Below are positions 1-61,107 of a stretch of 61,107 nucleotides of DNA, one piece after another (positions within the stretch are counted from its first letter, which is position 1; every line of letters starts with the position of its first letter). A program made the position numbers and the translations under genes. The notes beneath the pieces were generated by a model. It made no database searches, was not told the origin of the DNA, and saw only the letters and a list, made by a program, of their open reading frames with translations. The stretch lies in assembly GCA_049968235.1 (NCBI GenBank), contig JBMFRC010000018.1, forward strand, positions 1 to 61,107, read 5' to 3'. The stretch is from Candidatus Hydrogenedens sp. GTDB lineage: Bacteria > Hydrogenedentota > Hydrogenedentia > Hydrogenedentales > Hydrogenedentaceae.

Positions 1-332
1 ACAAGCATCTCGCTTGTGATTGTAAAATACAGACAGAATACCTGTACTACATTCAGAAAGTTAGATATTTTACCCACAAGAATATAGACTTTTTGGGACT
101 GATGAGGGTAAATTTGTATCCTGGAGGACAGGTAAATGAATTGCAATCTCCACAGTGTATTTTTTTGTCAAAAAGTATTTTTTAGGGGATAGAGATGCTA
201 TGACTTTTCGTGACGAATAGAAAAAAAGATAAAAGTGTTTTCCTAAATTCTATTGAATTTATCGCAATGGGAATGCTTGCATTTTTCTTTGTATTCGCGT
301 GCTGACCCATGATTCGGATGATAATTAGTTCT

Positions 333-552
333 GTGTATATATTTCTGCTTCTTGAAAAATTTTCAAAATATAAACCATATTTATTTAACAGTTGATGATA
401 CTTAATTGTGTATATATTTCCTCTTCTCACTTTATTATAGATATTAAATATAATTTTGTTTTATCGGGTTGTTTTTTGAGGTATAATAGAGTGTAGAAAG
501 GAAAGCAAGGTGCTTTATAATAGAGATAATCTATATTTGTGTATAAAATTTG
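333..552. promoter_or_regulatory. Repeated 14-nt motif TGTGTATATATTTC (333-346 and 408-421) plus variant TGTGTATAAAATTT (539-552) upstream of the two-component operon; candidate operator or promoter elements
   Basis: Exact 14-mer seen twice, 75 bp apart, in a 585-bp AT-rich non-coding leader, with a third near-copy 34 bp upstream of the response-regulator ATG. Confidence 0.3.
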
Positions 553-585
553 AGTAATGGCAAACATTAAAAATGGAGATTAATT

Positions 586-1203
586 ATGAGAGGGCGAGTA
601 TTTACGACGGGCGAAGTGGCTACTATTTGTGGTGTATCTTCTGATACTGTTTCACGTTGGTTTGATATGGGACAAATAGAAGGCTACCGGTTGGGACCGG
701 GTGGTGACCGTCGTATCCCGTATGAAAGTTTACGTAAATTTATGCTGGCACATGGTATTCCTCTGGAGCGATTGGAAACAAATGAAACAAAGATATTGAT
801 AGTAGATGATGACCCCTTCTATCTGGATATTATACCGGATGCAATTGCTCGTAAAACAGACAAGAATAAAGAAATGATTGTTCTTACTGCATCTACAGGT
901 TTTGATGCAGGAGCCCTTATTGTGGAACATAATCCCAATCTTGTAATTATGGATATTCATCTATCTGATATTGATGGGCGGAAGGTATGCGAACGGTTAA
1001 AAAGCCGTCATGAAACAAAGTATGCCCGTGTTTTAGGGATTTCAGGATTATTGCAAGAGGATGAAATTGGAAAACTTAAAGAGTATGGTTTTGATGATTT
1101 CTTAAAGAAACCTTTTTCTCTGGATGTTTTAGTGGAAAAGGTTTTTCGTTTACTTGCTTTACCTTCGGGAAGTGTAAGTCGACCTAAAAATACGGGATTT
1201 TAA
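586..1203 (+). CDS. Response regulator: N-terminal excisionase/MerR-type helix-turn-helix DNA-binding domain plus C-terminal receiver domain
   Basis: N-terminus TGEVATICGVSSDTVSRWFDMGQIEGYRLG resembles the excisionase-family HTH. Receiver-domain motifs KILIVDDDPFY and phospho-acceptor context LVIMDIHLSDIDG are present. GGAG Shine-Dalgarno 8 nt upstream. Confidence 0.8.
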   Translation: MRGRVFTTGEVATICGVSSDTVSRWFDMGQIEGYRLGPGGDRRIPYESLRKFMLAHGIPLERLETNETKILIVDDDPFYLDIIPDAIARKTDKNKEMIVLTASTGFDAGALIVEHNPNLVIMDIHLSDIDGRKVCERLKSRHETKYARVLGISGLLQEDEIGKLKEYGFDDFLKKPFSLDVLVEKVFRLLALPSGSVSRPKNTGF

Positions 1204-1266
1204 TATAACTATTTTTTAAACAATTATTTAAGGGGTTTTTATTGTATGTTGTCAGGGTGATTTGAA

Positions 1267-3387
1267 ATGAAATTATCAACATACAAAATAGTTCTTATTT
1301 ATCTTATCTTTGCAGGGTTGTGGATTGCGTTATCGGATGAAATTCTCCATTGGTTTGTTACAGACAGTGATTTGTTAACAAAGGCACAATCTATAAAAGG
1401 ATTTGCTTTTGTCTTTGTTACAGGGTTATTACTCTATTTTCTTGTATTCAGTTATGTTTATGCTTTAAAAAATTCCTACCAGCAAGAGCAAAAAGAACGG
1501 GAAGAACGGGAATCGGTCTGGCGTTGTTCTTCAGATGGAATTCTTGGTTTATTTACAGATGGAACAATATTTTCTGCAAATGAGCAAGCCATACACTGGT
1601 TGGATGTCGTGCTTCCTACGGAGAAAAAGTTCTGGGATATTTTTGAATACCCTTATTGTGAACAAATAAAAAATGGAATTAAAGAACTTATAGATATAGA
1701 CAAATCGGATTTTGTCTTTTCTGTTTATGGAAGACTACAGAAAAAAGAATCGGATTATTGGTTTGAAATAAGGATGAATAAAGCAAGTTATGATACATAT
1801 GATTTTATAGTGGCAACTTTACATAACATTACTGAGAAAATACAGCATGAAAAAGAAGTGGAGTTGTTTAAGGTAAGTTTTGAACAAATGGATGTTGGTA
1901 TTGCCTTAGCAAGAAGGAGTGGTAAACTTATTTTTGTAAATGAGAAATTACCAAAGTTACTAAGTAAGAAGAAAGAAAGACTGGAGACATACAAAGATTG
2001 TTTATGTACTCCTTGTGAAAAATCAGATTCTTGTTTCCAGAGTCTTGAAGAAACTTTAGATAAAGGTAAGGTCTGGCATAAAATATGTGAATTAAAAGAT
2101 GAAGACTACAATTTTATTTATCGCTCTATGGATGTTTGTCCCGTATCCTATAAAGATGAGCATTTTGTTGTTACGATAATGAAAGATATAACACAGCAGG
2201 TATTGGCTGAAAAACGATTATCTCAGCAATACCGTATGGAGGCGTTGGGTTATTTAGCCAGTGGTATAGCACATGATTTTAATAATATATTAGGTGCTAT
2301 TTTAGGGCATGTAGACCTGATTCTGGGTGAGTATCATGACCACAGAAATCTGATAGAAGAAATAGAAATAATCCGTCGTGCTGTTTTAAGAGGCAGAGAT
2401 ATGACCAGTCAGGTCGTATCTATTTCGCGTGAAAATGGAGGAGACCAAGTACCTATTGATATTAATATTGTTATTAATGAAGTATTAACCCTTATAAAAC
2501 CGAAAATAAGTACCCGTATAAAAATAGATTTGGATGTTGATAAAGAACTACCCAAAGTTCTTGCATCTCCCGGGAAAATAAATCAAATTCTTTTAAACTT
2601 ATGCCTGAATGCGTGTCAGGCTATGATTCAGGGGGGCACGTTAGTAATCAAAGTAGAAGTTATTAATGCAGATGAGACATTATTAGCAAGGCATCCGGAA
2701 TTAGTGCCAGGAAAATACATACGTATTGTCTTAAGCGATTCAGGTCAGGGAATTGACCCGGAAGTAATGGAACATATTTTTGAACCATTTTTTACTACAC
2801 GAAGAGGAAAAGGAGGTTCCGGAATCGGTTTATATGTAGTTCGGAGTCTGGTAACCAGTTTGGGTGGAGGTATCTCAGTATATAGCGATCCGGGGAAAGG
2901 TACGCGGTTTTGTGTGTATCTACCTGTTTATTCAGGAGATAGTGAGTCAAAGCCTTTATCTATTCCCCATGAAGAAGAGATTCCCAGGGGAAAAGAAAAA
3001 ATACTCATTGTAGATGATGAACCTATGTTAGCAGGAATTATTGGTCGATTACTGATAAAATTAGGCTATCAGGTTCGTATTGTAAATAATCCCAAAGTGG
3101 CAAAAGAATTGATAGAGCAGGGTCTTATTTCAGGTTATGATTTAGCTATTATTGATAATATTATGCCTGAAATTACAGGGGAAGATATTATACTCTGTTT
3201 GCAAGAAAAGGGCTTTAAAATACCTGTTGTTCTTACCAGTGGAATGGTGAATGAAGAAATTATTGAGAAAGGAAACAGATTAAATGTGTCTGCAATTCTT
3301 GAAAAGCCCTGTACATTTGCTTCTTTAGGAAAACTGGTGCGAAAAGTCCTTGATGAAAACTTTGCAAAAGAGGATATGAAAAAGTGA
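1267..3387 (+). CDS. Hybrid sensor histidine kinase (2 TM, PAS-like region, HisKA, HATPase_c, C-terminal receiver)
   Basis: H-box GIAHDFNNILGAILGHVDLI. ATPase N/G boxes (LLNLCLNACQAM, GSGIGLYVVRSLV). C-terminal receiver KILIVDDEPML...LAIIDNIMPEITG. Confidence 0.85.
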   Translation: MKLSTYKIVLIYLIFAGLWIALSDEILHWFVTDSDLLTKAQSIKGFAFVFVTGLLLYFLVFSYVYALKNSYQQEQKEREERESVWRCSSDGILGLFTDGTIFSANEQAIHWLDVVLPTEKKFWDIFEYPYCEQIKNGIKELIDIDKSDFVFSVYGRLQKKESDYWFEIRMNKASYDTYDFIVATLHNITEKIQHEKEVELFKVSFEQMDVGIALARRSGKLIFVNEKLPKLLSKKKERLETYKDCLCTPCEKSDSCFQSLEETLDKGKVWHKICELKDEDYNFIYRSMDVCPVSYKDEHFVVTIMKDITQQVLAEKRLSQQYRMEALGYLASGIAHDFNNILGAILGHVDLILGEYHDHRNLIEEIEIIRRAVLRGRDMTSQVVSISRENGGDQVPIDINIVINEVLTLIKPKISTRIKIDLDVDKELPKVLASPGKINQILLNLCLNACQAMIQGGTLVIKVEVINADETLLARHPELVPGKYIRIVLSDSGQGIDPEVMEHIFEPFFTTRRGKGGSGIGLYVVRSLVTSLGGGISVYSDPGKGTRFCVYLPVYSGDSESKPLSIPHEEEIPRGKEKILIVDDEPMLAGIIGRLLIKLGYQVRIVNNPKVAKELIEQGLISGYDLAIIDNIMPEITGEDIILCLQEKGFKIPVVLTSGMVNEEIIEKGNRLNVSAILEKPCTFASLGKLVRKVLDENFAKEDMKK

Positions 3388-3863
3388 AAGAAAAAGTCAT
3401 TTTTCTAGTACAACATGGAGAAGCGGTAGATAAAAAAGTTAATGTTGAAAGACCTCTTACAGATTTAGGGCGAAAAACGATTTTTCAAATGGGTAGTTTT
3501 TTGGTTTCACGAAATATTAAGATAGATGCGATATGGCATAGCCCTAAACTACGAGCCCGTGAAACTGCAGAAATTCTGGCTTCCTGCTTGAAGTTAGAAA
3601 AATTACTCTATTCATACAAAGAGTTGGAACCGGAAGAACCTGTAAAAAAAACAGTGAGATTAATACAACAAGTAGAAGAGCAAAGCATCATGTTGGTAGG
3701 ACATTTACCACATTTATCACAATTGGCAGGACTTTTATTAACGGGTGATGAGAAGAATGAAGTAATAGCCTTTGAAAAAGGGAGTGTGGTTTGTTTGAAC
3801 TATCAAGATATTGGTTTAAGTGTGATTCGCTGGTTTTTAGTTCCATCATTATTTCTACATTGA
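3384..3863 (+). CDS. SixA-like phosphohistidine phosphatase (histidine phosphatase superfamily), GTG start overlapping the kinase stop (GTGA)
   Basis: VIFLVQHGEAV...RPLTDLGR...VGHLPHLSQL matches the SixA branch-1 histidine phosphatase pattern, but with QHG in place of the canonical RHG. Confidence 0.65.
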   Translation: MKEKVIFLVQHGEAVDKKVNVERPLTDLGRKTIFQMGSFLVSRNIKIDAIWHSPKLRARETAEILASCLKLEKLLYSYKELEPEEPVKKTVRLIQQVEEQSIMLVGHLPHLSQLAGLLLTGDEKNEVIAFEKGSVVCLNYQDIGLSVIRWFLVPSLFLH

Positions 3864-4065
3864 CTTTATAGTCTCTGGTTCAAATATTTGTTAATGGTAA
3901 TTGTCATATTTTCTATTTTAATAGTATTTTAAATTTGATTTGATATATAAAAATCCTTTTGCTACACTTATTAATCTTTATTTCAAAGTAAAAAAATAAT
4001 AAGAAAGGGTACAGCAATGAAAAAAAGAGAAGTTTTTTTTCAGTATTTTAATTGGTTTATCTGTA

Positions 4066-5553
4066 GTGATGTTATCAACCGGATTGATGGCAGAATTACA
4101 GAATGTAGAGGTTGGTGGTTCTATTCGTATCCGTGGAAATTATATCAGTAATCTTTTCAACGATTTTGCGGGACCTATGCCTTCGGTTCAATCGCGATGG
4201 TCTCCTGTATCTGTAATAAGGCGTCCTATCGGTAATCTTTTAGGACCCGGTGTAAATAGTATTTTTTCATGGGATAACGACCAGAGTGATTTATCTTTTG
4301 TAGAGCAGAGGACACGGTTGCATGTAAAAGCGGATTTTACAGAAGAGGTAAGTACCTTTATTGAATTAGATTCTTATGATGTCTGGGGAGAAGACTTCTG
4401 TTCTCAGAACTACATTACGGGAGTAGATGCTCGTCAAAATTCGATTGATGATGTAGAAATTTTCCAGGCATATATTGAAGTAGATAAGATGTGGGGAACC
4501 CCATTACAACTTCGTGTAGGACGCCAGGAATTATCTTTTGGCAGTCAGTTTTTAGTAGGTCCTCGCGACTTTGCATTCTTCTGGACGGGGATTTCATTTG
4601 ATGCCATACGATTGACCTATAAAGCAGATGTATTTACGATTGATGCATGGGCTTCCAAATTATTTGAGGCAATGTCTGACTTTGCCGAAAATGATATTAA
4701 CTTTTATGGAATATACGCATCATGCACAGCAGTAGAAAATGTTACTTTTGATGTTTACTGGATGTTGTTAGAAGATGACCGACCTATTCCTAATGATTTT
4801 CCGAGTATCTGGGGTAGAGGAGATTATGATAATACAATGCTTCATACCGTAGGTATTCGTTCTGCTGGCAAATATGAATCGTTTGATTTTGATGCGGAAG
4901 TTGCCTATCAATTTGGTGAAGCGGATGCTATTGGGAAATTGTTCCGCGTAGGTCCCTGGGGCGATAATGATGCGGAATTTGATAATTGGGCTTTGAAATT
5001 AGATTTGGGCTATACATTTGATTTCTGGCGTCAACCGCGTGTATTCGCCGGATTCCGTTACTTTAGTGGTGAAGATAACCGCGATATTTCGTTCTGGGAC
5101 TTCATTAATCCGTTTTATGAACCGACCGCGAGTGTAAGTTTCAATCGTTTATTTTCCAATGAAATTGCCGGTGGTTTTACAGATTTGAATAATGATTTAT
5201 CCAATGCGTGGTGGGTGCGTGTTGGAACAAATACCAGTATAACCGATAAACTTAGAGGGATTTTCTGTGTAGTTTATTATGAAACAGCCGATGAATTTGA
5301 AAGACCTGTTTTATCACCATTATTCCCATGGTGGACAAAGAAGAACGATTCATACTTAGGAACAGAGGCTTTAATGTTCCTTGAATACCAATACTCGGAA
5401 GATTTAGTACTTGAAGCCGGCTGGTCTCATATTTTTGTGGGCGAAGGTTTAACTGACGGACAATTTATTCGATGGAATGGTTTGTTGTATAGTGGCGGTT
5501 CTGATGATAATGATGCAGATTATGTATATGCTGGCTGTAAGATTTATTTCTGA
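4066..5553 (+). CDS. Outer-membrane beta-barrel protein (porin/alginate-export-like); the annotated GTG start lacks a signal peptide, and the likely true start is the ATG at 4017 in the -1 frame across an A7 tract
   Basis: C-terminal aromatic residue (…GCKIYF) typical of outer-membrane barrels, with alternating amphipathic beta-strand pattern. Upstream in-frame peptide KKEKFFFSILIGLSVVMLSTGLMA is signal-peptide-like but has no start codon. Confidence 0.6.
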   Translation: MMLSTGLMAELQNVEVGGSIRIRGNYISNLFNDFAGPMPSVQSRWSPVSVIRRPIGNLLGPGVNSIFSWDNDQSDLSFVEQRTRLHVKADFTEEVSTFIELDSYDVWGEDFCSQNYITGVDARQNSIDDVEIFQAYIEVDKMWGTPLQLRVGRQELSFGSQFLVGPRDFAFFWTGISFDAIRLTYKADVFTIDAWASKLFEAMSDFAENDINFYGIYASCTAVENVTFDVYWMLLEDDRPIPNDFPSIWGRGDYDNTMLHTVGIRSAGKYESFDFDAEVAYQFGEADAIGKLFRVGPWGDNDAEFDNWALKLDLGYTFDFWRQPRVFAGFRYFSGEDNRDISFWDFINPFYEPTASVSFNRLFSNEIAGGFTDLNNDLSNAWWVRVGTNTSITDKLRGIFCVVYYETADEFERPVLSPLFPWWTKKNDSYLGTEALMFLEYQYSEDLVLEAGWSHIFVGEGLTDGQFIRWNGLLYSGGSDDNDADYVYAGCKIYF

Positions 5554-5578
5554 TTACTATTTGATGTAATGGAAAACA

Positions 5579-5615
5579 GATAGGGAAGACATGTTTTGTC
5601 TTCCCTATCTTATTA
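5579..5615 (+). terminator. Rho-independent terminator after the outer-membrane protein gene
   Basis: Perfect 12-13 bp stem GATAGGGAAGAC(A)/(T)GTCTTCCCTATC with a 5-7 nt loop, followed by a T-rich tract (CTTATTATGG). The exact stem length was counted by eye. Confidence 0.6.
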
Positions 5616-5703
5616 TGGTAAGGGTGTAAATTGTTTTTGGTATAATAGTCCCGTCCATTTGAAAAATAATAGCGAATCGCATTTGTGAAGTGTCGTATAA
5701 GTT

Positions 5704-6255
5704 ATGAAAAAGATAGGTATTTTTGCAGGTTCCAGTGATTTATCCATACCTTTTTTTAAAGAAGAAGTGGAACGGTTAGCAGATCTACTGGCTGAAAAAG
5801 GCTATCAAATTGTATATGGTGCCGGGAAAGTGGGTCTAATGGGGGTGTTATCACAGAGATATTATGCACATAAAGGCATGTTAATTGGTGTAGTTCCACA
5901 TTACTTAAATCGTTCCGAACTTGTTTTTGAATATTGTAACGAGTTGATAGTTACGAAAGACCTTCATGATCGGAAAGAAACGATGGAAAATCTTTCCGAT
6001 GCTTTTATTGTTCTACCGGGGGGAATCGGGACAATGGATGAATTTTTGAATGTTCTTGCTTCCAAACAATTGAAATACCATAACAAACCTTTATTTCTGC
6101 TCAATATAGATAATTTTTTTGAATTTGTGCGTGATATGATAGAAACGATGTTTAACCATCGCTTCATTCATGATGGGCATAAACATCTTTATCAATGTAT
6201 GAATACACCGGAAGAACTGGTAGAAAAATTGGAGCAGAGTTTCTCATTGTTTTAA
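5704..6255 (+). CDS. LOG-family protein (cytokinin riboside 5'-monophosphate phosphoribohydrolase / TIGR00730 family)
   Basis: Signature PGGIGTMDEF and Rossmann-like N-terminus GIFAGSS. Confidence 0.8.
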   Translation: MKKIGIFAGSSDLSIPFFKEEVERLADLLAEKGYQIVYGAGKVGLMGVLSQRYYAHKGMLIGVVPHYLNRSELVFEYCNELIVTKDLHDRKETMENLSDAFIVLPGGIGTMDEFLNVLASKQLKYHNKPLFLLNIDNFFEFVRDMIETMFNHRFIHDGHKHLYQCMNTPEELVEKLEQSFSLF

Positions 6256-6264
6256 GGAAACAGG

Positions 6265-8937
6265 ATGAATAACAGTAAATATTCCAGTTATGCGTTTCGG
6301 CTGTTGCTCTATGTAAGTTTCTTTTTATCCGGTGGTAGTGCCTTAATGTATCAAATAATATGGACAAGGCAATGTATGCTTTTATTGGGTTCAACAGCCT
6401 ATGCGGTTAGCACGGTTTTAAGTATTTTCTTTTTAGGTTTAGGACTGGGAAGTTTCTGGGGAGGAAAAATAGCAGAACGGACATCAAATCCGATGCGGTT
6501 GTATGCGGTAATTGAGTTATTTATAGGCTTCTGGGCTTTGATAGTTATTGATTTTGTGAGTAATAAAGGAGGGATTGTCATCTTACTTATGCGGTTATTC
6601 CCGGAAAGTAGATGGTTTTTGTTTTTCGTAAGAATTCTTATATCTATTTTCTGGTTTACTCTTCCCTCGTTATGTATGGGGATGACTTTCCCTCTGCTAG
6701 TTCGATATGAACAAACTATGACAGGGAAAAATAATCGATATATCTCATTCCTATATTCAATAAACACATTAGGGGCTGTTTCATCTGCTTTTCTAACAGG
6801 TTTTTTATTTATCCCTAACATTGGATATACGATGACATTTTATATTGCAATTGGGATAAATGTATGTATAAGTGTAATTGCAGGGTTAATCTCACAACTT
6901 CGAGATGCGGTTGTAATGGTGGAGAAAAAGATGAAGCAGGAATTAATAGGAATAGAAAAAAAAGTAGAAAAGAATAAACTTCAGACAAGGGTTATTTTTT
7001 TAGGATTGTTCATATCCGGTTTTGTTTGTCTTGCTTTAGAGGTGCTGTGGACACGACTTTTGATTATGATTTTTTTAGGGACAAATTATGCATATTCTTC
7101 CGTATTGATTTCCGTGCTTGCAGGAATATGTTTCGGAGCCTTATGTATCTCAATAGTTATTAGTAAATTTCCATTACGGATGTGGATATTAGGGTGGGGC
7201 TATAGTTTTACGGGTTTTGGTGTGCTTCTAACTCTCATTTTTATTTCATACCTGCCGGAATGGATGAACTATTTTTATTTTGAGGGAACAGATAGGTTTT
7301 ATTATGGAGTTTTTGGGAAATTTACACTCACTTTTTTGACCCTGCTTATTCCTATGACTGGATTTGGTTTTACCTTCCCTTATGCATTGACATTTTTACG
7401 AAATATAAGAAGAAAAAATATTTTTTCATCCATAGGGACTGCTTATGGATTAAATACGATAGGCAGTATAACAGGTTCTCTGATAGGTGGATTTGTTTTG
7501 ATACCTGTATTCGGTTGTGAAAAAGGAATTATCATGATGGGGGGCTTATTGATTTTATCTGGCTTTATCTTTGTAATTGTAGATAAGACATCTCATTGGG
7601 CTAATGCAGGCTTGATTTTTGCTTTTTTACCGATATTTTTTGTGGATAATGTAATGGAAAAGATAAATCGTTATTATTTGCCGGATAAGCATCACCTTTT
7701 GTTCTTTGCCGAAGGGACCGAAGGAACGGTGGCTGTAAGTTCCCCGGAGAAAGTAAGTCCGGAAGATGAACGAGTTCTGTGGATTAATCGGGTGCAGGCA
7801 ACAACTGCAGTGGAACGCGGAGTTCGAATGAACCGTTTTCAGGGAGTTATCCCGCAAATGTTTAATCGCAATCCTCAGCAGGTTTTATTTATGTGTTTTG
7901 GTTCGGGTATTACCTGTGGGACATTGGGTATTGGTGGTTTTGAACGTATTGATGCGGTTGAAATATCTCCGGAAGTTTTGAAGGCAGGACATTACTTTAA
8001 AGATTTAAACTGCGATGTGCTGACAATGAGTAATGTAAAAATTTATGTTGATGATGCAAGAAACTTTTTAATTCGTTCTACGAAGAAATATGATTTTATT
8101 ACTACGGAGCCAATGCCTCTGGCAATGGCAGGAGTGTCCATGTTTTATACACAGGAATTCTATCAATTTTGTTTCCAGCGACTGAATGAAGGGGGAATGA
8201 TTTCACAATGGGTGCCGTTTCATAGTTCCAGTGAGGAAATTGTTCAATCTGCAGTTTATACATTCATAAAGGTTTTTCCGTATACAGTAGGTTTATTTGT
8301 AAATGCAGATTTGTTCCTGGTAGGTTCGAACAAACCTCTTTTACTTAATCCGGAAGGACTATTACAAAAATTAGAAAGAAATACTCTATTAAAGGAAGCC
8401 CTTATTCAGGCCGGTTTTACTGATGTGGAGGAGATAATTGCATGTTTTGTCATGGACCGGGAAGGGCTGGTAAAGTTTTCAGAACGAGGACAGGTAATTA
8501 CAGACGGTTTCCCCTGGGTAGAGTTTATATCTCCTCAGTATGTATATAACCGTAAAAGTGTTCCACAAAATCTCAAACGATTAAAAGAATGTGCTTCAAA
8601 TATAGAAAATACAATTTCAATTGCTAATGGAGGAGGAATTAAAGATACCATTGTAAAGAGATATAATTCGCGATTGAAAGATTTTGATGGATTAATGTTA
8701 TATTATGAGGGTTTGTTAATTGGAGATGATGTGCGAAAGAGTTTTATTGATTCGTTGAAAATAGATGGAGATAACAAACAGGCACAATATTACTTAAGGA
8801 CTATATCTGTAACTCAGATAGAACAATATATACGTTGGGATGAAAAGGATAAAGCAAAACAAATCTTACAGGAAGTTGCTCCTTACCTCGAAGATGACTC
8901 TCGATGGCAGGAATGGAAGAGCCAGATACAGCTCTAA
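6265..8937 (+). CDS. Fused multi-TM transporter domain plus spermidine-synthase-like (polyamine aminopropyltransferase-like) C-terminal domain
   Basis: About 12 predicted TM segments in the first ~470 aa, then a methyltransferase-like region (FMCFGSGITCGTLG…DAVEISPEV…DFITTEP) typical of the fused MFS/spermidine synthase family. Confidence 0.7.
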   Translation: MNNSKYSSYAFRLLLYVSFFLSGGSALMYQIIWTRQCMLLLGSTAYAVSTVLSIFFLGLGLGSFWGGKIAERTSNPMRLYAVIELFIGFWALIVIDFVSNKGGIVILLMRLFPESRWFLFFVRILISIFWFTLPSLCMGMTFPLLVRYEQTMTGKNNRYISFLYSINTLGAVSSAFLTGFLFIPNIGYTMTFYIAIGINVCISVIAGLISQLRDAVVMVEKKMKQELIGIEKKVEKNKLQTRVIFLGLFISGFVCLALEVLWTRLLIMIFLGTNYAYSSVLISVLAGICFGALCISIVISKFPLRMWILGWGYSFTGFGVLLTLIFISYLPEWMNYFYFEGTDRFYYGVFGKFTLTFLTLLIPMTGFGFTFPYALTFLRNIRRKNIFSSIGTAYGLNTIGSITGSLIGGFVLIPVFGCEKGIIMMGGLLILSGFIFVIVDKTSHWANAGLIFAFLPIFFVDNVMEKINRYYLPDKHHLLFFAEGTEGTVAVSSPEKVSPEDERVLWINRVQATTAVERGVRMNRFQGVIPQMFNRNPQQVLFMCFGSGITCGTLGIGGFERIDAVEISPEVLKAGHYFKDLNCDVLTMSNVKIYVDDARNFLIRSTKKYDFITTEPMPLAMAGVSMFYTQEFYQFCFQRLNEGGMISQWVPFHSSSEEIVQSAVYTFIKVFPYTVGLFVNADLFLVGSNKPLLLNPEGLLQKLERNTLLKEALIQAGFTDVEEIIACFVMDREGLVKFSERGQVITDGFPWVEFISPQYVYNRKSVPQNLKRLKECASNIENTISIANGGGIKDTIVKRYNSRLKDFDGLMLYYEGLLIGDDVRKSFIDSLKIDGDNKQAQYYLRTISVTQIEQYIRWDEKDKAKQILQEVAPYLEDDSRWQEWKSQIQL

Positions 8938-9037
8938 CATCAGAGAAGGGAGGACTATATAGACTGATAGTAAGTCTGATAGTAATAAAATAAAAACTAT
9001 TTTGCGAATGGGTATTTGTGTGTGTTTACTTTGATTT

Positions 9038-12000
9038 TTATAGGTTTTTATGAAGTTTTGAAGTATTCCATGTGAGAAAGGTGGTCAGAGATATTAAAAC
9101 TATAAGGGTAATCATACCTATGGGATTTGAGATAGGAACTCCCTGAGTGTATTTTATTTCTACGGGTGTACTCATAATGGTCTCTTTTTCGTCAGAGACT
9201 TCTACCCAGTAAGTCCCCGCATCTTCAGGCGACATTGCTGTGATTATAAATTCAGGATAATCTTCGCCGATATTCTCTCCATCTTTTTTCCATTGATAAG
9301 AAATTTCGGGAATTCCACCTACTACTTCTACTCGTAATGTATATGTATCGCCATCAATGACGGTTGCATTTTCAGGTTGAAGAACGAACTGCATGTGAGG
9401 GTATATCCCCAAATTCGCATAATTGGTAAAGACAACTTCTTCTCTTGAATCACCTACCTGGCAACGATAAGAGCCGGTGTATGTGCTATCAATATTTGTA
9501 ATAGTCCATTCATTGGAATTGGGTCCTACGGGTGTTCCACCATTTTTTAGCCATTGAAAATTTAATTCTCCGATACCACCACTTACATTGAAAGATAGTG
9601 TAACAGTATCTCCAATATAATAATTTCCCCCTACAACATAGGATAGAATTTTTATCCGATTGGTTACTGTTTTGCTTTTCGGTTCAACCAAACTATTGCC
9701 CGCAGGGTCTGTTCCTGTATTCACAGTAATTGTAATATCTTCTCCATTGGTTAGATTTCCTGCGTTCCATTTTAACAGGTAATGTCCATCTTCAATTTTT
9801 TGTACAGTATCGGGAGTTGTATTCAGAGTTCCTTTTCCGGGACCGGAAAGGCTATACCTCGAAACAAGAGTCATAAGGGGTTCCATAGGTTCGGAGAAAA
9901 AGACACGAATATTTCGGAAGTCTACAACTCGAACATCCATTACATATGGGGGCACACCAATGCTGGAGCAGATAACTTTATTAAACTGTGAGTCAATCAA
10001 ATTACCGAAAGTATCGCGGACATTTTGTACTTCAATCTGTACCAAAGACCCCCCCTTCATTTCACCCGTATCCCATTCAAGAATATAAGTCATAGGTTCG
10101 GTGTCCTGAACAATGCTTGATGGATGTAAAGAAAGCGTCCCTTTTCCGGATGCTCCGGGAGGGTTACTCAATGTGTAGTTACCGATAAAGAATACAGATG
10201 AGCCCATTTCTTTACTGTAAGTTATTTTTAATGTTCGTTCATTTACTGCAGATAGGGATAAAGCACGGGGCAATATTACCTCAAAAGTATCTGAGGCAGT
10301 GTTGTTAAGAGGGTCTATGAGATTTCCTGCCAAATCCTGAACATTATTTACCTGTACGGTAACTTCCTGCCCCTCAGATATTTCTGTCCCAGTTGTCCAT
10401 GAAATGGCATAAGTCGAGGGGTATCCAGTTACTTTTTCCACAGTTGAAGGTGGATTGCCCGGAAGTGTATCTATCCACCACAAATAATTGAGAGGATTGA
10501 GGGCACTTTCATCACCGGTTTCTCTCATTGCTTCTGAAAAAATGATATGTATTAGACGAGGTCCTTTGACATCGATGGAGACTAATTGAGGGAAAAATCC
10601 ACCTAAACCACTACCTATATGTGTGGCACTATTGGGAGTGCCAATAGGATTTCCTTGTGCATCAAATACATTGTTTACTGTGATGGTTACATCTCCACCG
10701 TTTTTCATCTCGCCGGAGTTCCAATTCAGGCGAACATGCTTATTATCAAGCACAGTTACCTGTGAGGGATTTTCCGCAAGAGTCCCTTTGCCATCTCCGG
10801 ATATAATATAATTTGCAGTATCCTCCAATTCTGTTAAACGCATAGGTTCAGAAAATTCAACTTCAACTTCTAAAGGTTGTGTTACAGTTACTGAAACCAC
10901 ATAAGCGGGAGTAGCATCAATAACATGTACTAAAAAGGTTTTATCATAATGTAAACCCATCATATCCGTTGCCCATACCTGAACAGTTACATAAGGATTC
11001 TCACTTCCATTTAATGCTTCTGGTAAATCAACGACCAATTGATTTCCATCAAGACGAAAGGCGCCATTTCCATTTTGGACTAAATTTAATATATGAGGTT
11101 CCTCTGGGTCTGGGTCAACTACGGTAAATTCTGCAACAATCGTTCCTTCTTCAACATTGTCCAAAACCTCCATATCCTCCGGATCTGGGATTATATCTGT
11201 AGGGTTAAAAAATCCTTCATCTGCACCTATATCAGGCGATGCGTAAAATGGAGGTAAAGGTCTATTTTGTCCTTCAAAATCGATATTGGTTGTATCTGTT
11301 GTCCCTGAATGTCCTAATGCACCGCTACCTGTCATTAGTTTTCCTACATCATCTAATTTCGGGTCGGCATAAATCATGATTTGTTCATCCGGTGCTGATT
11401 CAAAACCACCTTTACCGTCTGCGGAATTACGGTTCCATGCTAAATTATTCCATTCAAACCCTATTTCCCAAACAGGTGTAATATTCGATGCGTTTGGAGC
11501 ATCGAATATCGTTCCAGCAGAATACAATATGTCTCCGGTCCTGCCATGAATAAGCCAATTTGTTACAGGGTTACTTTCAGGGGAGGTGAGAGTAACATGC
11601 CGCAGACGAATCGTAGCAAAGGCAGAAGGAAATAGCGTATCGCTAAAACCACGGGTATCTATATATGATGGGACACCACCTCCGTAGAATATAGTATTCG
11701 TAATGTTTAGTTCAGGACCATAATTTCCACCTATGGCACCGGATCGAAAAGTTCCAGCACCAAAGCCCCACCAGCAGGAATCCATCTCTAACACGACAGG
11801 TCCTGTTAATTCTCCGCCTAAAGAGGTAATGGCATACCCTACATACGGTCTGATTATCCCCTTTGCTCGATAAAATTTTATTGAGCCCCGCAAGATGCGA
11901 GCGTAAGTTCCGGTATTATTGGTCATACCGTCCATATCCACCCAGTATATCGGAGATGGTGTTATATCATCTGCGGTATCAAACCAATCTTCGCCTGGCT

Positions 12001-13045
12001 CTAATCCTAAAATTTCCACCCGAGCACCACTTTGTTGAAAATTAAAGGCTCGCTCTCCACACGCACCTGTAAACACAGGTTTGTATAACCGATACACATT
12101 TGGCGTAGTGTGCGTATCTTCACCTAATTTATCGAACAAATTTGCGTTATTACTTCGAAATGAACAATTATAAAAAACTACCTGCGACCCGCCATCACTT
12201 GCTGTAGGGCTATCTGCTTTTATCGCGATGGCACTGTCGGAATATGTGCTACTGCCTTCGGGGGCAAATATACATTGTTCTAAAGTCATTTTCACCACAT
12301 TTTTTAATGACAGTCGAGTTCCTCTACCCTTAGCATAACTAAAGTCTACATATCGCAATTGTGCCTCCATTATCCCTGTTCCATTCATTGGTCCTAACAC
12401 TATCAAAGGTAAAGTCTGCTCTACCTCGTCCCCTCCTAAGAACCGCACCATATAAAATTGATGCTTACTTGCGGGAATATTTTGTAAATAAATATAATTC
12501 CCGTTGGGTGCTCCTGGTGTTTCCACTGGCTCCCACACTCGCTCCTTCTTAATAAAATTTGCTTTCTCAACGATGAACACCCCATTCCCATTTATCGAAG
12601 TAGCTATCAGTGGAGAAGAATAGGAAGAATATAAAGCAATTCTGTTATATACTCCCTCGTCATAGCCGATTATCTTCAAAATCTTTCCTGTTGTCGAATT
12701 ATTACTAAATACAGGATGGTTATTGTCCGGTCGAATCTCCGGGCGAATGCCTGTGGCAGCAATTACTTCTATATCCCCGCTATCTTCCAGAACCAATTCG
12801 GGGACTTCAAAGTAAACACCTTCACTTTGACTGGGTCCTTGCCATTCTATCCGTATTGTATGATTTCCCGGATTGGTACCCGTTGCATGTGTCCATGCAT
12901 CAGATAATTGTTCAAATCCCCATTCATTGGGATTACCTGTTGAGCCATTAGGAGCACCTTCGTAAATGCGGTATAAATCTGCATGAATGTTTGAATATGA
13001 AAGGATTAAGACAAAGAATAAAACCATACCCACTCGCCAGTTCAT
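9038..13045 (-). CDS. Giant secreted surface protein (1335 aa): signal peptide, beta-helix-like region, multiple Ig-like/Big-like repeats, C-terminal TM anchor with basic tail
   Basis: N-terminal MNWRVGMVLFFVLILSYSNIHA. Repeated GG.G…YQW.K.G … G(T/S)Y…V.D modules (e.g. YTGSYRCQVGDSREEVVF; AGTYWVEVSDEKETI). C-terminus VPISNPIGMITLIVLISLTTFLTWNTSKLHKNL. Confidence 0.7.
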   Translation of the reverse strand: MNWRVGMVLFFVLILSYSNIHADLYRIYEGAPNGSTGNPNEWGFEQLSDAWTHATGTNPGNHTIRIEWQGPSQSEGVYFEVPELVLEDSGDIEVIAATGIRPEIRPDNNHPVFSNNSTTGKILKIIGYDEGVYNRIALYSSYSSPLIATSINGNGVFIVEKANFIKKERVWEPVETPGAPNGNYIYLQNIPASKHQFYMVRFLGGDEVEQTLPLIVLGPMNGTGIMEAQLRYVDFSYAKGRGTRLSLKNVVKMTLEQCIFAPEGSSTYSDSAIAIKADSPTASDGGSQVVFYNCSFRSNNANLFDKLGEDTHTTPNVYRLYKPVFTGACGERAFNFQQSGARVEILGLEPGEDWFDTADDITPSPIYWVDMDGMTNNTGTYARILRGSIKFYRAKGIIRPYVGYAITSLGGELTGPVVLEMDSCWWGFGAGTFRSGAIGGNYGPELNITNTIFYGGGVPSYIDTRGFSDTLFPSAFATIRLRHVTLTSPESNPVTNWLIHGRTGDILYSAGTIFDAPNASNITPVWEIGFEWNNLAWNRNSADGKGGFESAPDEQIMIYADPKLDDVGKLMTGSGALGHSGTTDTTNIDFEGQNRPLPPFYASPDIGADEGFFNPTDIIPDPEDMEVLDNVEEGTIVAEFTVVDPDPEEPHILNLVQNGNGAFRLDGNQLVVDLPEALNGSENPYVTVQVWATDMMGLHYDKTFLVHVIDATPAYVVSVTVTQPLEVEVEFSEPMRLTELEDTANYIISGDGKGTLAENPSQVTVLDNKHVRLNWNSGEMKNGGDVTITVNNVFDAQGNPIGTPNSATHIGSGLGGFFPQLVSIDVKGPRLIHIIFSEAMRETGDESALNPLNYLWWIDTLPGNPPSTVEKVTGYPSTYAISWTTGTEISEGQEVTVQVNNVQDLAGNLIDPLNNTASDTFEVILPRALSLSAVNERTLKITYSKEMGSSVFFIGNYTLSNPPGASGKGTLSLHPSSIVQDTEPMTYILEWDTGEMKGGSLVQIEVQNVRDTFGNLIDSQFNKVICSSIGVPPYVMDVRVVDFRNIRVFFSEPMEPLMTLVSRYSLSGPGKGTLNTTPDTVQKIEDGHYLLKWNAGNLTNGEDITITVNTGTDPAGNSLVEPKSKTVTNRIKILSYVVGGNYYIGDTVTLSFNVSGGIGELNFQWLKNGGTPVGPNSNEWTITNIDSTYTGSYRCQVGDSREEVVFTNYANLGIYPHMQFVLQPENATVIDGDTYTLRVEVVGGIPEISYQWKKDGENIGEDYPEFIITAMSPEDAGTYWVEVSDEKETIMSTPVEIKYTQGVPISNPIGMITLIVLISLTTFLTWNTSKLHKNL

Positions 13046-13186
13046 AATGAGTCTCCAATACGAACAATATGTTATAATTTTTATTTATTAACATTATTAT
13101 AAATTATTATAACAGAAATCACACAAATATAATACCATATTTTATAGTTTCTTTGCGTAATAAACGGATAATAAAAAGGATTGGAT

Positions 13187-14491
13187 ATGTTGGTTAAAAT
13201 TCCTTCACTTGGAGAATGTAATATTATTTCTCCTTTACAAAAATTTCATTCGGAACAGGACAGAGGAAATTTACTTTTTACCGATGATAATACATTTATC
13301 TCTCATTCAATAGAGATAAATAAACAAGGGGAATATTTAGAAACAGATATGAAATATTTTGAGAAAGCGGGACCGCGTAAAAAAATATTTTTTCAACCGG
13401 AGAGGACAATTGCGGGTATAGTAACTTGTGGAGGTATTTGTCCTGGATTAAACAATGTAATTCGTTCCTTAGTGGTGGAATTGTGGTTTCATTATGGAAT
13501 CCGGAAGATATGGGGTTTTCGCTATGGATATGAAGGATTAAATCCGGAAAAAAATTTACCACCACTTCAACTCGACCCCGAAATTGTAGATGAAATACAT
13601 GATGAAGGTGGGACGATATTAGGCACATCGAGGGGACCACAGGACCCCGAAAAAATGGTGTCTTGTTTGCGTTCTCTGGGCGTCAATTTACTTTTTTGCG
13701 TGGGAGGGGATGGGACTCATCGAGGAGCCTATCAATTATTCTGTGTATTGGAAAAGAAATCATATCCCATTTCCATAATAGGGATTCCCAAAACTATAGA
13801 TAACGATATTTTATATACATCTCGGACTTTTGGTTTTAATACCGCTATTGAGGAAGCAAGAAAAGTCCTTATTTGTGCACATACAGAAGCAAAGTCTGTC
13901 CGATATGGGATAGGTTTGGTTAAGTTAATGGGTAGAGATTCGGGGTTTGTTACTGCCTATTCTGCCCTTGCAAGCCAGTTGGTTAATTATGCAATTATTC
14001 CGGAGGTGCCAGTGTCACTTTATGGTGAAAATGGTTTTTTACCCTGGCTTGAAGAGAGGATTCTGACAAGAGAGCATGCCCTTATTGCTGTTGCGGAAGG
14101 GGCAGGTGCGGAATGGATGAAAGAAGGAAAAGAGCAAAGGGATGCCTCAGGAAATGTTATACACCCTGACCCGGGTAAATTTTTGAGAGATACAATTATA
14201 AATTATTTTGGCAAGAAACAAGTTCCTATTCAGATGAAATATTTTGACCCGAGTTATTTAATACGCAGTGTTCCTGCAAATGCAGAAGATTCTGCTTTTT
14301 GTGATGCATTGGCTCGAAATGCTGTGCATGCAGGTATGACAGGACGCACAGGTTTAACTATTGGCTATATACACAATCAATTTGTGCACATTCCTATCGA
14401 GATGGTTATTTCAGGACGTAAGAAAATAGACCCCAACGGGTCCTTATGGCAAACTGTTCTTGCCAGTACCGGTCAACCTATCCCAGAATGA
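13187..14491 (+). CDS. pfk: 6-phosphofructokinase, long form (ATP- or PPi-dependent, PfkA family)
   Basis: GGICPGLNNVIR and GGDGT motifs; length and N-terminal extension fit long-form PFKs. The ATG at 13187 is preferred over the upstream TTG and has an AAAGGA Shine-Dalgarno. Confidence 0.8.
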   Translation: MLVKIPSLGECNIISPLQKFHSEQDRGNLLFTDDNTFISHSIEINKQGEYLETDMKYFEKAGPRKKIFFQPERTIAGIVTCGGICPGLNNVIRSLVVELWFHYGIRKIWGFRYGYEGLNPEKNLPPLQLDPEIVDEIHDEGGTILGTSRGPQDPEKMVSCLRSLGVNLLFCVGGDGTHRGAYQLFCVLEKKSYPISIIGIPKTIDNDILYTSRTFGFNTAIEEARKVLICAHTEAKSVRYGIGLVKLMGRDSGFVTAYSALASQLVNYAIIPEVPVSLYGENGFLPWLEERILTREHALIAVAEGAGAEWMKEGKEQRDASGNVIHPDPGKFLRDTIINYFGKKQVPIQMKYFDPSYLIRSVPANAEDSAFCDALARNAVHAGMTGRTGLTIGYIHNQFVHIPIEMVISGRKKIDPNGSLWQTVLASTGQPIPE

Positions 14492-14606
14492 AACACGAGA
14501 CTTTTATTATTTGAAAATATGTAAATATTTTAAAAGAAATTATGAATTAACAAGTATGATAGAATAATTAAAACGCAGTTAATACTCATGATATACTGAG
14601 GATAAT

Positions 14607-15893
14607 ATGAGAAAATCGTCACAGTTATCTTTATGGCAAGAGGAAAAAATCCTTCAGAATAAAGAGTCTTTGTTTAGTCCTATTAAAAATAAAAAAGTGC
14701 CAATACTTTTCAGAGAAACTATACCGGAAATACCTTCGACTACTTATGGTTCCTTTGGGATTTATAAATATCCGGCGAAATTTATTCCTCAGGTAATAGC
14801 ATTTATCTTAAAGGAATACACAAAACCTGGAATGGAAGTTTTTGACCCTTTTGCAGGCTATGGCACAGTGGGAGTTGTATCAAGAATTTATGGGAATCCA
14901 TATGAATTGTGGGACTTAAACCCCCTTATAAATACGATTCATAATACTGCGAGAATGGAATATCCCAAAGTTAACTTATGCGAACTTTTAAATGAAATTA
15001 AAAACTCAAAAAAAGAATTTATTCCCAATTGGTCTAATTTGAACTACTGGTTCCCCGAGGAATTCCTCTATGTATTATCAACATCATGGGGTTTTATTTA
15101 TTCTTTAGAGGAAAAGTTGAAATACTTGTTTCTTATCCCTTTATTAAAAGTTACGAAGTATTTTTCTTATGCAGATGAGAAGGTGCATAAGTTATATAAA
15201 TCGAAGCATTCTAAACAAAAGATAACGGAATTAGTAAAGAAGGATTGGAAAACGATTTTTTATAATATGCTTGAAAAAGAAGTAGGAAAGTTACAAAGAA
15301 GACTTTTTGAAAATCAATTATTAAAACCACAAAATATAAAATATAGAATAAGGTCAGGGATTGACACCTTAAAAGAAGAATTGGATAACGAAGTGGATGT
15401 CTTAATTACCTCTCCCCCTTATTTACAAGCACAAGAATATATTCGTTCAACGAAATTAGAACTTTTTTGGCTTGGTTATGATGAAACATATATTAAAGAA
15501 TTAAGCAAAAAAGAAATTCCTTATTGTACGGTTCCGGAGATTGACATTCATTCGCAAACATTTTATAAATATAGAGAACAAATAAAAGAGCACCATTTAT
15601 TATTGTTATACGACCGTTATTTTCATGGAATATTAGGTACTTTTTCTCGATTAGGAAATAAAGTTAAAAACTATATGTGTATTTTTGTAGGACCTGCGAA
15701 AATCCGGACGACCTCCATACCGATTGACGATATTATAATTGAGCATTTAGAGAAGATGGGGTGGCATCACGAGATAACCTATGTTGATAGAATTGTTTCG
15801 CGGGTAATGTTCGAGTCGAAAATAAATCCTGCTTCGGGAGAAGAGGATAGCAGAATAAAAACCGAACATTTGATAATTCTAAAGAGAGGTTAA
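14607..15893 (+). CDS. DNA amino-methyltransferase (N6-adenine or N4-cytosine), alpha-like motif order (motif I, long spacer, motif IV)
   Basis: Motif I FDPFAGYGTVG at about residue 80; motif IV DVLITSPPYLQAQEY at about residue 270. Confidence 0.75.
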   Translation: MRKSSQLSLWQEEKILQNKESLFSPIKNKKVPILFRETIPEIPSTTYGSFGIYKYPAKFIPQVIAFILKEYTKPGMEVFDPFAGYGTVGVVSRIYGNPYELWDLNPLINTIHNTARMEYPKVNLCELLNEIKNSKKEFIPNWSNLNYWFPEEFLYVLSTSWGFIYSLEEKLKYLFLIPLLKVTKYFSYADEKVHKLYKSKHSKQKITELVKKDWKTIFYNMLEKEVGKLQRRLFENQLLKPQNIKYRIRSGIDTLKEELDNEVDVLITSPPYLQAQEYIRSTKLELFWLGYDETYIKELSKKEIPYCTVPEIDIHSQTFYKYREQIKEHHLLLLYDRYFHGILGTFSRLGNKVKNYMCIFVGPAKIRTTSIPIDDIIIEHLEKMGWHHEITYVDRIVSRVMFESKINPASGEEDSRIKTEHLIILKRG

Positions 15894-15896
15894 TAT

Positions 15897-16877
15897 ATGA
15901 TACCCATAAAAAAGGGGGATATTAAAAACAGTGCAAAATTTAAAACCGTATTATCCACTTTGATTAGAGAACAACAGGAAATTATTTTTAATGAGAGTAA
16001 AATGTATTTTGAATTTGACGAATTGGGGGATTTATTACTTTCTGCTTGCAGAATGAATGATTTTGACATAGTTTTTTCCGAAGGGAAAAGAACTTTCTTA
16101 AATAACAAGAATCTTTTATCATGGATTTATGAAAAGATCATTCCTAATACGGTTATAGTTAGAATTGATGATGAAGATATTATTAGATTACTGTTATTTA
16201 GTATGGAAATTACATATCAAATGTTTTTGGGGGGAACAAGAGCAACGACAACCGCAAAAGGTTTTCGAGAAAGACGAAGAACATTTGAATCTATTCTGGT
16301 TGACCAATTTACAGGGAAATTAGGTGAAGTTATGCTTAAAAAATTTTTGGAGAAGAATTTTGTAGGGAAAAAGGTTGAACTGGATTGGGAAATATCGAGA
16401 CAGATAGAGAAATACAGAACAGATATTGTAAATTCAGAGAAAAAAATAAGTATCAAATCGTCGCCATCTTTAGGGGGGATATGGGCGGAAGCGGATATAG
16501 GTTATGATTATGGAATTATGGTGAAATGTTCTGTCCCTCAGCAGCCTATTTTGCAATTTTTCGTTGAAGTTTGTGGTTTTACAAGGCTTTTAAATTTTGC
16601 TGAGGATAAAATTCCTTCTTCGGATACCTTGTTTAGTAAATACTTAAATAATATGAGGGAGAGAGTAAAAAAATACAAATGTGGCGAAATACAAACCGAC
16701 CTAAAGGCTATTATTTGTGGATATTTTAATACAAAGAATTTTATGCCTGTTGAGCAAGGTATTGAACTACCTTATTTAGGAGTTATAAGAGAAAAAAGAT
16801 ATTTAACGCCTATAAATACATTGAAATGGCGAAAAGAGGAATGGAAAGAATTTTTTATTGAAGCGAAAATTAGATAG
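15897..16877 (+). CDS. Hypothetical protein, candidate cognate restriction endonuclease (no recognisable family)
   Basis: Starts 3 nt after the methyltransferase stop on the same strand. Low GC like the methyltransferase. Possible degenerate PD-(D/E)xK-like segment (DFDIVFSEGK), not confirmed. Confidence 0.3.
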   Translation: MIPIKKGDIKNSAKFKTVLSTLIREQQEIIFNESKMYFEFDELGDLLLSACRMNDFDIVFSEGKRTFLNNKNLLSWIYEKIIPNTVIVRIDDEDIIRLLLFSMEITYQMFLGGTRATTTAKGFRERRRTFESILVDQFTGKLGEVMLKKFLEKNFVGKKVELDWEISRQIEKYRTDIVNSEKKISIKSSPSLGGIWAEADIGYDYGIMVKCSVPQQPILQFFVEVCGFTRLLNFAEDKIPSSDTLFSKYLNNMRERVKKYKCGEIQTDLKAIICGYFNTKNFMPVEQGIELPYLGVIREKRYLTPINTLKWRKEEWKEFFIEAKIR

Positions 16878-16990
16878 AGAAATGATAATGAAATTTTGTT
16901 TTAAAAGGTTAATCTGATTTTCTATTAATATTTATTTTTTTACTATAAACAATATTTGAATTGTAATCTAAATTGTAAGAGGGTAGTTTT

Positions 16991-17383
16991 ATGAATGAAT
17001 ATTATCAGCAGTTAATTAAGCCTTCATGGTCACCACCCGCATGGGTATTTGGTCCTGTATGGACTGTGTTGTATATGATTATTTTTCTTTCTTATGGGAT
17101 AACATTCTGGATGGTGATTACTAAAAAGGTCCCAGTTTATATTTTGCTTCCTTTTGTATTAAATCTTATATTCAACTTTTTGTTTACACCGATTCAATTT
17201 GGATTGCGGAATAATTTTCTTGCAAGTATAGATATTCTGTGCGTATTGATGACTATCCTTGCTACAATCATTTTTATATACCCCTATAGTAAGTGGATTG
17301 CATTTCTTCAAATTCCTTATCTATTATGGGTGAGTTTTGCCACAGTTTTACAATTGACCATAACTTACCTTAACTGGAAGTAA
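16991..17383 (+). CDS. tspO: TspO/MBR tryptophan-rich sensory protein (short, 130 aa)
   Basis: KPSWSPPAWVFGPVWTVLY signature and W-rich TM helices. Confidence 0.8.
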   Translation: MNEYYQQLIKPSWSPPAWVFGPVWTVLYMIIFLSYGITFWMVITKKVPVYILLPFVLNLIFNFLFTPIQFGLRNNFLASIDILCVLMTILATIIFIYPYSKWIAFLQIPYLLWVSFATVLQLTITYLNWK

Positions 17384-17400
17384 TTTTATTTTTAGTGATA

Positions 17401-18804
17401 TTAATATCTATTCAATTTCTGTGTTGCTTTCTTAAATAAAAACCGGGTTCGTTCCGATTCATCGTGGTGATTAACTATGGGTGCGGGATAATTAATCCGT
17501 GGATAGTCCTTGTAAAACATATCCCATTGATGTATATGGTCAGAAGGCACACTTATTAATTCAGGTATCCATTTTTTTATGTATTCTGTTTCAGGGTCAA
17601 ATTTTTTTGATTGTAACCACGGGTTAAAAATTCGGAAATAAGGTTGTGCATCACAGCCGGTTCCTGCTACCCATTGCCAGTTTCCATTATTGACAGAAGG
17701 GTCATAGTCAATTAATTTTGTTGCAAAATATTTTTCACCCCATAACCAATCGATGTGCAAATCCTTTGTAAGAAAAGAACCTACAATCAATCGGGCACGG
17801 TTATGTAGCCAACCAGTTGTTTTTAATTCTCGCATTCCAGCATCTACAATTGGGAATCCTGTCATGCCCTCGGTCCATAAATTGAAAATAGTCTCATCTC
17901 TGTTCCACCATATATCCTGAAAAACTCTGTTAAAAGGTTTCCCAAATACATGGGGAAAATAAAATGCGATAATGGTGAAAAAGTCTCGCCAATATAATTG
18001 ACGGAGTATGGGTTCAGGGTCTGGATTGTCATTTTGTATTGCATGAAAGACTTCCCTGGGAGATAAACACCCAAATTTCAAGTAAGGCGATAGAAAGGTA
18101 TTTGCCTCCTTTATTAAAATATCTCTTTGTATCCTGTAGTTATGTAAAGTGCATGCCCTTTTCAATATTTTCAGACCTTCTTTTCGCCCACCTTTTAATC
18201 GAACTTTTTCATTTTTATCGGGCAAAAACTGCAACGATTTAATTTCTGTAATTTCTCCAGGAATATACCCTTGATAGTATTGTATATCTATTACTTTTTG
18301 CGGTTTATTAACAGGTATAGTCATTGCCTTTTTGTAAAAATGCGAAAAAACAATGATGGGAGTTTTTCTGTCACTCAGGGTATCTTCGGGCTGGGTTAAC
18401 AAAACATCATTCAGAGAATAAAATGTAATATTATGTTTTTTACAAAAATTGCTTATATCCTCATCGCGTTTTTTTGAGAAAGGAGTATAATCTCTATTTA
18501 TAAATAGCGCATCAAAAGGAATTTGTTTAAAAATCTTGAACAATACTTCCTCAGGTTTACCATAAAATAGGTATAATTTCCCTCCATTGTTAAGCAATTC
18601 TTTCTGGAGGTCCAATATGCTTTCCACCATAAATTGGACTGTAAAATTTCCACGATATGGATTGTTTTCTATCTGTTGAGGGTCAAAGATAAAACAAGGA
18701 AGAATTTGTTGACATACCTTTGCTCCATATACAAGAGCAGAATTATCCACTACTCTTAAATCCCTACGAAAAATAAATAAGCCCAAAGAATGTTTTTTAT
18801 TCAT
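17401..18804 (-). CDS. phr: Deoxyribodipyrimidine photolyase / cryptochrome family
   Basis: N-terminal LFIFRRDLRVVDNSAL and FAD-binding region WRDFF…GWLHNRARLIVGSFL. Confidence 0.85.
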   Translation of the reverse strand: MNKKHSLGLFIFRRDLRVVDNSALVYGAKVCQQILPCFIFDPQQIENNPYRGNFTVQFMVESILDLQKELLNNGGKLYLFYGKPEEVLFKIFKQIPFDALFINRDYTPFSKKRDEDISNFCKKHNITFYSLNDVLLTQPEDTLSDRKTPIIVFSHFYKKAMTIPVNKPQKVIDIQYYQGYIPGEITEIKSLQFLPDKNEKVRLKGGRKEGLKILKRACTLHNYRIQRDILIKEANTFLSPYLKFGCLSPREVFHAIQNDNPDPEPILRQLYWRDFFTIIAFYFPHVFGKPFNRVFQDIWWNRDETIFNLWTEGMTGFPIVDAGMRELKTTGWLHNRARLIVGSFLTKDLHIDWLWGEKYFATKLIDYDPSVNNGNWQWVAGTGCDAQPYFRIFNPWLQSKKFDPETEYIKKWIPELISVPSDHIHQWDMFYKDYPRINYPAPIVNHHDESERTRFLFKKATQKLNRY

Positions 18805-18897
18805 ATCACCTGTTATGTGTAGTAGTTTTGCAAAAATATTTGTTTATTAGTGTATAATTCATTATTCATATTACACAATACACGAGGGAAATTGAAA

Positions 18898-20520
18898 ATG
18901 CGTCGTGGTCCTGTAAAAGAATTAGGTTGGGGTAGTCGTTTTGGTTTGATTATGGCGATGGCGGGAAATGCAGTGGGTCTGGGTAATTTTCTTCGTTTTC
19001 CGGGACAAGCAGCACCCTATGGCGGTGCTTTTATGGTTCCTTACTTTTTGGCACTTGTGCTGATAGGTATCCCGTTAGCATGGATAGAATGGAGTATTGG
19101 CAGGAGGGGAGGTGCATACAAGCATGGAACGACACCGGGAATGTTCTATCGGCTCTGGAAACATCCTATATCAAAATATCTTGGTATCTTCGGAATACTT
19201 CTCCCTGCAATGGTCGGTATTTATTATATTTATATTGAGTCATGGGCGTTGGGCTATGCATGGCAAATGGCGGCAGGAATGCTTCGCGGGAAACACACAT
19301 ACGAAGAGATGAAAATGTCTTTTGGTTCGTATGTCGGAACTGCCAATGCGGGTTTAATTAGTTTCAGTAGTGTTTCATATACTTTTTTTCTAATTGCATT
19401 TCTAATAAATATTTTCGTTTTGGGACGAGGTATTGCAAAAGGTATAGAGATTGTAGCAAAGTATTGCATGCCTGTTTTGATAATATTGGGAATGATACTG
19501 GCAGTTCGCGTTTTAACTTTGCCACCCCGTGGAGAAAGTCAAACAGTGAGCCATGGCTTAGCCCAGATATGGCGATTAAGCCCACAGGATTTTCAAACTT
19601 TGATGCGTCCTCATGTATGGATTGCAGCAACAGGGCAGATATTCTTTACACTCAGTGTCGGTCTGGGAATGGTCCACACTTATGCTAGTTATCTCAAGAA
19701 AAAACATGACTTAACATTAAATGGGCTTACTGCCTGTGTGATCAATGAATTTGTTGAGGTTGTGTTAGGGGGGTCGATAGTTATCCCTGCGGCAGTGGTT
19801 TTTTTTGGTGTTGAAAGAGCCCGGGAAATTGTATCGACCGATGGAACTTTTGCAATTGGTTTCTATGCCCTACCACTTATATTTGAACAAATTCCTTATG
19901 GTGAAATTTTTGGTGTAATGTGGTTTTTCTTGCTTTTCCTTGCAGGTCTTACATCCAGTATGGCAATGTTTACCCCTTTACTTGTATTCCTGGAAGACGA
20001 ATTGCAAATAGACCGCAGGGTAGGGGTACTTCTTGTAGCATTTTTTGCGTTTATAATGATGCAACCTGTCATTTTATTCAATCATCATAAGGTTCTTGAT
20101 GAACTGGATTATTGGATGGGCACTTTTGGTCTGGTATTGTTTGTTGCGATAGAAACGGTTGTATTTTCATGGATATTCGGTATTGATAAAGGCTGGGAGG
20201 AGTTGCACATGGGAGCTGAATTAAAAATCCCAGGAATTTATTACTATATTATGAAGTACATTACCCCTGTTTTTTCAGTGGGTCTTGTAGTATGGTTTTG
20301 TTATGATGGGTTATTAGAAAAGATTACAATGCAAAATGTCCCTGCTGAAGACGTTCCGTATATATGGCTGGCTCGTATTATGATACTCATGACGACTTCT
20401 TTCCTTATGTGGGGCGTGTGGTATGCGTGGCAAACACATCCAAAATTTTTTGAAGATGATGAAGGAAGTAATTCCCAAAATTCTAATGATATGAAAAATA
20501 TTGAGGGTTCAATATCATGA
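18898..20520 (+). CDS. Sodium-dependent transporter, neurotransmitter:sodium symporter (NSS/SNF) family
   Basis: WGSRFGLIMAMAGNAVGLGNFLRFP signature. Start moved to the ATG at 18898 (MRRGPV…), which has a GAGGG Shine-Dalgarno; the upstream in-frame extension has no homology value. Confidence 0.85.
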   Translation: MRRGPVKELGWGSRFGLIMAMAGNAVGLGNFLRFPGQAAPYGGAFMVPYFLALVLIGIPLAWIEWSIGRRGGAYKHGTTPGMFYRLWKHPISKYLGIFGILLPAMVGIYYIYIESWALGYAWQMAAGMLRGKHTYEEMKMSFGSYVGTANAGLISFSSVSYTFFLIAFLINIFVLGRGIAKGIEIVAKYCMPVLIILGMILAVRVLTLPPRGESQTVSHGLAQIWRLSPQDFQTLMRPHVWIAATGQIFFTLSVGLGMVHTYASYLKKKHDLTLNGLTACVINEFVEVVLGGSIVIPAAVVFFGVERAREIVSTDGTFAIGFYALPLIFEQIPYGEIFGVMWFFLLFLAGLTSSMAMFTPLLVFLEDELQIDRRVGVLLVAFFAFIMMQPVILFNHHKVLDELDYWMGTFGLVLFVAIETVVFSWIFGIDKGWEELHMGAELKIPGIYYYIMKYITPVFSVGLVVWFCYDGLLEKITMQNVPAEDVPYIWLARIMILMTTSFLMWGVWYAWQTHPKFFEDDEGSNSQNSNDMKNIEGSIS

Positions 20521-20651
20521 TGACCTGGTACTCCTATTTATATATGTTTACAGTATGGGCGATTATTGTGGGATTAAATATTTATTGTTTTTATAGAGTT
20601 CTAACTAGTAAAAATATTATTACTCACGATGATGAGGAAGAGAATCGGTAA
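20517..20651 (+). CDS. 44-aa single-TM micro-protein overlapping the NSS stop (ATGA); candidate NSS small subunit (MetS-like)
   Basis: Translation MMTWYSYLYMFTVWAIIVGLNIYCFYRVLTSKNIITHDDEEENR: one hydrophobic helix plus an acidic tail. GAGGG 11-15 nt upstream. It is below the 60-aa cutoff of the ORF track. Confidence 0.4.
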   Translation: MMTWYSYLYMFTVWAIIVGLNIYCFYRVLTSKNIITHDDEEENR

Positions 20652-20702
20652 GTTATTGAACAATTATTTGAGAGGGACGGTTTATTAATATTTGAGATGG
20701 TG

Positions 20703-22442
20703 TTATTCCCAACGCGGGGTGATACTCTCACCGTAAGAAATAGGCGCTTCTACTTCGGGCAGTTTCACTTCAATTTCCAGGTTATCCAATAATGAACCTT
20801 CTGCTAAATAGAGGTCAATCAGAGCCTTTTCATACGAAATTTGTGCTTGCAGTTCCATCGTTTTTGCCATTGTATAATCTGTTTGCACCTGCAATACACG
20901 CCAACTTGTGCTTATCCCTAAACGAAGTCGTTTTTCTTCTGCAATAACATTGGCTTCTTGTAGTTTTCTTGCCTGACGATTACTTTCCACAAGAATGCGA
21001 TTGGTTTCTACATTCCGAATAGCGAGGTGCACGCCCATCATAATGGATTGTTCTATTTTCTTTTTGCGTTCTTCCATTTCTCGTTTGGTAAGTCGGGCTC
21101 TCTGAAAGGCTCCTCTACCCGCACGATTTCCAATAGGGATAGTGGCTTTTATACCATACGTATAATAAGTTTCATCATCATCACGAATGCCATAAAACAT
21201 TTTTGTAAGAGAACGGTCTCTCCCTCCCTGACCATAACTGCCGATTATATCCAATTGAGGGAGCATCTCATTTTTTGCCTGTAACATCTGAATGTCTGCA
21301 ATATCTATTTGTAAATCTGCCATTGCAATTTCCGGTCTATTTTTTAGTGCTTTTTCGACAGACTGGTCAAGATCAGGAGCAAGTTTTGAAAGGTCAAAGT
21401 TCTCATTTTCAAAACTATGGGGTCGGTCAGTAGGGATAATGAGAACTTTGGAGAACATATTTTCTTCTCTTAACATAAGTAAGTTTTTCAACATATCTGA
21501 AGCACTTTCTAACTGTGCTTGTGCGGCAACCAATTCACTTTGTCGTGTTGCAACCCCTGCTTTTGCCTGTAATACTTCTATGTCGGCAGCAGTTCCTATT
21601 TCTCTGCGTTTTTCACTAATAGATAAAAGTCGTTCTGCATTTGCTAGTGCTTCTTCTCGCACCTTCACATTTTCCATTGCCCCGACCAAATCCCAATAGG
21701 CTTTTATAATCTCATTTACGGTGTTCATAACAGTCATTTTTAATTGGTTTTCTCCAATTTTTTCGGATTTCTTTGCCATTTCCAATCGTGCAGTGTTTAC
21801 TTTGATGCCAAATCCTCGTAATAGGGGCTGGGTCAATGTAAATAAGAGTTGACCACTATAATCTTTTGTGAAATTGGAGAAGGAAGTCTCTTCAATACTT
21901 GTGTTAAAACTAACTGCATATTGAGTTCCTAACTTGAGCTTTCCCCCTAAACTTGATTCAAAGGTAGTTTGTTTTGTATCAAAACTGCTTACACCTGCGT
22001 ATGCCCGAATTTGTTGGCTTGCAAGGATAGATGCGTAGTTATGTTGGAGTGATGTTTGTAAAAATGGGTCAAACATTCCTTTCGCTGTTAATTGGTCTGC
22101 CTGTGCTTTTTTTGGTTCTAACCCACTGACGATAATATCCGGGTTTTGTTTCAATGCCATTTCTATACACTCCTGTAAAGACATACGTAATGCCGAATTA
22201 GGACCCCGTCGTTCTTCTGTTACCTTACGGAGTGCATCTAAGTCAATTAAATCTACGGATATTTCTTTTTTTAAATTTAGCTCCGTATTTCCTGATGATG
22301 TATCTTCAATAGCGTTCGGTTCGTTAATCGAATCTATTGTTTGTGTTTTAGCCGTATCCTGGGAGAAAACCGGATAGGTTAGCAGTAGGAAAACAATAAT
22401 GGGCATAAAAAACAAATAAATTTTTCTTTTTATCATAAACAT
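20703..22442 (-). CDS. TolC-family outer-membrane efflux protein (outer-membrane factor)
   Basis: Signal peptide plus tandem coiled-coil/barrel repeats with LSISEKRREIGTAADIEVLQAKAGVATRQSELVAAQAQLE, typical of this family. Confidence 0.8.
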   Translation of the reverse strand: MFMIKRKIYLFFMPIIVFLLLTYPVFSQDTAKTQTIDSINEPNAIEDTSSGNTELNLKKEISVDLIDLDALRKVTEERRGPNSALRMSLQECIEMALKQNPDIIVSGLEPKKAQADQLTAKGMFDPFLQTSLQHNYASILASQQIRAYAGVSSFDTKQTTFESSLGGKLKLGTQYAVSFNTSIEETSFSNFTKDYSGQLLFTLTQPLLRGFGIKVNTARLEMAKKSEKIGENQLKMTVMNTVNEIIKAYWDLVGAMENVKVREEALANAERLLSISEKRREIGTAADIEVLQAKAGVATRQSELVAAQAQLESASDMLKNLLMLREENMFSKVLIIPTDRPHSFENENFDLSKLAPDLDQSVEKALKNRPEIAMADLQIDIADIQMLQAKNEMLPQLDIIGSYGQGGRDRSLTKMFYGIRDDDETYYTYGIKATIPIGNRAGRGAFQRARLTKREMEERKKKIEQSIMMGVHLAIRNVETNRILVESNRQARKLQEANVIAEEKRLRLGISTSWRVLQVQTDYTMAKTMELQAQISYEKALIDLYLAEGSLLDNLEIEVKLPEVEAPISYGESITPRWE

Positions 22443-22663
22443 TTCCTCTTGTTTTTTATAAAGATTATAAATTGTTTGCTTTACAAAAATAAAAGATATG
22501 CTAAAATATAATTAAAATTTCTATCAGTGTAATAAAGAAAGGTATCACATTCAAAACGATAGACTCTTATTTTATTATGATAAAATAAAATCAAGTTATG
22601 TAATTATTACAAAATATTCTGGCAAATAGGATATAGAGAATCTGTTCGGTTTACATATATGTT

Positions 22664-23719
22664 ATGAAAATTGATAATCCAAAAATGAAAGTTTTAATTT
22701 TGTGGGGGGTAGTCCTTGTTAGTTTTGTGCTTTTTTGGATTTGCCACACTTATATTACTAATTATCAGAATTTCATTGAGCCTCAGAATTATTTATTACG
22801 AGCAGAATACTATTTACAGAATGGAAACAAAGATAAGGCTTTACATGAACTTGAATTTGGAATGAATACTTTTAGACCTGTGAGTTCTGAAGCACTGCTT
22901 TGTCTTATGAAAATAAAAAAAGGTATTTTGGATAAAAATGAATATAACGAATTAGAGAAGAAACATCAAATAATCGTAACTCTTGAGAATTGCACTTCTT
23001 CTGAAAATTTGCAATTAGATACTAAACTATTGAATACATCCGGAATTTCTTTACCTACATTGTCAAAACCCACTCAATCCATGGTTCTGTCTATGTGGAA
23101 ATTATTAACACGAAGTACTCTGAAATGTATGCAAAATGGAAATCTATCATGGAAACAAATATTGAACTTTTTATACTACTCTGGAGGTATTTTCTACCTT
23201 AACTCTAACATTGGTGATACAGGGTTTGTGATTGATGATGATGTTTTTGTAATCAGTGAAGGAAGCGAAGAGGGTAGTGGAGCACAAATATGGTTTCAAG
23301 GAAGAAATTTTGGGGGACATCGGAGAGGTTTTTATGTGTTGATATTAACTCCGCCTCCATGTAAAGTATATCGCTCTGACCGATTTGATGTTTGGGATAA
23401 CTATAACGAATCCATCAGGATGACCCGTTTTCTGGAAGAAGTTCCTGAAGGATATATAGGTATTTTTGCTGTGGCAGATGAGGCATCGGAAAATATGACA
23501 GAGGAATTGGAACGGATGCTTTTTTCTTTTGGTTTTGCCCCAAAAACCTATGTCCGAAGAGAAATGAAATTTTTTGGATATGGCTATGCCTTTTCGGGTA
23601 TCGGAGTAAAAGGAGCAGTTTCAGGAACGGCAATTCAAAACTGGGCTGAATATGACCCTTCAAAGAAAAAAATTCCATGGACTGTTTGTGGTGTGATGAG
23701 AGGGGAAAAGAAGCAATGA
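22664..23719 (+). CDS. Signal-anchored protein with TPR-like region and C-terminal ILEI/FAM3 (PANDER-like) domain
   Basis: N-terminal TM VLILWGVVLVSFVLFWI. The C-terminal ~110 aa (RRGFYVLIL…FDVWDN…PEGYIGIFAVADEASENMTEELERMLFSFGF…FFGYGYAFSG) follows the ILEI-domain pattern as I remember it from FAM3C. Confidence 0.45.
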   Translation: MKIDNPKMKVLILWGVVLVSFVLFWICHTYITNYQNFIEPQNYLLRAEYYLQNGNKDKALHELEFGMNTFRPVSSEALLCLMKIKKGILDKNEYNELEKKHQIIVTLENCTSSENLQLDTKLLNTSGISLPTLSKPTQSMVLSMWKLLTRSTLKCMQNGNLSWKQILNFLYYSGGIFYLNSNIGDTGFVIDDDVFVISEGSEEGSGAQIWFQGRNFGGHRRGFYVLILTPPPCKVYRSDRFDVWDNYNESIRMTRFLEEVPEGYIGIFAVADEASENMTEELERMLFSFGFAPKTYVRREMKFFGYGYAFSGIGVKGAVSGTAIQNWAEYDPSKKKIPWTVCGVMRGEKKQ

Positions 23720-24786
23720 ATTATCAGGAATGGTCATACATAACAGTCTGTATAATTGCGTTTGTTACAACTTTATTACTTGTTCCTGTTTTTCGCTGGG
23801 TTGCTATAAAATTAGGTGTCGTGGATATGCCTGACCAGAAGAGAAAAGTTCATAAAAAGCCGATACCTTATTTGGGAGGTATGGCTTTTTACATATCTTT
23901 TTTAGTGGCATGTTGTTTTATCGAGTGGAGGTATCCTCAATATTTTGATGAGAAACTTACTATCATTGCGGTTGTGGGTACTGTGATTGTATTAATGGGT
24001 TTGTTAGATGATTTAGTATCCATACCTGCAAGCAGAAAATTGGTTTTTGAAATACTTTTAGGTGTTATACTTTATTATTGGGGTTTTAAAACGACGACCA
24101 TAGCCCATCCTTTAGGTGGTGTGTGGAATGTAGGTTTGCTTGCATTATTAATAACACCCTTATGGATAGTGGGTGTTATGAATGCTATAAATTTCTCAGA
24201 CGGTCTGGATGGGCTTGCCAGTGGTCAGGTAGCTATTTGTTCTGCAACTATATTTGCCATATCTTACTATAATGGACAGATATTCAGTTGCCTGGTAATG
24301 AGTATTTTATTGGGTTGTACCCTTGCCTTTTTAGTCTATAATTCTCATCCGGCATCTGTATTTATGGGTGACACGGGAGCCTTGTTTTTAGGTTTTGTTT
24401 TAGGATGTGCGACATTGGTAGAAAGAAAAAAAGGTGTTACCATAGTTGCTTTAACTGTGCCGATGGTAGTGCTTGCAGTTCCGTTTTTAGATACCTTTTT
24501 AAGTTTTTTGCGAAGGATGCAGAGAGCTAGCAGGGGTGAGTTTTTTATGCCCGACCGTGACCATCTTCATCATCGGTTACTCAAATTGGGGTTATCCCAA
24601 CGACAGGTCGTTTTTTCTTTATATTATTTTTCTGTATGCATGGGTTTCCTTGCGTTTATAACCTCCCTTATTCCAACTCAATATACATTTCTGGTTCTTT
24701 TCCTTGTTTGTATGTTAATTGGAATGGGTGTCCTTCTTCTTCATTTTATAGAAAGTATTATAGAAAAGAAAGAAGAACAGAAATAG
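23716..24786 (+). CDS. Polyprenyl-phosphate N-acetylhexosamine-1-phosphate transferase (MraY/WecA family, glycosyltransferase family 4)
   Basis: 10-11 TM segments; MNAINFSDGLDGLASG motif. Start set at MNYQEW, overlapping the upstream stop by ATGA. Confidence 0.85.
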   Translation: MNYQEWSYITVCIIAFVTTLLLVPVFRWVAIKLGVVDMPDQKRKVHKKPIPYLGGMAFYISFLVACCFIEWRYPQYFDEKLTIIAVVGTVIVLMGLLDDLVSIPASRKLVFEILLGVILYYWGFKTTTIAHPLGGVWNVGLLALLITPLWIVGVMNAINFSDGLDGLASGQVAICSATIFAISYYNGQIFSCLVMSILLGCTLAFLVYNSHPASVFMGDTGALFLGFVLGCATLVERKKGVTIVALTVPMVVLAVPFLDTFLSFLRRMQRASRGEFFMPDRDHLHHRLLKLGLSQRQVVFSLYYFSVCMGFLAFITSLIPTQYTFLVLFLVCMLIGMGVLLLHFIESIIEKKEEQK

Positions 24787-24808
24787 ACAATAGGATTTCC
24801 AATGACTA

Positions 24809-24830
24809 TTTCAAAATTCAGAATTTTGAA
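24809..24830. terminator. Perfect 10-bp inverted repeat TTCAAAATTC-A-GAATTTTGAA between convergent genes; candidate bidirectional terminator
   Basis: The palindrome sits in the 80-bp gap between the WecA-like gene's stop and the DapA-family gene's stop. The stem is AT-rich, so the hairpin is only moderately stable. Confidence 0.35.
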
Positions 24831-24866
24831 CTGTGATTTCAACCCTATGATGGTATTATTAGAAAA

Positions 24867-25763
24867 TTAGATTAGGTTAAGACTTTTCATTGTTTTTTCT
24901 AATAATTGGATTTCCGATTTGGAAAGTTCGCGATGTGGAGGCCGAACAAATCCAGCATCAATCCCCCTTAGTTTTAATGCATGTTTGAATATAGCTATGT
25001 TTTTACCATATTGCAGAACCTGGCATAGTTTTGTTAATTGAGATTGATAAATCCATGCTTCCGGTAACTTGCGTTTTATCACATTTTCATAAACACCCAG
25101 ATAGATTTCCGGGGCGACATTGGAAGTACCAGAAACAGCCGCCTGAACCCCTGCTAAGAAAGCCTGATAACCATATTCATCTACTCCATTTATTACGGTG
25201 AAAGATGTCGGTTTTTGAATGAGTAATTCGGAGAGGTTAACCATATTTCCTGTGCTGTCTTTTATACCCACAATATTTCTATGTTTTTGGGCTAACTTAA
25301 TGATGAGTGAGTTAGGTAGGAAGTTTCTTGCACAGGATGGGATGTTATAAAGCAGTATGGGTATCTTAGGGAATTCAGAGGCAATAGTGGAGAAATATTT
25401 ATACAAAGCATCTTCATCATAATAATAATATCCCGGTGCAACGATACCCACAGCATAAGCGTTCTTTTCAACTGCATGAGCAGTAAGTTCTATGGTTGAA
25501 TGTAAATCAAAAGTTCCCGTGTGAGGAATTACCATTATCTTTTTGTGAACATATTTTAGGACACTTTCCAAAAGTTCCTTTCTTTCCTCAACAGACATTA
25601 CAAGTCCTTCACCGGTAGTGCCTCCAACAAATAGTCCGTGAACACCCTTTTCTTGAAGGAAGTGGATAAGTTTTTGTAATCTGGAATGGTCGATTTCTTT
25701 ACCTCCTTTGGTAAAAGGGGTTAGGTTTGCACAAATAATACCACGTATGTTTTTTTGTTCCAT
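24867..25763 (-). CDS. DapA/NAL-family class I aldolase (4-hydroxy-tetrahydrodipicolinate synthase / N-acetylneuraminate-lyase family)
   Basis: GLFVGGTTGEG and Schiff-base lysine context VGIKDSTG. Confidence 0.75.
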   Translation of the reverse strand: MEQKNIRGIICANLTPFTKGGKEIDHSRLQKLIHFLQEKGVHGLFVGGTTGEGLVMSVEERKELLESVLKYVHKKIMVIPHTGTFDLHSTIELTAHAVEKNAYAVGIVAPGYYYYDEDALYKYFSTIASEFPKIPILLYNIPSCARNFLPNSLIIKLAQKHRNIVGIKDSTGNMVNLSELLIQKPTSFTVINGVDEYGYQAFLAGVQAAVSGTSNVAPEIYLGVYENVIKRKLPEAWIYQSQLTKLCQVLQYGKNIAIFKHALKLRGIDAGFVRPPHRELSKSEIQLLEKTMKSLNLI

Positions 25764-25800
25764 TGTTGCTTCCTTTATAAATTCCGTTTATATAGTTTAT

Positions 25801-27180
25801 TCAGGGATACCTGTTCGGTCCCCATGATTTCGTATCTAACTGCTGTTTTTGAATAACAAGAGAATATGGGTCAATATCATTATTTACAAGAACGCCGGGT
25901 CCGATACATGAATATGCACCTATACGCACTCCTGGCATAAACATAACATTTACCCCTGTTCGGCAATAATCGCCAAGATATGTCAAATTTCCATGATAGG
26001 GGGGAATTTCCTGTCGTTGTTTACAGCGGATTTCTTTTATTTTATCATCAAACCTCCATGTAGCACTAATGGTTCCTGCTCCAATATCAACATGCGAACC
26101 TATTATACCTGAAATACAGCAGGTATGAACCATAAATACAGTGTCTAATGTGATACCGTAAAATTCTGCATTATGAAGTATTTGATTATACTCACCTATG
26201 ACTGAATTTTTATGAATTTTTGCAAATTCAGAAATATTTGTATTCGTGTTTACAAAAATATTTTCTTCAAGGAGTGCTCCACTGCTAATGTGACTATTTG
26301 TTCCAAGAATAAGATTTCCTTTTATGATAGTTCCTTTCTCAATTCTCCCGCCTTCATATATCCATAACTTTGCATTAGAGGAGATATCTGCTTCATTACT
26401 TACAAATGCGGATTTCTCTATAATGGAGCATTCCACATTTTCAAACACATCTGATAATGCTTTTTGGTTTGCTTCTAAGAAATCCCATGGATGATCAATA
26501 TCGACTATAAAATTATCAGCACATATACAAGACACTTCGCACTTCTTCTCCAGCATTACATCAATAGCAGAGACAAGGTTCCCTTCAGGAACAGGCATTG
26601 CCCCCAGAGGGGCAGAACGGACAATTCCGGGCTCACAGTCGAAGATTTCTTTTAATGATTTTGTTCTACCTATAAGAACCCCACAAAACCAGAATTCGGA
26701 GTTCTGTCTATCGAATAACAAATTATTTAGTTTATTGTCCATTCCTTTTTCTATAAATGTTGTATGCAGAGGGCATGGTTTTTGATTAGAGACTAAAATT
26801 GAAAATTCATTATTTTGTGCCCGATGTGTCTTTATGAAATGTGATAGGTTTCCTTGGTTAGTAACAATATCCCCATGAAGTATGATAGTTTCAGATGAAG
26901 AAGATGTCCCTAAAATAGAACGTATTACATCCGCAGGTGTGACATCATCTTTACTTCTCAGGAAAGATAATCCGCTAATGTCGTGTAAAGCATGCCGAAC
27001 ACTTTGTTCGAGATATCCTGTTGTTACAGTAATATCTTCAATTCCCGTTTCTTTTAATTGTAGAACAAGCCTTCGGATTATGGGTGTATTTAATATAGGT
27101 AGCGTTACTTTATTTCTAACCGTCGAGAAAGGGAAAATCCCCTCTCCACAGCCAGCAGTAAGGATAATTGCAGAAATCAT
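25801..27180 (-). CDS. Bifunctional-type sugar-phosphate nucleotidyltransferase with C-terminal left-handed beta-helix (hexapeptide acyltransferase) domain, GlmU-like architecture
   Basis: N-terminal MISAIILTAGCGEGIFPFSTVRNKVTLPI (NTP_transferase G-loop); C-terminal hexapeptide repeats (IGAYSCIGPGVLVNN etc.). Confidence 0.7.
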   Translation of the reverse strand: MISAIILTAGCGEGIFPFSTVRNKVTLPILNTPIIRRLVLQLKETGIEDITVTTGYLEQSVRHALHDISGLSFLRSKDDVTPADVIRSILGTSSSSETIILHGDIVTNQGNLSHFIKTHRAQNNEFSILVSNQKPCPLHTTFIEKGMDNKLNNLLFDRQNSEFWFCGVLIGRTKSLKEIFDCEPGIVRSAPLGAMPVPEGNLVSAIDVMLEKKCEVSCICADNFIVDIDHPWDFLEANQKALSDVFENVECSIIEKSAFVSNEADISSNAKLWIYEGGRIEKGTIIKGNLILGTNSHISSGALLEENIFVNTNTNISEFAKIHKNSVIGEYNQILHNAEFYGITLDTVFMVHTCCISGIIGSHVDIGAGTISATWRFDDKIKEIRCKQRQEIPPYHGNLTYLGDYCRTGVNVMFMPGVRIGAYSCIGPGVLVNNDIDPYSLVIQKQQLDTKSWGPNRYP

Positions 27181-27256
27181 TGCGAATCTTTCTTTTGTAT
27201 AGGAAATGTAATGCCTTTTAAATTAAAACAAAATTCTTTGTAGTTTCAATTTGTAT

Positions 27257-28207
27257 TTATTGCTTGGCATATTTAAAGAAATTCCAGATGATTTGCGACG
27301 CGTTGGGTTCCGGTGCTGTAGGTCCGATGATAAATTGAGGATAGAAGTTTTTTGTACCGGGCCAGGTGTGTCCACCCCCGATGATTTTATATAGAAAAAC
27401 TGGTGGGTCACAGTTGTAATTAATTACTTCTGTGGAAAAGGTGTCATTTGGGTTAGTATCAGGAAGTTGAGTAATAATGGTTTCTCCCGAGTATCCATAT
27501 TGCTTTGCCCACCATTCTGCATTGTCCTCTGCAGATAAAAACACAGGTCTTCTACCCGGTCCGGCATTTGTTTCACCTCCATTAAAAGGAACTACGGGGT
27601 CTGCTGTTCCGTGGATGATTAAAACGGGGATATTTCTTTGCGGTTTTCTTTCTTCTGCATAATTTCGTGTCATACTGCCCATTACAGGAGCAATGCCCGC
27701 CAGAGTCCTGGAATAACATGCAAACGCCTGTATCATCATTCCACCTGCAGAGGCACCTGTTGCAAAAATTTTATTCTGTTGAATGGGATATTTTGACAGT
27801 AAATTATCAATAAGCACTTCAAGAAATCGTGTATCTCTATTGGGTAATGGGTCTGTTTTCCATATTCGCCATTTCCCTTGAGGGTAAACCACAATAAAAT
27901 TTTCTTTATCGGCGAGTTGGTTAAATCGTGTTAGTTTTTCCATACCTCGTGCTGTATCGCTGAATTGATGTAAAGCGATGAGTAAAGGAACAGGGGTTGT
28001 AGGGTCCAAATTCGGAGGGGTATGCAAACGGTAATATCGTGTTTCACCATCAACCGTTATTTTTGAATAACCTGCATAACAGGAAGTAAACAAAAAAATA
28101 ATCAGTATAGGTAGAAGGATGAATGTTATTCCTGAAATAACAAATAACCTTTTTTTCTTTTCTATCACAGTTTTCTGTCCTTTTTGAAACATATCGTTCC
28201 CAATCAA
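27257..28207 (-). CDS. Membrane-anchored alpha/beta-hydrolase esterase (PHB-depolymerase/LpqC-like family)
   Basis: N-terminal TM, then LLIALHQFSDTARGMEKL…NFIVVYPQG and nucleophile elbow GASAGG. Confidence 0.65.
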   Translation of the reverse strand: MIGNDMFQKGQKTVIEKKKRLFVISGITFILLPILIIFLFTSCYAGYSKITVDGETRYYRLHTPPNLDPTTPVPLLIALHQFSDTARGMEKLTRFNQLADKENFIVVYPQGKWRIWKTDPLPNRDTRFLEVLIDNLLSKYPIQQNKIFATGASAGGMMIQAFACYSRTLAGIAPVMGSMTRNYAEERKPQRNIPVLIIHGTADPVVPFNGGETNAGPGRRPVFLSAEDNAEWWAKQYGYSGETIITQLPDTNPNDTFSTEVINYNCDPPVFLYKIIGGGHTWPGTKNFYPQFIIGPTAPEPNASQIIWNFFKYAKQ

Positions 28208-28269
28208 TGTTATAAAAAAAGTATAATATATACAGTAACGAAACAGATAGTTTTATAGAAAGATAACAA

Positions 28270-29310
28270 ATGGAACCTTCTTTATATTCTGTGAATTTAA
28301 CGCGAGTAAATCAGCCAGGAAAAGTATGCCTTGAACTAAAAGGTTCTATCCTTATAATTCATAAGGAAAATTGGGTATCTAAATATTCGCTATATGTCCC
28401 TATCGAAGTTGTGAATATCGAAGAGGAGAAACATCGGAATTATAGGAAATTATGGGAAAGTATTCTTGGATTTATGTTAGCGTTTCTTCTATGTCTGCCC
28501 TTAAGTTTATGGTTTATATACAAACCCTTGTTTTATCCATACGACCTTCTTTGGGCTATTCCATTAATAGCTTTGTTCCTCTTTACATTAATGGTGGGCT
28601 TTTCGGGATTTTTTCGGTTTATTAAATTATATCCGGCAATTAGCCTGATTTTTCATCATCGTTCACAAATGATGAAGATGTCATTCTGGGTGAAACCCGA
28701 TATTCGGATGGCACTGGAAAAGTTAATAGCACGTATACATGAGTTAAAAAAGATATTGGAAACAGAAGGTTATATTCCATTAAAAGTATGTCCGATGTGG
28801 TTTCATTCCAAGCCATATCGTAAGTCTCTGGTAATGGGTTTTGCAGTAAGTTTTGTCCTATTCTGTATTATCACGGTAATTGTTGTTTGGCAGGTAGCAG
28901 GAGAATATGGGGAAAAAATATGGTGGGCATATAGCATTCTTCCTTTTCCGCCATTCATATCTGTTATTGGTGAGTATATTCGGAGAAAGTTCCTATGGGG
29001 GGTGCCTAAAGGTTTCAAAAAAGTGCGAAATGCCTTTGAAAAAGAAAATTATTCATCTGCTATTACGGAACTTCAAGAATTATTAAAAGAACAACCCGAT
29101 TTAGGAATGGCTCGTTTTTTATTAATACAGCTTTTGACCGAGAAAGGGGAGTATGACAACGCACTGAAACACTGTGAGGAATTTTATTTTCAGGAACCTT
29201 CATTAGCGACAGAAATGAAAACAACTATATGGTGGTTACGTTGTGTTCAGGAGCGAATGGAACATTTGACCGAGAAATCGCAGGATACAAAGAACATGGT
29301 TGAGGAATAG
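28270..29310 (+). CDS. Hypothetical polytopic membrane protein with C-terminal TPR-like helix pair
   Basis: About 4 TM segments and a C-terminal AITELQELLKEQPDLGMARFLLIQLLTEKGEYDNALKHCEEF. Confidence 0.4.
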   Translation: MEPSLYSVNLTRVNQPGKVCLELKGSILIIHKENWVSKYSLYVPIEVVNIEEEKHRNYRKLWESILGFMLAFLLCLPLSLWFIYKPLFYPYDLLWAIPLIALFLFTLMVGFSGFFRFIKLYPAISLIFHHRSQMMKMSFWVKPDIRMALEKLIARIHELKKILETEGYIPLKVCPMWFHSKPYRKSLVMGFAVSFVLFCIITVIVVWQVAGEYGEKIWWAYSILPFPPFISVIGEYIRRKFLWGVPKGFKKVRNAFEKENYSSAITELQELLKEQPDLGMARFLLIQLLTEKGEYDNALKHCEEFYFQEPSLATEMKTTIWWLRCVQERMEHLTEKSQDTKNMVEE

Positions 29311-29414
29311 AAAATAAAGAGAGAAAACCTCCCTTCGATATAATATATTTACCCGATGAACTGAATTTTTGATAAAATTTATTAAAATTATAGATATTAT
29401 TTTAAGGAGTCTTT

Positions 29415-30266
29415 ATGAAAAAAATTGTGATTTTTGGACATAAAGGGCAACTGGGAAGAGACCTTGTTAAATTGTTTCAATCGGAGTGTGAAGTTATTGG
29501 TTATGATTTACCTGAATTAGATATAACAAATCCGGATATTTATAAATTATTAGATGACCCTGCACCAGATTTGGTTATAAATTCATCGGCCTATACAAAT
29601 GTAGATATGGCAGAGAAGGAAATAGATAAATCGTTCCTTGTAAATGAAGTAGGAGCCCGACTGGTTGCGGATTTGGCAAATCAATGGGGAAGCCCAGTAG
29701 TTTATTACAGTACGGACTATGTTTTTGATGGAATGCAAAGGCGACCCTATCGAGAAGATGATATTCCCAACCCACTTTCCGTTTATGGTCGTTCAAAATT
29801 AGCAGGAGAAAAATCAGTTATTGATTATAATCCGAAACACTATATTTTAAGAACTGCATGGTTATATGGTCCCGGTGGAAATAATTTTATAGAAAAAATG
29901 ATTCAACGTTCACAAACAGCGGAAAAGTTAGAAATTTCCGATGATGAAATCGGCTCACCCACTTACACCTGGGACCTGGCGATAATGACAAAGAAAATTG
30001 TAGAAACGCAAAAATATGGATTGTATCACGCAGTCAATTCTGGCGAGTGTTCCCGGTATCATTGGATAAAGACATGCTTTGAATATTTAAATATTACTGT
30101 TCCTATTATACCCTGTTCCCGTGCTAAATTTGTGCTACCAGCTCCACGACCAGCTTATTCCGCCATGGATAATCGGAAAATTAGGGCAGTAATTGAATGG
30201 GAAATTCCATCATGGCGGGAATCTTTATTACACTATTTAGGAAGAAGGAGCGAGGAAATTAAATGA
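29415..30266 (+). CDS. rmlD: dTDP-4-dehydrorhamnose reductase
   Basis: MKKIVIFGHKGQLGRDL…YYSTDYVFDG…; the NAD-binding GxxGxxG and YxxxK signature are present. Confidence 0.85.
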   Translation: MKKIVIFGHKGQLGRDLVKLFQSECEVIGYDLPELDITNPDIYKLLDDPAPDLVINSSAYTNVDMAEKEIDKSFLVNEVGARLVADLANQWGSPVVYYSTDYVFDGMQRRPYREDDIPNPLSVYGRSKLAGEKSVIDYNPKHYILRTAWLYGPGGNNFIEKMIQRSQTAEKLEISDDEIGSPTYTWDLAIMTKKIVETQKYGLYHAVNSGECSRYHWIKTCFEYLNITVPIIPCSRAKFVLPAPRPAYSAMDNRKIRAVIEWEIPSWRESLLHYLGRRSEEIK

Positions 30267-31273
30267 AAAAAATACTTGTTACAGGTGGTGCTGGTTTTAT
30301 CGGGTCTGCATTTATCCGCAATATGCTGGACTGGTACCCGGATATTCATATAGTTAATCTGGATAAACTTACTTACGCGGGGAATCTGGACAACTTAAAA
30401 TCAGTAGATACTCGTCGTTATACTTTTATACATGGAGATATTGCGGATGCGGAAGTGATGCAACAGGCAATACAAGACTGTGATGCAGTCGTAAATTTTG
30501 CTGCAGAAACGCATGTGGACCGGAGTTTAATGGGTGCAAAAGATTTTCTCCGTACCAATGTGGAAGGGGTATATCAAATATTACTAAGTGCCAAGGGTAA
30601 TAATGTTAATAGGGTTCTTTTGGTCTCCACAGATGAAGTATATGGAAGTAGAGATGTCGGTTCTGCCTTAGAAACGGACACGATTTGTCCAAGAAACCCG
30701 TATAGTGCATCCAAAGCAGGAGGCGAACTTTTAGGGAAGGCATTCTTTGAATCCTTTAAATTACCTGTTCTCATTACTCGCGGATGTAATACTTATGGTC
30801 CCTATCAATATCCGGAAAAAGTTCTACCTTTATTTATTACCAATGCACTGGAAGGAAAACCATTACCTTTATATAAAGGGGGAGAATATAATATTCGCGA
30901 TTGGCTCTATGTAGATGACCATTGTCGTGCTATAGATTTTGTTTTGCGGAAAGGAACCCCCGGTGAGATTTATAATATTTCAGCAGGATTTGAAAAAGAA
31001 AATATTGAAATTACTCGAAAAGTACTTGAACTTACAGGTAAAGATGAAAGTTTAATTCAATGGGTTCCAGACCGTCCGGGTCATGATCGTAGATATTCTA
31101 TGAATTCGGACAAACTCCGTGCTTTGGGATGGGAACCAGAAGTATCATGGGAGGAGGGTATCCAGAAGACAGTTCAGTGGTATGTAGAAAATGAATGGTG
31201 GTGGCGACGGATAAAAGAAGGTGAATTTAAAAAATATTATGAAGAGCAGTATATAAAAAGGATAAACACATAA
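30263..31273 (+). CDS. rmlB: dTDP-glucose 4,6-dehydratase
   Basis: KILVTGGAGFIGS and catalytic YSASKAG; 4-bp overlap with rmlD. Confidence 0.9.
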   Translation: MKKILVTGGAGFIGSAFIRNMLDWYPDIHIVNLDKLTYAGNLDNLKSVDTRRYTFIHGDIADAEVMQQAIQDCDAVVNFAAETHVDRSLMGAKDFLRTNVEGVYQILLSAKGNNVNRVLLVSTDEVYGSRDVGSALETDTICPRNPYSASKAGGELLGKAFFESFKLPVLITRGCNTYGPYQYPEKVLPLFITNALEGKPLPLYKGGEYNIRDWLYVDDHCRAIDFVLRKGTPGEIYNISAGFEKENIEITRKVLELTGKDESLIQWVPDRPGHDRRYSMNSDKLRALGWEPEVSWEEGIQKTVQWYVENEWWWRRIKEGEFKKYYEEQYIKRINT

Positions 31274-31290
31274 ATAGAGGAGATTTTATT

Positions 31291-31500
31291 ATGGAACAAA
31301 AGTGCAAGAATCAAGAACATAATCAGTCTTTTTGTTCATGTAGTTATCCCGGTTGTCCAAGACATGCGGTATGTTGTGAATGTCTTCAATATCATCTAAA
31401 AAAACGGCAATTGCCCGGTTGTTGTTTTCCCCCGGATGCAGAAAAAACTTATGACCGTTCTTTTGAGGCATTTGCTCGTGCCTGGGGGTTATCAAAATAA
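31291..31500 (+). CDS. Small cysteine-rich protein (69 aa, 7 Cys), function unknown
   Basis: CSCSYPGCPRHAVCCECLQYH…PGCCFPP; pattern CxC-x3-C-x6-CC-x-C-x(12)-CC. Confidence 0.4.
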   Translation: MEQKCKNQEHNQSFCSCSYPGCPRHAVCCECLQYHLKKRQLPGCCFPPDAEKTYDRSFEAFARAWGLSK

Positions 31501-31518
31501 ATCGAAGCGAATAAAAAT

Positions 31519-32478
31519 ATGATGAAGAATAAATTCTTTGAAACATTAAAAAAACAAAAGAAGAAAATTGTTGTTGTCGGGAGTGCTAATGTAGATATTG
31601 TTGCCAGAGTACCCCGTTTACCGAAAGAAGGGGAATCATTTCGAGGAGAGTCTTTGTCCATTGTTTTCGGAGGCAAAGGAGCCAATCAGGCAGTTTCACT
31701 TGCGAGATTAGGTGCTGACATAAACTTTATAAGTTGTGTAGGAAAAGACCATTTTGGGATGAGTATGAAAAAAAGTTTTAAAAATGAAGGGATACCCATA
31801 AATACTATAAAAGAGACTTCAGATGCTTTTTCTGGAACTGCATTAATTTTTGTGGATAAAGAAGGGAAAAATAGTATTGTTGTAATTGCAGGGGCAAATC
31901 ATGAATTGAAGCCTGAAGATATAATAAAGCAGGAGAAGATATTTCAGAAAGGGGATATATTGTTGACACAATTAGAATTGCTCCCCGAAACTATCGAAAC
32001 TGCCTTAATATTAGCCAAAAAGAATGGTATGATAACCATTGTGGATGCTGGACCTCCACGAAATATCTCGGAATACATTTTCCCCTACATTGATGTAATA
32101 TCCCCCAATGAGACAGAAACTGAATTTTTAACAGGTATAAACCCCTCAAAACCCGAGAACAGATTGAAATGTGCTGATAAGTTATTGAAGATGGGTGTAC
32201 AATCTGTTGTCCTTAAATTAGGTTCTCAGGGTTGTTATTATAACGATGATGATTTTGAGATTTATGTCCCCAGTTATAAAGTTTCTGTTGTGGATACTAC
32301 CGCAGCAGGAGATGCCTTTACTTCGGCTCTGGCTTTTGCATGGGGACAGGCAGAGATTGATAATGTATTAGATTTTGCCAATGCTGTCGGTGCATTAGCC
32401 TGTACAAAGTTCGGTGCACAACCTTCCATGCCTTATTTAGATGAAGTGCAAAAGTTCATGAAAAAAAATAAAAAATAG
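31519..32478 (+). CDS. rbsK: Ribokinase / PfkB-family sugar kinase
   Basis: GGKGANQA and DTTAAGDAF signature motifs. Confidence 0.75.
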   Translation: MMKNKFFETLKKQKKKIVVVGSANVDIVARVPRLPKEGESFRGESLSIVFGGKGANQAVSLARLGADINFISCVGKDHFGMSMKKSFKNEGIPINTIKETSDAFSGTALIFVDKEGKNSIVVIAGANHELKPEDIIKQEKIFQKGDILLTQLELLPETIETALILAKKNGMITIVDAGPPRNISEYIFPYIDVISPNETETEFLTGINPSKPENRLKCADKLLKMGVQSVVLKLGSQGCYYNDDDFEIYVPSYKVSVVDTTAAGDAFTSALAFAWGQAEIDNVLDFANAVGALACTKFGAQPSMPYLDEVQKFMKKNKK

Positions 32479-32497
32479 AAGTAAAAGAGCAATCCCC

Positions 32498-33205
32498 ATG
32501 GATGAAAATAAGATAAATTTAGATAAAGTGAAGTATTCTGCATCGGTAATGTGTCTTGACCTCGGACGGTTAGAAGAGGAATTTCATCTTGTTCAAAAAA
32601 TAGGTATTGATGAACTCCATTTTGACATAATGGATGGGACCTTTGTCCCAAATTTAACATTAGGGTTTGATTTTATATCTTTAGCCCGTAAATGTTGTAA
32701 ATTGCCCTGTTGGGCACATTTAATGATTGAGAGACCAGAACGGTATATAAAACGGTTGGTAGATATTGGTTGTAAAGGTATTATCGTGCATGTGGAGTCC
32801 TGCTTACATGCACATCGCACAGTTAAACAGATTCGCGAGTATGGACTTTCGCCCGGAATAGCCGTAAACCCGATGACCCCCTTAGAAGAATTGGAATATC
32901 TCCTGCCGGAAGTTGACCGTGTGTTAATTATGGCTGTGGACCCGGGATATGCGGGACAAAAAATAATTCCCCAAACTTTTGAACGAGTTCAAATTCTTTC
33001 ACGAAAAATACAGTATCATAAATACCCGGTTGATATTGAGATTGATGGAAACATTACTATAAAAAACTGTGCTAAATTTATTCGTTTGGGTGGAAATGTC
33101 TTTGTGTTAGGTTCATCCAGTATCTTTTTCGGTACTACACGGAATTATGAGGAGAGTTATACTAACTTTAAAAAAGAAGTAGCCAGACAAGTTCACACTG
33201 TATAA
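32498..33205 (+). CDS. rpe: Ribulose-phosphate 3-epimerase family (Rpe / allulose-6-P epimerase-like)
   Basis: MCLDLGRLEEE…HFDIMDGTFVPNLTLG…MAVDPGYAGQ. Confidence 0.75.
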   Translation: MDENKINLDKVKYSASVMCLDLGRLEEEFHLVQKIGIDELHFDIMDGTFVPNLTLGFDFISLARKCCKLPCWAHLMIERPERYIKRLVDIGCKGIIVHVESCLHAHRTVKQIREYGLSPGIAVNPMTPLEELEYLLPEVDRVLIMAVDPGYAGQKIIPQTFERVQILSRKIQYHKYPVDIEIDGNITIKNCAKFIRLGGNVFVLGSSSIFFGTTRNYEESYTNFKKEVARQVHTV

Positions 33206-33215
33206 TAGATGAATC

Positions 33216-34178
33216 CTATTTTACTTTTGTTCTTCTCTCTTTCAACTCACGCCAGGTGGTTAATATGATTTTCTCATCTTCTAAAAATTTCTTAAATTTA
33301 GGGTTCATCATTATTAAGTAATCCCCTTTTCGTGTAACAGAAGATTGAGTAAAGTATGGGAACTCTTCAGTAGGTATAGCACAGTGTAAAATTACTTCTG
33401 TAATACCGGGTTTCATTTCATGAAGGGCTTTTGTCAATTGTTCAAACTTATCTTCTGTTTTCCAATCATAAGTAGATGTTAAAACATCATCCACAAGAGG
33501 CAATCCACCTTCCCAGATTTTTTTAGCCCACGAATAAATGACTTCTTTGGGCATAGGTAATTCCTGTTGTAAATATTGCATATGCCCTCCCGGGAAAAGT
33601 ATGGGAATTTGTTTCTCTATGCCTAAATTAATGTATTTTTCTATAAATTGAGGAGTTGCAAATAATGTCCCCATGTGCGAATCTAAATGAGTAGGTTTTA
33701 TCCCCATTTTTTCTGCAAGAGATAATTGAGCACGAATTTCTCTATCCACTTCATCAGGCGAAGCATTCATTACTACATCTTTAACATCACCCCACATATA
33801 ACCTGATGCATCTACTAATCCGGGAACTTGTTGAAAACCAGAAACCGGTCCCCAACGATAATTATCCCACTCAGAAGTTAAAGTCAGGTGAAGTCCCGCA
33901 TCCCAGTGTGGGTTTTTCTTCCATTCCTTGACAAATTGATCTACCCAAGCACAGGGCATCATAATGCTACAAGAAGTTGCCACTCCTTTCGTAAATGTTT
34001 CAAAAACTGCATGATTGGCTCCATAGCATAATCCCGCATCATCGATATGAAAGATAACCACACGATTTCCTTTTTCCCAGCCTAATCGTTCTGCGTAAGT
34101 TTGTTCTTCTTCTGAAAATGTATTGATAGCAAATAACGCAACTAACATCAACGAAAAGAAAAATAAATTTTTGTTCAT
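33216..34178 (-). CDS. Secreted YdjC/ChbG-family carbohydrate deacetylase
   Basis: Signal peptide; HIDDAGLCYGANHAV metal-binding D-x-G…N motif characteristic of YdjC. Confidence 0.6.
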   Translation of the reverse strand: MNKNLFFFSLMLVALFAINTFSEEEQTYAERLGWEKGNRVVIFHIDDAGLCYGANHAVFETFTKGVATSCSIMMPCAWVDQFVKEWKKNPHWDAGLHLTLTSEWDNYRWGPVSGFQQVPGLVDASGYMWGDVKDVVMNASPDEVDREIRAQLSLAEKMGIKPTHLDSHMGTLFATPQFIEKYINLGIEKQIPILFPGGHMQYLQQELPMPKEVIYSWAKKIWEGGLPLVDDVLTSTYDWKTEDKFEQLTKALHEMKPGITEVILHCAIPTEEFPYFTQSSVTRKGDYLIMMNPKFKKFLEDEKIILTTWRELKERRTKVK

Positions 34179-34338
34179 AAAAATACCCTTTCTCTATTGA
34201 AAAACACATGACAAAAGTAGGAAAATATTAAAAATATTATACTTGTTATAAACAAAAAAATAAAATTGTAATTATTATAATGGATAAGACTATAAAATTA
34301 TATATAATGTTAGGCGAAATTGATAAGGTATTAATTTC

Positions 34339-35097
34339 ATGAGAAAAACTTTGCAAGACTATAATGTCTCACCCGGTTCGAAAATAGATGCAGATGCGGT
34401 ATGTGTGCAATGTGGTACTGTTAATCCGGAAGGAACTTTAATTTGCAGAACTTGTGGCAATAATCTGCGGGACCAGCGTAGATTGCGATTGCAAGCGGAA
34501 GAGCAGTTGCTTGTGGGTGGAGAAAATTTACCTAATCCACGAAAGATAGTCCTGGGAATTATTGCGGTGATTGGGACGATACTTATTATTATTGCGGGAA
34601 TTAATGCGGATAGAATTATGCTATGGTTGGTAAGTAGTGGTAATGAATATTCTACAGAAAACCCATGGTCGGGAGAATTGGGCAAACAACTATCTATTAT
34701 GGCAGAAGATTTAAAATTACAGGTTTTGGCGAGCAATCAGATTTATAATGCAATACGACAACCTATAAATGCAGAAAATCCGGAGGGTATTTTTGTCATT
34801 GCAGTTCGTAATGCGGAAGAAGATATCGTGCCGGTAGGTAAAGCATTAGTTAAAAGTAGGGGAGATGATTATTTATTTACTGCATTACTTGATAATGGGG
34901 CTCAGGTAAGAGGTATTGCACAAAGGCAGGAGCAGAAATTGGTTGCCTATTGGGATAAAGCATCATGTGAGTGGAACGGACAAAAAGGTTCTGCCTCTGG
35001 AATTGTTTCCAAAAGAGATGATGGCAGGTATGAGGGATACGGAGGAACAGATTTGACCAACGAAAACTTCGGGTTTTATGCTTTTAAGTTGCCCTAA
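34339..35097 (+). CDS. Hypothetical zinc-ribbon, single-TM protein
   Basis: CVQCGTVNPEGTLICRTCGNNL (CxxC…CxxC) followed by a TM IVLGIIAVIGTILIIIAGI. Confidence 0.4.
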   Translation: MRKTLQDYNVSPGSKIDADAVCVQCGTVNPEGTLICRTCGNNLRDQRRLRLQAEEQLLVGGENLPNPRKIVLGIIAVIGTILIIIAGINADRIMLWLVSSGNEYSTENPWSGELGKQLSIMAEDLKLQVLASNQIYNAIRQPINAENPEGIFVIAVRNAEEDIVPVGKALVKSRGDDYLFTALLDNGAQVRGIAQRQEQKLVAYWDKASCEWNGQKGSASGIVSKRDDGRYEGYGGTDLTNENFGFYAFKLP

Positions 35098-35166
35098 TTT
35101 TTTGTTCCTCTATAATTTTCATTCAAATCTAACTTATCTTTACATTAATAATGAAGGATTTATTTT

Positions 35167-36084
35167 ATGTTTAAAATCTTTTCAAATCTTAAACAAAAAC
35201 TACAGAAAACAAGAAGTGCTTTAACGGATGGTATAAAAAATCTTTTTTCTTTATATCCAAAGATTAATGATGATGTTTATAATTCTCTGGAAGAGTTACT
35301 TATTGAGGCAGATTTAGGGGTAAATACAAGTCTGTTTTTTATAGAGCGATTAAAAGAAGAGGTAAAAAAACAGGGGATAACAGAAGCGGAACAGATTATG
35401 CCTTTATTGAAGGCAATTATGCTGGAGATATTGAAAACAGGTGAACATAAAATAAATTGGGATGCAGAACCGCAACCCCACGTTACTTTAATCGTCGGTG
35501 TAAATGGTTCTGGAAAAACAACTACTGCAGGGAAGATTTCTGCTCAATTGGTAAAAGAAAATAAGAAGGTAATTTTAGCCGCAGGAGATACTTTCCGTGC
35601 AGCTGCTGGGGAACAATTAGAAATATGGAGTAAACGTAGTGGAGCGGACTTAATACGACATCAGGAAGGAGCAGACCCCGCAGCCGTAGCGTATGATGCT
35701 GTAGATGCAGGGATTGCTCGGAAGGCACAAAATGTAATTATTGATACCGCAGGAAGATTGCATACGAAAGTAAATCTAATGGAAGAACTTAAAAAAGTCT
35801 ATCGTGTTATAAAGAAACGGATGCCCGAAGCCCCTCATGAAGTTCTTTTGGTCCTTGATGCTACAACAGGACAGAATGCCTTACAACAGGCACGTATTTT
35901 TACAGAGGCTCTAAATATCACAGGGATTGTTCTTACCAAATTAGATGGCACAGCAAAAGGAGGAATGATATTCGGAATTCAAAAGGAGTTAAATATACCT
36001 ATAAAATTAATCGGAGTTGGAGAAGGTGTTGAAGATTTACAACCTTTTGACCCTAATTCATTTGTTGATGCTTTGTTCAATTAA
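35167..36084 (+). CDS. ftsY: Signal recognition particle receptor FtsY
   Basis: GVNGSGKTTT, DTAGR and TKLDGTAKGG GTPase motifs. Confidence 0.9.
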   Translation: MFKIFSNLKQKLQKTRSALTDGIKNLFSLYPKINDDVYNSLEELLIEADLGVNTSLFFIERLKEEVKKQGITEAEQIMPLLKAIMLEILKTGEHKINWDAEPQPHVTLIVGVNGSGKTTTAGKISAQLVKENKKVILAAGDTFRAAAGEQLEIWSKRSGADLIRHQEGADPAAVAYDAVDAGIARKAQNVIIDTAGRLHTKVNLMEELKKVYRVIKKRMPEAPHEVLLVLDATTGQNALQQARIFTEALNITGIVLTKLDGTAKGGMIFGIQKELNIPIKLIGVGEGVEDLQPFDPNSFVDALFN

Positions 36085-36093
36085 TAACATGAA

Positions 36094-36738
36094 TTGATTA
36101 TGGAATCCTATCAAAACGACATTTATAATCTTGCTACTGAAATACAAAAATGCCGATTTTGTGATAAAAACCTGCCCTACGGTGCCAATCCTGTTTTGCA
36201 TGTAGGAGATAGATTATCGCCAATACTTATTGTGGGTCAAGCACCGGGTTTGAAAGTACATAAAACAGGATTACCATGGAATGACCCCAGTGGTGATAAA
36301 CTTCGTTCCTGGTTAAATGTTTCCCGGGAACAATTTTATAATACCCGCTATTTTACAATTATTCCTACAGGATTTTGTTATCCCGGACGTGATATGCGAG
36401 GTGGTGATTTACCACCAAGGAAAGAATGTGTGGATTTATGGTGGAATAAACTATTGCCATTAACATATCATTTTGAACTTATCCTGTTAGTGGGTCGTTA
36501 TGCTCAACAATTATTCCTGAAAGAAAAATTGCCTTCCACTTTAGCAGAGACCATTCAATTATGGAAAAAATTTTACCCACCTATAATTGTCTGTCCCCAT
36601 CCTTCTTTTCGTAATAATCTTTGGCTTAAGAAAAACATAAAATTTATCAAGGAAGTTGTTCCTTTTATCCAGAAGAAAGTTCATTCATTGATACAAAAAA
36701 TAGATGCGGGACAATTTGAATTCTTAGATAAAAAGTGA
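36094..36738 (+). CDS. Uracil-DNA glycosylase superfamily protein (family 4/5-like)
   Basis: CRFCDK…GANPVL…ILIVGQAPG motif A and C-terminal HPS motif (CPHPSFRN). Confidence 0.7.
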   Translation: MIMESYQNDIYNLATEIQKCRFCDKNLPYGANPVLHVGDRLSPILIVGQAPGLKVHKTGLPWNDPSGDKLRSWLNVSREQFYNTRYFTIIPTGFCYPGRDMRGGDLPPRKECVDLWWNKLLPLTYHFELILLVGRYAQQLFLKEKLPSTLAETIQLWKKFYPPIIVCPHPSFRNNLWLKKNIKFIKEVVPFIQKKVHSLIQKIDAGQFEFLDKK

Positions 36739-36806
36739 TATAAATTAATATGTTCCTAATACAATGAAAAGCATAAAACTTAAACTTAATTGAGAAAGGG
36801 CGAAAT

Positions 36807-37238
36807 ATGAAGAAAAAATTATCCCAGTTCACTGTGGTAATGGCGACCATTTGTATATCTCTTATTGTACTTGGCTGTCAAACCGCAAAGAAAGTATCTC
36901 CTGAAGAAGCAGTAACGGCTCAAGTTAACAAATTTGCAGAAGCGATGAAAGCCAAAAATCTGGATGGCATTATGGCCGTCTTCTCTGAAAAATTTGAACA
37001 CTATGAATGGGGTGATAAAGCAGGTGCACGCGAATTCTTACAACAGGCTATAGATGTAGGCTATTTAGATGGGTTAGAGATTGATTTAAGCAAAATTCAA
37101 ATTAAATTAGAAGGTTCAACCGCCACTGTGTATCCAATAGATATTAAAGGGAATTTTGGTTCTACTACGGTTGAGTTGGTTTTCACCAATGAAAATGGTA
37201 ATTGGCTGGTTACAGGTTTAGACGCAAGCGATATATAA
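36807..37238 (+). CDS. Lipoprotein, NTF2-like/SnoaL-like fold candidate
   Basis: Lipobox LIVLGC after an N-terminal hydrophobic core; no further motifs. Confidence 0.45.
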   Translation: MKKKLSQFTVVMATICISLIVLGCQTAKKVSPEEAVTAQVNKFAEAMKAKNLDGIMAVFSEKFEHYEWGDKAGAREFLQQAIDVGYLDGLEIDLSKIQIKLEGSTATVYPIDIKGNFGSTTVELVFTNENGNWLVTGLDASDI

Positions 37239-37406
37239 TTGCACAAACTATTCCGGTAGATTAAATTACAAAGTTGTTTTTATCCAAAAGATAGAGGGAC
37301 TACGGCATTCAGGTGGAGTGTCGTAGTTCTATTTTTTATAATGTTAATAAACAAAATGATTTCCGGTGTCCCATATTATTTATCGCATGCATAAAGGAGT
37401 AAAGAA

Positions 37407-38795
37407 GTGAATAATCAGGAGAAGGTTTACTTTTACATTAACGAACATTGGTCTCGATTTGTGGAGGATTTGAAGGAGTTTGTATCTATACCTTCCATAT
37501 CCACTTTGCCGAATTATAAAGACGATGTTTTGCGGACCGCACAATGGCTGGAACGATATTTTCAAAAACTGAATTTTAATCGTGTTGAAATAATAGAAAC
37601 CGAAGGACATCCGTTTGTTTTTGCCGAATATAAAGGACCCAATCCTCTTCTTACACTCCTTATCTATGGACACTATGATGTGCAACCCGTTGACCCCGAA
37701 GATGAATGGGATACAAACCCTTTCCAGCCTGTAATCAAAGGAGAATGTATGTATGGAAGGGGTGTATCGGACATGAAAGCCCAATTGCTTGCACAGATGT
37801 TTGCAACACAAGCATGGTTAGAAAACAATTCACTTCCAATCCACTTAAAATACATCATTGAAGGGGAAGAAGAAATTGGCTCACCCAATATGCAGAACTT
37901 TTTATTAAAGTATAAAGATTTGTTAAAGGCAGATGTCGCTGTCAACTGTGATGCAGGTATTTTTGCTCCAGACATCCCTTCTATTACTTATGGTCTTCGT
38001 GGACTTGCCTATTTTGAATTGGAATTAAAAGGACCAAAACAGGATTTACACAGTGGTTTATATGGAGGGACTATACGGAATCCGATACATGTCTTATGCG
38101 AATTAATTGCGAAAATGCATAATGAAAATGGCGAAGTAACACTTCCTCATTTCTATGATAAGGTAAAACCTTTAACAGAGGAGGAACGAGGCTTATTATC
38201 TCAAATACCTCATTCAGACGAGGAATGGAAAAACATAGTAGGGATGTCAAAACTTTATGGAGAAGCAGGATATAGCACAATAGAACGCGTAGGAGCAAGG
38301 CCTACGCTGGAAATTAATGGAATTATTGGAGGTTTCACAGGAGAAGGAGCAAAGACAGTATTACCATCAAAAGCAAGAGTTAAAATTTCTATGCGGTTAG
38401 TTCCGGACCAGGAACCGGAAAAGATAGAAGAATACCTTCGAGAATTCCTGCAACAGTATTGTCCCCCGGAAATAGAGTGGAAACTATCACTTCATTCTTG
38501 TGCTCCACCCGCATTAATGAACTTAAAATCTCCTTATATGCAATCTGCAATAAGCGCATTAACTAAAGAATTTGGACATGTGCCTCTCTTCCGAAGAGAA
38601 GGTGGAAGTGTCCCTGTTGTTGCATGGTTACAAAAAATTCTTGGACTGGACTCGATTATGTTAGGTTTTGCATTGCCCGACGATGGAATACATGGTCCTA
38701 ATGAGCATCAAAATTTACCATTATTAAAGAAAGGTGTCCATGTTCACTGTCGTTTCTATGAAGAATTATTAAAGGATAAGTCTTGCAAAAAATGA
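37407..38795 (+). CDS. M20-family metallopeptidase (dipeptidase, DapE/ArgE-like)
   Basis: IYGHYDVQP…GRGVSDMKA…EGEEEIGS metal-binding motifs; GTG start with AAAGGAG Shine-Dalgarno. Confidence 0.8.
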   Translation: MNNQEKVYFYINEHWSRFVEDLKEFVSIPSISTLPNYKDDVLRTAQWLERYFQKLNFNRVEIIETEGHPFVFAEYKGPNPLLTLLIYGHYDVQPVDPEDEWDTNPFQPVIKGECMYGRGVSDMKAQLLAQMFATQAWLENNSLPIHLKYIIEGEEEIGSPNMQNFLLKYKDLLKADVAVNCDAGIFAPDIPSITYGLRGLAYFELELKGPKQDLHSGLYGGTIRNPIHVLCELIAKMHNENGEVTLPHFYDKVKPLTEEERGLLSQIPHSDEEWKNIVGMSKLYGEAGYSTIERVGARPTLEINGIIGGFTGEGAKTVLPSKARVKISMRLVPDQEPEKIEEYLREFLQQYCPPEIEWKLSLHSCAPPALMNLKSPYMQSAISALTKEFGHVPLFRREGGSVPVVAWLQKILGLDSIMLGFALPDDGIHGPNEHQNLPLLKKGVHVHCRFYEELLKDKSCKK

Positions 38796-39976
38796 AATCC
38801 GGAAAAACCATTACAATTTGTGCTGTTCCCATTGGCAGGGAAAAGCCTATAATATGCTCGATAAAAGATGGAGTTATCACGCGAATAAAAGAAAATTCAA
38901 AAGGGAACTCCATTGATATGGGTAATGAAGAAACGATAATTGCTCCTTTGCTTTTTGATATACAGGTAAATGGAGGGTTTGGGATTAGTGTTCAGGATGA
39001 AAATTTAACCGAAGATAAGCTACTGAAACTTTCTGAAAAATTATTTCAATTAGGAATTGTTCGTTGGGTTCCTACTATCGTTTCAAACTCTATTGAAAAG
39101 ACAGAATTCCTTTGCGAAGTTATTGGAAATAGCCTGAAAAAAAATAAAGAATTATCCTTTTTTATTCCTGGAATACATCTGGAAGGTCCCTGGATTTCGC
39201 CGGAAGAGGGTCCTCGCGGAGCACATGCAAAAGAATATATAAGGCCTCCATCGGTAAAAGAATTTGAAAAATACCATAAATTAGCGAACGGTAAAATCCT
39301 TTATGTTACATTAGCACCTGAAGTCCCGAAAGCGATTCCATTTATACGATATTTAGTTTCCAGAGGGGTTCATGTATCTTTAGGGCATCATAATGCGAGT
39401 CTGGCTATTATGCAATCTGCGGTTGAGGCAGGGGCTACTCTTTGTACTCACATTGGTAATGGCATTCAAAATTACATTCATCGACACAATAACCCCATCT
39501 GGTATTCCCTATCAGAAGATAAGTTATCAGTTTCTGTTATTGCAGATGGGCATCACTTACCTCCAATAGTACTTAAAATTATTGCCCGATGTAAAAAGCC
39601 CAATAATGTAATCCTTGTCTCTGATGCTACCCGATTTATGGGAATGCCACCAGGAGTGTATCGGGAATTCGGTTCTGAGGTAGAACACAAAAAGGATGGA
39701 AAACTTTGCTTAAAAGGAACTCCATATCTTGCAGGAAGTGCATCATCCTTACTGGATTGTATTCCTATCTGGCAGAAGAATACATCATATTCATGGAATA
39801 AGTGCATTAAATGTGCATCATCTATCCCTGCAAAACTACTAAAAATAAAAATGCCACCTTTCCGTTTGTATAAAGGAGCAAAAGCAAACTTTATATGTGT
39901 TAAAATTAATAGAGAAAAGAGCAAATTGCTCCCTATCGGCGTATTTTGTAATGCTAAAAATTTCTTGTATATGTAA
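38792..39976 (+). CDS. nagA: N-acetylglucosamine-6-phosphate deacetylase
   Basis: DIQVNGGFGI and GIHLEGPWIS motifs. Start set to the ATG overlapping the M20 stop (ATGA) rather than the upstream TTG. Confidence 0.7.
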   Translation: MKSGKTITICAVPIGREKPIICSIKDGVITRIKENSKGNSIDMGNEETIIAPLLFDIQVNGGFGISVQDENLTEDKLLKLSEKLFQLGIVRWVPTIVSNSIEKTEFLCEVIGNSLKKNKELSFFIPGIHLEGPWISPEEGPRGAHAKEYIRPPSVKEFEKYHKLANGKILYVTLAPEVPKAIPFIRYLVSRGVHVSLGHHNASLAIMQSAVEAGATLCTHIGNGIQNYIHRHNNPIWYSLSEDKLSVSVIADGHHLPPIVLKIIARCKKPNNVILVSDATRFMGMPPGVYREFGSEVEHKKDGKLCLKGTPYLAGSASSLLDCIPIWQKNTSYSWNKCIKCASSIPAKLLKIKMPPFRLYKGAKANFICVKINREKSKLLPIGVFCNAKNFLYM

Positions 39977-40071
39977 AAACAAGGTTCTAAATGGAACTTA
40001 TTGTTATAAAATAAGTATTCTATATATAAAAAAGAGTTACAATAAATTAAACATGAGTTGGGAGAGTAGCA

Positions 40072-41760
40072 GTGCCCAAAGCCTATCTGGTTAAAGAGGA
40101 TGATGGAGAAAAATTCCCGGTTCATTCTCATTTAATCATAGGAAGAACAAAAGAGTGTAATATTGTAATTGAAGACCCCGCAGTGTCCCGTAAGCATTTT
40201 GAACTTGTCAGGAGTGAGGATAGTTATAAATGGAAGGATATGGGTAGTACCAATGGGACATTCGTTAATGGACAGAAAATGTTATCAGGTGAATTACATT
40301 CCGGGGATATGATTCAAATAGGGAAGACCCTTTTCCGATTTGAAATAGAGGAAAATAGTAAACCGACAAGAACCTCAGAAACGATAGGAGAAAAAGAAGA
40401 ACAACATTCTATTGTTGCACATTCTTTCCTTAGTATGGATGAAACTACGGTTTCTCCCGGGAAAGAACAACACGCAACCCTATTATTGGAGACCCTATGT
40501 AAGGTAATTAATGACATTTCTACCAATTTTGACCTTTGTGAATTACAAAATAAAATTATGGAAGCGACTTCCCATGTAATCCCTATAGACCATGGTGCTA
40601 TTCTGATTACTGACGAAGAAGGGAAAATACTTCCCTGTCCACAATGTTCCCGGGTACACCAATGGGAGGGAGGGCATCTGGTTGCTGTTCCTGTAAATCG
40701 CGTTCGTATCAGTAATACCATTATTTATAAGGTGGTGAAGGAACGACAGAGTTTGCTTTATCAGGACATTATGGACAATGATGACTTAAAGAGGGCAGTG
40801 AGTATTATTTCATTAAATGTGCAATCGGTTATTTGTGTTCCACTTCGTGCCAAAGAAAAAGTATTAGGCTTACTTTATATGGATACGGTCTCGGATAAAA
40901 ACCGATATTCGGCAGAAGAATTACTACTTGCTTCCGCAGTTGGAAATGCTTCCGGGTTAGCAATCGAAAATGTGAATATTTATCAGGAATTAATTGAAAA
41001 ATATAGGATGGAACAAGAACTACAAACAGCAGCAACAATTCAGCAGGGTTTCCTATTCAATAATTGGAGTTCTATTCCTAAAAATTGTGATATATTTGCC
41101 CAGACTTTTCCAGCAAAAGTAGTTGGGGGCGATTTCTTTGATGTAATATTGCTTCCCGAGAATCGTTTAGGTTTTATAGTAGGGGATGTTTCGGGCAAAG
41201 GAATGCCAGCTTCCCTTGCTATGGTGCGATTACTTACAGAATTTCGTATACAAGCCCAGCGACTATTATCACAAATAGAAGTACTTAAGGTCCTTAATGA
41301 AGACCTGTTCGAATATGGGCAACAAGGAATGTTTTGTTCCTTGTGTTATGTTGTCGTTAATCTAAAGACAGGCGAAGTTACCGCTGTAAATGCAGGGCAT
41401 CTACCCGTTTTATGGTGGCAAAATCATAAAACCGAATATTGTTTCCATCCATCAGGTCCTCCCTTAGGGGTTTTACCGAATACTGTATGGAAGGAAGAAA
41501 AAGACATCTTATCTAAGGAAGATGCCCTTATCATATTTACAGATGGAATTATTGAAGCCCGAAAAGAAGCCAATGATAAAGAAATAACAGATAGAGAATT
41601 TGGGATTGACAGATTAAAAAAGACTATCGAAAATTTACATTTTGAAAATGCAGAGAAGGCGGTTCAGAGTATCTTACAAAAAGTACAGAAATATACCGAA
41701 CCCAATCTTCCTCATGACGATTGCACACTATTACTATTCCGGTGGTTAAATCATGCGTGA
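40072..41760 (+). CDS. FHA-GAF-PP2C (SpoIIE/RsbU-type) serine phosphatase
   Basis: FHA domain GRTKECNIVIEDPAVSRKHFEL…STNGTFVNG; central GAF; PP2C GDVSGKGMPASLAM…DGIIEA. GTG start with GGAGAG Shine-Dalgarno. Confidence 0.8.
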   Translation: MPKAYLVKEDDGEKFPVHSHLIIGRTKECNIVIEDPAVSRKHFELVRSEDSYKWKDMGSTNGTFVNGQKMLSGELHSGDMIQIGKTLFRFEIEENSKPTRTSETIGEKEEQHSIVAHSFLSMDETTVSPGKEQHATLLLETLCKVINDISTNFDLCELQNKIMEATSHVIPIDHGAILITDEEGKILPCPQCSRVHQWEGGHLVAVPVNRVRISNTIIYKVVKERQSLLYQDIMDNDDLKRAVSIISLNVQSVICVPLRAKEKVLGLLYMDTVSDKNRYSAEELLLASAVGNASGLAIENVNIYQELIEKYRMEQELQTAATIQQGFLFNNWSSIPKNCDIFAQTFPAKVVGGDFFDVILLPENRLGFIVGDVSGKGMPASLAMVRLLTEFRIQAQRLLSQIEVLKVLNEDLFEYGQQGMFCSLCYVVVNLKTGEVTAVNAGHLPVLWWQNHKTEYCFHPSGPPLGVLPNTVWKEEKDILSKEDALIIFTDGIIEARKEANDKEITDREFGIDRLKKTIENLHFENAEKAVQSILQKVQKYTEPNLPHDDCTLLLFRWLNHA

Positions 41761-42190
41761 TGACTTTACAATTACTTTTCGTTCACATCCAAAACTATTA
41801 AAGCCTGTTCGGGCTTTAGTTCGTAATTACCTTGAGATGGCTCGTTTTTCACAGGATAAGATTGAGGATATTGTTTTAGGACTGGATGAAGCCTGTACAA
41901 ATTGTATTCGACATGCGTATCATGGGGCAAAGTCAGGAATTATTCAGTTATCCGCACGATTAGGAACGGTATGGCTGGAATTTGAATTACAGGATTGCGG
42001 AACATGTCCCCCTAAAGATTTTTTGCTTAGAGAAAAAAGAAAAAATATAACGTCTGAGAATCTAAAACCTCATGGACTCGGACTTATTATATTAAAAAGA
42101 GCCTTTGATGAAGTTTCTTTTCACATAAACGAGAATGGTGAAAACTGTTTGATATTAAGAGCACGAAGAAAAGCATTCAGGAAAGGTTAA
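41753..42190 (+). CDS. Anti-sigma-factor-type serine kinase (RsbW/SpoIIAB-like HATPase)
   Basis: LDEACTNCIRHAY N-box and G-box HGLGLIILKRAF; overlaps the phosphatase gene by 8 nt. Confidence 0.75.
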   Translation: MRDDFTITFRSHPKLLKPVRALVRNYLEMARFSQDKIEDIVLGLDEACTNCIRHAYHGAKSGIIQLSARLGTVWLEFELQDCGTCPPKDFLLREKRKNITSENLKPHGLGLIILKRAFDEVSFHINENGENCLILRARRKAFRKG

Positions 42191-42193
42191 CTA

Positions 42194-42517
42194 ATGTCGA
42201 TTGATATTCACACAATAGAAAAGGATGGAAATTATAAAATTCAGGTGTCCGGTCAGGTAGATTTGTATACATCTCCCAATCTGAGGAAAGCCATTCTGGA
42301 GTCTGTCGATAAATCAAAAGGTTCGGTTATTGTACAACTATCCCATGTAGAATATATGGATTCTTCCGGAGTTGCCACATTGGTAGAAGGACTTCGTTCT
42401 GCCACAAAACAAAAGAAATCATTCCAACTTTTATCCCCTTCTCATGCAGTTCGGAAAGTATTAAATCTATCGCGATTGGAAACGGTATTCACAGTCACAG
42501 AAAGTGATGAAGAATGA
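42194..42517 (+). CDS. STAS-domain protein (anti-sigma-factor antagonist type; positioned like MlaB)
   Basis: VEYMDSSGVATLVE with the conserved phosphorylatable Ser in DSSG; 107 aa. Confidence 0.8.
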   Translation: MSIDIHTIEKDGNYKIQVSGQVDLYTSPNLRKAILESVDKSKGSVIVQLSHVEYMDSSGVATLVEGLRSATKQKKSFQLLSPSHAVRKVLNLSRLETVFTVTESDEE

Positions 42518-43311
42518 TTAAGTATTTTTTGGGCAGTATAGGTCGAACTTTCTTAAATATTTTACATTCTGGACTTGTCGTTTGTGTTTTAATTATGGAT
42601 ACATTGAATTGGTTATTTTTGCAACCTGTATTAGGTCGAGGGTTAAGGTGGCGTAGTGCAGTGGAACATTTTGTAGAATATGGATTTCACTCAATACCAA
42701 TAGTCGGTTTAATTTCTTTACTGGTTGGGGTTATTATGGGGATGCAATCTGCATATACATTACAACAATGGGGTGCTACGATATTTATGGCAAATCTGGT
42801 AGGAATTTCAGCATTACGAGAATTAGCACCGTTAATGTCTGCCATTCTTATTACAGGGCGGAGTGGTTCCGCGATTACTGCCGAAATAGGAACTATGAAA
42901 GTTTCAGAAGAAGTCGATGCTCTAATGGTGATGGGACTGAACCCTGTTAAATTTTTAGTTGTCCCAAAGTTTTTAGGGATGGTAATTGCTGTTCCCTGTG
43001 TTACAGTGCTTTCGATGGCTATAATGATTGGAGGGGGATTTATCGTAGCGGTGGGTATTCTCGGTATTGATTTCTGGGCATACTTCGACCAGACCGCAAG
43101 TGCTTTAGTTCCTAAAGATTTATTTTCGGGTATGGTCAAGAGCGTATTTTTCGGCTTAACTATTTGTTGGGTCGGTATCTATCGTGGTTTTCAGGTCGAA
43201 GGAAGTGCGGAAAGTGTCGGTAAAATGACCACTTCTTCCGTTGTTACTTCTATTTTTACCATAATAATTGTAGATTTAGTCTGGACAGCCTTATTTTACT
43301 TTACGGAATGA
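42514..43311 (+). CDS. mlaE: MlaE-family ABC transporter permease
   Basis: About 5 TM segments with the MlaE-type EVDALMVMGLNPVKFLVVPKFLG segment; ATGA overlap with the STAS gene. Confidence 0.8.
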   Translation: MIKYFLGSIGRTFLNILHSGLVVCVLIMDTLNWLFLQPVLGRGLRWRSAVEHFVEYGFHSIPIVGLISLLVGVIMGMQSAYTLQQWGATIFMANLVGISALRELAPLMSAILITGRSGSAITAEIGTMKVSEEVDALMVMGLNPVKFLVVPKFLGMVIAVPCVTVLSMAIMIGGGFIVAVGILGIDFWAYFDQTASALVPKDLFSGMVKSVFFGLTICWVGIYRGFQVEGSAESVGKMTTSSVVTSIFTIIIVDLVWTALFYFTE

Positions 43312-44114
43312 TGAATAACAATAACAATGAATATATAATTGAAGTAGAGAACCTTGTCGTTCAGTATGGAACAAGGCGGGTTCTGGATAATATCTCTTTT
43401 AAAGTAAAAAAAGGAGAGATATTTGTTATTTTAGGGGGAAGTGGATGTGGCAAAAGCACTCTTTTACGGACACTGGTAGGTCTAATTCGTCCCCACTCCG
43501 GAAAAATTATAATGTTTGGCAAAGATGTTACTACAATGAGCACTCAGGAACAAATAGAACTTCGCAAACGGATAGGTATGTGTTTCCAGAATTCCGCTTT
43601 ATTTAATTCTATGACTGTGGGTGAAAATGTCGCCTTACCATTAAAGGAACATACCCGTCTTGCGGAATCGACCATCGATATTATGACACAAATTAAATTA
43701 GATCTGGTGGGACTGGGTGGTTGCGCAAATCTGTATCCATCACAATTAAGTGGTGGAATGAAAAAAAGAGCCGGTATTGCACGGGCTATGGCTTTAGACC
43801 CGGAAATTATATTTTATGACGAACCCTCCTCCGGTCTTGACCCTATCGTTGCTGCGGGTTTAGACTATCTTATCCGAAAGATGCAGAATACCTTTAATTT
43901 AACCAGTGTCGTGGTTACTCACGATTTGGAAAGTGTTCAAATTATTGCAGACCGAGTTTGTCTATTGCATGCAGGAAAAATCGTTGCAATTGGCGATTTA
44001 AAGGAAATGGAATTAAATACCGATTCCTATCTCCGCCAATTTTTTACACGAACACCGACTCCGGAAGAAAATCAATCTCCTTCCACAATTTTAGATTCTT
44101 TTGAAGATATGTAA
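43308..44114 (+). CDS. mlaF: MlaF-type ABC transporter ATP-binding protein
   Basis: Walker A GGSGCGKST, signature LSGGMKKR, Walker B IIFYDEPSSGLD. Confidence 0.85.
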   Translation: MMNNNNNEYIIEVENLVVQYGTRRVLDNISFKVKKGEIFVILGGSGCGKSTLLRTLVGLIRPHSGKIIMFGKDVTTMSTQEQIELRKRIGMCFQNSALFNSMTVGENVALPLKEHTRLAESTIDIMTQIKLDLVGLGGCANLYPSQLSGGMKKRAGIARAMALDPEIIFYDEPSSGLDPIVAAGLDYLIRKMQNTFNLTSVVVTHDLESVQIIADRVCLLHAGKIVAIGDLKEMELNTDSYLRQFFTRTPTPEENQSPSTILDSFEDM

Positions 44115-44148
44115 TAATAAAACAAATAAAAAGATATGGTGGTTTAAG

Positions 44149-45180
44149 ATGAATTCAAAAGCGAGTGAATTTACAAAAAAGGAAATCATTGCGGGCTTCT
44201 TCATCCTGATTAGCATTGTTGTCCTTGTGTCTTTTATCCTTTTGGTGCGGGGTTATCGCCCAAATGCAGGAACAAAAATCTATTACGCCAAATTTAAAAA
44301 TACATTAGGTTTGGACCGCGGTGCAGATGTGCGTTTTGGTGGGTTAAAAATTGGGAAAGTTACGGATATTTATCCCGATAGAGAGGACCCAAGTCAGGTG
44401 TGTGTTAAATTATCTATATCTCCAGAGATTGTCTTAAATCAAAAATGTATTGCCACAGTAGAGCAAGTTTCTCTAACCTCAGCGAGGCACCTTGAAATTT
44501 CAACAGGAGAAGCAAATGCCCCTAAGTTAGAAGATGGAAGTATAATACCTTCTATAAACAAAACGGGTAGTTTGGTAGAACTCCCTGATTTTTCAAGCAC
44601 AATTAAAAAAGTGGAGAAACTTTTAGATGATTTGACAGATTTTTTGGGTATGGATGAACTCCATAAGGCAGAAGCGACAAAAGAAACCAAAGCACGAGTT
44701 ACCGAACTGACTCAACAAATCAGTGGAACTTTAGAAAAGGGCACTGATTTTATTGAAGAACTTAATAGCCTGGTCAAAGAACAAAAACCCCAAATTGCAG
44801 ATATTTTGAAAAACATTAATGATATAGAAAAAGATACAAAAAAAGTTGTAGAACAGGTAAATACGATAATTTCAGAAAATCGAGGCTCGATACATGACTC
44901 ATTGACATCCGTAAAAGATATTATGGCAAAGGTAAAATCCATATCAGATAATAGTGCAGATGATTTAGAAAAAATATTAAATAATATAGAAAAGATTACG
45001 GGAAATGTGGATAATTTGTCCTCCGAAGCAAAAAATTGGATGAGTAAAAATAAAAGAAATATTGATGAACTTATTCTGGATATTAAAGAAACCATTCGTA
45101 ATTTGCGTCTACTGTCTCAAACTTTAGCAGAACAACCTCAATCTATACTTACAGGGAAAGTCCCGGGAGGTAAAAAATAG
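44149..45180 (+). CDS. mlaD: MlaD/MCE-domain protein with long C-terminal coiled coil
   Basis: N-terminal TM IIAGFFILISIVVLVSFI, then MCE domain (YYAKFKNTLGLDRGADVRFGGLKIGKV). The alternative start at 44101 would overlap mlaF. Confidence 0.75.
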   Translation: MNSKASEFTKKEIIAGFFILISIVVLVSFILLVRGYRPNAGTKIYYAKFKNTLGLDRGADVRFGGLKIGKVTDIYPDREDPSQVCVKLSISPEIVLNQKCIATVEQVSLTSARHLEISTGEANAPKLEDGSIIPSINKTGSLVELPDFSSTIKKVEKLLDDLTDFLGMDELHKAEATKETKARVTELTQQISGTLEKGTDFIEELNSLVKEQKPQIADILKNINDIEKDTKKVVEQVNTIISENRGSIHDSLTSVKDIMAKVKSISDNSADDLEKILNNIEKITGNVDNLSSEAKNWMSKNKRNIDELILDIKETIRNLRLLSQTLAEQPQSILTGKVPGGKK

Positions 45181-45181
45181 A

Positions 45182-45784
45182 ATGTTTTTTTCTCTTCTTT
45201 ATACAAAAATTCATCGACAGGAAAGTATATATCTTTTAGGTTGCATTTGTATTGTAGTCATTTTTTCTGGTTGTATATCAGGACCCTCTTTGCATTATTA
45301 CACTCTGGAAAATACAATTAAACCTATAGAGGATACATCTCCGCTATGTATTCAGGTAGCAAGTATCCGTTTAGCAGAGTCACTAAAACGAAAAGAGATA
45401 ATGGTCCGGAAAAATTCAGTTCAGGTGGATTATTACTCTGTTCATCTATGGGCTTCGAGTTTAGAGGAATTAATAACAAATAAAATAAATCAGACTTTTT
45501 TGTGTTATCAATCTGAAAAAAAATTACCGGATTATTATTTACATATTGATGTACTTAATTTTGAAGAAGTTGAAACATCGAATTCCCCTATTGCGTATGT
45601 TAAATATGTTGTCCAATTTTTAAATCCGGGGAATATGGAAGTTTTAGCCCAAAAGATTTATTCCATAGAAAAAGAATCTACCAGTAAAGGTGTCCCTGAA
45701 TTGGTAAAAACTTTTTCAAGTTGTGTTGATGAAATAATAAATAAAATATATGCAGATGCCAGGAATATTAATAAACCCGAATAG
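45182..45784 (+). CDS. ABC-transport auxiliary lipoprotein (DUF330-like) of the Mla/MCE operon
   Basis: Lipobox IFSGC; about 200 aa, sited directly after the MCE gene as in many mce loci. Confidence 0.5.
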   Translation: MFFSLLYTKIHRQESIYLLGCICIVVIFSGCISGPSLHYYTLENTIKPIEDTSPLCIQVASIRLAESLKRKEIMVRKNSVQVDYYSVHLWASSLEELITNKINQTFLCYQSEKKLPDYYLHIDVLNFEEVETSNSPIAYVKYVVQFLNPGNMEVLAQKIYSIEKESTSKGVPELVKTFSSCVDEIINKIYADARNINKPE

Positions 45785-45801
45785 AAGGAATTTTTTCATC
45801 C

Positions 45802-46593
45802 ATGCCACGAATAGATATGGATGATTTTTTAAGTGATTATGAAAGGGCTGTTTGTTACTTTACACTACCCAAATTAGTGTATCACATTAGTCCCATTAGT
45901 ATATTTATTTACTTTATATGTGTTATTTTTGCTTTTTCATTAACCTTCTGGGGATTGATTTTAGAAAATCAACAACTTTCATATCTAGGAACATTTATAT
46001 TAATTATCGTTACATTATCCGGTTTTATCTTATTCACAGGGAGAACCTTGATAAGTGAATTCCGATGGCGAAAATGTCTTGCAGAAGCACATGGTTCTGC
46101 TTCAGAAGAATCCTTAGACCTGCCAGACCCTTTTGAAAATCATGAACTTTACCTTATTCCAGTAAAAGAAAGAGAAAGTATGTTATTTCCCTGCGTGAAT
46201 CGTGCCGGAGAAATTCAATATTTTGTCGAGAAAAAAAATCAGGGTTGGCTTGTAAAAGATGCTTTGGGAAATGAGATATGTAGAATTTTCAGGAAATGTA
46301 GTTGGTTCTCTATTGCACTTACATCAAAAGTACCTAAAATAATTGATATCCAGAAAGATAGCCAGCGAATTGCACATATCAACCCCCGATTCTCCTTATT
46401 TAGTTCCGTATATATAGTGACCCTTTTTGAGAAGGATAATGAAACCTATCAAATTCTACAGTCCGGTATTTTTAACCGTGGCGAATTGGTAGGGAGAATT
46501 TATCAAGTTCGTAATCACTTATATCTTGATATTAAAAAAGACCATTTTAATCTCGGATTGTTAGCCTTCTTTATCAGTTGCCAGGACTATTAA
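45802..46593 (+). CDS. Hypothetical 2-TM membrane protein
   Basis: ORF with two hydrophobic helices; no recognisable motif. Confidence 0.35.
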   Translation: MPRIDMDDFLSDYERAVCYFTLPKLVYHISPISIFIYFICVIFAFSLTFWGLILENQQLSYLGTFILIIVTLSGFILFTGRTLISEFRWRKCLAEAHGSASEESLDLPDPFENHELYLIPVKERESMLFPCVNRAGEIQYFVEKKNQGWLVKDALGNEICRIFRKCSWFSIALTSKVPKIIDIQKDSQRIAHINPRFSLFSSVYIVTLFEKDNETYQILQSGIFNRGELVGRIYQVRNHLYLDIKKDHFNLGLLAFFISCQDY

Positions 46594-46627
46594 TTGGTAT
46601 AGTCAATAAGTCAACAAATAAGGAGGA

Positions 46628-47977
46628 ATGTATATGAAAAATCACCATACATTGTCAAGAAGAGAGTTTATTAAAACTGCATCCATCATTCCACCTTCCC
46701 TATCCATAGGTATCCTGTTAAATCAGACGCAACATATAAAAGAAAAAGCAAGAATTGGAGTTGTAGGAGTAGGTAATCGAGGCCACTTCTTAGTTGATTT
46801 ACTAACGCAATGTTCTGATGTTGAAATACGGGCTATTGCGGACATAAAAAAAGAACATGCAGAACGAACAAAATCATTGTGTGCGCAGAGACAAAATTTT
46901 GTTCCGGAGATTTACACAAAAGGAGAAACAGACTTTGAAAAATTGGTGAAGCGAGAAGATATTGATTGTGTCTTGTGTGCTACTTCGTGGGAATGGCATA
47001 CACCGGTGGCTTTATCCGCTATGAAGGCGGGAAAACTGACTGCCCTTGAAGTCCCACCTGCAACAACACTCAAGGAGTGTCGAGCATTAATTGAGACTTC
47101 AGAGAAACAAAAGTATCCTTGTTTTATATTGGAAAATGTATGTTACTTTAAAGAACCATTAACGATTCTTCGAATGATACGAGAAGGTTATTTTGGTGAA
47201 GTGGTTTTTGCAGAAGGTGGATACCAGCATGATTGCCGATTCCTGTTAGCGGATGAGACGGGTAAATTAAATTGGCGTGGTAAAGGAATTATTAACAGAG
47301 TAGGCAACACTTACCCTACTCATCCTATAGGACCTATTTCCCAATGGTTTAATATAAATCGGTGAGACCGTTTTATTTCCTTGTATAGTGTTTCAACTCC
47401 TTCTTTAGGTATCCATGAATATTTTGTAAAAAAATATGAACCGGAACATGAGCTATCAAAAATGAAGATAAAACATGGCGATATAAATACCACGATACTA
47501 CAGACATTTTTAGGTAAGACCATTACCTTATATCACGATACATCATTACCACGACCCTATGACTCTATTTTTAGAGTTCAGGGAACAAAAGGGATTTATT
47601 TTGGCTCTTTACAAAAAATATATTTGGAAGATGTAAGTCCGCAAAAAGATACCTGGGAAGATTTTGAACCATATACAAAAAAATATGCCCATCCAATTTG
47701 GTCTGCTTATGAATCAGCAGGGGGTTCTACTGCGGGGCATGGATTAGGTGATTTCATTACTGTGCGAGAATTGGTTCGTGCTATTCGAACAGGAGAAACA
47801 TCTCTTCCGGATGTTTATGATTCGGCTACATGGTCGGCTATTATTGAACTATCAGAGCAATCCGCTTCTGCTGGTGGAAAGAAAGTCGATTTTCCTGATT
47901 TCACAAATGGGCGTTGGAAAACCAATCAACCCATCCCTGTTATTCAATTACCCCAACAATGGCTTGCTTCTTGTTGA
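46628..47977 (+). pseudogene. Gfo/Idh/MocA-family NAD-dependent oxidoreductase with Tat signal (GH109-like), interrupted by a single in-frame TGA at 47363-47365
   Basis: Tat motif SRREFIK; RIGVVGVGNRGHF Rossmann region. The ORF track gives two pieces (46628-47365 and 47381-47977) in the same frame, 753 nt apart; the C-terminal domain continues directly after the stop. Confidence 0.6.
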
Positions 47978-48048
47978 ACTTAAAACATACACAAGGCAAA
48001 AATAAAAATATATCTGCTGTCCCACAGGTGCAAAGTATTTCCTGCAAA

Positions 48049-48198
48049 TTAATCTTCTTTTGAGGAAAGTGTTTCATCCGATTTTAACGCAAGTAACATC
48101 TCTTTTATATCGAAAACACCACGCACACCTACATAAAAGGTCATCGTAAAATACCAAACAACACAAAACATTACAAGGAGTAGCCAGAAATAAGACAT
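48049..48198 (-). CDS. 49-aa single-TM micro-ORF, in the same frame as the SSS transporter and 5 codons after its TAA stop
   Basis: MSYFWLLLVMFCVVWYFTMTFYVGVRGVFDIKEMLLALKSDETLSSKED (hand-translated reverse complement). AAAGGA 9-14 nt upstream of the ATG. Confidence 0.35.
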   Translation of the reverse strand: MSYFWLLLVMFCVVWYFTMTFYVGVRGVFDIKEMLLALKSDETLSSKED

Positions 48199-48213
48199 AT
48201 AACAAAATCCTTT

Positions 48214-49716
48214 TTAATAAGAAGGTTGTTTCTTGTTTACTATAAATTTTTTGAGTAACGAACCAATAATCATTGCAGTACCAGAAGCCAGATAAGAGGC
48301 AATCCCTGATTTGTAGGGACCAACATGTTGTGCCCATTCAGCAGTTGCAGGAAGTTGTTGTAAAACCAGAAAGCCAATGGGGAAAAGGGCTCCTAAAATA
48401 ATAGCGCCCATAGCCCCCCAATTATTGGCATCTTTCCAGTAACAGCAGGCAATTAACAAAACAGACATACTGGATAAGTAAATAGTTCCCGTTACCCCCA
48501 GATAGTCCCATAAATTTCCTTTCAGAGGATACCATAATCCGTAAAATAGCAAGAACATTCCAATACATCCCACAATAAAACGATTTATGAGGACACCTTT
48601 CTTTTCTGACCACTGTTTCTTTCTACGGAAAGGAGCCAGAATATCGTTATAAATAACACCGCCCCATGTCAGCATATAAGCAGAATCCGTGGACATATCC
48701 GCAGCAAGCATTCCCGCTATCAAAATTCCCATCATACCTGTAGGTAAGAATATACTTAAAAACTTTGGCATGGCATAAAGCGTGTTTCCTCCAATTTGTT
48801 CAGGTGTTAAGGTGGCTAATGCTGCAATTCCCCATAATCCGGGGATAAGAAACCGTGCTGTAAAAAAGAAACTTGTATGCATGTAAATCTGTTTGCCCGT
48901 TTTGGTGCTTTTTGCCGAAAGAATCCGTTGAATAACTGCTTGCCATGTCAACACAACAGCAAACTGTAAACATAAATTAAACAATACAAATTCCCATCCG
49001 CGTTCCATTAAAAAAGGATTAAACCCTGCAGGTCCATGATGTTTTTGCACCGCTTCTATCAAAGGTGTCCAGCCAATTTTTGCAAAGATTAAGACCGTAA
49101 CCACCAGCATACTTAAACTCATGATGATAAATTGTAGAAAGTCAGTTACAAGCACAGAAAGCATTCCGCCGAGGACGGTATAGAGAGCAACAATGACGAG
49201 TAGAATTGTCATCATTATTTCAAGATGATATGATTGGGCAAAGGCTTGTGGGTCAAATCCAGCGGTAAGCAATAGGAATTCTCCGCCCGTTCGTAAAAAT
49301 ACACCCATATTCAATAATCCTCCGAGAACGATAACCACTCCTGCTAACCATCGGATTGTAGGACCGAATCGTTTTTCAAATAATTCTGGAATGGTCATTA
49401 CACCTGCGTCGCGTAAAGGCTTAATACAAAAACCTGTAAAACCAACGACAAGCATGGCTATTGTTTGTAGTATGCCCGGTGTGGCTCCTGCAAACCCCAT
49501 CTTAAAACCATTTTGGGCTGTGTACATGCAGGTAACAATTCCGAACTCCGTTGCTGCTAACGAAGCAATACCTAAATAAAGGTTCATTTCTCGCCCGGCT
49601 ACAAGATAATGTTCTACTTTCCCAACATATTTTCGAACAGCCAATCCTGCGATAATCGTTAATAGGAGATAAAGACCTACGATACCTGCATCAAGAAAGG
49701 TAAAATGACTGAGCAT
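48214..49716 (-). CDS. Sodium:solute symporter (SSS/SLC5) family transporter
   Basis: 13-14 TM segments, YLVAGR motif and conserved SSS core (GGMLSVLVTDFLQ). Confidence 0.85.
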   Translation of the reverse strand: MLSHFTFLDAGIVGLYLLLTIIAGLAVRKYVGKVEHYLVAGREMNLYLGIASLAATEFGIVTCMYTAQNGFKMGFAGATPGILQTIAMLVVGFTGFCIKPLRDAGVMTIPELFEKRFGPTIRWLAGVVIVLGGLLNMGVFLRTGGEFLLLTAGFDPQAFAQSYHLEIMMTILLVIVALYTVLGGMLSVLVTDFLQFIIMSLSMLVVTVLIFAKIGWTPLIEAVQKHHGPAGFNPFLMERGWEFVLFNLCLQFAVVLTWQAVIQRILSAKSTKTGKQIYMHTSFFFTARFLIPGLWGIAALATLTPEQIGGNTLYAMPKFLSIFLPTGMMGILIAGMLAADMSTDSAYMLTWGGVIYNDILAPFRRKKQWSEKKGVLINRFIVGCIGMFLLFYGLWYPLKGNLWDYLGVTGTIYLSSMSVLLIACCYWKDANNWGAMGAIILGALFPIGFLVLQQLPATAEWAQHVGPYKSGIASYLASGTAMIIGSLLKKFIVNKKQPSY

Positions 49717-49821
49717 AAAAATAACCCTTTATTGGTTAAAAAAGATTTACATTCCAAAAATAATAACAAAGAGAAAAGAAACTTACAAATCTTTAGAAAC
49801 AAAACTAATTTAAGTTAAATA

Positions 49822-50250
49822 TTAAGTACTAATGGACTGATTGGTATTCTTTAAACGGTTACAAAGAATATGGATAATGTTTAACAGTAAACGAACAGCT
49901 GTTTTTTTCGTTAATAATCTTTCAAAACTTGTCTCACTGAATACTAACAAGGAACTATCCATAATCGCTTTTGCCGTCGCAGACCGAGGTTGCTTTGTTA
50001 ATAAAGCCATCTCTCCAAAAATTTCTCCTTCTCCTAACTGAACAATTTCCTTCTCCCCCTGATATATCCCGATACTTCCTTGAATGATGAGATATACCTG
50101 GCTCCCGATGCTTCCCTGATAGAAAATCACCTCATCTTTTTGAAAATGGACAACCAGCCCCTGCTTCATGAGTTTATGAACTTCTTCAGGATGCAATCCC
50201 TGAAAAAGATGAGGACTAACTATTTGCTCTTCAATCTTTTTTTTATCCAT
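49822..50250 (-). CDS. Stand-alone cyclic-nucleotide-binding (CAP effector) domain protein
   Basis: GEGEIFGEMALL…RSATAKA phosphate-binding cassette; no HTH follows. Confidence 0.8.
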   Translation of the reverse strand: MDKKKIEEQIVSPHLFQGLHPEEVHKLMKQGLVVHFQKDEVIFYQGSIGSQVYLIIQGSIGIYQGEKEIVQLGEGEIFGEMALLTKQPRSATAKAIMDSSLLVFSETSFERLLTKKTAVRLLLNIIHILCNRLKNTNQSIST

Positions 50251-50273
50251 GAAAAATTGTAAGGTTTATTTAT

Positions 50274-51131
50274 TTAAATCCAATAGACGAACCGTCTGCA
50301 TGTAGGGCATGTATATAAATTGTCGGTTTCCTGTCGAACACGTTGAACAAAATCTGTATGCAGAGCCATATAACACCCGTGGCAACGGTCTCCCTCAATG
50401 GGAACAACTGCAGGGGGTTTTTTCATTTTCAACTTATCATAATGTTGTAGGGTTTTCTCTGAAATCAATGAACGAAGATTATCAATTTTCATCTGTATCT
50501 GTTTTTTACCCCGTGCATTATTTTTTAACTCTTCTTCGTGTAGTTGTAAACGGATGAGTAAATGAATTTCCGGAAAGGGTGAAGATATTGTTACAGGTTT
50601 TTCTTCATTAACAGAGATTTTCTTTTTAGGATGGATTAATTTAGAAGGCTCATCCGATTTAGTAAGAAGTTCCAATAATTTATCATAGATGGCTTTGGCT
50701 GTAGTCAGTTTCATGACTGCCTGAATATTTTCTTTTTTATGAAACACAGTAGAAATACTTGAGGCTAAACTTAAGTAAATAGAATTTTGTGTCGGCGGAT
50801 AACAAATCATAATGGCAAAGAAAACAGGTTTGCGGTCCTGAGCCACAAAATCAATTCCATCAGGAATACGAGCCACCGCTGTCATTACTTTGTTTAAATC
50901 ACGAACACTTGCATGGGGTAAAGCCAGACCATTACCGAGCCCGGTACTGTCAACCGATTCTCTTTCAATTATTGCAGATAGAATATTTACTCCTTCGGGT
51001 ATTTTATTTTCCTTTTCAATAGCATCAACTAATGAAGCGATAACTTCTTGTTTCGATTTAGGTTCAAGTGATGGGATAATTGTTTTAATGTTAAAATATT
51101 TGTCAAATTCCATATATTGTCCCTTTTTCAT
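50274..51131 (-). CDS. PTS EIIA type-2 (PtsN/EIIA-Ntr-like) domain fused to a coiled-coil and C-terminal C4 zinc ribbon (zf-RING_7/DUF164-like)
   Basis: N-terminal 150 aa with LGNGLALPHA active-site His. C-terminal CHGCYMALHTDFVQRVRQETDNLYTCPTCRRFVY matches the CxxC…CxxCgR-ILY zinc-ribbon pattern. Confidence 0.6.
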   Translation of the reverse strand: MKKGQYMEFDKYFNIKTIIPSLEPKSKQEVIASLVDAIEKENKIPEGVNILSAIIERESVDSTGLGNGLALPHASVRDLNKVMTAVARIPDGIDFVAQDRKPVFFAIMICYPPTQNSIYLSLASSISTVFHKKENIQAVMKLTTAKAIYDKLLELLTKSDEPSKLIHPKKKISVNEEKPVTISSPFPEIHLLIRLQLHEEELKNNARGKKQIQMKIDNLRSLISEKTLQHYDKLKMKKPPAVVPIEGDRCHGCYMALHTDFVQRVRQETDNLYTCPTCRRFVYWI

Positions 51132-51283
51132 AGGTTTATCTTTATCATAGATTTGTATAAATAACTATTAATATTATTATATTTTATATCAACCTATTTC
51201 CAATTGAAAGATTCTCTCCGGAATGATTCAAAAAATATACAAATAGAATAGGAATATCTCTCTCCTAAGAAATCTAATTTCTT

Positions 51284-51484
51284 TTAGACTTCGCTTTCCT
51301 GATAAAGAATAGTAACAACAATAATCGTTTCCTGGTCTCTACCATCATGTCTTATAGTAGAGCAGGGGCATTGTGTAATTTGCAGGATTTTAGGACGGGT
51401 TCGTTTTATCCAGTCATTAATTAGACTATCCATTTGGTGAAGACCTTCCACGCTCGCTTTTCCAATAAAACTCTGCACCCTCAT
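51284..51484 (-). CDS. Small hypothetical protein (66 aa), possibly Cse60/DUF2758-like
   Basis: Pattern V..F……E.L…..LIN.W…..KILQITQ…….ETIIVVTILYQE loosely matches the Cse60 small-protein pattern (from memory). Confidence 0.25.
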   Translation of the reverse strand: MRVQSFIGKASVEGLHQMDSLINDWIKRTRPKILQITQCPCSTIRHDGRDQETIIVVTILYQESEV

Positions 51485-51531
51485 AATTTATTCTCCTTTC
51501 CTATTTCTATAACTATACACTATCCTGAAAC

Positions 51532-52407
51532 CTATTTCAATACTTTTTCTACAGTTTCTTTCATAATATCTAAAGGTGCGGAGCATCCTGTCCATAATTC
51601 AAATTGTAGTACAGCCTGTTCCAGAAGCATTTCTAACCCTGTAATTATTTTACAACCTTTACTTTGGGCTTTCAGTAAGAGTTCTGTATATAAAGGACGA
51701 TATATCATGTCCAGGACTATGTGTTGGGGCGTTAATAAATCATAGGGGAAATGTAGATTTTCCTCGGAATGTCCCGTCATTCCAGCAGGTGTTCCCTGAA
51801 TAATAATTTCATGAGAACTTACATACCGGTCAAAATTCTCCTGTAAATAACCCTGTTGAAATTGAATATGAGGATAAACCGCTTTTAAATCGTTTATTAA
51901 TCGTTCCAGACGAGACGGAGTTCTTCCCAGAATAGTTATTTGTTGAGGATGGACTCTTTCTGCAAATGTGAAAGCGACTGCTCGAACAGCCCCACCTGCT
52001 CCTAAAAATAGGATTTTTTTGTTGGTTAAATCAACTCCGGCACGGTTAAAAGCATTTAACGTGCCAGTTCCATCTGTAATAGTTCCAATAAGTTTATCTC
52101 CTTCATGCGTGATTGTATTAACACTCCCAATTCTTTGAGCCACGTAGTCAATATCATCAAGAAAAGGGATAACTGCTTCTTTATGGGGAATAGTAACACT
52201 AATCCCGCGGAAATTATCCATAGCACGCATGCCCCGCAAACAAGATTCCACATCAGTAATATCAAAAGCAAGATAAACATAATTTAACCCCAAATACTGA
52301 AAACCTGCATTATGAATGGCAGGAGATAAAGAATGCCGGACAGGATGCCCTATCACAGCACACAATTTTGTATTCACATCAATATGTATCATATTCTCTT
52401 CAATCAT
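51532..52407 (-). CDS. aroE: Shikimate dehydrogenase
   Basis: SLSPAIHNAGFQYLGLNYVY and NADP-binding GAGGAVRAV. Confidence 0.85.
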   Translation of the reverse strand: MIEENMIHIDVNTKLCAVIGHPVRHSLSPAIHNAGFQYLGLNYVYLAFDITDVESCLRGMRAMDNFRGISVTIPHKEAVIPFLDDIDYVAQRIGSVNTITHEGDKLIGTITDGTGTLNAFNRAGVDLTNKKILFLGAGGAVRAVAFTFAERVHPQQITILGRTPSRLERLINDLKAVYPHIQFQQGYLQENFDRYVSSHEIIIQGTPAGMTGHSEENLHFPYDLLTPQHIVLDMIYRPLYTELLLKAQSKGCKIITGLEMLLEQAVLQFELWTGCSAPLDIMKETVEKVLK

Positions 52408-52409
52408 AC

Positions 52410-52763
52410 TTATCCTGGAGGCCAGCCCAGTTCCCTACCGCCTAATATATGTAAATGAATATGAAAAATAAGTTGTCCCCCTTGTGCATTACAACTCAAC
52501 ACATAACGGAAACCCGGCTCTGCAATTCCTTCGCGGCGAGCAATCTCATTAGCACGAAGAAGCATCTTTCCTAAAAGTGTGGTATCTTCTTCACTCGCGT
52601 CTGTAATTCGGGCAATATGTTTGCGGGGGATAAGTAATACATGTACGGGTGCTGCAGGATGTATATCGCGGAAAGCATAAAATTCATCATCCGAATACAC
52701 CTCTGTAGAAGGAATTTCCTTCCTTGCAATTTTGCAAAAAAGACAATCTTCGTTCATGAACAT
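52410..52763 (-). CDS. HIT-family (histidine triad) nucleotide hydrolase
   Basis: HIHLHILGG histidine-triad motif. Confidence 0.85.
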   Translation of the reverse strand: MFMNEDCLFCKIARKEIPSTEVYSDDEFYAFRDIHPAAPVHVLLIPRKHIARITDASEEDTTLLGKMLLRANEIARREGIAEPGFRYVLSCNAQGGQLIFHIHLHILGGRELGWPPG

Positions 52764-52811
52764 TTCTCCATCTTTTGTTAAAGTTCTTTTTTATTTTGCT
52801 AAAAAATTATG

Positions 52812-53558
52812 CTATGGGTCAAATAAGAAATCCTTTTGAGGGAATTTTTCAAATCGTTGTTGCCGTTGCATGATAAGACACGAACCTAATAAAGCAGATA
52901 ATTCACTACGGAAAATATACGGACCAAAATGTATTGCAAGTGCACCCTGTTCTCTTGCCATTGTAATTTCCGCCTCTGACAAATCACCTTCAGGACCAAT
53001 AATCAATCCGCAGTTTGACACAATATTAATCTGTTCGATAGAAATCGAAGAAGATTGTATCACAGCCATTAAAAGTGTACCCTGAAAATCCTTTATGGCT
53101 GTTTCTAAGTTTTTATATATACTTAAAGCAGGAAACCATTCCCTTCCTGTGGTTTTACATGCTTGTATTATCCACTTTTTCCCCTTTTCCAATGAACGAA
53201 GTGGACGCGTAGAATGTTCCGCCTGGAAAAATCGAAACTCTGAAATACCTAATTCGGTCCCATAATTAATGATGGTCTCTATTGCATTATCACGGTGAAG
53301 ATAGCCCACAATAAGAGAAAGTTTTTTTTCTTCAGGAGGGGTATATTTATACTTCTTTATCCTGGCTATAAGTTTATCTTTAAAAATATTAACTACTTCA
53401 CCGAGCCACTTTCCCCCCATGCCATCAATAAATGCAATAGGCTCACCGATTTTTATCCTGACAACACGAATAGCATGATGGGCTTCTTCTCCTTGTAATA
53501 TTACTTCGCCTTCTTGAGGTGTCGTTGAAGGAACAACAAAGTAGAACAAATGAGGCAT
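52812..53558 (-). CDS. rsmE: 16S rRNA (uracil1498-N3)-methyltransferase RsmE family
   Basis: N-terminal PUA-like region plus the SPOUT C-terminal IGPEGDLSEAE motif. Confidence 0.75.
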   Translation of the reverse strand: MPHLFYFVVPSTTPQEGEVILQGEEAHHAIRVVRIKIGEPIAFIDGMGGKWLGEVVNIFKDKLIARIKKYKYTPPEEKKLSLIVGYLHRDNAIETIINYGTELGISEFRFFQAEHSTRPLRSLEKGKKWIIQACKTTGREWFPALSIYKNLETAIKDFQGTLLMAVIQSSSISIEQINIVSNCGLIIGPEGDLSEAEITMAREQGALAIHFGPYIFRSELSALLGSCLIMQRQQRFEKFPQKDFLFDP

Positions 53559-53650
53559 ATATATAAATCCTTCCTATATATTGTTAATTTTTCATATTTT
53601 AAGAGTGTATGTTAAAATGTTGCTGAACTCAAAGTTGGGGAGTAATTATT

Positions 53651-54781
53651 ATGAGTAAAGATATGAGAAAAAATGACCTGAAATCAATGTATCGAACCAA
53701 AGTAGAAGGTTCCTTCCCGGAATCCATAGATATTATGGGAAAACAATGGGTCAAAGTAGAAGACCTGCGTTATGGAACCAATCCACATCAACCATCTGCT
53801 TTTTATCGTCCTGTTCAAGGAGATAAAGTATTTTTAGGAGCCTATCGAATATTAAAAACAGGGAAAAGCGGATTATCGCAGACTAATTTAGAAGATCTCC
53901 ATCATGCTTTTGGTATTCTAAAATTCTTAAATAAGCCGGCTTGTGCGGTGATGAAACACTGTAATCCCTCTGGTGTCGCTATACAACAAGAAGGGCAAAC
54001 ACTGGCAGATGTATACCGTCGTGCCCGCGATGCAGACCCTCAGGCAGCATTTGGAGGAGTTGTTGCTTTTAATACAGAAGTAGATGAAGCAACAGCAGAT
54101 GAAATTATGCAAACAGTTATTGAAGGGGTTTCTGCTCCCTGTTTTACAGATGAAGCGTTATCTGTTTTTAATAATTTTGAAAAATATAAGCGAAACAAAG
54201 AGATACGGATAATACAGGTTCCTCCTCTGGACCGTTTGCCTAAATATGTAGGTGATAATGTTTATACATGGGAAATGAAGGTATTTGATGATGGTAGTAT
54301 TGTTTTAGCACAACCCTACCTGACGAAGATAAAAAGTTCTGCAGACTTCATAATAGCCAGCACAGAACATCCTAAAAAAGGGAAAATTGAAAGCACAGTT
54401 AAACCCTCCCCGAGAGAATTAGAGGACCTTTTATTTGCCTGGTATGTGAACATTCATGTTCGTTCCAATGGTGTTGTAATCGTGAAAAATGGGCAAACAC
54501 TTGCAGTTGGCACAGGACAGCAGGACCGTGTCGGTGCCGTTGAACAAGCAATTGAAAAGGTTCAAAAGAAATATAAAGGGAATGAAACATTCGAAGGAGC
54601 GGTTCTCGCCTCAGATGGTTTTTTCCCATTTCCAGACGCCGTTGAAACCGCTATTCGCGTAGGTATAACTGCATTTCTTCAACCCGGAGGCAGTGTAAGT
54701 GATTATGATGTAATCGAAACTGCAAATAAAGCCGGAGTAGCGATGTTATTCACGGGTGAACGCTGTTTCTCCCATCACTAA
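53651..54781 (+). CDS. Stand-alone AICAR formyltransferase domain protein (PurH-like, lacking the MGS/IMP-cyclohydrolase domain)
   Basis: LRYGTNPHQ signature of the PurH AICARFT domain; 376 aa, with no N-terminal MGS-like domain. Confidence 0.65.
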   Translation: MSKDMRKNDLKSMYRTKVEGSFPESIDIMGKQWVKVEDLRYGTNPHQPSAFYRPVQGDKVFLGAYRILKTGKSGLSQTNLEDLHHAFGILKFLNKPACAVMKHCNPSGVAIQQEGQTLADVYRRARDADPQAAFGGVVAFNTEVDEATADEIMQTVIEGVSAPCFTDEALSVFNNFEKYKRNKEIRIIQVPPLDRLPKYVGDNVYTWEMKVFDDGSIVLAQPYLTKIKSSADFIIASTEHPKKGKIESTVKPSPRELEDLLFAWYVNIHVRSNGVVIVKNGQTLAVGTGQQDRVGAVEQAIEKVQKKYKGNETFEGAVLASDGFFPFPDAVETAIRVGITAFLQPGGSVSDYDVIETANKAGVAMLFTGERCFSHH

Positions 54782-54785
54782 GTTT

Positions 54786-55901
54786 TTATAAATCACCTAA
54801 TAATCGCACATATTTGAAATCATCAACATTAATATGACCCCAGGCGTCCATACTGTCATCAATTATCTCAATTTCGGCATCTTTTCCCTTGAACTCAGTA
54901 ACATCCCAAAACACAGGTCGCATATCTTCACGGTTCTCGGTATTTTTCACAGACCTTACTACTTTCCCGTCCACATGAAGACGAACATCTAATCCAGAAA
55001 CTTTGCCTCCACCTAAAAGAAACCGAATAGCATAACCGCGTATCTTAAAAGGTTCAGAACGCAAAGAACCAAAAGCCACATCTTTCCTTACCATTCCGGG
55101 TTCTTCGTTCGGTTTTCCTTGATATAATTCATAGGTTCCTATCCAATATTTTCCCTGATGATTGGAGTGTTTCCCTGCTTCTCGTGCAGAAGGATTGTCT
55201 CCTAATGTGGGTTGTCTTTCAAAAGCGGAACCTTGTGCTTTCCAGTGTTCAAGATTGCCCATTTCAAAATCGCTGTTAGGAAATAGTAACATATTGTCCG
55301 GTACCAAATATCCGCGAAAATCATCTACATTAATACACCCCCATGCTCCTTTATCATTGTCTATAATTGAGATTATTGCAGGTTGGTTAAGAAACTCTTT
55401 TACATCCCAAAATTCCCTGCTCAAAAGGGGATGATTCTGTCCGTATGTCTCTCGAACCACCTGCCCATTTACGATAAGGCGAACTGCTGTAGTTTTTTTT
55501 GCCCCACCACTTATAAGAAATCCAATATATGGAGTTCCAATAGTAAATGTTCGGGAGATTAACTCTCCAACTGCATCATTCTTCTGGACATCACCGACTT
55601 TTTGTCCTGGCAGTCCTTGATAATTTTCGTAAGAACCTACCCACCAGAAACCTTGTGGAAGAGCACATTTAGGAGATTCTCGAGCAAGAACATTATCTCC
55701 ATAGGTGGGTTGATTTAAAAATGCCTTTCCAAAAGCGCGCCAATTATCCAGATTTCCATGTTCAAAATCGCTATTCGGGAAAAGAAGTTTTGCTTTTTTA
55801 GAAAATTTTGGGATAGCGGAGGGCTGAGAATAAGTATAAAAGGAAGAGAACAAAAAGATAACTAATAGAAAAGCATACATCGGAAATTTTATATTTTTCA
55901 T
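54786..55901 (-). CDS. Secreted protein made of two tandem ~160-aa homologous modules (jelly-roll/carbohydrate-binding-like?)
   Basis: Signal peptide. LLFPNSDFEHGNLDNWRAFGKAF…QPTYGDN…INVDDF is repeated as LLFPNSDFEMGNLEHWKAQGSAF…QPTLGDN…INVDDF. Confidence 0.45.
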   Translation of the reverse strand: MKNIKFPMYAFLLVIFLFSSFYTYSQPSAIPKFSKKAKLLFPNSDFEHGNLDNWRAFGKAFLNQPTYGDNVLARESPKCALPQGFWWVGSYENYQGLPGQKVGDVQKNDAVGELISRTFTIGTPYIGFLISGGAKKTTAVRLIVNGQVVRETYGQNHPLLSREFWDVKEFLNQPAIISIIDNDKGAWGCINVDDFRGYLVPDNMLLFPNSDFEMGNLEHWKAQGSAFERQPTLGDNPSAREAGKHSNHQGKYWIGTYELYQGKPNEEPGMVRKDVAFGSLRSEPFKIRGYAIRFLLGGGKVSGLDVRLHVDGKVVRSVKNTENREDMRPVFWDVTEFKGKDAEIEIIDDSMDAWGHINVDDFKYVRLLGDL

Positions 55902-56217
55902 ATATAATTACCTTATTAATTAGTTTTTATTATAAACAATTTTATACTAAAAACTTTATCTTCAAAACAAAAATATTAATTCTCCTTATCCTCTTACTAT
56001 GCAGTGAATTAGAGAATTAATAAATGAAAACTTACAATATATGAAATATTTATACGAATTAAATGTATTTAGTTATTAGAATAAACAATATAAAGATAAA
56101 AATAGAGAACGACGATATATAAGGATTAAGTCTATTTTAAAATTTATAAAAGAAATATGTATACTATAAAAATCTGCCTTACAATAAAGATTAAACTTTG
56201 ATTAAGGGTAGAAAGGG

Positions 56218-57066
56218 TTGGAAGACAAGGATATCATAAAAAATCCTTTAATAGAAAAAGGGTTATATACATATATTGCGGAAATTTCAAAAATTCCTCT
56301 TCTAAGCGCAGAAGAAGAGAGACGATTGGCTTTCTGTATTCAAAAGGGGGATGGAAAAGCACGACGCAAACTTATTTTATCCAATCTTCGTTTAGTTGTC
56401 AGTATTGCAAAGAAATATATTTATTATGGTGTGTCCTTTTTAGACTTGATAGAAGAAGGGAATATCGGACTGATGAAAGCCGTTGAGAATTTCGACCCAC
56501 GACGCGGAACAAAATTCTCAACATATGCTACATGGTGGATCCGTCAGGCAATCACAAGAGCACTTTCCAATCAAAGTCGAACAGTTCGTGTCCCGGTTTA
56601 TTTAAATGAAAGTTTAGCGAGATACCGAAAAGCATTGGAAGAACATTATATAAAAACAGGTTCATACCCAACTGTTCAAGAAATATCAAAACTCTTAAAA
56701 ATAACTCTTGATGAAGCGGAACAACTTCAGGTTTATCTCGATTCTGTGATGTCCTTTGATTTCGTTCAAACAATTGATGTTAGTGAAGAATCATCATCAA
56801 TTATCCGGTCTAACGCCGCATTAAGGACAGATAGTTTCGTCCAGGATGTAGAAAAAGAACATGACCTTGAATTTCTTATCAGTCTTTTACCTGAAACCGA
56901 AGCAAAGGTTATTCGTTACCGTTATGGACTCGTTGATGGGAGACCTTATACATTGGCAGAAACAGGCAAAGTATTAAATATGACGCGTGAACGGGTTCGA
57001 CAACTTGAACGATTGGCTTTGCGATTTTTGCGTCAATATGTTGAAGAACATAAAGAACTTTTTTAA
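56218..57066 (+). CDS. Sigma-70 family RNA polymerase sigma factor (regions 2-4 only)
   Basis: Region 2 ([16 protein letters not shown]; [17 protein letters not shown]) and region 4 HTH ([23 protein letters not shown]). TTG start after a ~315-bp AT-rich leader. Confidence 0.8.
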
Positions 57067-57091
57067 CAGGAACATTAAAGGAAAGAAGATT

Positions 57092-57613
57092 ATGGATTTA
57101 AGGAATATTATAAGAAATGTCCCCGATTTTCCTAAGCCGGGAATTCAATTTAAGGATATTACCACACTTCTACTTAACCCCCAGGCATTCCAATACACAA
57201 TCCATTGCTTTGTTGAGCGTTATAAACCTTTGAATATAGATGCTGTTGTTGCCGTAGAATCCAGAGGATTTATCTTCGGTTCTGTGATTGCATACAATCT
57301 AAAATGTCCTTTAGTTTTAACTCGAAAAAAAGGCAAACTTCCTGCGGAAAAGATTAGTGAAAGTTTTGCACTGGAATATGGTTGGGACACCATCGAGATG
57401 CATATAGATGCCCTCAAAGAAGGACAGAAAGTAGTGATTATTGATGATTTACTTGCAACGGGAGGAACGGTATCAGCGGTAGTAAAATTAGTAGAACAAT
57501 TAAAGGCAATTCCTATAGAAGCCGGTTTTGTCATTGAACTACCAGCACTCAAAGGACGAAAAATACTCCAGCCCCTATCCGTTTTTTCTTTAATCCAATT
57601 CGAAGACATTTAA
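57092..57613 (+). CDS. apt: Adenine phosphoribosyltransferase
   Basis: MDLRNIIRNVPDFPKPGIQFKDIT and PRPP motif VVIIDDLLATGGT. Start moved to the internal ATG, which has an AAAGGAAAG Shine-Dalgarno. Confidence 0.9.
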   Translation: MDLRNIIRNVPDFPKPGIQFKDITTLLLNPQAFQYTIHCFVERYKPLNIDAVVAVESRGFIFGSVIAYNLKCPLVLTRKKGKLPAEKISESFALEYGWDTIEMHIDALKEGQKVVIIDDLLATGGTVSAVVKLVEQLKAIPIEAGFVIELPALKGRKILQPLSVFSLIQFEDI

Positions 57614-57710
57614 TTGTGAACACACATCTTTAAATCACAACAAAGACCATATAATTCATTGTAAATATCAAGGGTATCTTAATATTTTAAAAAATACTAC
57701 GATAACTTGT

Positions 57711-60700
57711 TTATTGCCTTTGTAACTTTCTTTGAATTATCAAAACAGAAGATATTACACTAATTATTGTTATAAGTATTCCGAGATACCATACATTATA
57801 TGCAGGTATAGGCTTTGATACTGTAAGCAAGCAGGAATTCGATGCAATTGTTGACTTATTGTCACTTATCTCGACCCAGTAAGTACCTGTATCTTCCACT
57901 GTTGCATTGTTGATAACTAAGGAAGGAGCATCTTCTCCAACATTATATATTTCTGTACTACTATTTTTAGGTTGATATTTCCATAGATAATGAATATCTC
58001 CCAGACCTCCTGTTACTGCAACAGAAAATGTCCATGTATCTCCTTCTGTAATAGAACCTCCTTGAGGTTGGAGTGTAATAGTGATTCGTTGTCCTATCAA
58101 TACATGTGCGACATCAGAAAATAAATTGTCTTTTACATCATATACCTGAACAACATAATCTCCGGATAAGGAATCATCTAAAGGCGGAGATATATAAATG
58201 GGAGAAGTATTTTCTTCAGAGATAATCTCTCCATTTTTATACCATGCGTATCGTTTGATTCCAAAGCCATCTGTAGTTTCCACATCCAGTTCAAAATGTT
58301 CTGCTTCATCAACATACATTGTTACATCTAACGGGTGGCGAGTAATGGCAAGGTTTTCACCAGCATACACTCTACATTTATTCGATTGTAGTGATTCCCG
58401 TTCATCTTGAGAAACTATGTAGTATTCACCGTCCCGTTCTTTTGTCGGATAACCTAATTCGAGAACTGTGATATTTGTCCCTATTTTTTCGGGTCCATTT
58501 CCTTTGTCATACCACCATTGATAACTTAAGTTACCCATCCCACCTGTTAATGATACAGAAAGCGTGAGAGGTTCATTATAAGGGGCAAATACAATAGGTT
58601 CTAAATCCTCGGTATAATTCATATGCTCTGCAAAAAGAATATCAGCCGAATCCGAAACTAAAGTATTATCAGGTACCACATCCCATACCTGACAGGTATA
58701 TACTCCTGATAACTCAGGAACTAAAGGTGAGAATGTATAAGTTTGCTGATTATTTATTCCGGGAGCGGGTTCTCCATTTCGAAGCCAGAGGAATTGAATT
58801 GTTCCATACCCACCTTCTGTTTCAACAGAAACAGTATATTCACTTAATTCATCTGTATAAGCACGTATCCCTACAGGATGGTTTGTAATCGCCAATGGAT
58901 TATCGACTATGATAAGTTCAGCAAGATTGGATACCACAGTATTATATCCTGCATCCGTTATTTCAACTAAGTATAAGTCTTCGTTCGTTTCGGTAAGGTT
59001 TGATAGATAAAGTTCTTTCCCCGAAGGTTGTAAGGCAGAGTGTAATAAACCCTGTGAATTTCCATACCATTTGAAAAGTAAGGGTTGTATTCCTCCGGAT
59101 GTTTCTACTCGGAACAATACAGATTGCCCCGGATTGCGAACTGTTGATTCCGGATGTAATATAATGGTGAGTTTTTCTTGAACATGTAAATACCCTGAAG
59201 TGGATACTACCGTTGTTCCCGTGCCATCGCTATCGGTAACAGCACAACGATATAGCCCTGTATCGCTCAGTAAAATATTATTTATTGTTAGTGTATCAGT
59301 ATCTGCTCCGTTATATTTTGCTGAATTTGGTAATGCTTCACCTATATCTATTTCCCCATTATTATTTTCATCTTTAAACCATTGATAAACATATCCGGGG
59401 GAACCTCCACTGGGTAAAACCACCAATGGAACTGATACCGTGCCATCATATACCCATACCGAACAAGGCCCATGAACAGTTAATATATCCTGCACAGATA
59501 CTTCAGTACCTCCCGTTTCTACACGGCCCAAAGGTGCAATACCTATTTCATCATAAACTTCAACAGAGTAAATGCCGTTATCTTCAGGTCCCACAGGGGA
59601 AAGTAAGAAATAGGGCATATCAGGTGCAGATAAATTCATACCATTTCGTTTCCATATATAATGTAATTTCCCTTTTCCTCCTGTTGCACTGACCGAGAGA
59701 ATAAGACTATCCCCTTTGGTATATACACCACCTATAGGTGATTGAAGGATATTAACAGCGGGATAAACAACCACGACCGAAGAATTATCACTGCTTTCCG
59801 TGTGAGTGCTATCTGTAACCTCTACGGTGTAAATACCTGTGTGTGCAGTAGTAACATTGTAGATATATAAAAATGGTACAGTAGTGACTGCTATTTCCTG
59901 TCCATCCTTCAGCCAGCGATAGGATTTATTCCCTGTCCCACCGACTACCTGAGCATTTAGTGTTAAAGTGTCTCCTGCATGTATTTCTGTAGCCAGAGGG
60001 GAGATTGCAATATCCATACCAACTTTGATAGAAGCCGTTCTCGAAGATGGAATTGTTGTCGTCCATATTGCTCTATCAGGTATAGTTCCAATTAAATATG
60101 GATTTTCTCCACTTACATAAAGAACAACATCATTAGCATCGGCACCTCCATTATTAACAATAAATATCTGTTTTGCTAAATTAAATATGGAATTGCTTCC
60201 TTCTAAGACTACGAGTTCAACCAGGTCATTCCTGGGAGTAACAACCAGGCTCTTATTCCAGAAATTAGGTTCTGTAAAACCACCTGTAGCAGGACCTCCA
60301 ACTAATTGTGGAATAAGATATCCTTTTTCTGTCGGGTCATAAGGTCTCGGGGCTTGTAATACAGAAAGATTACGCGCACTACCACTAACGATATTATCCA
60401 GAAATGCTGGATTTTGGGGAGTAGTCATATTTGATATGAAAGTAAACCTTCCTCTATAAATATTATCTGTTAAAGTTGTGTAGTTATTGCAAGCAATTGA
60501 GCCTGTTCCTGCAAAGACAATAGAACCATGTAATTTAACCATTCCTGGTGTACCACGACCTCCATTACCGCCAGCACCCGATATGCCACTGGGTCCGCCC
60601 GAACCTCCTATTCCACCAGCACCACCTCTTCCTCCATTTCCTCCTCTACCACCTATAACGGTAATGGGATAACAACTCATCCCAGATAGGTACCCATATA

Positions 60701-61107
60701 TACCTGTGAGTCCCGGGGAACCATCACCACCATTTGCCCAATTATCGCCCGGGCTTATACCTGCAGAGCCAGTATTTGATGGAACAATAGGAGAGCCATT
60801 TTGAGGTGGACCTGCCGAAATATCAATAACACCTCCAAATTGCAACAGACCACGAGCAGAAAGAATAACACATCCTCCTCCATTTCCACCACCACCTCCG
60901 TTACTGCCTTTACTTGCAGTACCACCTTGTCCACCGATACCACCATTTCCTCCTGCTCCTCCTACTCCTCCTGCTCCACCATAGGCATTCTGGGATGTTC
61001 CACATTGACTACATGTATTTGTTCTTGCCATGCCACCACCTCCTCCGCTACCTCCGCTACCTCCTCCACCACCTTGTCCACCACCTTGTCCACCTCCGCC
61101 TCCACCT
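57711..61107 (-). CDS. Giant surface protein (more than 1106 aa; 5' end beyond the window): glycine-rich N-terminal region, at least 8 Ig-like repeats, C-terminal TM anchor with basic tail; paralogue of the protein at 9038-13045
   Basis: No stop between the first Met (61031) and the window edge; the reading frame continues as a Gly/Gln-rich run. Repeats carry GG.G…Y.W…G and G.Y.V.V.D modules. C-terminus KPIPAYNVWYLGILITIISVISSVLIIQRKLQRQ. Confidence 0.7.
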   Translation of the reverse strand, partial: GGGGGGQGGGQGGGGGSGGSGGGGGMARTNTCSQCGTSQNAYGGAGGVGGAGGNGGIGGQGGTASKGSNGGGGGNGGGCVILSARGLLQFGGVIDISAGPPQNGSPIVPSNTGSAGISPGDNWANGGDGSPGLTGIYGYLSGMSCYPITVIGGRGGNGGRGGAGGIGGSGGPSGISGAGGNGGRGTPGMVKLHGSIVFAGTGSIACNNYTTLTDNIYRGRFTFISNMTTPQNPAFLDNIVSGSARNLSVLQAPRPYDPTEKGYLIPQLVGGPATGGFTEPNFWNKSLVVTPRNDLVELVVLEGSNSIFNLAKQIFIVNNGGADANDVVLYVSGENPYLIGTIPDRAIWTTTIPSSRTASIKVGMDIAISPLATEIHAGDTLTLNAQVVGGTGNKSYRWLKDGQEIAVTTVPFLYIYNVTTAHTGIYTVEVTDSTHTESSDNSSVVVVYPAVNILQSPIGGVYTKGDSLILSVSATGGKGKLHYIWKRNGMNLSAPDMPYFLLSPVGPEDNGIYSVEVYDEIGIAPLGRVETGGTEVSVQDILTVHGPCSVWVYDGTVSVPLVVLPSGGSPGYVYQWFKDENNNGEIDIGEALPNSAKYNGADTDTLTINNILLSDTGLYRCAVTDSDGTGTTVVSTSGYLHVQEKLTIILHPESTVRNPGQSVLFRVETSGGIQPLLFKWYGNSQGLLHSALQPSGKELYLSNLTETNEDLYLVEITDAGYNTVVSNLAELIIVDNPLAITNHPVGIRAYTDELSEYTVSVETEGGYGTIQFLWLRNGEPAPGINNQQTYTFSPLVPELSGVYTCQVWDVVPDNTLVSDSADILFAEHMNYTEDLEPIVFAPYNEPLTLSVSLTGGMGNLSYQWWYDKGNGPEKIGTNITVLELGYPTKERDGEYYIVSQDERESLQSNKCRVYAGENLAITRHPLDVTMYVDEAEHFELDVETTDGFGIKRYAWYKNGEIISEENTSPIYISPPLDDSLSGDYVVQVYDVKDNLFSDVAHVLIGQRITITLQPQGGSITEGDTWTFSVAVTGGLGDIHYLWKYQPKNSSTEIYNVGEDAPSLVINNATVEDTGTYWVEISDNKSTIASNSCLLTVSKPIPAYNVWYLGILITIISVISSVLIIQRKLQRQ

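What the first reader, a model, noticed from the sequence alone, without database searches (positions are those of the whole stretch)
9038..13045. Two paralogous giant Ig-repeat surface proteins share a C-terminal module ending in a motif-TM-basic tail (possible sorting signal)
The protein at 9038-13045 and the one at 57711-61107 both end in a closely related last Ig-like module (…DAGTYWVEVSDEKETI… versus …DTGTYWVEISDNKSTI…). About 15 residues further on come a Pro-containing motif (GVPISNP versus KPIPAYN), a single hydrophobic helix and a Lys/Arg/Gln-rich tail (SKLHKNL versus QRKLQRQ). This tripartite layout (signature motif, TM, basic cluster) is the hallmark of exosortase/archaeosortase/rhombosortase-type C-terminal sorting signals (PEP-CTERM, VPXXXP-CTERM, GlyGly-CTERM). 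VPISNP literally fits VPxxxP. Alternatively the tail may be a plain C-terminal membrane anchor
Basis: partly seen in the sequence, partly recalled or inferred. Interest (0 to 1): 0.55.

Follow-up and report, generated by a model that had tools for sequence, protein, structure and literature searches.

The report
Conserved C-terminal sorting-like tail, Hydrogenedens adhesins
Two giant surface proteins of an uncultured Hydrogenedens bacterium end in the same cassette (last Ig domain, K-G-[ILV]-P-x-x-N motif, membrane helix, basic tail), which most likely is a previously unmodelled variant of the exosortase-type (IPTL/PEP-CTERM-like) surface-sorting signal, although no sorting enzyme could be looked for.

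Summary
Both genes lie on the minus strand of a Candidatus Hydrogenedens MAG contig. B is cut by the window end. Each ends in a terminal Ig domain, an unstructured motif (QGVPISN / KPIPAYN), one TM helix and a K/R tail. The two terminal Igs are reciprocal best matches.

In 24 Hydrogenedens-lineage tails the motif is K(20) G(19) [ILV](24) P(23) x x N(21). Among A orthologues, identity is 62% in the Ig domains, 57% in the motif and 23% in the TM plus tail. AlphaFold places the motif in a coil between the last strand and the helix. Each genome carries at least 2-4 paralogues.

The 'VPxxxP' reading fails: the second Pro occurs in only 3 of 24 tails. No AT-rich tail hits any NCBIfam sorting model. 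In GC-rich relatives, including a 49%-identical orthologue, the tail becomes [VIL]-P-[VL]-x-G-x-x-G + Ala/Leu TM + RRR. That form matches IPTL-CTERM; one tail clears the curated cut-off.

Best reading (about 0.45): a lineage-specific variant of the exosortase-type signal. Weak points:
- no sorting enzyme in any neighbourhood examined
- whole genomes were not searchable
- within Hydrogenedens the tail always follows the same Ig domain

A plain membrane anchor remains a serious rival.

The parts
9038..13045 (-). Gene A, 1335 aa: Sec signal peptide, large N-terminal region (no Pfam hit; read as beta-helix-like) ending in DIGADE, Big_5 domains, 2 Ig_3 domains, C-terminal tail
   Evidence: Translation. 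Pfam Ig_3 and Big_5 above cut-off, Cadherin below cut-off. Weak choice_anch_Q hit at 569-609, E=0.078. 100% identical to an NCBI MAG protein of Candidatus Hydrogenedens sp..
12980..13045 (-). N-terminal signal peptide of A (MNWRVGMVLFFVLILSYSNIHA)
   Evidence: Read directly from the translation. Orthologues have equivalent hydrophobic N-termini. The cleavage site is inferred.
9146..9394 (-). Terminal Ig_3 domain of A (...DAGTYWVEVSDEKETIMSTPVEIKYT)
   Evidence: Pfam Ig_3 at 1220-1284. AF2 beta-sandwich with pLDDT>90. Reciprocal best match to the last Ig of B.
9125..9145 (-). Signature motif of A: Q-G-V-P-I-S-N (family consensus K-G-[ILV]-P-x-x-N)
   Evidence: Coordinates checked. Conservation counts over 24 tails. 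Coil, with pLDDT<50 at P-I-S, between the last strand and the helix.
9068..9121 (-). Hydrophobic TM segment of A (IGMITLIVLISLTTFLTW)
   Evidence: Hydropathy scan. AF2 helix at residues 1308-1332.
9041..9067 (-). Short basic C-terminal tail of A (NTSKLHKNL); the stop codon is 9038..9040
   Evidence: Orthologues have 2-7 K/R here and few acidic residues.
57711..61107 (-). Gene B, partial (1131 aa in the window, N-terminus beyond the window end): Gly-rich region, conserved 'GTPGMVKLHGS' domain, about 8 Ig_3 repeats, C-terminal tail
   Evidence: Translation. Pfam. Identical to NCBI ACP5UA_11260, 'partial', on a contig of 61107 bases. Orthologues P0019-P0023.
57816..58082 (-). Terminal Ig_3 domain of B (...DTGTYWVEISDNKSTIASNSCLLTVS)
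57795..57815 (-). Signature motif of B: K-P-I-P-A-Y-N
   Evidence: Coordinates. Aligns in register with GVPISN of A, with the Pro column invariant.
57735..57794 (-). Hydrophobic TM segment of B (VWYLGILITIISVISSVLII)
57714..57734 (-). Basic C-terminal tail of B (QRKLQRQ); the stop codon is 57711..57713

Best explanation
A and B are paralogous, Sec-exported giant surface proteins (probably adhesins or envelope proteins) of a Candidatus Hydrogenedens bacterium, which I take to have two membranes.

Each ends in a conserved cassette:
- a terminal Ig domain
- an unstructured seven-residue motif, K-G-[ILV]-P-x-x-N
- one TM helix of 14-22 residues
- a short Lys/Arg tail

I read the last three parts as a lineage-specific variant of the 'phi-Pro' group of exosortase-type sorting signals (PEP-CTERM, IPTL-CTERM, VPDSG-CTERM). 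Its composition fits this AT-rich genome.

Proposed mechanism:
1. After Sec export, the TM helix and the cytoplasmic basic tail hold the protein in the inner membrane, with the motif at the outer face.
2. A membrane-embedded sorting transpeptidase (an exosortase-family enzyme is the best guess) cuts at the motif.
3. The helix and tail are discarded.
4. The mature protein is passed on for attachment to the cell surface.

Shown here: the anatomy, the paralogy, the conservation pattern, the structural position of the motif, and the continuity with IPTL-CTERM-like tails in relatives.

Inferred, not shown: the cleavage, the identity and even the existence of the enzyme, and the final location of the protein.
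For: (1) Conservation over 24 Hydrogenedens-lineage tails: K 20, G 19, I/L/V 24, P 23, N 21 of 24. This is followed by a 3-7 residue gap, a 14-22 residue hydrophobic stretch (one outlier split at 11) and 2-7 K/R.

(2) Among A orthologues, mean pairwise identity is 62% in the Ig domains, 57% in the motif and only 23.5% in the TM plus tail. The helix and tail are constrained in composition only, as expected for a discarded segment. The motif is constrained in sequence.

(3) AF2 puts QGVPISN in a low-confidence coil between the last Ig strand (which ends at T1300) and the helix at 1308-1332. Neither fold explains the motif's conservation.

(4) The only tail lacking the Pro (P0020, AISAYN) belongs to a gene split into two ORFs in two assemblies.

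(5) There are several copies per genome. A, B and P0086 are in this MAG. A fourth copy lies upstream of B by synteny. A genome scan found 2-3 loci in each of four other genomes.

(6) P0012, a 49%-identical orthologue of A, ends in GVPVLGLGG-AALAALVALAG-TRTARRRR. It hits TIGR04174 IPTL-CTERM at 21.2 bits (cut-off 20.5, E 2.5e-4, profile 1-27/27), with V-P-V-L on I-P-T-L. Four other GC-rich relatives hit the same model at 11.9-16.9 bits. Intermediate tails (NIPAANTVG, QIPAAK, PGVPVGGAG) bridge the two forms.

(7) Ig-repeat homologues in other phyla end in T9SS tails (PF18962) instead. A also carries a weak choice-of-anchor-Q signature.

(8) A 1025-aa TSP3-repeat protein next to a B-like gene in a GC-rich relative carries a similar tail (QIPIHA + TM + RRKQRS) without any Ig domain.

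(9) Signal peptides are present on A and on the 1978-aa paralogue.
Against: - No exosortase, sortase, rhomboid or CPBP gene was seen in the window or in any of about 30 neighbourhoods, roughly 480 kb and partly redundant. One search listed only 25 of its 44 families.
- None of 14 AT-rich tails hits any curated sorting model at E<=10.
- Within the Hydrogenedens genus the tail was found only behind the same terminal Ig domain. The criterion 'carriers share nothing but the signal' is not met there, and simple paralogy could explain its spread.
- The IPTL-CTERM hit is borderline. Part of such scores comes from the generic Ala/Leu helix plus Arg cluster.
- The tail profile searched against 1.84 billion proteins returned only three training members at E<=1e-3. 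That search was underpowered, but it gives no positive evidence.
- The neighbouring two-component and sigma-54 regulators are not PrsK/PrsR equivalogs.
- A's own basic cluster is weak (K, H, K).
Confidence: 0.45

Rival explanations
1. Plain type I membrane anchor. The helix and basic tail simply tether the protein permanently in the cytoplasmic membrane. K-G-phi-P-x-x-N is a structural cap or hinge that ends the last Ig strand and starts the helix. Nothing is cleaved. The cassette spread by duplication within one paralogous family.
For: - In about 480 kb of Hydrogenedens-lineage DNA, every protein ending in a TM helix plus basic tail also has the same terminal Ig domain.
- No sorting enzyme was found nearby.
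- No curated sorting model hits the AT-rich tails.
- Pro and Gly are common at strand ends and helix N-termini (general knowledge).
Against: - The motif lies in a low-confidence coil, not in the Ig fold or the helix.
- The motif keeps Ig-like conservation while the helix has decayed to 23% identity.
- The invariant Asn three residues after the Pro has no obvious capping role.
- Orthologous tails in GC-rich relatives match a curated exosortase-type model.
- In a cell with an outer membrane (TolC-type OEP and Alginate_exp porin genes in the window), a 1300-2000-residue adhesin-like protein fixed to the inner membrane would be confined to the periplasm. That is odd for Ig, Big_5 and beta-helix-like arrays (inference).
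Confidence: 0.3
2. Sortase-type signal. phi-P-x-x-N/G is a divergent LPXTG / NPQTN-like pentapeptide, cut by a sortase-family cysteine transpeptidase that links the protein to peptidoglycan or to a pilus-like polymer.
For: - P0023 ends in K-G-I-P-A-T-G + TM + RRH. It scores 14.2 bits on TIGR01167 LPXTG_anchor (cut-off 15.9, E 0.052) and 12.1 bits on srtB_target.
- The motif has the same length and the same position relative to the helix as sortase signals.
- A terminal Asn recalls the sortase B motif NPQTN (from memory).
Against: - All these scores are below their cut-offs.
- Position 4, which is nearly always Thr in sortase signals, is S/Y/I/V/T/H here.
- No PF04203 sortase was seen in any neighbourhood.
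- Sortases are rare in bacteria with an outer membrane, and peptidoglycan attachment would not expose the protein (general knowledge).
- GC-rich relatives hit IPTL-CTERM rather than LPXTG.
Confidence: 0.08
3. A new sorting system. The terminal Ig domain together with K-G-I-P-x-x-N + TM + basic tail is a bipartite signal read by a so far unrecognised enzyme that serves only this family of giant Ig proteins.
For: - In this genus the tail is strictly coupled to one particular Ig subtype. That Ig is more conserved between paralogues than the internal Igs are.
- No known sorting model fits.
- No known sorting enzyme was seen.
Against: - The coupling is equally explained by common descent.
- GC-rich relatives show the same register as IPTL-CTERM.
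- One carrier lacks an Ig domain.
- There is no candidate enzyme.
Confidence: 0.15

Closest known systems
IPTL-CTERM sorting domain (NCBIfam TIGR04174), the presumed target of exosortase H (XrtH)
   Same: - Extreme C-terminal position.
- The same order of parts: [IV]-P start, about 20 hydrophobic residues, basic cluster.
- The same register: phi-P at positions 1-2 and, in many copies, Gly near position 8 (IPTLxxWG against VPISNPIG, VPVLGLGG).
- The tail of a 49%-identical orthologue passes the curated cut-off.
- IPTL-CTERM is predicted on the S-layer protein of the diderm Methylomirabilis lanthanidiphila (PMC8671808).
   Different: - The window's own tails, and all other AT-rich Hydrogenedens tails tested, do not hit the model.
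- The signature is K-G-phi-P-x-x-N, with a conserved Asn and no Thr-Leu.
- The helix is Ile/Leu/Ser/Thr-rich, not Ala/Leu/Gly-rich.
- The tail is Lys-rich and can be long (up to 25 residues).
- XrtH was not demonstrated.
- The link between IPTL-CTERM and XrtH is from my memory of TIGRFAMs, supported only by the name of NF033207 'midcut-by-XrtH', which hit the same stretch.
PEP-CTERM / exosortase (XrtA, EpsH) system and its phi-Pro variants (VPDSG-, VPLPA-, VPEID-, VPXXXP-CTERM)
   Same: - Tripartite design, in bacteria with an outer membrane, on signal-peptide-bearing surface proteins, with several copies per genome (Haft 2006, PMC1569441; criteria in bioRxiv 10.1101/2023.06.07.544157).
- phi-P-x-x-G/N has the same register as V-P-D-S-G (motif from memory).
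   Different: - No PEP motif and no hit to TIGR02595 or any other variant model.
- The second Pro of VPXXXP is not conserved (3 of 24).
- No EPS-locus or PrsK/PrsR context.
- Few carriers, all of one paralogous family.
LPXTG / sortase B (NPQTN) cell-wall sorting signals
   Same: A pentapeptide with Pro at position 2 and G or N at position 5, followed by a helix and a basic tail. There is one near-threshold hit (P0023).
   Different: - Position 4 is not Thr.
- The host has an outer membrane.
- No sortase was seen.
- All scores are below their cut-offs.
Orphan tripartite tails such as WGxxGxxG-CTERM (NF038039)
   Same: A recognisable tripartite C-terminal domain for which no sorting enzyme is known (discussed in bioRxiv 10.1101/2023.06.07.544157).
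   Different: A different motif. WGxxGxxG-CTERM is broadly distributed and has a curated model. The present tail has no model and was seen in one phylum only.

Membership tests
Tripartite prokaryotic C-terminal sorting signal (Haft's eight attributes, bioRxiv 10.1101/2023.06.07.544157) | 1. Located at the very C-terminus | tested here: met
   The motif starts 34-35 residues before the stop codon in A and B. In 24 relatives the motif lies within about 30-55 residues of the stop.
Tripartite prokaryotic C-terminal sorting signal (Haft's eight attributes) | 2. [quoted passage not shown] | tested here: met
   A, B and P0086 are in the same MAG. A fourth copy is expected by synteny. Other genomes gave 2-3 loci each in a pattern-limited scan. 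The numbers are small compared with typical PEP-CTERM genomes.
Tripartite prokaryotic C-terminal sorting signal (Haft's eight attributes) | 3. [quoted passage not shown] | tested here: met
   K 20/24, G 19/24, P 23/24, N 21/24, plus an aliphatic residue before the Pro in 24/24. The sequences are related, so these counts overstate independence.
Tripartite prokaryotic C-terminal sorting signal (Haft's eight attributes) | 4 and 5. A hydrophobic TM-length segment, then a basic cluster | tested here: met
   Hydrophobic stretches of 14-22 residues (one outlier split at 11) and 2-7 K/R with 0-2 D/E. AF2 helix at 1308-1332. The cluster is Lys-rich, and it is weak in A itself (K, H, K).
Tripartite prokaryotic C-terminal sorting signal (Haft's eight attributes) | 6. 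N-terminal signal peptide on carriers | tested here: met
   A, its orthologues, and the 1978-aa paralogue have hydrophobic N-terminal leaders. The N-terminus of B lies outside the window.
Tripartite prokaryotic C-terminal sorting signal (Haft's eight attributes) | 7. Many carrier pairs share nothing but the signal | tested here: not met
   All Hydrogenedens-genus carriers share the same terminal Ig domain. The one exception is a TSP3-repeat protein in a GC-rich relative. The tail-only profile search was underpowered.
Tripartite prokaryotic C-terminal sorting signal (Haft's eight attributes) | 8. Homologues elsewhere carry a different C-terminal signal or none | tested here: met
   Ig-repeat homologues carry PF18962 T9SS tails (P0014, P0016, P0027, P0034 and others) or no tail (P0013, P0017, P0033).
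Tripartite prokaryotic C-terminal sorting signal (Haft's eight attributes) | A cognate sorting enzyme co-occurs in the genome | not testable with these tools
   Whole genomes could not be fetched or searched, and I had no exosortase seed sequence. None was seen in about 480 kb of neighbourhoods; one search showed only 25 of 44 families.
IPTL-CTERM (TIGR04174) | Score at or above the curated cut-off (20.5 bits) on the model | tested here: not met
   A, B and twelve other AT-rich tails give no hit at E<=10. Only the GC-rich orthologue P0012 passes (21.2 bits). P0026, P0028, P0052 and P0048 score 16.9, 16.5, 14.9 and 11.9.
IPTL-CTERM (TIGR04174) | Exosortase H present in the same genome | not testable with these tools
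   No genome-wide search was possible.
   The second Pro is present in 3 of 24 tails (window A, P0011, L010). There is no NCBIfam hit.
PEP-CTERM (TIGR02595) | P-E-P signature and a model hit | tested here: not met
   No PEP motif in any tail. The model did not hit any of 24 tails scanned at E<=10.
GlyGly-CTERM / rhombosortase | Gly-Gly signature before the helix; model hit; rhombosortase gene | tested here: not met
   There is no conserved GG in AT-rich tails and no model hit. No rhomboid Pfam appeared in the Pfam lists of the neighbourhoods.
LPXTG / sortase B signals | L-P-x-T-G or N-P-x-T-N pentapeptide; model hit at or above the cut-off | tested here: not met
   The best score is P0023 at 14.2 bits against a cut-off of 15.9. 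A and B give no hit. Position 4 is variable.

The most novel reading that the evidence does not exclude
K-G-[ILV]-P-x-x-N + TM + Lys/Arg is a new class of C-terminal sorting signal confined to Hydrogenedentota. It would be read, possibly together with the adjacent terminal Ig domain, by a sorting enzyme that is not a canonical exosortase, sortase or rhombosortase. It would serve a small family of giant Ig-repeat surface proteins.
Probability: 0.15. Interest if true: 0.6.

Novelty: new variant of a known kind. Interest (0 to 1): 0.4.

Why it matters
Hydrogenedentota is an uncultured, globally distributed phylum, and nothing is known about its cell surface.

If the tail is a sorting signal, it marks the set of giant surface proteins that these cells display. 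That would mean a sorting enzyme remains to be identified in these genomes. It would also show that the curated sorting-signal models miss AT-rich variants. A new profile could then correct the annotation of proteins currently named 'hypothetical' or 'immunoglobulin domain-containing'.

If it is only an anchor, it is an ordinary feature of one paralogous family.

Tried and rejected
- Exact look-up of A in public assemblies failed. Identity was recovered through the homology search and cluster members.
- I searched a profile of 15 tails (36 positions) against 1.84 billion representative proteins. Only hits with E<=1e-3 are listed, and these were three training members. The search is underpowered and says nothing either way about other carriers.
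- A profile of terminal Ig plus tail against the 5.8-billion set returned only four short fragments. They were useful as intermediate tails but not as a census.
A three-sequence version found only two loci of the known 1978-aa paralogue.
- I looked for a sorting enzyme in neighbourhoods: 10 contig look-ups, 16 genome loci, and Pfam/NCBIfam scans of polytopic and neighbouring ORFs. I found SNF, SSF and MFS transporters, a PMT-like glycosyltransferase and a fused MFS/spermidine synthase, and no PF09721, PF04203, PF01694 or PF02517.
- I tested the neighbouring regulators as PrsK/PrsR (PEP-CTERM system). They are generic and far below the equivalog cut-offs.
- Small ORFs next to the P0012 gene are low-complexity junk, not small membrane peptidases.
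- Literature: no paper combines Hydrogenedentes with exosortase. None combines Hydrogenedentes, Hydrogenedentota or Hydrogenedens with PEP-CTERM or sortase.
- I could not obtain an exosortase seed sequence. The Haft 2006 paper has no supplement held as text.
- Rejected readings, for the reasons given in the membership table: VPXXXP-CTERM, PEP-CTERM proper, GlyGly-CTERM, and the Cys-containing MYXO/JDVT-type signals (there is no invariant Cys).

Full report
**Source and context**

The window is a complete 61,107-base contig of an NCBI metagenome-assembled genome named Candidatus Hydrogenedens sp. Protein B is identical to MGC8739206.1 (ACP5UA_11260, 'partial', contig length 61107). Protein A is 100% identical to an NCBI Hydrogenedens MAG protein. 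GC content is about 36%. The contig carries ordinary housekeeping genes. It also carries outer-membrane markers: a TolC-type OEP and an Alginate_exp porin.

**The observation**

A (9038..13045) and B (57711..61107) are both on the minus strand. B runs off the window end, so its N-terminus is missing.

- A has a signal peptide and a roughly 600-residue N-terminal region with no Pfam hit, which I read as beta-helix-like. That region ends in DFEGQNRPLPPFYASPDIGADE, a weak choice-of-anchor-Q hit with E 0.078. Then come Big_5 domains and two Ig_3 domains. A cadherin match is below its cut-off.
- B has an extremely Gly-rich region, a conserved 'GTPGMVKLHGS' domain and about eight Ig_3 repeats.
- A ends in terminal Ig, QGVPISN, P, IGMITLIVLISLTTFLTW, NTSKLHKNL.
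- B ends in terminal Ig, KPIPAYN, VWYLGILITIISVISSVLII, QRKLQRQ. All coordinates were checked.
- In the whole window only these two proteins, plus one polytopic WecA-like protein, end in a TM segment.
- The two terminal Ig domains are reciprocal best matches: score 184 and 35/71 identical, against 124 or less for any other Ig pair.

The shared C-terminal module is therefore real.

**Conservation**

Eleven orthologues of A (49-86% identity), five relatives of B, a third paralogue from the same MAG (P0086) and further copies found in fetched loci give 24 Hydrogenedens-lineage tails.

| Position relative to Pro | Residue | Count of 24 |
|---|---|---|
| -3 | K | 20 |
| -2 | G | 19 |
| -1 | I/L/V | 24 |
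| 0 | P | 23 |
| +3 | N | 21 |

After the motif come a 3-7 residue gap, a 14-22 residue uncharged stretch and 2-7 Lys/Arg with almost no acidic residues.

The second Pro of 'VPISNP' occurs in only 3 of 24 tails, so the VPxxxP match is coincidental.

Among A orthologues, mean pairwise identity is 62% in the Ig domains, 57% in the motif and 23.5% in the helix plus tail.

An AlphaFold2 model of A residues 1117-1335 (mean pLDDT 87) shows two confident Ig sandwiches. The last strand ends at T1300. QGVPISN is coil, with pLDDT below 50 at P-I-S. A helix spans 1308-1332. The motif is thus conserved although it belongs to neither fold.

The only copy without the Pro (P0020, AISAYN) sits in a gene split into two reading frames in two assemblies.

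**Copy number and distribution**

This MAG has A, B and P0086 (...EKDIPSHN + TM + KQSKAKV). By synteny with L007 and L028, it also has a 1978-aa paralogue (...EKGIPLVN + TM + RHGKVKV) divergently upstream of B, just beyond the window end. That paralogue's N-terminus carries a GDS(W) motif suggestive of an SGNH-type esterase, but Pfam found only Ig_3, I-set and Big_12 in it.

A scan of one genome per species found the cassette in Ca. Hydrogenedens terephthalaticus (2 loci) and in three or four other Hydrogenedens-like MAGs (1-3 loci each).

**Link to known signals**

No NCBIfam model of any C-terminal sorting domain hits A, B or twelve further AT-rich tails, even at E<=10.

In GC-rich relatives the same position is occupied by [VIL]-P-[VL]-x-G-x-x-G, an Ala/Leu/Gly helix and RRR. 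These relatives include P0012, a syntenic 49%-identical orthologue of A.

- P0012's tail hits TIGR04174 IPTL-CTERM at 21.2 bits (cut-off 20.5, E 2.5e-4, full profile), with VPVL on IPTL and Gly on the profile's position 8.
- Four other tails hit the same model at 11.9-16.9 bits.
- The 'midcut-by-XrtH' model hits the same stretch.
- Intermediate forms (NIPAANTVG, QIPAAK, PGVPVGGAG) connect the two types.

The Hydrogenedens tail is therefore positionally homologous to tails that resemble an exosortase-type signal. Its helix (Ile/Leu/Ser/Thr) and tail (Lys) follow the AT-rich composition of the genome.

One relative, P0023 (KGIPATG), nearly reaches the LPXTG model at 14.2 bits against a cut-off of 15.9. 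The tail alone therefore cannot name the enzyme.

**Haft's eight attributes of a tripartite sorting domain**

- Met: C-terminal position; several copies per genome; at least three near-invariant signature residues; TM segment; basic cluster; signal peptides; homologues elsewhere with other signals (T9SS tails in Bacteroidota-type Ig proteins).
- Not met: carriers that share nothing but the signal. In about 480 kb of Hydrogenedens-lineage DNA every carrier has the same terminal Ig domain. The single exception is a TSP3-repeat protein in a GC-rich relative.
- The tail-only profile search of 1.84 billion proteins was underpowered. Only training members passed E<=1e-3.

**The enzyme**

No exosortase, sortase, rhomboid or CPBP gene was seen in the window or in any neighbourhood. 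One search listed only 25 of the 44 Pfam families it found, so that screen is partial. The nearby regulators are not PrsK/PrsR.

Whole genomes could not be searched and I had no seed sequence. Sorting enzymes of one-to-many systems are usually not linked to their targets, so absence from neighbourhoods is weak evidence.

**Verdict**

| Reading | Confidence |
|---|---|
| Lineage-specific variant of the phi-Pro exosortase-type signals, nearest to IPTL-CTERM | 0.45 |
| Plain type I membrane anchor with a conserved juxtamembrane hinge | 0.30 |
| New dedicated sorting system | 0.15 |
| Sortase-type signal | 0.08 |

Under the best reading the motif is cleaved at the outer face of the inner membrane after Sec export. 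If it is a signal, it is a new variant of a known kind that current curated models miss. Interest is moderate.

Noticed in passing
window 14607..16877 (+): An N6_N4 DNA methylase and a 326-aa ORF with no Pfam hit lie between the PFK gene and the photolyase gene. In an 86%-identical relative (L004) this slot holds a TspO gene instead. This looks like a restriction-modification insertion or replacement.
   Followed up: partly
window about 60540..61106 (-), N-terminal part of B: B has an extreme Gly-rich GGxGG low-complexity region, followed by a conserved 'GTPGMVKLHGS' domain. The domain is shared with B-like proteins of GC-rich relatives (P0025, P0026, P0028, P0031, P0033) and has no Pfam or NCBIfam family.
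   Followed up: no
L007 6213..12067; L008; L028 8783..14635: The orthologue of B is split into two ORFs in different frames in several independent assemblies. The L007/L008 copy is also the only tail that has lost the invariant Pro (AISAYN). It may be a decaying copy, or there may be a recurrent assembly error in the Gly-rich repeat.
   Followed up: partly
beyond window end; L007 57..6005 (-), L028 2632..8568 (-): A 1978-aa paralogue lies divergently upstream of B in syntenic contigs, so it should sit just outside this window. It has a GDS(W) N-terminal motif, Big_12 and Ig_3 domains, and the same terminal Ig plus EKGIPLVN tail.
   Followed up: partly
window 22664..23719 (+): A 351-aa membrane-anchored protein carries an ILEI domain (PF15711, E 7e-11). 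That family is best known from animal secreted proteins.
   Followed up: no
window 54786..55901 (-): A 371-aa secreted protein has an internal duplication (FPNSDFE.GNL..W.A.G.AF ... INVDDF occurs twice) and no Pfam or NCBIfam hit.
   Followed up: no
window 6265..8937 (+): A fused MFS/spermidine-synthase protein (NF037959) of 890 aa is the conserved convergent neighbour of gene A in all Hydrogenedens-genus loci. It is absent next to the distant orthologue P0012. The PFK gene on the other side is conserved even there.
   Followed up: partly
L013, L014 (CAZZMK01): A GTDB genome titled 'uncultured Nitrospirales bacterium' carries an A orthologue and a second cassette-bearing paralogue of Hydrogenedens type. 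The bin label or the bin itself looks wrong.
   Followed up: no

What the first reader, a model, noticed from the sequence alone, without database searches (positions are those of the whole stretch)
14607..16877. Low-GC restriction-modification-like island with an unclassifiable partner gene
An amino-methyltransferase with motif I (FDPFAGYGTVG) about 190 aa before motif IV (SPPY) is followed 3 nt later by a 326-aa ORF with no recognisable family; only a weak DFDIVFSEGK possible nuclease core was seen. The two genes look markedly more AT-rich than flanking pfk and tspO (by-eye impression). They sit between unrelated housekeeping genes, consistent with horizontal acquisition. The partner could be a novel Type II endonuclease or a different effector
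Basis: partly seen in the sequence, partly recalled or inferred. Interest (0 to 1): 0.5.

Follow-up and report, generated by a model that had tools for sequence, protein, structure and literature searches.

The report
ApeKI-like restriction-modification gene pair
The two genes are an ordinary but unannotated restriction-modification cassette inserted between pfk and tspO, and the "unclassifiable" partner is a distant relative of the known restriction enzymes ApeKI and TseI.

Summary
A 428-aa amino-methyltransferase (motif I at residue 79, TSPPY at 269) is followed 3 nt later by a 326-aa ORF.

The partner can be classified. Its roughly 300-member family, all annotated "hypothetical" with no Pfam or NCBIfam match, aligns by profile-profile comparison (99.7%, E 3e-26, 277 columns) with the ApeKI/TseI Type II restriction endonuclease family (G^CWGC). 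I tied that family's PADLOC model to Aeropyrum pernix ApeKI through its neighbour, the M.ApeKI orthologue.

- The methyltransferase-endonuclease pair is conserved in 7 of 7 contexts across bacteria and archaea.
- Relatives Ca. H. terephthalaticus and L020 show the empty pfk-tspO site.
- A sister lineage keeps the methyltransferase (89%) but carries a frameshift and a stop codon in the endonuclease gene.
- The GC claim holds only in part: GC3 is normal and tspO is equally AT-rich.

Specificity is unknown, with a weak hint of GCNGC or GCWGC. Methylation type is probably N4-cytosine. Verdict: a new member of a known kind, of modest interest.

The parts
14492..14606 (+). Upstream intergenic region of the cassette (20.9% GC). 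It contains the left insertion junction, about 40-50 bp after the pfk stop, and promoter-like hexamers (TTAAAA-18-TATACT with a TG, 14568-14597).
   Evidence: It is conserved between the window and sister lineage L007 but not with the empty-site genomes L016 and L020. The promoter scan is a consensus match only.
14607..15893 (+). Type II DNA amino-methyltransferase, 428 aa. The order is motif X/I (YKYPAKF...FDPFAGYGTVG, residues 53-89), then a roughly 175-aa target-recognition region, then motif IV (TSPPY, 268-272). This is the alpha-type arrangement. It probably makes N4-methylcytosine.
   Evidence: Pfam N6_N4_Mtase matches the motif I part only (E 1.8e-7). PADLOC MTase_II PDLC03322 matches over the full length (E 5e-26). 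The only solved-structure match is the N4-cytosine methyltransferase 8s9n, in permuted segment order. The family is 66-89% identical across phyla, and its invariant residues include FDPFAGYGT and ITSPPYLQAQEYIRSTK.
15883..15889 (+). Shine-Dalgarno-like AGAGAGG inside the 3' end of the methyltransferase gene, 7 nt upstream of the endonuclease ATG. This fits an operon with coupled translation.
Evidence: Read directly from the sequence.
15897..16877 (+). Type II restriction endonuclease, 326 aa, a remote member of the ApeKI/TseI family. It has an N-terminal domain (about residues 1-110) and a C-terminal nuclease domain (about 120-326). Candidate active-site residues are E144 (GKLGE), D163, D176, S185-I-K187 and D204.
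16878..16990 (+). Downstream intergenic region (17.7% GC) containing the right insertion junction, about 20-30 bp upstream of the tspO ATG.
   Evidence: Alignment with the empty sites of L016 and L020 matches only the last 20-30 bp and tspO itself. No terminal repeats or target duplication were found.

Best explanation
This is a two-gene Type IIP restriction-modification operon, methyltransferase first and endonuclease second.

The alpha-type amino-methyltransferase (TSPPY motif, most likely making N4-methylcytosine) modifies a short, probably palindromic site on host DNA. The 326-aa endonuclease is a distant member of the ApeKI/TseI family (about 20% identity to the ApeKI-type relatives in the profile alignment). 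It probably has a PD-(D/E)xK-type core with an E...D...D...SxK active site and probably acts as a homodimer like TseI. It cuts the same site when unmethylated, restricting phage and other foreign DNA.

The cassette was inserted between pfk and tspO in an ancestor of this Hydrogenedens lineage. It is mobile across bacterial and archaeal phyla.

Shown here:
- gene pair, motifs, and homology to the ApeKI family;
- conserved linkage of the two genes;
- insertion (empty site in relatives);
- decay of the endonuclease gene in a sister lineage.

Inferred:
- nuclease activity of this particular copy;
- fold, dimer state, methylated base and recognition sequence (possibly GCNGC or GCWGC-like).
For: **Methyltransferase.** Motifs and the full-length PADLOC MTase_II match.

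**Homology chain for the partner.**
- The window protein hits PADLOC REase_II PDLC03411 weakly (E 0.011, residues 115-191).
- A profile of its family recruits 10 full-length distant relatives (E 7e-10 to 4e-4). All of them hit PDLC03411 at 1e-19 to 4e-84.
- Profile-profile comparison of the two groups gives 99.7%, E 3.2e-26, over 277 columns.

**PDLC03411 is ApeKI.**
- The A. pernix protein P0331 (350 aa) matches it end to end at 814 bits.
- P0331 lies beside a C5 methyltransferase whose termini, (L/M)SRYSTIS... and ...EVLDAV, equal those encoded by the published M.ApeKI cloning primers (PMC8557920).
- TseI, a biochemically characterised dimer of 378 aa, is described as closely similar to ApeKI (PMC3643589).
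- Thermus plasmid relatives of 371 and 381 aa sit next to C5 methyltransferases.

**Every relative is methyltransferase-linked.**
- 7 of 7 contexts in the close family.
- 6 of 6 in the ApeKI branch, in varied orientations.

**Genetic signature.** In sister Hydrogenedens lineage L007-L010 (four independent assemblies) the methyltransferase is intact at 89%, while the endonuclease gene has a +1 frameshift and a K-to-stop mutation.

**Insertion.** L016 and L020 have the empty pfk-tspO site.

**Likely functional copy.**
- E144, D163, D176, S185 and K187 are invariant in both groups, and D204 is nearly invariant.
- The window copy deviates only conservatively at 7 near-invariant sites.
- omega against the sister copy is 0.13.

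Against: - No biochemical or methylome data exist for this subfamily.
- The direct hit to the endonuclease model is below significance (E 0.011), so the assignment rests on transitive and profile-profile homology at about 20% identity.
- Foldseek against the PDB found nothing.
- The canonical acidic residue of (D/E)xK is a serine here.
- The partner methyltransferase class differs from the C5 enzymes of the ApeKI branch.
- Site avoidance does not single out one motif. GCNGC ranks first of 63 in the with-versus-without comparison (p = 0.0011), but this does not survive correction for 63 tests, and many other palindromes are more depleted.
- I could not compare directly with the K1 ApeKI or TseI sequences, because REBASE and GenBank were not available.
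Confidence: 0.8

Rival explanations
1. The endonuclease homologue is catalytically dead or domesticated in this subfamily, for example as a DNA-binding specificity or regulatory protein. The pair would then act as an epigenetic methyltransferase plus accessory protein and would not restrict DNA.
For: The canonical (D/E)xK acid is replaced by serine. The direct similarity to the endonuclease model is weak. Within the subfamily both proteins are unusually conserved, at 58-75% identity across phyla.
Against: S-x-K is also present in the ApeKI-branch relatives, including the A. pernix ApeKI orthologue, so it is the family's normal motif. E144, D163, D176 and K187 are invariant across both groups. 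The sister lineage lost the partner gene while keeping the methyltransferase, which is the pattern expected for a toxic nuclease. The cassette moves as a unit into unrelated genomes.
Confidence: 0.07
2. The pair behaves mainly as a selfish addiction module (post-segregational killing) with little defence value. The mechanism is the same as in the best explanation, but the biological role differs.
For: The cassette is spread across bacterial and archaeal phyla with a constant 31-34% GC whatever the host. It has no mobility genes and sits at a synteny breakpoint in the L007 lineage.
Against: It was vertically retained with omega of 0.06-0.13 over a dS of about 0.6-0.8. Loss of the endonuclease alone is tolerated in the sister lineage. 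Addiction and defence are not mutually exclusive and cannot be separated in silico.
Confidence: 0.1
3. The partner is a modification-dependent (Type IV-like) or otherwise unrelated nuclease that merely neighbours an orphan methyltransferase.
Against: Gene order and 1-4 nt spacing are conserved in 7 of 7 contexts from unrelated hosts. The partner is homologous to ApeKI/TseI, which cut unmethylated GCWGC. A methyl-dependent nuclease co-transcribed with a methyltransferase would be self-toxic unless the two specificities differ.
Confidence: 0.03

Closest known systems
ApeKI (Aeropyrum pernix K1) and TseI (Thermus sp.) Type IIP restriction endonucleases, G^CWGC; PADLOC REase_II model PDLC03411
   Same: Homologous over nearly the whole length (profile-profile 99.7%, 277 columns). 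Similar size: 326 aa against 350 and 378 aa. Shared G-x-L-G-E, D163, (T/S)-D176 and S-x-K187 core. Always linked to a DNA methyltransferase. Found in thermophile-rich lineages.
   Different: Only about 20% identity, and the direct HMM hit is not significant (E 0.011). The partner is an alpha-type amino-methyltransferase (TSPPY), not a C5 methyltransferase. No HhH-GPD glycosylase neighbour is present. Gene order is fixed (methyltransferase then endonuclease, co-directional), whereas orientation varies in the ApeKI branch. Hosts of the ApeKI branch deplete GCWGC but not GCSGC, while hosts of this subfamily deplete both mildly, so specificity may differ.
Hjc archaeal Holliday-junction resolvases (PDB 2wcw, 1ob8), minimal PD-(D/E)xK nucleases
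   Different: There is no detectable sequence similarity. The (D/E)xK acid is Ser here. This protein has an extra N-terminal domain and helical insertions. Its function is restriction, not junction resolution.
Beta-class N4-cytosine and N6-adenine methyltransferases of Pfam N6_N4_Mtase (PF01555), e.g. the N4-cytosine methyltransferase of PDB 8s9n
   Same: Same motif X/I block (HPA-like KYPAKF...FDPFAGxGT) and the same TSPPY motif IV.
   Different: The order is circularly permuted (I then TRD then IV, against IV then TRD then I), so only half of the Pfam model matches. A roughly 175-aa insert lies between the motifs.

Membership tests
Type II (IIP) restriction-modification system | Separate, adjacent methyltransferase and endonuclease genes that are inherited together | tested here: met
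   The genes are 3 nt apart in the window. The same pair and order occur in 7 of 7 contexts from unrelated hosts.
Type II (IIP) restriction-modification system | Methyltransferase with an AdoMet-binding motif I and a catalytic motif IV | tested here: met
   FDPFAGYGTVG at residue 79 and TSPPY at 268-272, both invariant in the family. PADLOC MTase_II E 5e-26.
Type II (IIP) restriction-modification system | The endonuclease cleaves a defined site that the cognate methyltransferase protects | not testable with these tools
   This needs biochemistry or methylome data. Site avoidance gives only a weak hint.
ApeKI/TseI restriction endonuclease family (PADLOC PDLC03411) | Significant sequence similarity to the family profile | tested here: met
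   The direct hmmscan hit is only E 0.011. However, 10 of 10 intermediates hit at 1e-19 to 4e-84, and profile-profile comparison gives 99.7%, E 3.2e-26 over 277 columns.
ApeKI/TseI restriction endonuclease family (PADLOC PDLC03411) | Conservation of the family's invariant core residues | tested here: met
   R128, G140, L142, G143, E144, D163, D176, S185, K187, L219, G275 and L309 are invariant across both groups.
ApeKI/TseI restriction endonuclease family (PADLOC PDLC03411) | Paired with a C5 cytosine methyltransferase of M.ApeKI type | tested here: not met
   The partner here is an amino-methyltransferase. ApeKI-branch relatives all sit next to PF00145 or an annotated DNA cytosine methyltransferase. 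This feature describes the system, not the endonuclease fold.
ApeKI/TseI restriction endonuclease family (PADLOC PDLC03411) | Recognition of G^CWGC | tested here: inconclusive
   GCWGC in the window is 17 observed against 44.5 expected, but GCSGC is also depleted (8 against 17.2). The with-versus-without tests give p = 0.0011 for GCNGC and 0.0057 for GCWGC, not significant after correction for 63 motifs. The positive controls behave differently.
PD-(D/E)xK nuclease superfamily | Alpha-beta-beta-beta-alpha-beta core fold | tested here: inconclusive
PD-(D/E)xK nuclease superfamily | Catalytic D...(D/E)xK motif | tested here: inconclusive
   A variant is present: E144...D176...S185-x-K187, plus invariant D163 and near-invariant D204. 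The roles of these residues are inferred, and the model coordinates could not be inspected.
HNH or GIY-YIG nucleases | Family HMM match or signature motif | tested here: not met
Alpha-class amino-methyltransferases (N6A or N4C) | Motif order X/I, then TRD, then IV | tested here: met
   Motif I lies 190 residues before motif IV. The match to the beta-class 8s9n is in permuted order.
N4-cytosine methyltransferases | Methylation of the exocyclic N4 of cytosine | not testable with these tools
   TSPPY, and the fact that the only solved-structure hit is an N4-cytosine enzyme, point this way. Motif IV alone does not decide the target base.

The most novel reading that the evidence does not exclude
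This roughly 300-member subfamily is a functionally distinct offshoot of the ApeKI/TseI endonucleases. It has switched from C5 to N4-cytosine protection and has a changed or relaxed specificity, for example GCNGC or another site. Its atypical E...D...D...SxK active site would also give the long-unassigned ApeKI/TseI family its first fold and active-site assignment, and the subfamily could supply new thermostable enzymes.
Probability: 0.3. Interest if true: 0.4.

Novelty: new member of a known kind. Interest (0 to 1): 0.3.

Why it matters
- **Annotation.** About 300 endonuclease and many more methyltransferase sequences are labelled "hypothetical" in databases. They occur in Hydrogenedentes, WOR-3, Marinimicrobia, Thermotogae, Archaeoglobi, Thermoplasmata and Altarchaeales. 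They can now be annotated as a Type II restriction-modification system related to ApeKI/TseI.
- **Fold hypothesis.** The work gives a testable fold and active-site hypothesis (PD-(D/E)xK-like; E144, D163, D176, S-x-K187) for a commercial enzyme family that was listed as "Unknown superfamily" in 2008 and was still unsolved in 2013.
- **Natural history.** The locus shows a complete sequence in closely related genomes: empty site, intact cassette, and endonuclease pseudogene beside a retained methyltransferase.

None of this changes how restriction-modification systems are understood.

Tried and rejected
- **Direct family and structure searches of the partner.** Pfam, NCBIfam and phmmer against the PDB found nothing.
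- **Foldseek against the PDB.** No hit at E < 1. The afdb50 library was not available.
- **tblastn of the partner against phage and plasmid collections.** No match. No relative was found on IMG/VR viral contigs either, so no vector was identified.
Rejected because it is not conserved.
- **Nucleotide search for the M.ApeKI primers in L015.** No match at up to 3 mismatches, because the strain differs. The test succeeded only at the protein level.
- **Word-indexed search with the ApeKI-branch alignment.** It returned only 5 proteins and no informative names. Cluster names were all "hypothetical".
- **Terminal repeats or target-site duplication.** Only short AT-rich chance matches were found.
- **Site avoidance to infer specificity.** Not diagnostic. 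The orthologous-region comparison gave 4 against 5 GCWGC sites, which has no statistical power.
- **Profile of the methyltransferase family against the PDB.** It gave only a weak, permuted hit to an N4-cytosine methyltransferase.
Full report
**1. Observation.**
The window comes from a Candidatus Hydrogenedens sp. metagenome-assembled genome. Both proteins are found at 100% identity on a 61,107-bp contig annotated as that organism. ORF 14607-15893 (+, 428 aa) and ORF 15897-16877 (+, 326 aa) exist as described, separated by TAA-TAT-ATG. An AGAGAGG Shine-Dalgarno-like element lies within the end of the first gene. FDPFAGYGTVG begins at residue 79 and SPPY at 269, 190 residues apart. DFDIVFSEGK is at residues 55-64 of the second protein.

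The AT-richness claim is only partly right.
- Whole-gene GC is 32.0% and 31.4%, against 37.5% +/- 2.1% for 44 other genes (z = -2.6 and -2.9).
- GC3 is 29.6% and 26.9%, which equals the genomic norm of 29.0% +/- 3.0%.
- tspO is just as AT-rich at 32.8%.
- The deficit lies in codon positions 1 and 2 and reflects proteins rich in F, Y, N, K and I.

**2. The methyltransferase.**
Pfam N6_N4_Mtase matches only residues 41-93, the motif X/I half of a model built for the permuted beta-class order. PADLOC MTase_II PDLC03322 matches over the full length at E 5e-26. The only solved-structure match, for the single sequence and for a family profile, is the N4-cytosine methyltransferase 8s9n. The two segments align in swapped order: TSPPY to the chain's N-terminus and FDPFAGxGT to its C-terminus. 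The enzyme is therefore an alpha-type amino-methyltransferase (I, then TRD, then IV).

TSPPY is, from general knowledge of amino-methyltransferase motifs, more typical of N4-cytosine than of N6-adenine enzymes. I regard N4-methylcytosine as likely but unproven.

**3. The partner has a family.**
Pfam, NCBIfam and PDB sequence searches are empty. The protein belongs to a tight family of about 300 clusters at 58-75% identity. The family spans Hydrogenedentes, Bacteroidales, WOR-3, Marinimicrobia, Thermotoga, Altarchaeaceae, Archaeoglobaceae and Thermoplasmata, and every member is "hypothetical".

The only direct hint was PADLOC REase_II PDLC03411 at E 0.011, over residues 115-191. An exhaustive HMM search with the family alignment over 1.84 billion representatives found only 82 hits. 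All ten full-length distant hits (E 7e-10 to 4e-4) match PDLC03411 at 1e-19 to 4e-84 and have no Pfam or NCBIfam match. Profile-profile comparison of the two groups gives 99.7% probability, E 3.2e-26, over 277 columns covering residues 24-325 of the window protein.

**4. What PDLC03411 is.**
- An Aeropyrum pernix protein (P0331, 350 aa) matches the 350-position model end to end at 814 bits.
- In its contig it lies tail to tail with a 469-aa C5 methyltransferase, next to a HhH-GPD glycosylase.
- The paper characterising M.ApeKI (PMC8557920) gives cloning primers that encode MSRYSTIS... and ...EVLDAV-stop. The neighbour of P0331 starts (L/M)SRYSTIS and ends EVLDAV-stop. The nucleotide sequences differ because the strain is different.
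- The neighbour is therefore the M.ApeKI orthologue, and P0331 is the ApeKI (G^CWGC) orthologue.
- PMC3643589 states that TseI (Thermus, 378 aa, G^CWGC, homodimer) is closely similar to ApeKI and has no solved structure.
- Consistent with that, Thermus plasmids carry 371-aa and 381-aa relatives, PDLC03411-positive, overlapping a DNA cytosine methyltransferase gene.
- Three further ApeKI-branch relatives sit beside PF00145 methyltransferases in varied orientations.

**5. Active site and fold.**
Residues invariant in both groups are R128, G140, L142, G143, E144, D163, D176, S185, K187, L219, G275 and L309. D204 is nearly invariant.

Other PD-(D/E)xK nucleases also appear (I-Ssp6803I, D212, NhoI, DpnI, McrC, PA endonuclease), but many helix-only hits score similarly.

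The order of elements is helix with E144, then strands with D163 and D176, then a strand with S185-x-K187. This fits a PD-(D/E)xK core in which Ser replaces the usual acid. From memory, this resembles the S-x-K variants of the Cfr10I/NgoMIV group, and I did not test that resemblance. Orlowski and Bujnicki (2008, PMC2441816) listed the ApeKI subfamily under "Unknown superfamily". I treat the fold assignment as probable, not established.

**6. Genetics and history.**
The methyltransferase-endonuclease pair, in the same order and 1-4 nt apart, occurs with unrelated flanks in several hosts:
- a 1.8-Mb contig (L001);
- an Archaeoglobaceae genome (L003);
- a WOR-3 genome (L006);
- L043 and L044.

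The cassette stays at 31-34% GC even where the flanks are 42-52% GC.

Candidatus Hydrogenedens terephthalaticus (L016, pfk 87% identical) has the window's gene order exactly, but with pfk followed after 145 bp by tspO. L020 is likewise empty, with a 97-bp gap. The junctions lie about 40-50 bp after the pfk stop and 20-30 bp before the tspO start. There are no repeats or mobility genes.

A sister lineage (L007-L010, four independent assemblies) has pfk, then a methyltransferase that is 89% identical and intact, then an endonuclease gene with a +1 frameshift in an A-run just before the S-x-K codons and an AAA-to-TAA stop. dS is 0.81 for pfk, 0.83 for the methyltransferase and 0.59 for the endonuclease. 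omega is 0.08, 0.06 and 0.13. The cassette was therefore already present when the lineages split, and the inactivation is recent. Loss of the endonuclease with retention of the methyltransferase is the expected decay path for a restriction-modification system. The window copy differs only conservatively at 7 near-invariant positions and is probably active.

**7. Specificity.**
Palindrome statistics in the window show strong general avoidance:
- GATC, 14 observed against 176 expected;
- CTAG, 7 against 84;
- AGCT, 18 against 99;
- GGCC, 11 against 74.

GCWGC is 17 against 44.5 and GCSGC is 8 against 17.2.

As a positive control, hosts of the ApeKI branch deplete GCWGC but not GCSGC: 3/13.1 against 46/48.3, 3/9.7 against 32/40.6, 8/36.9 against 40/51, and 14/29 against 34/29.5.

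Comparing Hydrogenedens DNA with the cassette and without it, GCNGC (27/79.6 against 53/75.5, p = 0.0011) and GCWGC (p = 0.0057) rank first and second of 63 motifs. Neither survives Bonferroni correction. In five unrelated hosts GCNGC is 45 against 78.2, rank 10 of 64. This hints at a GCNGC or GCWGC-like target and nothing firmer.

m4C methylation of a GCWGC-containing motif has been reported in archaea (M.Hme33500II, listed in PMC11033074).

**8. Verdict.**
This is a Type IIP restriction-modification cassette whose endonuclease is a remote, unannotated branch of the ApeKI/TseI family, paired with an amino-methyltransferase instead of a C5 methyltransferase. It is a new member of a known kind. 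Its value lies in annotation and enzyme discovery, and it does not alter concepts in the field.

Noticed in passing
window 1-61107: Short palindromes are very strongly avoided across the whole window: GATC 14 observed against 176 expected, CTAG 7 against 84, AGCT 18 against 99, GGCC 11 against 74, GCGC 11 against 44. This suggests pressure from several other restriction systems in this genome.
   Followed up: partly
L015:3245-3916 and L014:1800-2516: A HhH-GPD (EndoIII/MutY-type) glycosylase gene lies next to the ApeKI-type endonuclease and C5 methyltransferase pair in A. pernix and in another archaeal contig. It may repair T:G mismatches from m5C deamination, which the literature says A. pernix should need (PMC11033074). 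The window cassette has no such gene.
   Followed up: no
L011, L012, L014, L015 (whole loci): Hosts and plasmids that carry ApeKI/TseI-type systems are depleted in GCWGC but not in GCSGC, even within 8-9 kb (for example 3/13.1 against 46/48.3). This shows that short flanks can reveal specificity in GC-rich hosts.
   Followed up: partly
L007:2381-6447, compared with window 9038-13045: In the sister lineage the orthologue of the 1335-aa Ig-like surface protein is called as three ORFs (692, 173 and 445 aa), although tblastn shows contiguous similarity. It may be fragmented there too.
   Followed up: no
L007:10395-17287, compared with window 16991-22442: Gene order downstream of the cassette differs between the two cassette-bearing lineages (Lipase_GDSL, URO-D and others, against tspO, photolyase, SNF and OEP), and the OEP gene lies upstream in L007. 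The 3' end of the cassette therefore coincides with a synteny breakpoint.
   Followed up: partly
window 16991-17383 (tspO): tspO is as AT-rich (32.8% GC, z = -2.2) as the cassette, although it is ancestral at this locus (92% identical protein in L016). Low GC alone is therefore not a reliable island marker in this genome.
   Followed up: yes
window 22250-23000 and 45182-45784: The stretch at 22250-23000 has about 27% GC. The gene at 45182-45784 has the lowest GC in the window (30.8%, GC3 21.4%). Neither was examined.
   Followed up: no
L003:3504-8437: In the Archaeoglobaceae contig the cassette lies close to a 1101-aa SNF2/helicase protein with a NOV_C domain and to a DUF1156 protein. This looks like a cluster of defence genes.
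   Followed up: no

Follow-up and report, generated by a model that had tools for sequence, protein, structure and literature searches.

In a 61,107-nucleotide stretch of DNA from Candidatus Hydrogenedens sp. (the window), a gene for a predicted signal-anchored protein with an ILEI/PANDER domain overlaps a gene for a family-4 transferase (GT4), which presumably, as far as its sequence can tell, initiates a polyprenyl-linked envelope glycan (Table 1). Considering the domain identities, the predicted fold, the overlap, and the phylum-wide conservation and specificity of the pairing, it is very likely that the two proteins work together, and we put at about 0.5 the probability that they form a functional, and probably physical, pair, in which the ILEI protein would face the periplasm, bind carbohydrate and serve the initiating transferase as a subunit or accessory. 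An accessory role in envelope glycan assembly had been proposed in an earlier note on this DNA; it is now well supported on genomic grounds, by a coupling that persists in all 12 loci compared while the other neighbours change. The domain labels of both genes are already in GenBank, and the new part is the comparative result.

Table 1. Features of the ILEI-GT4 gene pair (positions in the window).
Feature	Position	Strand	Basis and remarks
ILEI/PANDER-domain protein gene, 351 aa, predicted signal-anchored	22664..23719	+	ORF, PF15711, homologues, GenBank entry
Single transmembrane helix, residues 10-31, conserved aromatic stripe W14, F21, F24	22691..22756	+	hydropathy, AF2
Helical domain, residues 40-172, about 7 helices, no recognisable family	22781..23179	+	
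ILEI/PANDER (FAM3 / POMGnT1-stem) domain, residues ~176-345; Pfam core residues 221-296 (23324-23551)	23189..23698	+	HMM and predicted fold
Arg221, equivalent of POMGnT1 Arg129	23324..23326	+	HMMER alignment to 5ggj, offset +86
Asp272, equivalent of POMGnT1 Asp179	23477..23479	+	HMMER alignment to 5ggj
Gly307, aligned with POMGnT1 Arg207	23582..23584	+	transitive alignment
Shine-Dalgarno-like, purine-rich GAGGGGAAAAGAAG, within the ILEI gene's 3' end and shortly before the transferase ATG	23700..23713	+	sequence
ATGA overlap: transferase start ATG 23716-23718, ILEI stop TGA 23717-23719	23716..23719	+	
Polyprenyl-phosphate sugar-1-phosphate transferase (PNPT, Glycos_transf_4), 356 aa	23716..24786	+	PF00953

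The product of the upstream gene corresponds exactly to GenBank entry MGC8739168.1, described as an 'interleukin-like EMT inducer domain-containing protein' of Candidatus Hydrogenedens sp. It matches PF15711 (InterPro IPR039477) over residues 221-296 with 42.9 bits (gathering cut-off 27, E = 7e-11), and a precomputed PF15711 match was present in all of its 17 close homologues (44-100% identity); about 30 more distant full-length relatives share 17-31% identity with it. The earlier note had recognized an ILEI/FAM3 domain in the C-terminal ~110 residues. This was checked at the level of both the HMM and the fold, and similarity was found in both, so that the assignment stands, while the extent has to be corrected to a structural domain of ~170 residues. 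The ILEI domain is the best conserved region of the protein (37 of 155 columns reach at least 80%), and the helical domain is the least conserved. For this helical half, a structure search gave no confident relative, and the TPR-like stretch suspected there was not borne out, as Pfam returned no TPR family at E ≤ 1 and the best fold match to a TPR protein had a Foldseek E of 0.26. Polysaccharide co-polymerases (Wzz/PCP) have two transmembrane helices flanking a periplasmic domain; this identity was rejected for the ILEI protein, which has a single hydrophobic segment and gave no Wzz among its Pfam or fold matches.

The hydrophobic segment (hydropathy 2.48) is part of the one helix that the AF2 model places at residues 6-38, and the charges around it agree with the signal anchor that had been proposed. 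Three Lys/Arg residues precede the helix and none is found in the 15 residues after it, although the bias is weak family-wide (89 vs 60). On the positive-inside rule, the protein is predicted to be of type II (N-in, C-out), with its ILEI domain in the periplasm. The aromatic residues of the helix are kept in most of the 39 members of the family set (W14 in 82%, F21 in 97% and F24 in 95%), which range from 17 to 70% identity to the window protein. Because most of these members are only 17-31% identical, the conservation of the stripe suggests a specific contact within the membrane.

The downstream gene product is a PF00953 protein (E = 8e-38, 130.4 bits vs a gathering cut-off of 27), with MraY (1e-15) and DPAGT1 (1e-10) as its relatives in the PDB. 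The superfamily signature that it has in common with WecA/TagO/WbpL-type and MraY-type PNPTs (DD, NxxNxxDGxDGL, VFMGDxG, H(L/I)HH) is found at 24007-24012 (DD, residues 98-99), 24181-24216 (NAINFSDGLDGL, residues 156-167), 24358-24381 (VFMGDTGA, residues 215-222) and 24562-24573 (HLHH). The first three motifs are invariant in 12 orthologues; HLHH, which resembles the HIHH of WecA, is replaced by CIYH in two orthologues. Unlike the known enzymes, the transferase scores below all equivalog cut-offs and carries clade-specific substitutions: the paired transferases make up a distinct subclade, with Y52, F58, E112 and A222 at sites where the outgroup shows good to nearly invariant conservation. The NCBIfam models for WecA (TIGR02380, UDP-GlcNAc:undecaprenyl-P GlcNAc-1-P transferase; 128.7 bits vs a cut-off of 326.05) and MraY (TIGR00445; 85.8 bits vs 192.05) were both rejected. 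Because the WecA score is below cut-off and level with that of an archaeal MraY-family model (129.3 bits, also below cut-off), the sugar cannot be assigned to GlcNAc. Of the 'WecA-like GlcNAc-1-P transferase' in the earlier note, what remains is thus a PF00953 phosphoglycosyltransferase. It should be noted that GenBank starts this 'glycosyltransferase family 4 protein' at ATG 23677 (369 aa); the length of close cluster members (354-357 aa) and the overlap kept in all 12 loci favour the start at 23716.

The ATGA overlap between the two genes was confirmed, and the translational coupling claimed for them is real: a 4-nt start/stop overlap recurs in all 12 Hydrogenedentota loci (the window and 11 others), as ATGA or, in L001, GTGA. 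Within the 12 nt upstream of the ATG, 5 of the 11 orthologous loci have strings similar to GGAGG or GGGAG, and most of the others have shorter GGA/AGG strings. In the window, the pair is flanked by a divergent TolC-like gene upstream and by a convergent DHDPS-family gene downstream. A scan of 22300-25000 for promoters and terminators found no more sites than in shuffled sequence, and the operon limits were therefore drawn from gene orientation alone; on this ground, the best reading is that the ILEI and transferase genes form a two-gene operon.

The loci of the pair were located by a profile scan of genome contigs with an 18-sequence ILEI alignment. The order ILEI to GT4 was found in 12/12 of them (the window, L001, L002, L004, L006, L007 and L009-L014), while the identity to the window falls from 56 to 24% for the ILEI protein and from 86 to 50% for the transferase. 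The distant loci have no neighbour in common besides the pair itself, and the predicted periplasmic domains evolve much faster there than the transferase (24-33% vs 50-60% identity). As a negative control, 80 outgroup GT4 loci (30-43% identity) were taken from among the matches listed in a metagenome scan with the transferase alignment; in 56 of them the sequence upstream exceeds 1 kb, and tblastn and HMM searches found an ILEI-family gene beside the GT4 gene in none of these 80 loci. Compared with them, the ILEI-GT4 pairing is specific to Hydrogenedentota, and the suggestion that ILEI genes might be syntenic with wecA/wbpL in other bacteria was not borne out among the matches listed. A literature search found no paper on a conserved ILEI-GT4 pairing. 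All the pair loci are from one phylum, and shared ancestry adds to their conservation. The host organisms are uncultured, and the evidence on the pair is comparative throughout.

In the arrangement that we favour, the transferase would work on the cytoplasmic side of the inner membrane, where it would produce the initial lipid-linked sugar of an envelope glycan. The conserved transmembrane helix of the ILEI protein would pack against the transferase, and the helical and ILEI domains would project into the periplasm, where the ILEI domain, a lectin-type module like that of the POMGnT1 stem, of FAM3 proteins and of phage tail-fibre proteins, may bind a sugar on the lipid-linked intermediate after flipping, or one on the completed polymer. 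Glycan initiation would thereby be tied to events at the outer face: the ILEI protein might feed back on how the scarce lipid carrier is used, or might provide a scaffold on which later periplasmic steps take place. It is the topology, the contact, the sugar binding and the regulation or scaffolding that we infer here. Because the membrane is predicted to separate the ILEI domain from the active site of the transferase, any effect of the former on the latter would have to be indirect, and the ILEI domain could not act on the substrate as the stem of POMGnT1 does. In that human enzyme (PDB 5GGF, 5GGJ), the stem and a soluble GT-A catalytic domain belong to one chain and both lie on the luminal side, and what the stem binds is the glycan that the enzyme itself has made. 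Here the ILEI module is a separate polypeptide, with an additional ~130-aa helical domain before it, and its partner is a polytopic PNPT with a predicted cytoplasmic active site.

A narrower reading, which we regard as unlikely as it stands, sees in the ILEI protein a dedicated regulatory subunit of the phosphoglycosyltransferase, a periplasmic lectin that would sense flipped intermediates or finished polymer and tune initiation at the cytoplasmic face through its transmembrane helix. For feedback of this kind, which also belongs to the arrangement favoured above, there is a precedent in Pseudomonas aeruginosa, where the PNPT MraY was reported in 2024 to be feedback-inhibited by externalised lipid II, so that a product at the periplasmic face affects activity at the cytoplasmic face (PMC10914600). 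The logic would be the same here, but in P. aeruginosa the sensing site is proposed to be in MraY itself, with no accessory protein (PMC10914600). If this reading is true, the undecaprenyl-phosphate pool would be shared out with the help of a protein-based feedback device acting across the membrane, whose fold is otherwise known in animal signalling proteins and glycosyltransferases. Control of the first committed lipid-linked step of glycan synthesis, and of the sharing of its limiting carrier, is only beginning to be understood. If a PNPT does have an obligatory lectin-like periplasmic partner across a whole phylum, the coupling would reside in a separate protein, and could thus be dissected. 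No characterised WecA, TagO or MraY is known to us to have a dedicated overlapping lectin-domain partner, and a limited literature search found none.

A possible alternative, to which we give clearly less credit than to a physical pair, is that the two proteins serve the same pathway and are co-transcribed for joint production, but form no complex. The ILEI protein would then act as a membrane-tethered lectin in the periplasm, binding the finished glycan or organising it; it might, for instance, hold a surface polymer to the inner membrane or present one to the export or ligation machinery. The pairing, the overlap and the lectin-type fold fit this equally well, and the fast evolution of the periplasmic domains is what would be expected of a module that tracks a variable glycan. 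On the other hand, an aromatic stripe such as that of the helix, and so strict a 4-nt coupling, are seen more typically in stoichiometric subunits than in a free-standing lectin, and no other genes of a glycan pathway are conserved beside the pair.

Carbohydrate binding by the ILEI domain, which both these readings involve, was considered in the light of the sugar-binding role of Arg129 and its partner residues in POMGnT1 (PMC9802357, PMC9437275). Arg is found at position 221 in 36 of the 39 family members and Asp at position 272 in 33, and both residues are invariant among the close homologues. Position 307 was aligned through intermediates, from POMGnT1 (GWRDTWAFVGRKG) to P0096 (KFRMAHAIIGVKG), to the family consensus (GLRYSFAAIGVKG) and to the window protein (GYGYAFSGIGVKG); among the 39 members, the residue corresponding to Arg207 is Arg in 22, Gly in 8 and Ser in 2. 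The full R-D-R triad is retained by most of the deeper-branching relatives; P0019 and P0021 are orthologues that have it. The third residue has been lost across the Hydrogenedens clade, the window protein having Gly307 and both P0016 and P0017 a Ser. Of the residues that mark the POMGnT1 stem-like sugar-binding subtype, the window protein thus has the counterparts of Arg129 and Asp179, and Gly in place of Arg207, which makes sugar binding less certain for it than for its relatives.

This loss is a reason to consider that the ILEI protein might be a structural or stability chaperone of the transferase, in which sugar binding was lost within the clade and the ILEI domain came to serve in protein-protein contacts or in folding. 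A parallel would be offered by T4 gp35, whose ILEI-like domain has been described as part of a structural joint between tail-fibre rods (the 'kneecap'; bioRxiv preprint 10.64898/2026.03.06.709160). Nevertheless, we find this doubtful, in view of the two residues still invariant in the close homologues, of the ILEI domain being the most conserved part of the protein, and of the full triad in most deeper-branching relatives. Finally, it appears very improbable that the adjacency reflects a gene order handed down without any functional link, in which case the ILEI protein would have an unrelated periplasmic role such as the sensing or binding of environmental polysaccharides. The evidence does come from one phylum only, and Hydrogenedentota have many polysaccharide-degrading functions (in L011, a heparinase II/III-like gene adjoins the pair), but all the other neighbours have been reshuffled while the pair has stayed together, with precisely the 4-nt overlap, in loci of as little as 24% identity, and at L016, the one locus where the ILEI gene is a degraded remnant, there is likewise no transferase gene after it.

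The biochemical role of the ILEI/FAM3 fold in animals is still debated. FAM3A/B/C (PANDER, ILEI) and the GG domain of TMEM2/CEMIP share only 13-20% identity with the domain described here and are eukaryotic secreted or cell-surface proteins with no glycosyltransferase partner. The fold now gains a concrete bacterial context, beside glycan-biosynthesis machinery, which agrees with reports that the POMGnT1 stem and FAM3C bind carbohydrates. That the fold exists in the prokaryotic world is also indicated by phage modules (T4 gp35 of the long tail fibre; streptococcal Tal CBM_1), which resemble the ILEI domain with Foldseek BFVD E values of 2e-7 to 1e-4. The Arg and Asp are conserved in Tal CBM_1, for which binding to a host cell-wall polysaccharide has been proposed (PMC9437275). 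These modules differ in being parts of virion fibres rather than membrane-anchored cellular proteins, and are unconnected with glycan biosynthesis.

The recurrent polytopic ILEI proteins of ~900 aa were considered as possible GT-C enzymes, an identity that was set aside after Pfam, NCBIfam and PDB sequence searches returned the ILEI domain only. ILEI domains do recur both in glycan recognition, as in phage tail-fibre and receptor-binding proteins (PMC9437275), and beside glycan machinery, to which the domain is directly joined in P0055, an 823-aa fusion of PMT_2 (GT-C) and ILEI.

In the 61,107-bp Candidatus Hydrogenedens sp. MAG contig (exact GenBank protein matches MGC8739168.1 and MGC8739169.1), the stop codon of the ILEI gene overlaps the ATG of the transferase gene in an ATGA, as had been noted from the sequence. 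Since the TolC-family gene upstream is divergent and the DHDPS-family gene downstream is convergent, the two genes form a self-contained plus-strand unit. In GenBank the transferase begins at ATG 23677 (369 aa); this start is disfavoured, and that at 23716 is likelier, because the close cluster members have 354-357 aa and the overlap is kept in 12 of 12 loci. Residues 1-9 of the ILEI protein (MK.DNPK.K) are conserved among homologues, although one GenBank record begins at Met8 (344 aa).

Features of the contig around the ILEI-transferase gene pair
Feature	Position	Strand	Remark
Big_5 gene	9038-13045	-	1335 aa, Big_5 and Ig-like domains
Methylase-like ORF and 326-aa ORF	14607-16877	+	partial N6/N4 DNA-methylase match; 3-nt gap, then 326-aa ORF
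TolC-family gene	20703-22442	-	divergent, upstream of pair
ILEI gene	22664-23719	+	ORF, 351 aa
Transferase gene	23716-24786	+	356-aa ORF, ATG start at 23716
DHDPS-family gene	24867-25763	-	convergent, downstream of pair
Sugar-1-P nucleotidylyltransferase/acetyltransferase	25801-27180	-	archaeal type
346-aa ORF	28270-29310	+	weak TPR match
RmlD-like gene	29415-30266	+	
RmlB-like gene	30263-31273	+	

The sugar-nucleotide genes lie near the pair, outside the conserved unit, and in close relatives they are accompanied by the 346-aa ORF.

The predicted ILEI domain was borne out by the Pfam search (PF15711 at residues 221-296, E=7e-11, score 42.9 bits, cut-off 27). The AlphaFold2 model, built from an alignment of 17 homologues, is confident (mean pLDDT 88.6, pTM 0.85). 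In it, residues 6-38 form a single long helix at the N terminus, 40-172 a helical region and 176-344 a domain rich in beta structure. The helical half matched no Pfam family and no confident structural relative, so the label 'TPR-like' given to this stretch in the earlier note is unsupported. Conservation across the family is lowest in the helical domain and highest in the ILEI domain.

The downstream enzyme belongs to Glycos_transf_4 (PF00953, E=8e-38) and contains the motifs DD, NAINFSDGLDGL, VFMGDTGA and HLHH. Its proposed identity as a WecA-like GlcNAc-1-P transferase was not supported: the WecA model gives it 128.7 bits, far under the cut-off of 326, an archaeal MraY-family model 129.3 bits, and the bacterial MraY model 85.8 bits (cut-off 192). 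On these sequence models it is a polyprenyl-phosphate sugar-1-phosphate transferase (PNPT) of unassigned sugar specificity, not a certified WecA. Compared with 80 outgroup GT4 enzymes among the matches listed, the paired transferases have Y52 where the outgroup has R (42/79), F58 where it has I (69/79), E112 where it has Q (77/80) and A222 where it has S (67/80). The outgroup conserves these sites well or almost without exception. Two orthologues (L002:7062-8147 and L004:5018-6100) carry DKDCIYHRLL at a position which is H-L-H-H in the window (24562-24573) and in eight other loci, and H-I-H-H in L014; we equate this position with WecA's HIHH loop, so the recognition of sugar or nucleotide may have shifted in some members of the clade.

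The POMGnT1 stem binds beta-linked GlcNAc via Arg129, Asp179 and Arg207, which are also conserved in FAM3 proteins (PMC9802357, PMC9437275). In the HMMER alignment with chain 5ggj_A (offset +86), R221 of the ILEI protein aligns with Arg129 and D272 with Asp179; these positions are Arg in 36 and Asp in 33 of the 39 family members. Arg207 lies within GWRDTWAFVGRKG, which lines up gap-free with KFRMAHAIIGVKG from a bacterial ILEI protein, and through the common IGVKG motif this region matches GLRYSFAAIGVKG in most family members and GYGYAFSGIGVKG in the window clade. The equivalent position is Arg in 22 of the 39 members, Gly in eight and Ser in two. With R221 and D272 kept and the third position replaced, the window protein therefore retains two of the three canonical residues; this clade-specific loss is new here.

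The only hydrophobic segment of the ILEI protein (residues 10-31) is flanked by three K/R on the N side and none on the C side, which predicts a signal anchor with N-in, C-out orientation and would place both the helical domain and the ILEI domain on the periplasmic side. To our knowledge, all characterised ILEI domains are extracytoplasmic. Because the charge bias is weaker over the whole family (89 vs 60), we put this topology forward as something that we infer. Within the transmembrane helix, W14 (82%), F21 (97%) and F24 (95%) are kept across the 39-member family and share one face, as expected of a specific intramembrane contact.

The best-supported reading, to which we give a probability of about 0.5, makes the ILEI protein a subunit or accessory of the initiating transferase that faces the periplasm and binds carbohydrate. 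The POMGnT1 stem recruits its enzyme to the enzyme's own product, whereas here the membrane is predicted to separate the lectin module from the active site, so that mechanism is not directly applicable. Two roles appear more plausible: the protein might sense flipped intermediates or the finished polymer and adjust initiation, for which MraY feedback offers an analogue (PMC10914600), or it might be a scaffold for periplasmic steps. Beside the conserved helix face, a free-standing lectin acting in the same pathway as the transferase is a possible but less likely candidate; with two of the three binding residues in place, a chaperone that has lost sugar binding seems unlikely.

A word-indexed search found only 17 close relatives of the ILEI protein (44-100% identity), of which all those with a named source are labelled Hydrogenedens or Hydrogenedentes. 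An exhaustive profile search added about 30 full-length relatives (~350 aa, 17-31% identity) and about 290 proteins sharing the ILEI domain alone. Eleven further loci were examined, four from exact look-up of close homologues (L001, L002, L004, L006; L003 and L005 duplicate L002 and L004) and seven from a genome scan (L007, L009-L014), the latter mostly labelled Hydrogenedentota, with two 'uncultured Nitrospirales' and one 'uncultured bacterium'. In all eleven the transferase gene directly follows the ILEI gene with an overlap of exactly 4 nt, preceded in most by purine-rich, Shine-Dalgarno-like strings. In the distant loci the ILEI protein is down to 24-33% identity with its window counterpart and the transferase to 50-60%. 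TolC, DHDPS and all other window neighbours are absent there, and when the flanks were compared all against all, nothing besides the pair proved to be in common; among the flanking genes are a radical-SAM gene, GT1 glycosyltransferases, a heparinase-like gene, an RND pump and a type-I methylase. That the pairing is a mere relic of gene order is thus set against these loci as a very improbable account. No ILEI-family gene was found by tblastn or HMM search in the 80 metagenomic outgroup GT4 loci among the matches listed (30-43% identity; 56 with >1 kb upstream). In a Hydrogenedentes MAG (L016:3536-3790) the ILEI gene survives only as a C-terminal remnant with a frameshift, and no transferase gene adjoins it or lies downstream; either the whole unit has decayed or the assembly is poor.

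GenBank already names both genes by domain ('interleukin-like EMT inducer domain-containing protein' and 'glycosyltransferase family 4 protein'), so the ILEI match is not new. Among the literature searched, no paper reports the pairing of an ILEI protein with a PNPT in bacteria; what appears new is the phylum-wide, translationally coupled pairing, and the distinct architecture of membrane helix, unclassified helical domain and ILEI.

Other prokaryotic architectures include a PMT_2 (GT-C) membrane glycosyltransferase fused to two ILEI domains (P0055, 823 aa), a single predicted transmembrane segment followed by DUF4330, TPR and ILEI (P0067, 411 aa), RHS repeats with two ILEI domains (P0057, 1334 aa) and five ILEI domains in tandem (P0040, 968 aa). 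A recurrent polytopic class of ~900 aa (P0082, P0090, P0096, P0116, P0074 and the 903-aa Myxococcota protein L015:2769-5480) has a C-terminal ILEI, no other recognisable family and, in five proteins analysed, 7-11 predicted transmembrane segments. The domain is also frequent among phage tail-fibre and receptor-binding proteins.

Elsewhere in the window, the methylase-like ORF is a possible restriction-modification or defence partner of the 326-aa ORF after it, which matched no Pfam family. In several relatives (L001, L002, L006) the Big_5 gene is syntenic with the TolC-like gene; in the window other genes intervene.

What the first reader, a model, noticed from the sequence alone, without database searches (positions are those of the whole stretch)
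40072..45784. Partner-switching module (FHA-GAF-PP2C phosphatase, RsbW-like kinase, STAS) translationally welded to an MlaE-MlaF-MlaD-lipoprotein operon
Seven genes are packed with 0-8 nt gaps or overlaps. The phosphatase overlaps the kinase (41753 vs 41760). The kinase stop is followed 3 nt later by the STAS start. The STAS gene overlaps MlaE by ATGA (42514-42517). MlaE overlaps MlaF by ATGA (43308-43311), and then MlaD and a DUF330-type lipoprotein follow. The STAS protein has the phospho-Ser signature DSSG of anti-sigma antagonists. In canonical Mla systems, however, the STAS protein MlaB is a structural subunit that binds the MlaF ATPase. No sigma factor is encoded in this operon; the only sigma factor gene in the window is about 14 kb away. 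The most economical reading is that a Ser-phosphorylation partner switch controls a phospholipid (MCE/Mla-type) transporter rather than a sigma factor. The kinase and phosphatase would toggle whether the STAS protein is available to the ABC ATPase. The FHA input domain on the phosphatase would further tie this to Ser/Thr-kinase signalling, and the GAF domain to small-molecule sensing. I am not aware of a described phospho-regulated Mla system
Basis: partly seen in the sequence, partly recalled or inferred. Interest (0 to 1): 0.75.

Follow-up and report, generated by a model that had tools for sequence, protein, structure and literature searches.

The report
Phospho-switch hard-wired to lipid transporter
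A phosphatase, a kinase and their small STAS-domain substrate protein are encoded in one tightly packed operon with an Mla/MCE-type lipid ABC transporter, an arrangement conserved in hundreds of mostly uncultured bacteria, which implies the transporter is switched by phosphorylating its STAS subunit, an idea proposed for E. coli MlaB but never tied to a kinase.

Summary
40072-45784 holds seven co-directional, almost gap-free genes: FHA-GAF-PP2C phosphatase, RsbW-like Ser kinase, RsbV-like STAS (DSSG, Ser57), MlaE, MlaF, a long MlaD and a PqiC-like lipoprotein. An eighth conserved gene (45802-46593) encodes a Tubby-like membrane protein.

The order is not accidental. In 80 species-level genomes (Hydrogenedentota, Acidobacteriota and others), STAS lies next to MlaE in 80/80. 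The kinase is present in 78/80 and the phosphatase in 77/80. No sigma factor was found in 1.22 Mb of flanks. The same search does find sigma factors beside generic STAS genes.

More distant STAS relatives share a DSSG[VI]A[TA]LVEGL signature and also sit in Mla operons of other designs. One is a canonical-type MlaF-E-D-STAS-MlaC operon in Desulfobacterales, with a divergent GAF-PP2C/kinase pair.

Ser57 aligns with E. coli MlaB Thr52, the centre of the MlaB-MlaF interface. MlaF keeps the C-terminal "handshake" motif.

Best reading (confidence about 0.6): unphosphorylated STAS acts as an MlaB-like subunit that enables MlaF, the kinase switches it off, and the signal-gated phosphatase switches it on. 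Physical STAS-MlaF binding was not testable here. I found no paper describing this. It is a new variant of known kinds.

The parts
39977..40071 (+). AT-rich 95-nt intergenic region upstream of the first gene. It is the probable promoter and 5' boundary of the operon.
   Evidence: Read directly from the sequence. The consensus promoter scan was not above chance, so the boundary is inferred from the gap only.
40072..41760 (+). FHA-GAF-PP2C (SpoIIE/RsbU-type) Ser phosphatase, 562 aa. Domains: FHA aa 22-84, GAF aa 155-299, PP2C aa 362-558.
   Evidence: Pfam. In 67 orthologues the following are invariant or near-invariant: the FHA pThr-binding residues (GR24-25, S39-R40-x-H42, S59-x-N61-G62) and the PP2C metal-site motifs (GGDFFD 352-357, GDVSGKG 371-377, TDG 490-492, HDD 548-550).
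41753..42190 (+). RsbW/SpoIIAB-like GHKL Ser kinase, 145 aa.
   Evidence: Pfam HATPase_c_2 6e-24. Best PDB matches are RsbW 6m36_A (4e-8) and SpoIIAB. The N-box E46..N50..H54, D81-x-G83 and G108-L-G-L are conserved in 67 orthologues.
42194..42517 (+). Single-domain STAS protein, 107 aa. The predicted phospho-acceptor is Ser57 (codon 42362-42364), in the invariant motif Y-M-D-S-S-G-V-A-T-L-V-E-G-L.
   Evidence: Pfam. Family alignments. PDB profile search: TM1442 1e-22, RsbV 6e-14, MlaB 0.5. AF2 model pLDDT 92; best match RsbV TM 0.88/0.93, MlaB TM 0.70-0.74/0.78-0.80. Ser57 aligns with E. coli MlaB Thr52.
42514..43311 (+). MlaE-family ABC permease, 265 aa. Its start overlaps the STAS stop (ATGA).
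   Evidence: Pfam MlaE 1e-73. Lies directly downstream of STAS in 80 of 80 genome loci.
43308..44114 (+). MlaF-family ABC ATPase, 268 aa, with a C-terminal extension (aa ~245-268, nt 44040-44111).
   Evidence: Pfam ABC_tran. Best PDB matches include A. baumannii, P. aeruginosa and E. coli MlaF and mycobacterial MceG. Walker A/B, signature and H-loop motifs are conserved. Family-wide tail is QFFxRxPDxE...[DE]Y[IA]RSLTG (ILDSFEDM in the window's clade), comparable to E. coli Y261xxxL265.
44149..45180 (+). Long MlaD: N-terminal TM anchor, one MCE domain (aa ~58-136 of the 359-aa ORF) and about 200 aa of helical extension. The ORF is open from TTG 44101; ATG 44149 is the likelier start.
   Evidence: Pfam MlaD 5e-14 plus spurious coiled-coil-type hits over aa 163-332. 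Ribosome-binding site GGTGG lies before ATG 44149. Orthologues are 339-346 aa. A faint 'Helical_needle' hit occurs in related loci.
45182..45784 (+). PqiC/DUF330-type (ABC_trans_aux) lipoprotein, 200 aa. Signal peptide with an FSGC lipobox (Cys31).
   Evidence: Pfam ABC_trans_aux 9e-15. Sequence read directly. Recovered as an ORF after MlaD in 65 of the 80 genome loci.
45802..46593 (+). Probable eighth gene: a 263-aa membrane protein with two TM helices and a Tubby/LURP-one/scramblase-like beta-barrel.

Best explanation
The locus encodes an Mla/MCE-type envelope lipid ABC transporter. Its parts are the MlaE permease, the MlaF ATPase, a long periplasm-spanning MlaD and a PqiC-like outer-membrane lipoprotein. 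Its cytoplasmic STAS subunit is the substrate of a dedicated kinase/phosphatase pair encoded in the same operon.

Proposed cycle:
1. Unphosphorylated STAS binds the helical subdomain of MlaF through its helical face, with Ser57 at the centre. This is how E. coli MlaB binds with Thr52. The binding stabilises or activates the ATPase on MlaE, so the transporter is ON.
2. The RsbW-like kinase captures STAS on the same face and phosphorylates Ser57. Phospho-STAS can no longer bind MlaF, so the transporter is OFF.
3. The FHA-GAF-PP2C phosphatase removes the phosphate when its inputs permit and resets the system. The inputs would be a phospho-Thr protein read by the FHA domain and a small ligand read by the GAF domain.

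In this model STAS is the component that switches partners, between the kinase and MlaF, and no sigma factor is involved.

Shown here: gene content, intact catalytic and phospho-acceptor residues, very strong conserved linkage, and absence of a linked sigma factor.
Inferred: STAS-MlaF contact, the sign of regulation, the signals and the lipid substrate.
For: 1. All seven domains are confirmed. Catalytic motifs of the kinase, PP2C, FHA and MlaF, and the DSSG acceptor, are invariant in 64-76 orthologues.

2. In 80 species-representative genomes, STAS is immediately followed by MlaE in 80/80. The kinase is upstream in 78/80 and the PP2C in 77/80. Median intergenic gaps run from -25 to +10 nt. Flanking genes differ between Hydrogenedentota and Acidobacteriota, so the cassette is the conserved unit.

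3. STAS stays with MlaE when the kinase and PP2C are absent from the locus (L022, L066) and when the operon is circularly permuted (L079).

4. There were no sigma-70-family hits in the 90 loci held (L001-L090: 80 genome loci plus 10 look-up loci; 1.22 Mb). The same query finds sigma genes 0.4-3.5 kb from 12 generic STAS genes.

5. Seven more distant STAS representatives were picked at spaced ranks. All 6 informative ones lie beside MlaE-MlaF, and 6 of 7 have a HATPase_c_2 kinase. Their PP2Cs carry different input domains: GAF alone, HDOD, or FHA-GAF.

6. Desulfobacterales-type loci have the order MlaF-MlaE-short MlaD-STAS-MlaC, so STAS occupies the MlaB slot of a canonical-type operon. A divergent kinase is present in 6/6 loci with enough upstream DNA, and a PP2C in 5/6 (GAF-SpoIIE by Pfam in L102).

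7. 120 of the 150 best STAS representatives share DSSG[VIL]A[TAVS]L[VIL]. Only 4 have the RsbV/SpoIIAA-like DS[STA]GLG.

8. Ser57 aligns with MlaB Thr52. In E. coli, Thr52 is at the centre of the MlaF interface and T52E weakens binding (PMC7367683).

9. MlaF keeps a conserved C-terminal extension with a Y-x3-L motif, like the E. coli 'handshake' helix that packs between MlaB and MlaF.

10. Brucella MpcE is a STAS-MlaE fusion in a transporter of the same MlaE/MlaF/long-MlaD/PqiC-like design (PMC12436622).

11. Between Hydrogenedentota and Acidobacteriota, STAS is conserved more like MlaE/MlaF (54% versus 64-66%) than like its kinase and phosphatase (36-37%).
Against: - No physical test of STAS-MlaF binding was possible.
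- By sequence and fold the STAS is an anti-sigma antagonist (TM1442 1e-22, RsbV TM 0.88). Its similarity to MlaB is only remote (E 0.5; TM 0.70-0.74).
- No STAS-MlaE fusion appears among the best 150 relatives. The Brucella fusion is therefore an analogy of architecture, not orthology.
- In E. coli, MlaB T52A is non-functional yet still binds MlaF. The authors note this is hard to reconcile with simple phosphoregulation.
- One related subgroup (kinase-STAS-UbiD) includes a locus, L113, with no Mla gene within 7 kb.
- A partner for the kinase encoded elsewhere in the genome cannot be excluded. ECF-type sigma factors were not specifically searched for.
- Operon linkage alone does not give the direction of information flow.
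Confidence: 0.6

Rival explanations
1. Classical wiring with the transporter in the place of sigma. The RsbW-like kinase itself binds and inhibits MlaF or MlaE as an 'anti-ATPase'. Unphosphorylated STAS relieves this by sequestering the kinase. STAS never contacts the transporter.
For: In canonical partner switches the kinase is the output-binding component (established knowledge of RsbW/SpoIIAB). The kinase is present in 78/80 loci and in most other Mla-linked designs. The STAS is RsbV-like, not MlaB-like.
Against: - STAS, not the kinase, is the gene that never separates from MlaE (80/80). It persists in L022 and L066, where no kinase is nearby.
- In the Desulfobacterales design, STAS sits inside the mla operon in the MlaB slot, while the kinase is in a separate, divergent transcription unit.
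- Solved Mla complexes and the Brucella fusion show STAS domains as the transporter-bound element.
Confidence: 0.15
2. The transporter acts as a sensor. The state of the Mla-type machine (lipid flux or envelope stress) controls how much STAS is free. The real output is the kinase acting on a sigma factor or another regulator encoded elsewhere. Signal would flow from the transporter to gene expression.
For: The linkage data are symmetric with respect to direction. RsbW-type proteins usually have a second partner. The window does contain a sigma factor 14 kb from the kinase.
Against: - No sigma factor is linked in any of the 90 loci, although the search detects them next to generic STAS genes.
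- The window's sigma is not near the cassette in Acidobacteriota.
- The phosphatase carries its own lineage-specific input domains (FHA-GAF, GAF, HDOD). That is the usual signature of signal entry through the phosphatase, not through the transporter.
Confidence: 0.12
3. Co-transcription without direct regulation. The partner switch and the transporter are separate functions that share an operon, for example because both belong to one stress regulon.
For: Operon membership alone never proves physical interaction. No interaction was measured here.
Against: - The linkage survives across at least two phyla with unrelated flanks, through a circular permutation, and in at least four other operon designs with different MlaD types and phosphatase inputs.
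- Start/stop overlaps between STAS and MlaE are conserved (median gap 2 nt).
- The STAS subfamily has its own invariant helix-2 signature.
Confidence: 0.08

Closest known systems
E. coli / A. baumannii / P. aeruginosa MlaFEDB (+MlaC, MlaA), with MlaB as the STAS subunit of MlaF
   Same: MlaE, MlaF and an MCE-domain MlaD, plus a small STAS protein encoded in the operon. MlaF has a C-terminal extension. The STAS Ser/Thr after the conserved Asp is at the equivalent position (Ser57 = Thr52). A phosphomimetic at that site weakens MlaF binding in E. coli (PMC7367683).
   Different: The STAS here is RsbV-like in sequence and fold. A kinase and a phosphatase are encoded with it, whereas none is known for MlaB. 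MlaD is long (343 aa versus 183 aa). There is no MlaC or MlaA in the window, and a PqiC-like lipoprotein is present instead.
Brucella abortus Mpc (Mla-Pqi chimeric) system, MpcEFDA (PMC12436622)
   Same: The same transporter architecture: MlaE-type permease associated with a STAS domain, MlaF-type ATPase, a single-MCE protein with a long helical extension (331 aa), and a PqiC-like lipoprotein as the last gene.
   Different: In Brucella the STAS is fused to the N-terminus of the permease, and that paper reports no kinase or phosphatase. Here STAS is a separate protein whose stop overlaps the permease start, and it comes with a kinase and a phosphatase. No fusion was found among the best 150 relatives of this STAS.
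Bacillus RsbU/RsbP-RsbV-RsbW-SigB and SpoIIE-SpoIIAA-SpoIIAB-SigF partner switches
   Same: The same three protein families, with intact catalytic and acceptor residues. The phosphatase is the component that carries the sensory domains.
   Different: No sigma factor is linked. Gene order is phosphatase-kinase-STAS. The STAS helix-2 signature is DSSGVATLVEGL rather than DS[ST]GLG. The neighbour in the position where sigma would be is an ABC transporter.
Partner-switch-like modules with non-sigma outputs, e.g. Anabaena HenR/All4160 STAS-glycosyltransferase (PMC13555669). From my own knowledge: Vibrio SypE/SypA, Pseudomonas HsbR/HsbA and Bordetella BtrU/W/V.
   Same: Phosphorylation of a STAS domain directly controls a non-transcriptional effector. 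The STAS, not the kinase, is the output element. In Anabaena, phosphorylation is inhibitory.
   Different: The effector here would be an ABC lipid transporter. I found no such case in the searched literature.
Long-MlaD 'bridge' Mla systems (Veillonella parvula MlaEFD; PMC10665443)
   Same: An MlaEFD core without MlaA or MlaC, and an elongated MlaD thought to span the periplasm.
   Different: Veillonella has no STAS partner and a C-terminal beta-barrel on MlaD. Here there is a helical extension plus a separate lipoprotein, and a phospho-switch.

Membership tests
Partner-switching module (RsbU/RsbW/RsbV type) | Single-domain STAS protein with a phosphorylatable Ser/Thr after a conserved Asp (DS[ST]G) | tested here: met
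   D56-S57-S58-G59 is invariant in 76 sequences. Profile match to the phosphorylatable antagonists TM1442, RsbV and SpoIIAA. Fold TM 0.88 to RsbV.
Partner-switching module (RsbU/RsbW/RsbV type) | GHKL Ser kinase (HATPase_c_2) with N, G1 and G2 boxes | tested here: met
   Pfam 6e-24. RsbW and SpoIIAB are the best PDB hits. E46/N50/H54, D81xG83 and G108LGL are conserved.
Partner-switching module (RsbU/RsbW/RsbV type) | PP2C/SpoIIE phosphatase with metal-binding Asp motifs and an N-terminal input domain | tested here: met
   SpoIIE 6e-44, FHA 6e-21, GAF 4e-9. GGDFFD, GDVSGKG, TDG and HDD are conserved.
Partner-switching module (RsbU/RsbW/RsbV type) | A sigma factor (or other target) bound by the kinase, usually encoded in the same operon | tested here: not met
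   No sigma-70-family hit in the 90 related loci, with a positive control. The window's sigma is 14 kb from the kinase and is not co-conserved. A target elsewhere in the genome, and ECF sigmas, were not testable.
Partner-switching module (RsbU/RsbW/RsbV type) | Actual phosphorylation and dephosphorylation of the STAS Ser by the neighbouring enzymes | not testable with these tools
   Requires biochemistry: Phos-tag, mass spectrometry, or an in vitro kinase assay.
Canonical Mla system (MlaFEDCB + MlaA) | MlaE permease, MlaF ATPase and an MCE-domain MlaD in one operon | tested here: met
   Pfam MlaE 1e-73, ABC_tran 3e-34, MlaD 5e-14. MlaF's best PDB hits include the MlaF chains of solved MlaFEDB complexes.
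Canonical Mla system (MlaFEDCB + MlaA) | Short MlaD (~180 aa) working with the periplasmic chaperone MlaC and the OM lipoprotein MlaA | tested here: not met
   MlaD is 343-359 aa with a helical extension. No PF05494 (MlaC) or PF04333 (MlaA) hit among the 48 window ORFs scanned. The rest of the genome was not available.
Canonical Mla system (MlaFEDCB + MlaA) | MlaB: minimal STAS (4 strands, 3 helices) bound to the MlaF helical subdomain | tested here: inconclusive
   A STAS is present at the operon position next to MlaE, and Ser57 aligns with Thr52. However, it is RsbV-like with a fifth strand, and its profile E-value to MlaB is 0.5. Binding to MlaF was not testable.
Canonical Mla system (MlaFEDCB + MlaA) | MlaF C-terminal extension with a hydrophobic 'handshake' helix | tested here: met
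   A tail of 22-25 residues follows QFF. Family motif is [DE]Y[IA]RSLTG, compared with E. coli DY261HADL265L. In the window's clade the motif is ILDSFEDM.
Mla-Pqi chimeric (Mpc-like) transporter | MlaE + STAS, MlaF, a single-MCE protein with a long helical extension, and a PqiC-like (ABC_trans_aux/DUF330) lipoprotein as the last transporter gene | tested here: met
   Pfam and gene order. Lipobox FSGC. Compared with the description of MpcEFDA. Difference: STAS is not fused. Orthology to Brucella Mpc was not tested.

The most novel reading that the evidence does not exclude
This locus is one member of a large, previously unrecognised class: Mla/MCE lipid ABC transporters whose STAS subunit is a true phospho-switch.
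- The class has a dedicated RsbW-like kinase and a PP2C phosphatase with interchangeable sensor domains (FHA-GAF, GAF, HDOD).
- It is spread over at least Hydrogenedentota, Acidobacteriota and Desulfobacterales, and over at least five operon designs. One of those is a canonical-type MlaF-E-D-STAS-MlaC operon.
- If so, phosphoregulation of the STAS-ATPase contact is an old and general way to gate envelope lipid transport.
- The kinase-less MlaB of Proteobacteria, with its conserved Thr52, would then be a derived, simplified form.
Probability: 0.4. Interest if true: 0.85.

Novelty: new variant of a known kind. Interest (0 to 1): 0.72.

Why it matters
How bacteria regulate lipid traffic between their two membranes after translation is essentially unknown. 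The 2020 MlaFB structure paper (PMC7367683) raised phosphorylation of MlaB Thr52 as an "intriguing possibility", but no kinase, phosphatase or evidence was available.

These operons supply natural systems in which the kinase, the phosphatase and the STAS substrate are encoded together with the transporter. That makes the hypothesis directly testable by reconstitution.

The finding would also add an ABC transporter to the short list of non-sigma outputs of partner-switch modules. It would show that Ser/Thr-kinase signalling (through the FHA domain) and small-ligand signalling (through the GAF domain) can feed into envelope lipid homeostasis or lipid uptake.

A close STAS relative exists in at least two cultured Desulfobacterales species, Desulfobacula toluolica Tol2 and Desulfospira joergensenii. 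If their gene context matches (not yet checked), experiments need not depend on uncultured Hydrogenedentota.

Tried and rejected
1. **STAS-MlaE fusions as Rosetta-stone evidence.** A whole-library profile search with the STAS alignment found none among the best 150 hits. The Brucella fusion is therefore used only as an architectural analogy.
2. **Complex modelling of STAS with MlaF or the kinase.** Not possible.
3. **Inter-protein covariation between STAS and MlaF.** Considered and dropped. About 70 paired sequences are too few, STAS helix 2 and the MlaF helical subdomain are nearly invariant, and the phylogenetic structure is strong.
4. **Promoter and terminator scan of 39500-48300.** Nothing above the shuffled expectation, so operon boundaries rest on the intergenic gaps only.
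5. **Idea that the window's sigma factor (56218-57066) is the partner.** Not supported. It is not co-conserved with the cassette outside close relatives, and no sigma lies in any related locus.
6. **Idea that the cassette is a chance juxtaposition or a recent insertion.** Rejected. G+C content matches the surroundings and the order is conserved in 80 genomes.
7. **A second Mla locus or MlaC/MlaA.** None in the window.
8. **Gene context in cultured Desulfobacula toluolica.** Could not be fetched because the look-ups were exhausted.
9. **Taxonomic labels.** 'Nitrospirales' on several MAG records conflicts with 66-89% protein identity to Hydrogenedens loci. I did not count those records as a separate phylum.

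Full report
**1. What is in the window**

The region 40072-45784 carries seven co-directional ORFs on the + strand. Pfam assigns all of them clearly:

| Coordinates | Product | Pfam E-values |
|---|---|---|
| 40072-41760 | FHA-GAF-SpoIIE(PP2C) phosphatase | 6e-21, 4e-9, 6e-44 |
| 41753-42190 | HATPase_c_2 kinase | 6e-24 |
| 42194-42517 | STAS | 5e-16 |
| 42514-43311 | MlaE | 1e-73 |
| 43308-44114 | ABC ATPase (MlaF) | 3e-34 |
| 44101/44149-45180 | MlaD | 5e-14 |
| 45182-45784 | ABC_trans_aux lipoprotein | 9e-15 |

- The exception is MlaD, which more plausibly starts at ATG 44149. That start has a GGTGG ribosome-binding site and gives 343 aa, matching orthologues. It leaves a 34-nt gap after MlaF.
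- DSSG is at STAS residues 56-59, and the Ser57 codon is 42362-42364.
- The lipoprotein has a signal peptide and an FSGC lipobox.
- A further gene (45802-46593) follows 17 nt later.
- The only sigma factor in the 61-kb window is 56218-57066.
- No MlaA, MlaC, second STAS or second Mla operon was found in the 48 window ORFs scanned.
- The window comes from a Candidatus Hydrogenedens-like genome. One protein is 100% identical to a partial Ca. Hydrogenedens sp. MAG protein. The closest locus is Ca. Hydrogenedens terephthalaticus, at 83-96% amino-acid identity.

**2. Are the parts functional?**

I aligned 64-76 orthologues per protein, taken from related loci.
- Kinase: keeps the N-box (E46, N50, H54), D81-x-G83 and G108-L-G-L.
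- PP2C: keeps GGDFFD, GDVSGKG, TDG and HDD.
- FHA domain: keeps the phospho-Thr-binding residues (G24-R25, S39-R40-x-H42, S59-x-N61-G62).
- MlaF: keeps Walker A/B, the signature motif and the H-loop.
- STAS: keeps an invariant Y-[MI]-D-S-S-G-V-A-T-L-V-E-G-L.

In the PDB, the kinase's best relatives are RsbW and SpoIIAB. The STAS family matches TM1442 (1e-22), RsbV (6e-14) and SpoIIAA, but MlaB only at E about 0.5. An AF2 model of the STAS (pLDDT 92) superposes best on RsbV from the RsbV-RsbW complex (TM 0.88/0.93). It superposes less well on MlaB (TM 0.70-0.74/0.78-0.80).

The regulatory trio is therefore a bona fide, apparently active RsbU/RsbW/RsbV-type module.

**3. Is the linkage conserved?**

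Five context look-ups gave the same seven-gene order with unrelated flanking genes. They cover a Thermoanaerobaculales MAG, two Hydrogenedentota and two unnamed metagenome contigs.

A scan of one genome per species found at least 566 genomes encoding a relative, and 80 loci were retrieved. By record label:

| Label | Loci |
|---|---|
| Hydrogenedentota | 34 |
| Acidobacteriota (Thermoanaerobaculia, Sulfomarinibacteraceae, other) | 23 |
| 'Nitrospirales/Nitrospiraceae' (label doubtful: e.g. L010 is 66-89% identical to the window's proteins) | 13 |
| Methylomirabilota, Thermodesulfobacteriota, Chondromyces, FCB group | 1 each |
| Unnamed | 6 |

I ran tblastn with the window's proteins against these loci.
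- STAS is immediately followed by MlaE in 80/80.
- The kinase is upstream in 78/80 and the PP2C in 77/80.
- MlaF, MlaD and the lipoprotein follow wherever the contig allows.
- Median intergenic distances run from -25 to +10 nt.

The exceptions are informative.
- L022 and L066 keep STAS-MlaE-MlaF-MlaD-lipoprotein but have no kinase or phosphatase upstream.
- L081 lacks only the phosphatase.
- L079 is circularly permuted (MlaF-MlaD-x-lipoprotein-PP2C-kinase-STAS-MlaE) yet keeps all genes together.

STAS-MlaE is therefore the invariant core.

**4. Is a sigma factor involved?**

A tblastn search with the window's sigma factor found nothing at E <= 1 in the 90 loci then held (1.22 Mb).

The same query serves as a positive control. 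In a later metagenome sample, it detected sigma genes 0.4-3.5 kb from 12 generic STAS genes (<= 35% identity to the anchor STAS) that have no Mla neighbour. ECF sigmas would probably be missed.

**5. How wide is the phenomenon?**

A library-wide profile search with the STAS family gave 17 representatives at E < 1e-30 and then a continuum.
- Of the best 150, 120 carry DSSG[VIL]A[TAVS]L[VIL]. Only 4 carry the RsbV/SpoIIAA-like DS[STA]GLG.
- I sampled seven representatives at spaced ranks, choosing them before seeing their contexts:
  - L091: kinase-STAS-MlaE-MlaF-MlaD-lipoprotein.
  - L093: kinase (divergent) | MlaF-MlaE-short MlaD-STAS-MlaC.
  - L094: GAF-PP2C-kinase-STAS-MlaE-MlaF-Band7-NfeD.
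  - L095: kinase-STAS-MlaE-MlaF-MlaD-TPR.
  - L096: STAS-MlaE-MlaF.
  - L097: PP2C-kinase-STAS, then the contig ends.
  - L098: kinase-STAS-HDOD-PP2C-MlaE-MlaF-MlaD.

A metagenome scan anchored on the L093-type STAS (Desulfobacterales) returned the following.
- 13 close loci, all with the order MlaD-STAS-MlaC.
- All 6 of these with enough upstream DNA have a divergent kinase, and 5 of 6 also have a PP2C. Pfam on L102 confirms GAF-SpoIIE and HATPase_c_2.
- A soil group with (PP2C-)kinase-STAS-MlaE-MlaF.
- A kinase-STAS-UbiD group. L114 in that group has YhdP-like/MlaE/MlaD/TPR genes directly upstream. L113 has no Mla gene within 7 kb, which is a genuine exception.

The window's operon is thus one design within a broader, modular association. 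The constant elements are kinase, STAS and MlaE/F. The variable elements are the phosphatase's input domains and the periplasmic part of the transporter.

**6. What kind of transporter is it?**

MlaF is closest to the MlaF chains of solved MlaFEDB complexes and to mycobacterial MceG. MlaD is about twice the E. coli length, with a helical C-terminal half (a faint 'Helical_needle' hit in relatives). The last transporter gene is a PqiC/DUF330-type lipoprotein.

[quoted passage not shown] It also matches the 'long MlaD' bridge-type systems that dominate outside Proteobacteria, where MlaA, MlaB and MlaC are rare (PMC10665443).

**7. Mechanism**

In E. coli, MlaB binds the MlaF helical subdomain through its three helices, with Thr52 at the centre.
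- T52E reduces MlaF binding.
- MlaB is needed for MlaF to stay on the complex.
- The MlaF C-terminal helix (Y261, L265, L266) packs in the groove between MlaB and MlaF.
- The authors explicitly proposed phosphoregulation but had no kinase (PMC7367683).

Here:
- A profile-profile alignment to the verified E. coli MlaB sequence places Ser57 on Thr52.
- The MlaF tail is conserved across the family (QFFxRxPDxE...[DE]Y[IA]RSLTG) and has the same Y-x3-L spacing.
- Between phyla, STAS is conserved at 54% identity. That is closer to MlaE/MlaF (64-66%) than to its own kinase and phosphatase (36-37%). This fits a surface constrained by several partners.

I therefore propose that STAS alternates between MlaF (unphosphorylated, transporter on) and the kinase, which phosphorylates it (transporter off). 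The sensor-bearing phosphatase resets the switch.

Precedent for a phospho-STAS acting directly on a non-sigma effector exists in Anabaena, where HenR acts on the STAS-glycosyltransferase All4160 (PMC13555669).

Shown: gene content, intact motifs, linkage, and absence of a linked sigma factor.
Inferred: the STAS-MlaF contact, the sign of regulation, the signals and the substrate.

**8. Rivals**

I keep three rival explanations:
- The kinase itself is the transporter-binding inhibitor.
- The transporter is a sensor that feeds a distant sigma factor or other target.
- The modules are merely co-transcribed.

The pattern of gene retention argues against the first: STAS, not the kinase, never leaves MlaE, and STAS sits inside the mla operon in the Desulfobacterales design. 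The lack of any linked sigma factor, together with sensory domains on the phosphatase, argues against the second. The recurrence of the association in independent operon designs argues against the third.

**9. Novelty**

Full-text searches combined MlaB/Mla/MCE with STAS, partner-switching, RsbW, phosphatase or phosphoregulation. They returned only the hypothesis in PMC7367683 and no description of a kinase/phosphatase-linked Mla system. A 2021 review of STAS-only proteins does not mention MlaB or ABC transporters. An older survey noted STAS genes and STAS fusions in mce-like operons but no kinases (PMC1810536).

The components are all of known kinds. The combination and its breadth appear new, so I rate it a new variant of a known kind, with specialist interest because it makes an open question testable.

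**10. Side observation**

Noticed in passing
[not shown]
   Followed up: partly
window 46628-47365 and 47381-47977 (+): A GH109-like oxidoreductase/glycosidase (GFO_IDH_MocA + Glyco_hydro_109_C) is split into two adjacent ORFs. An intact 457-aa homologue exists in L089. The split could be a frameshift, a stop codon, a pseudogene or an assembly error.
   Followed up: no
L093, L100, L102, L106-L108, L110 (e.g. L102 2755-8025): Desulfobacterales-type loci have a canonical-style MlaF-MlaE-short MlaD-STAS-MlaC operon, with a divergently transcribed RsbW-like kinase and a GAF-PP2C. Cultured relatives of this STAS are Desulfobacula toluolica Tol2 (WP_014957225.1, 74% identity) and Desulfospira joergensenii (WP_153307430.1, 63% identity). 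Their gene context was not checked.
   Followed up: partly
L079 2098-9112: The cassette is circularly permuted (MlaF-MlaD-x-lipoprotein-PP2C-kinase-STAS-MlaE) in a long-read Hydrogenedentota MAG. All genes are still contiguous and on one strand.
   Followed up: partly
L114 488-8775; L113 6483-8784: A kinase-STAS-UbiD subgroup. In L114 the pair is preceded by a YhdP-like protein, MlaE, a 241-aa ORF with no Pfam hit (in the position where an ATPase would be expected), a long MlaD and a TPR protein. In L113 no Mla gene lies within 7 kb.
   Followed up: partly
window 44040-44111 (MlaF tail) and loci L007-L013: The MlaF C-terminal motif is [DE]Y[IA]RSLTG in most of the family. In the Hydrogenedens-genus clade, which includes the window, it is replaced by ILDSFEDM-like sequences. 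The STAS helix 3 also differs in that clade (R87, N91). This reflects a single lineage event, so it is not evidence of co-evolution.
   Followed up: no
L010, L013, L014, L018 and other loci: MAG records labelled 'uncultured Nitrospirales/Nitrospiraceae' carry cassette proteins up to 66-89% identical to the Hydrogenedens window. The labels are probably unreliable.
   Followed up: no
window 9038-13045 (-) and 57711-61031 (-): Two very large proteins (1335 and 1106 aa) with multiple eukaryote-style immunoglobulin domain hits (Ig_3, I-set, Ig_2, V-set).
   Followed up: no
window 49822-51131 (-); L006 14175-15484: A small cNMP-binding protein and a PTS-EIIA-2/zinc-ribbon protein lie about 4 kb downstream of the cassette, both in the window and in another Hydrogenedentota MAG. 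They are not present in the Acidobacteriota loci. Any relation to the phosphatase's GAF domain is unknown.
   Followed up: no
window 586-3387 (+): An HTH-response regulator and a PAS-histidine kinase-receiver hybrid, followed by a histidine-phosphatase-family ORF, lie at the start of the window. They are unrelated to the finding.
   Followed up: no
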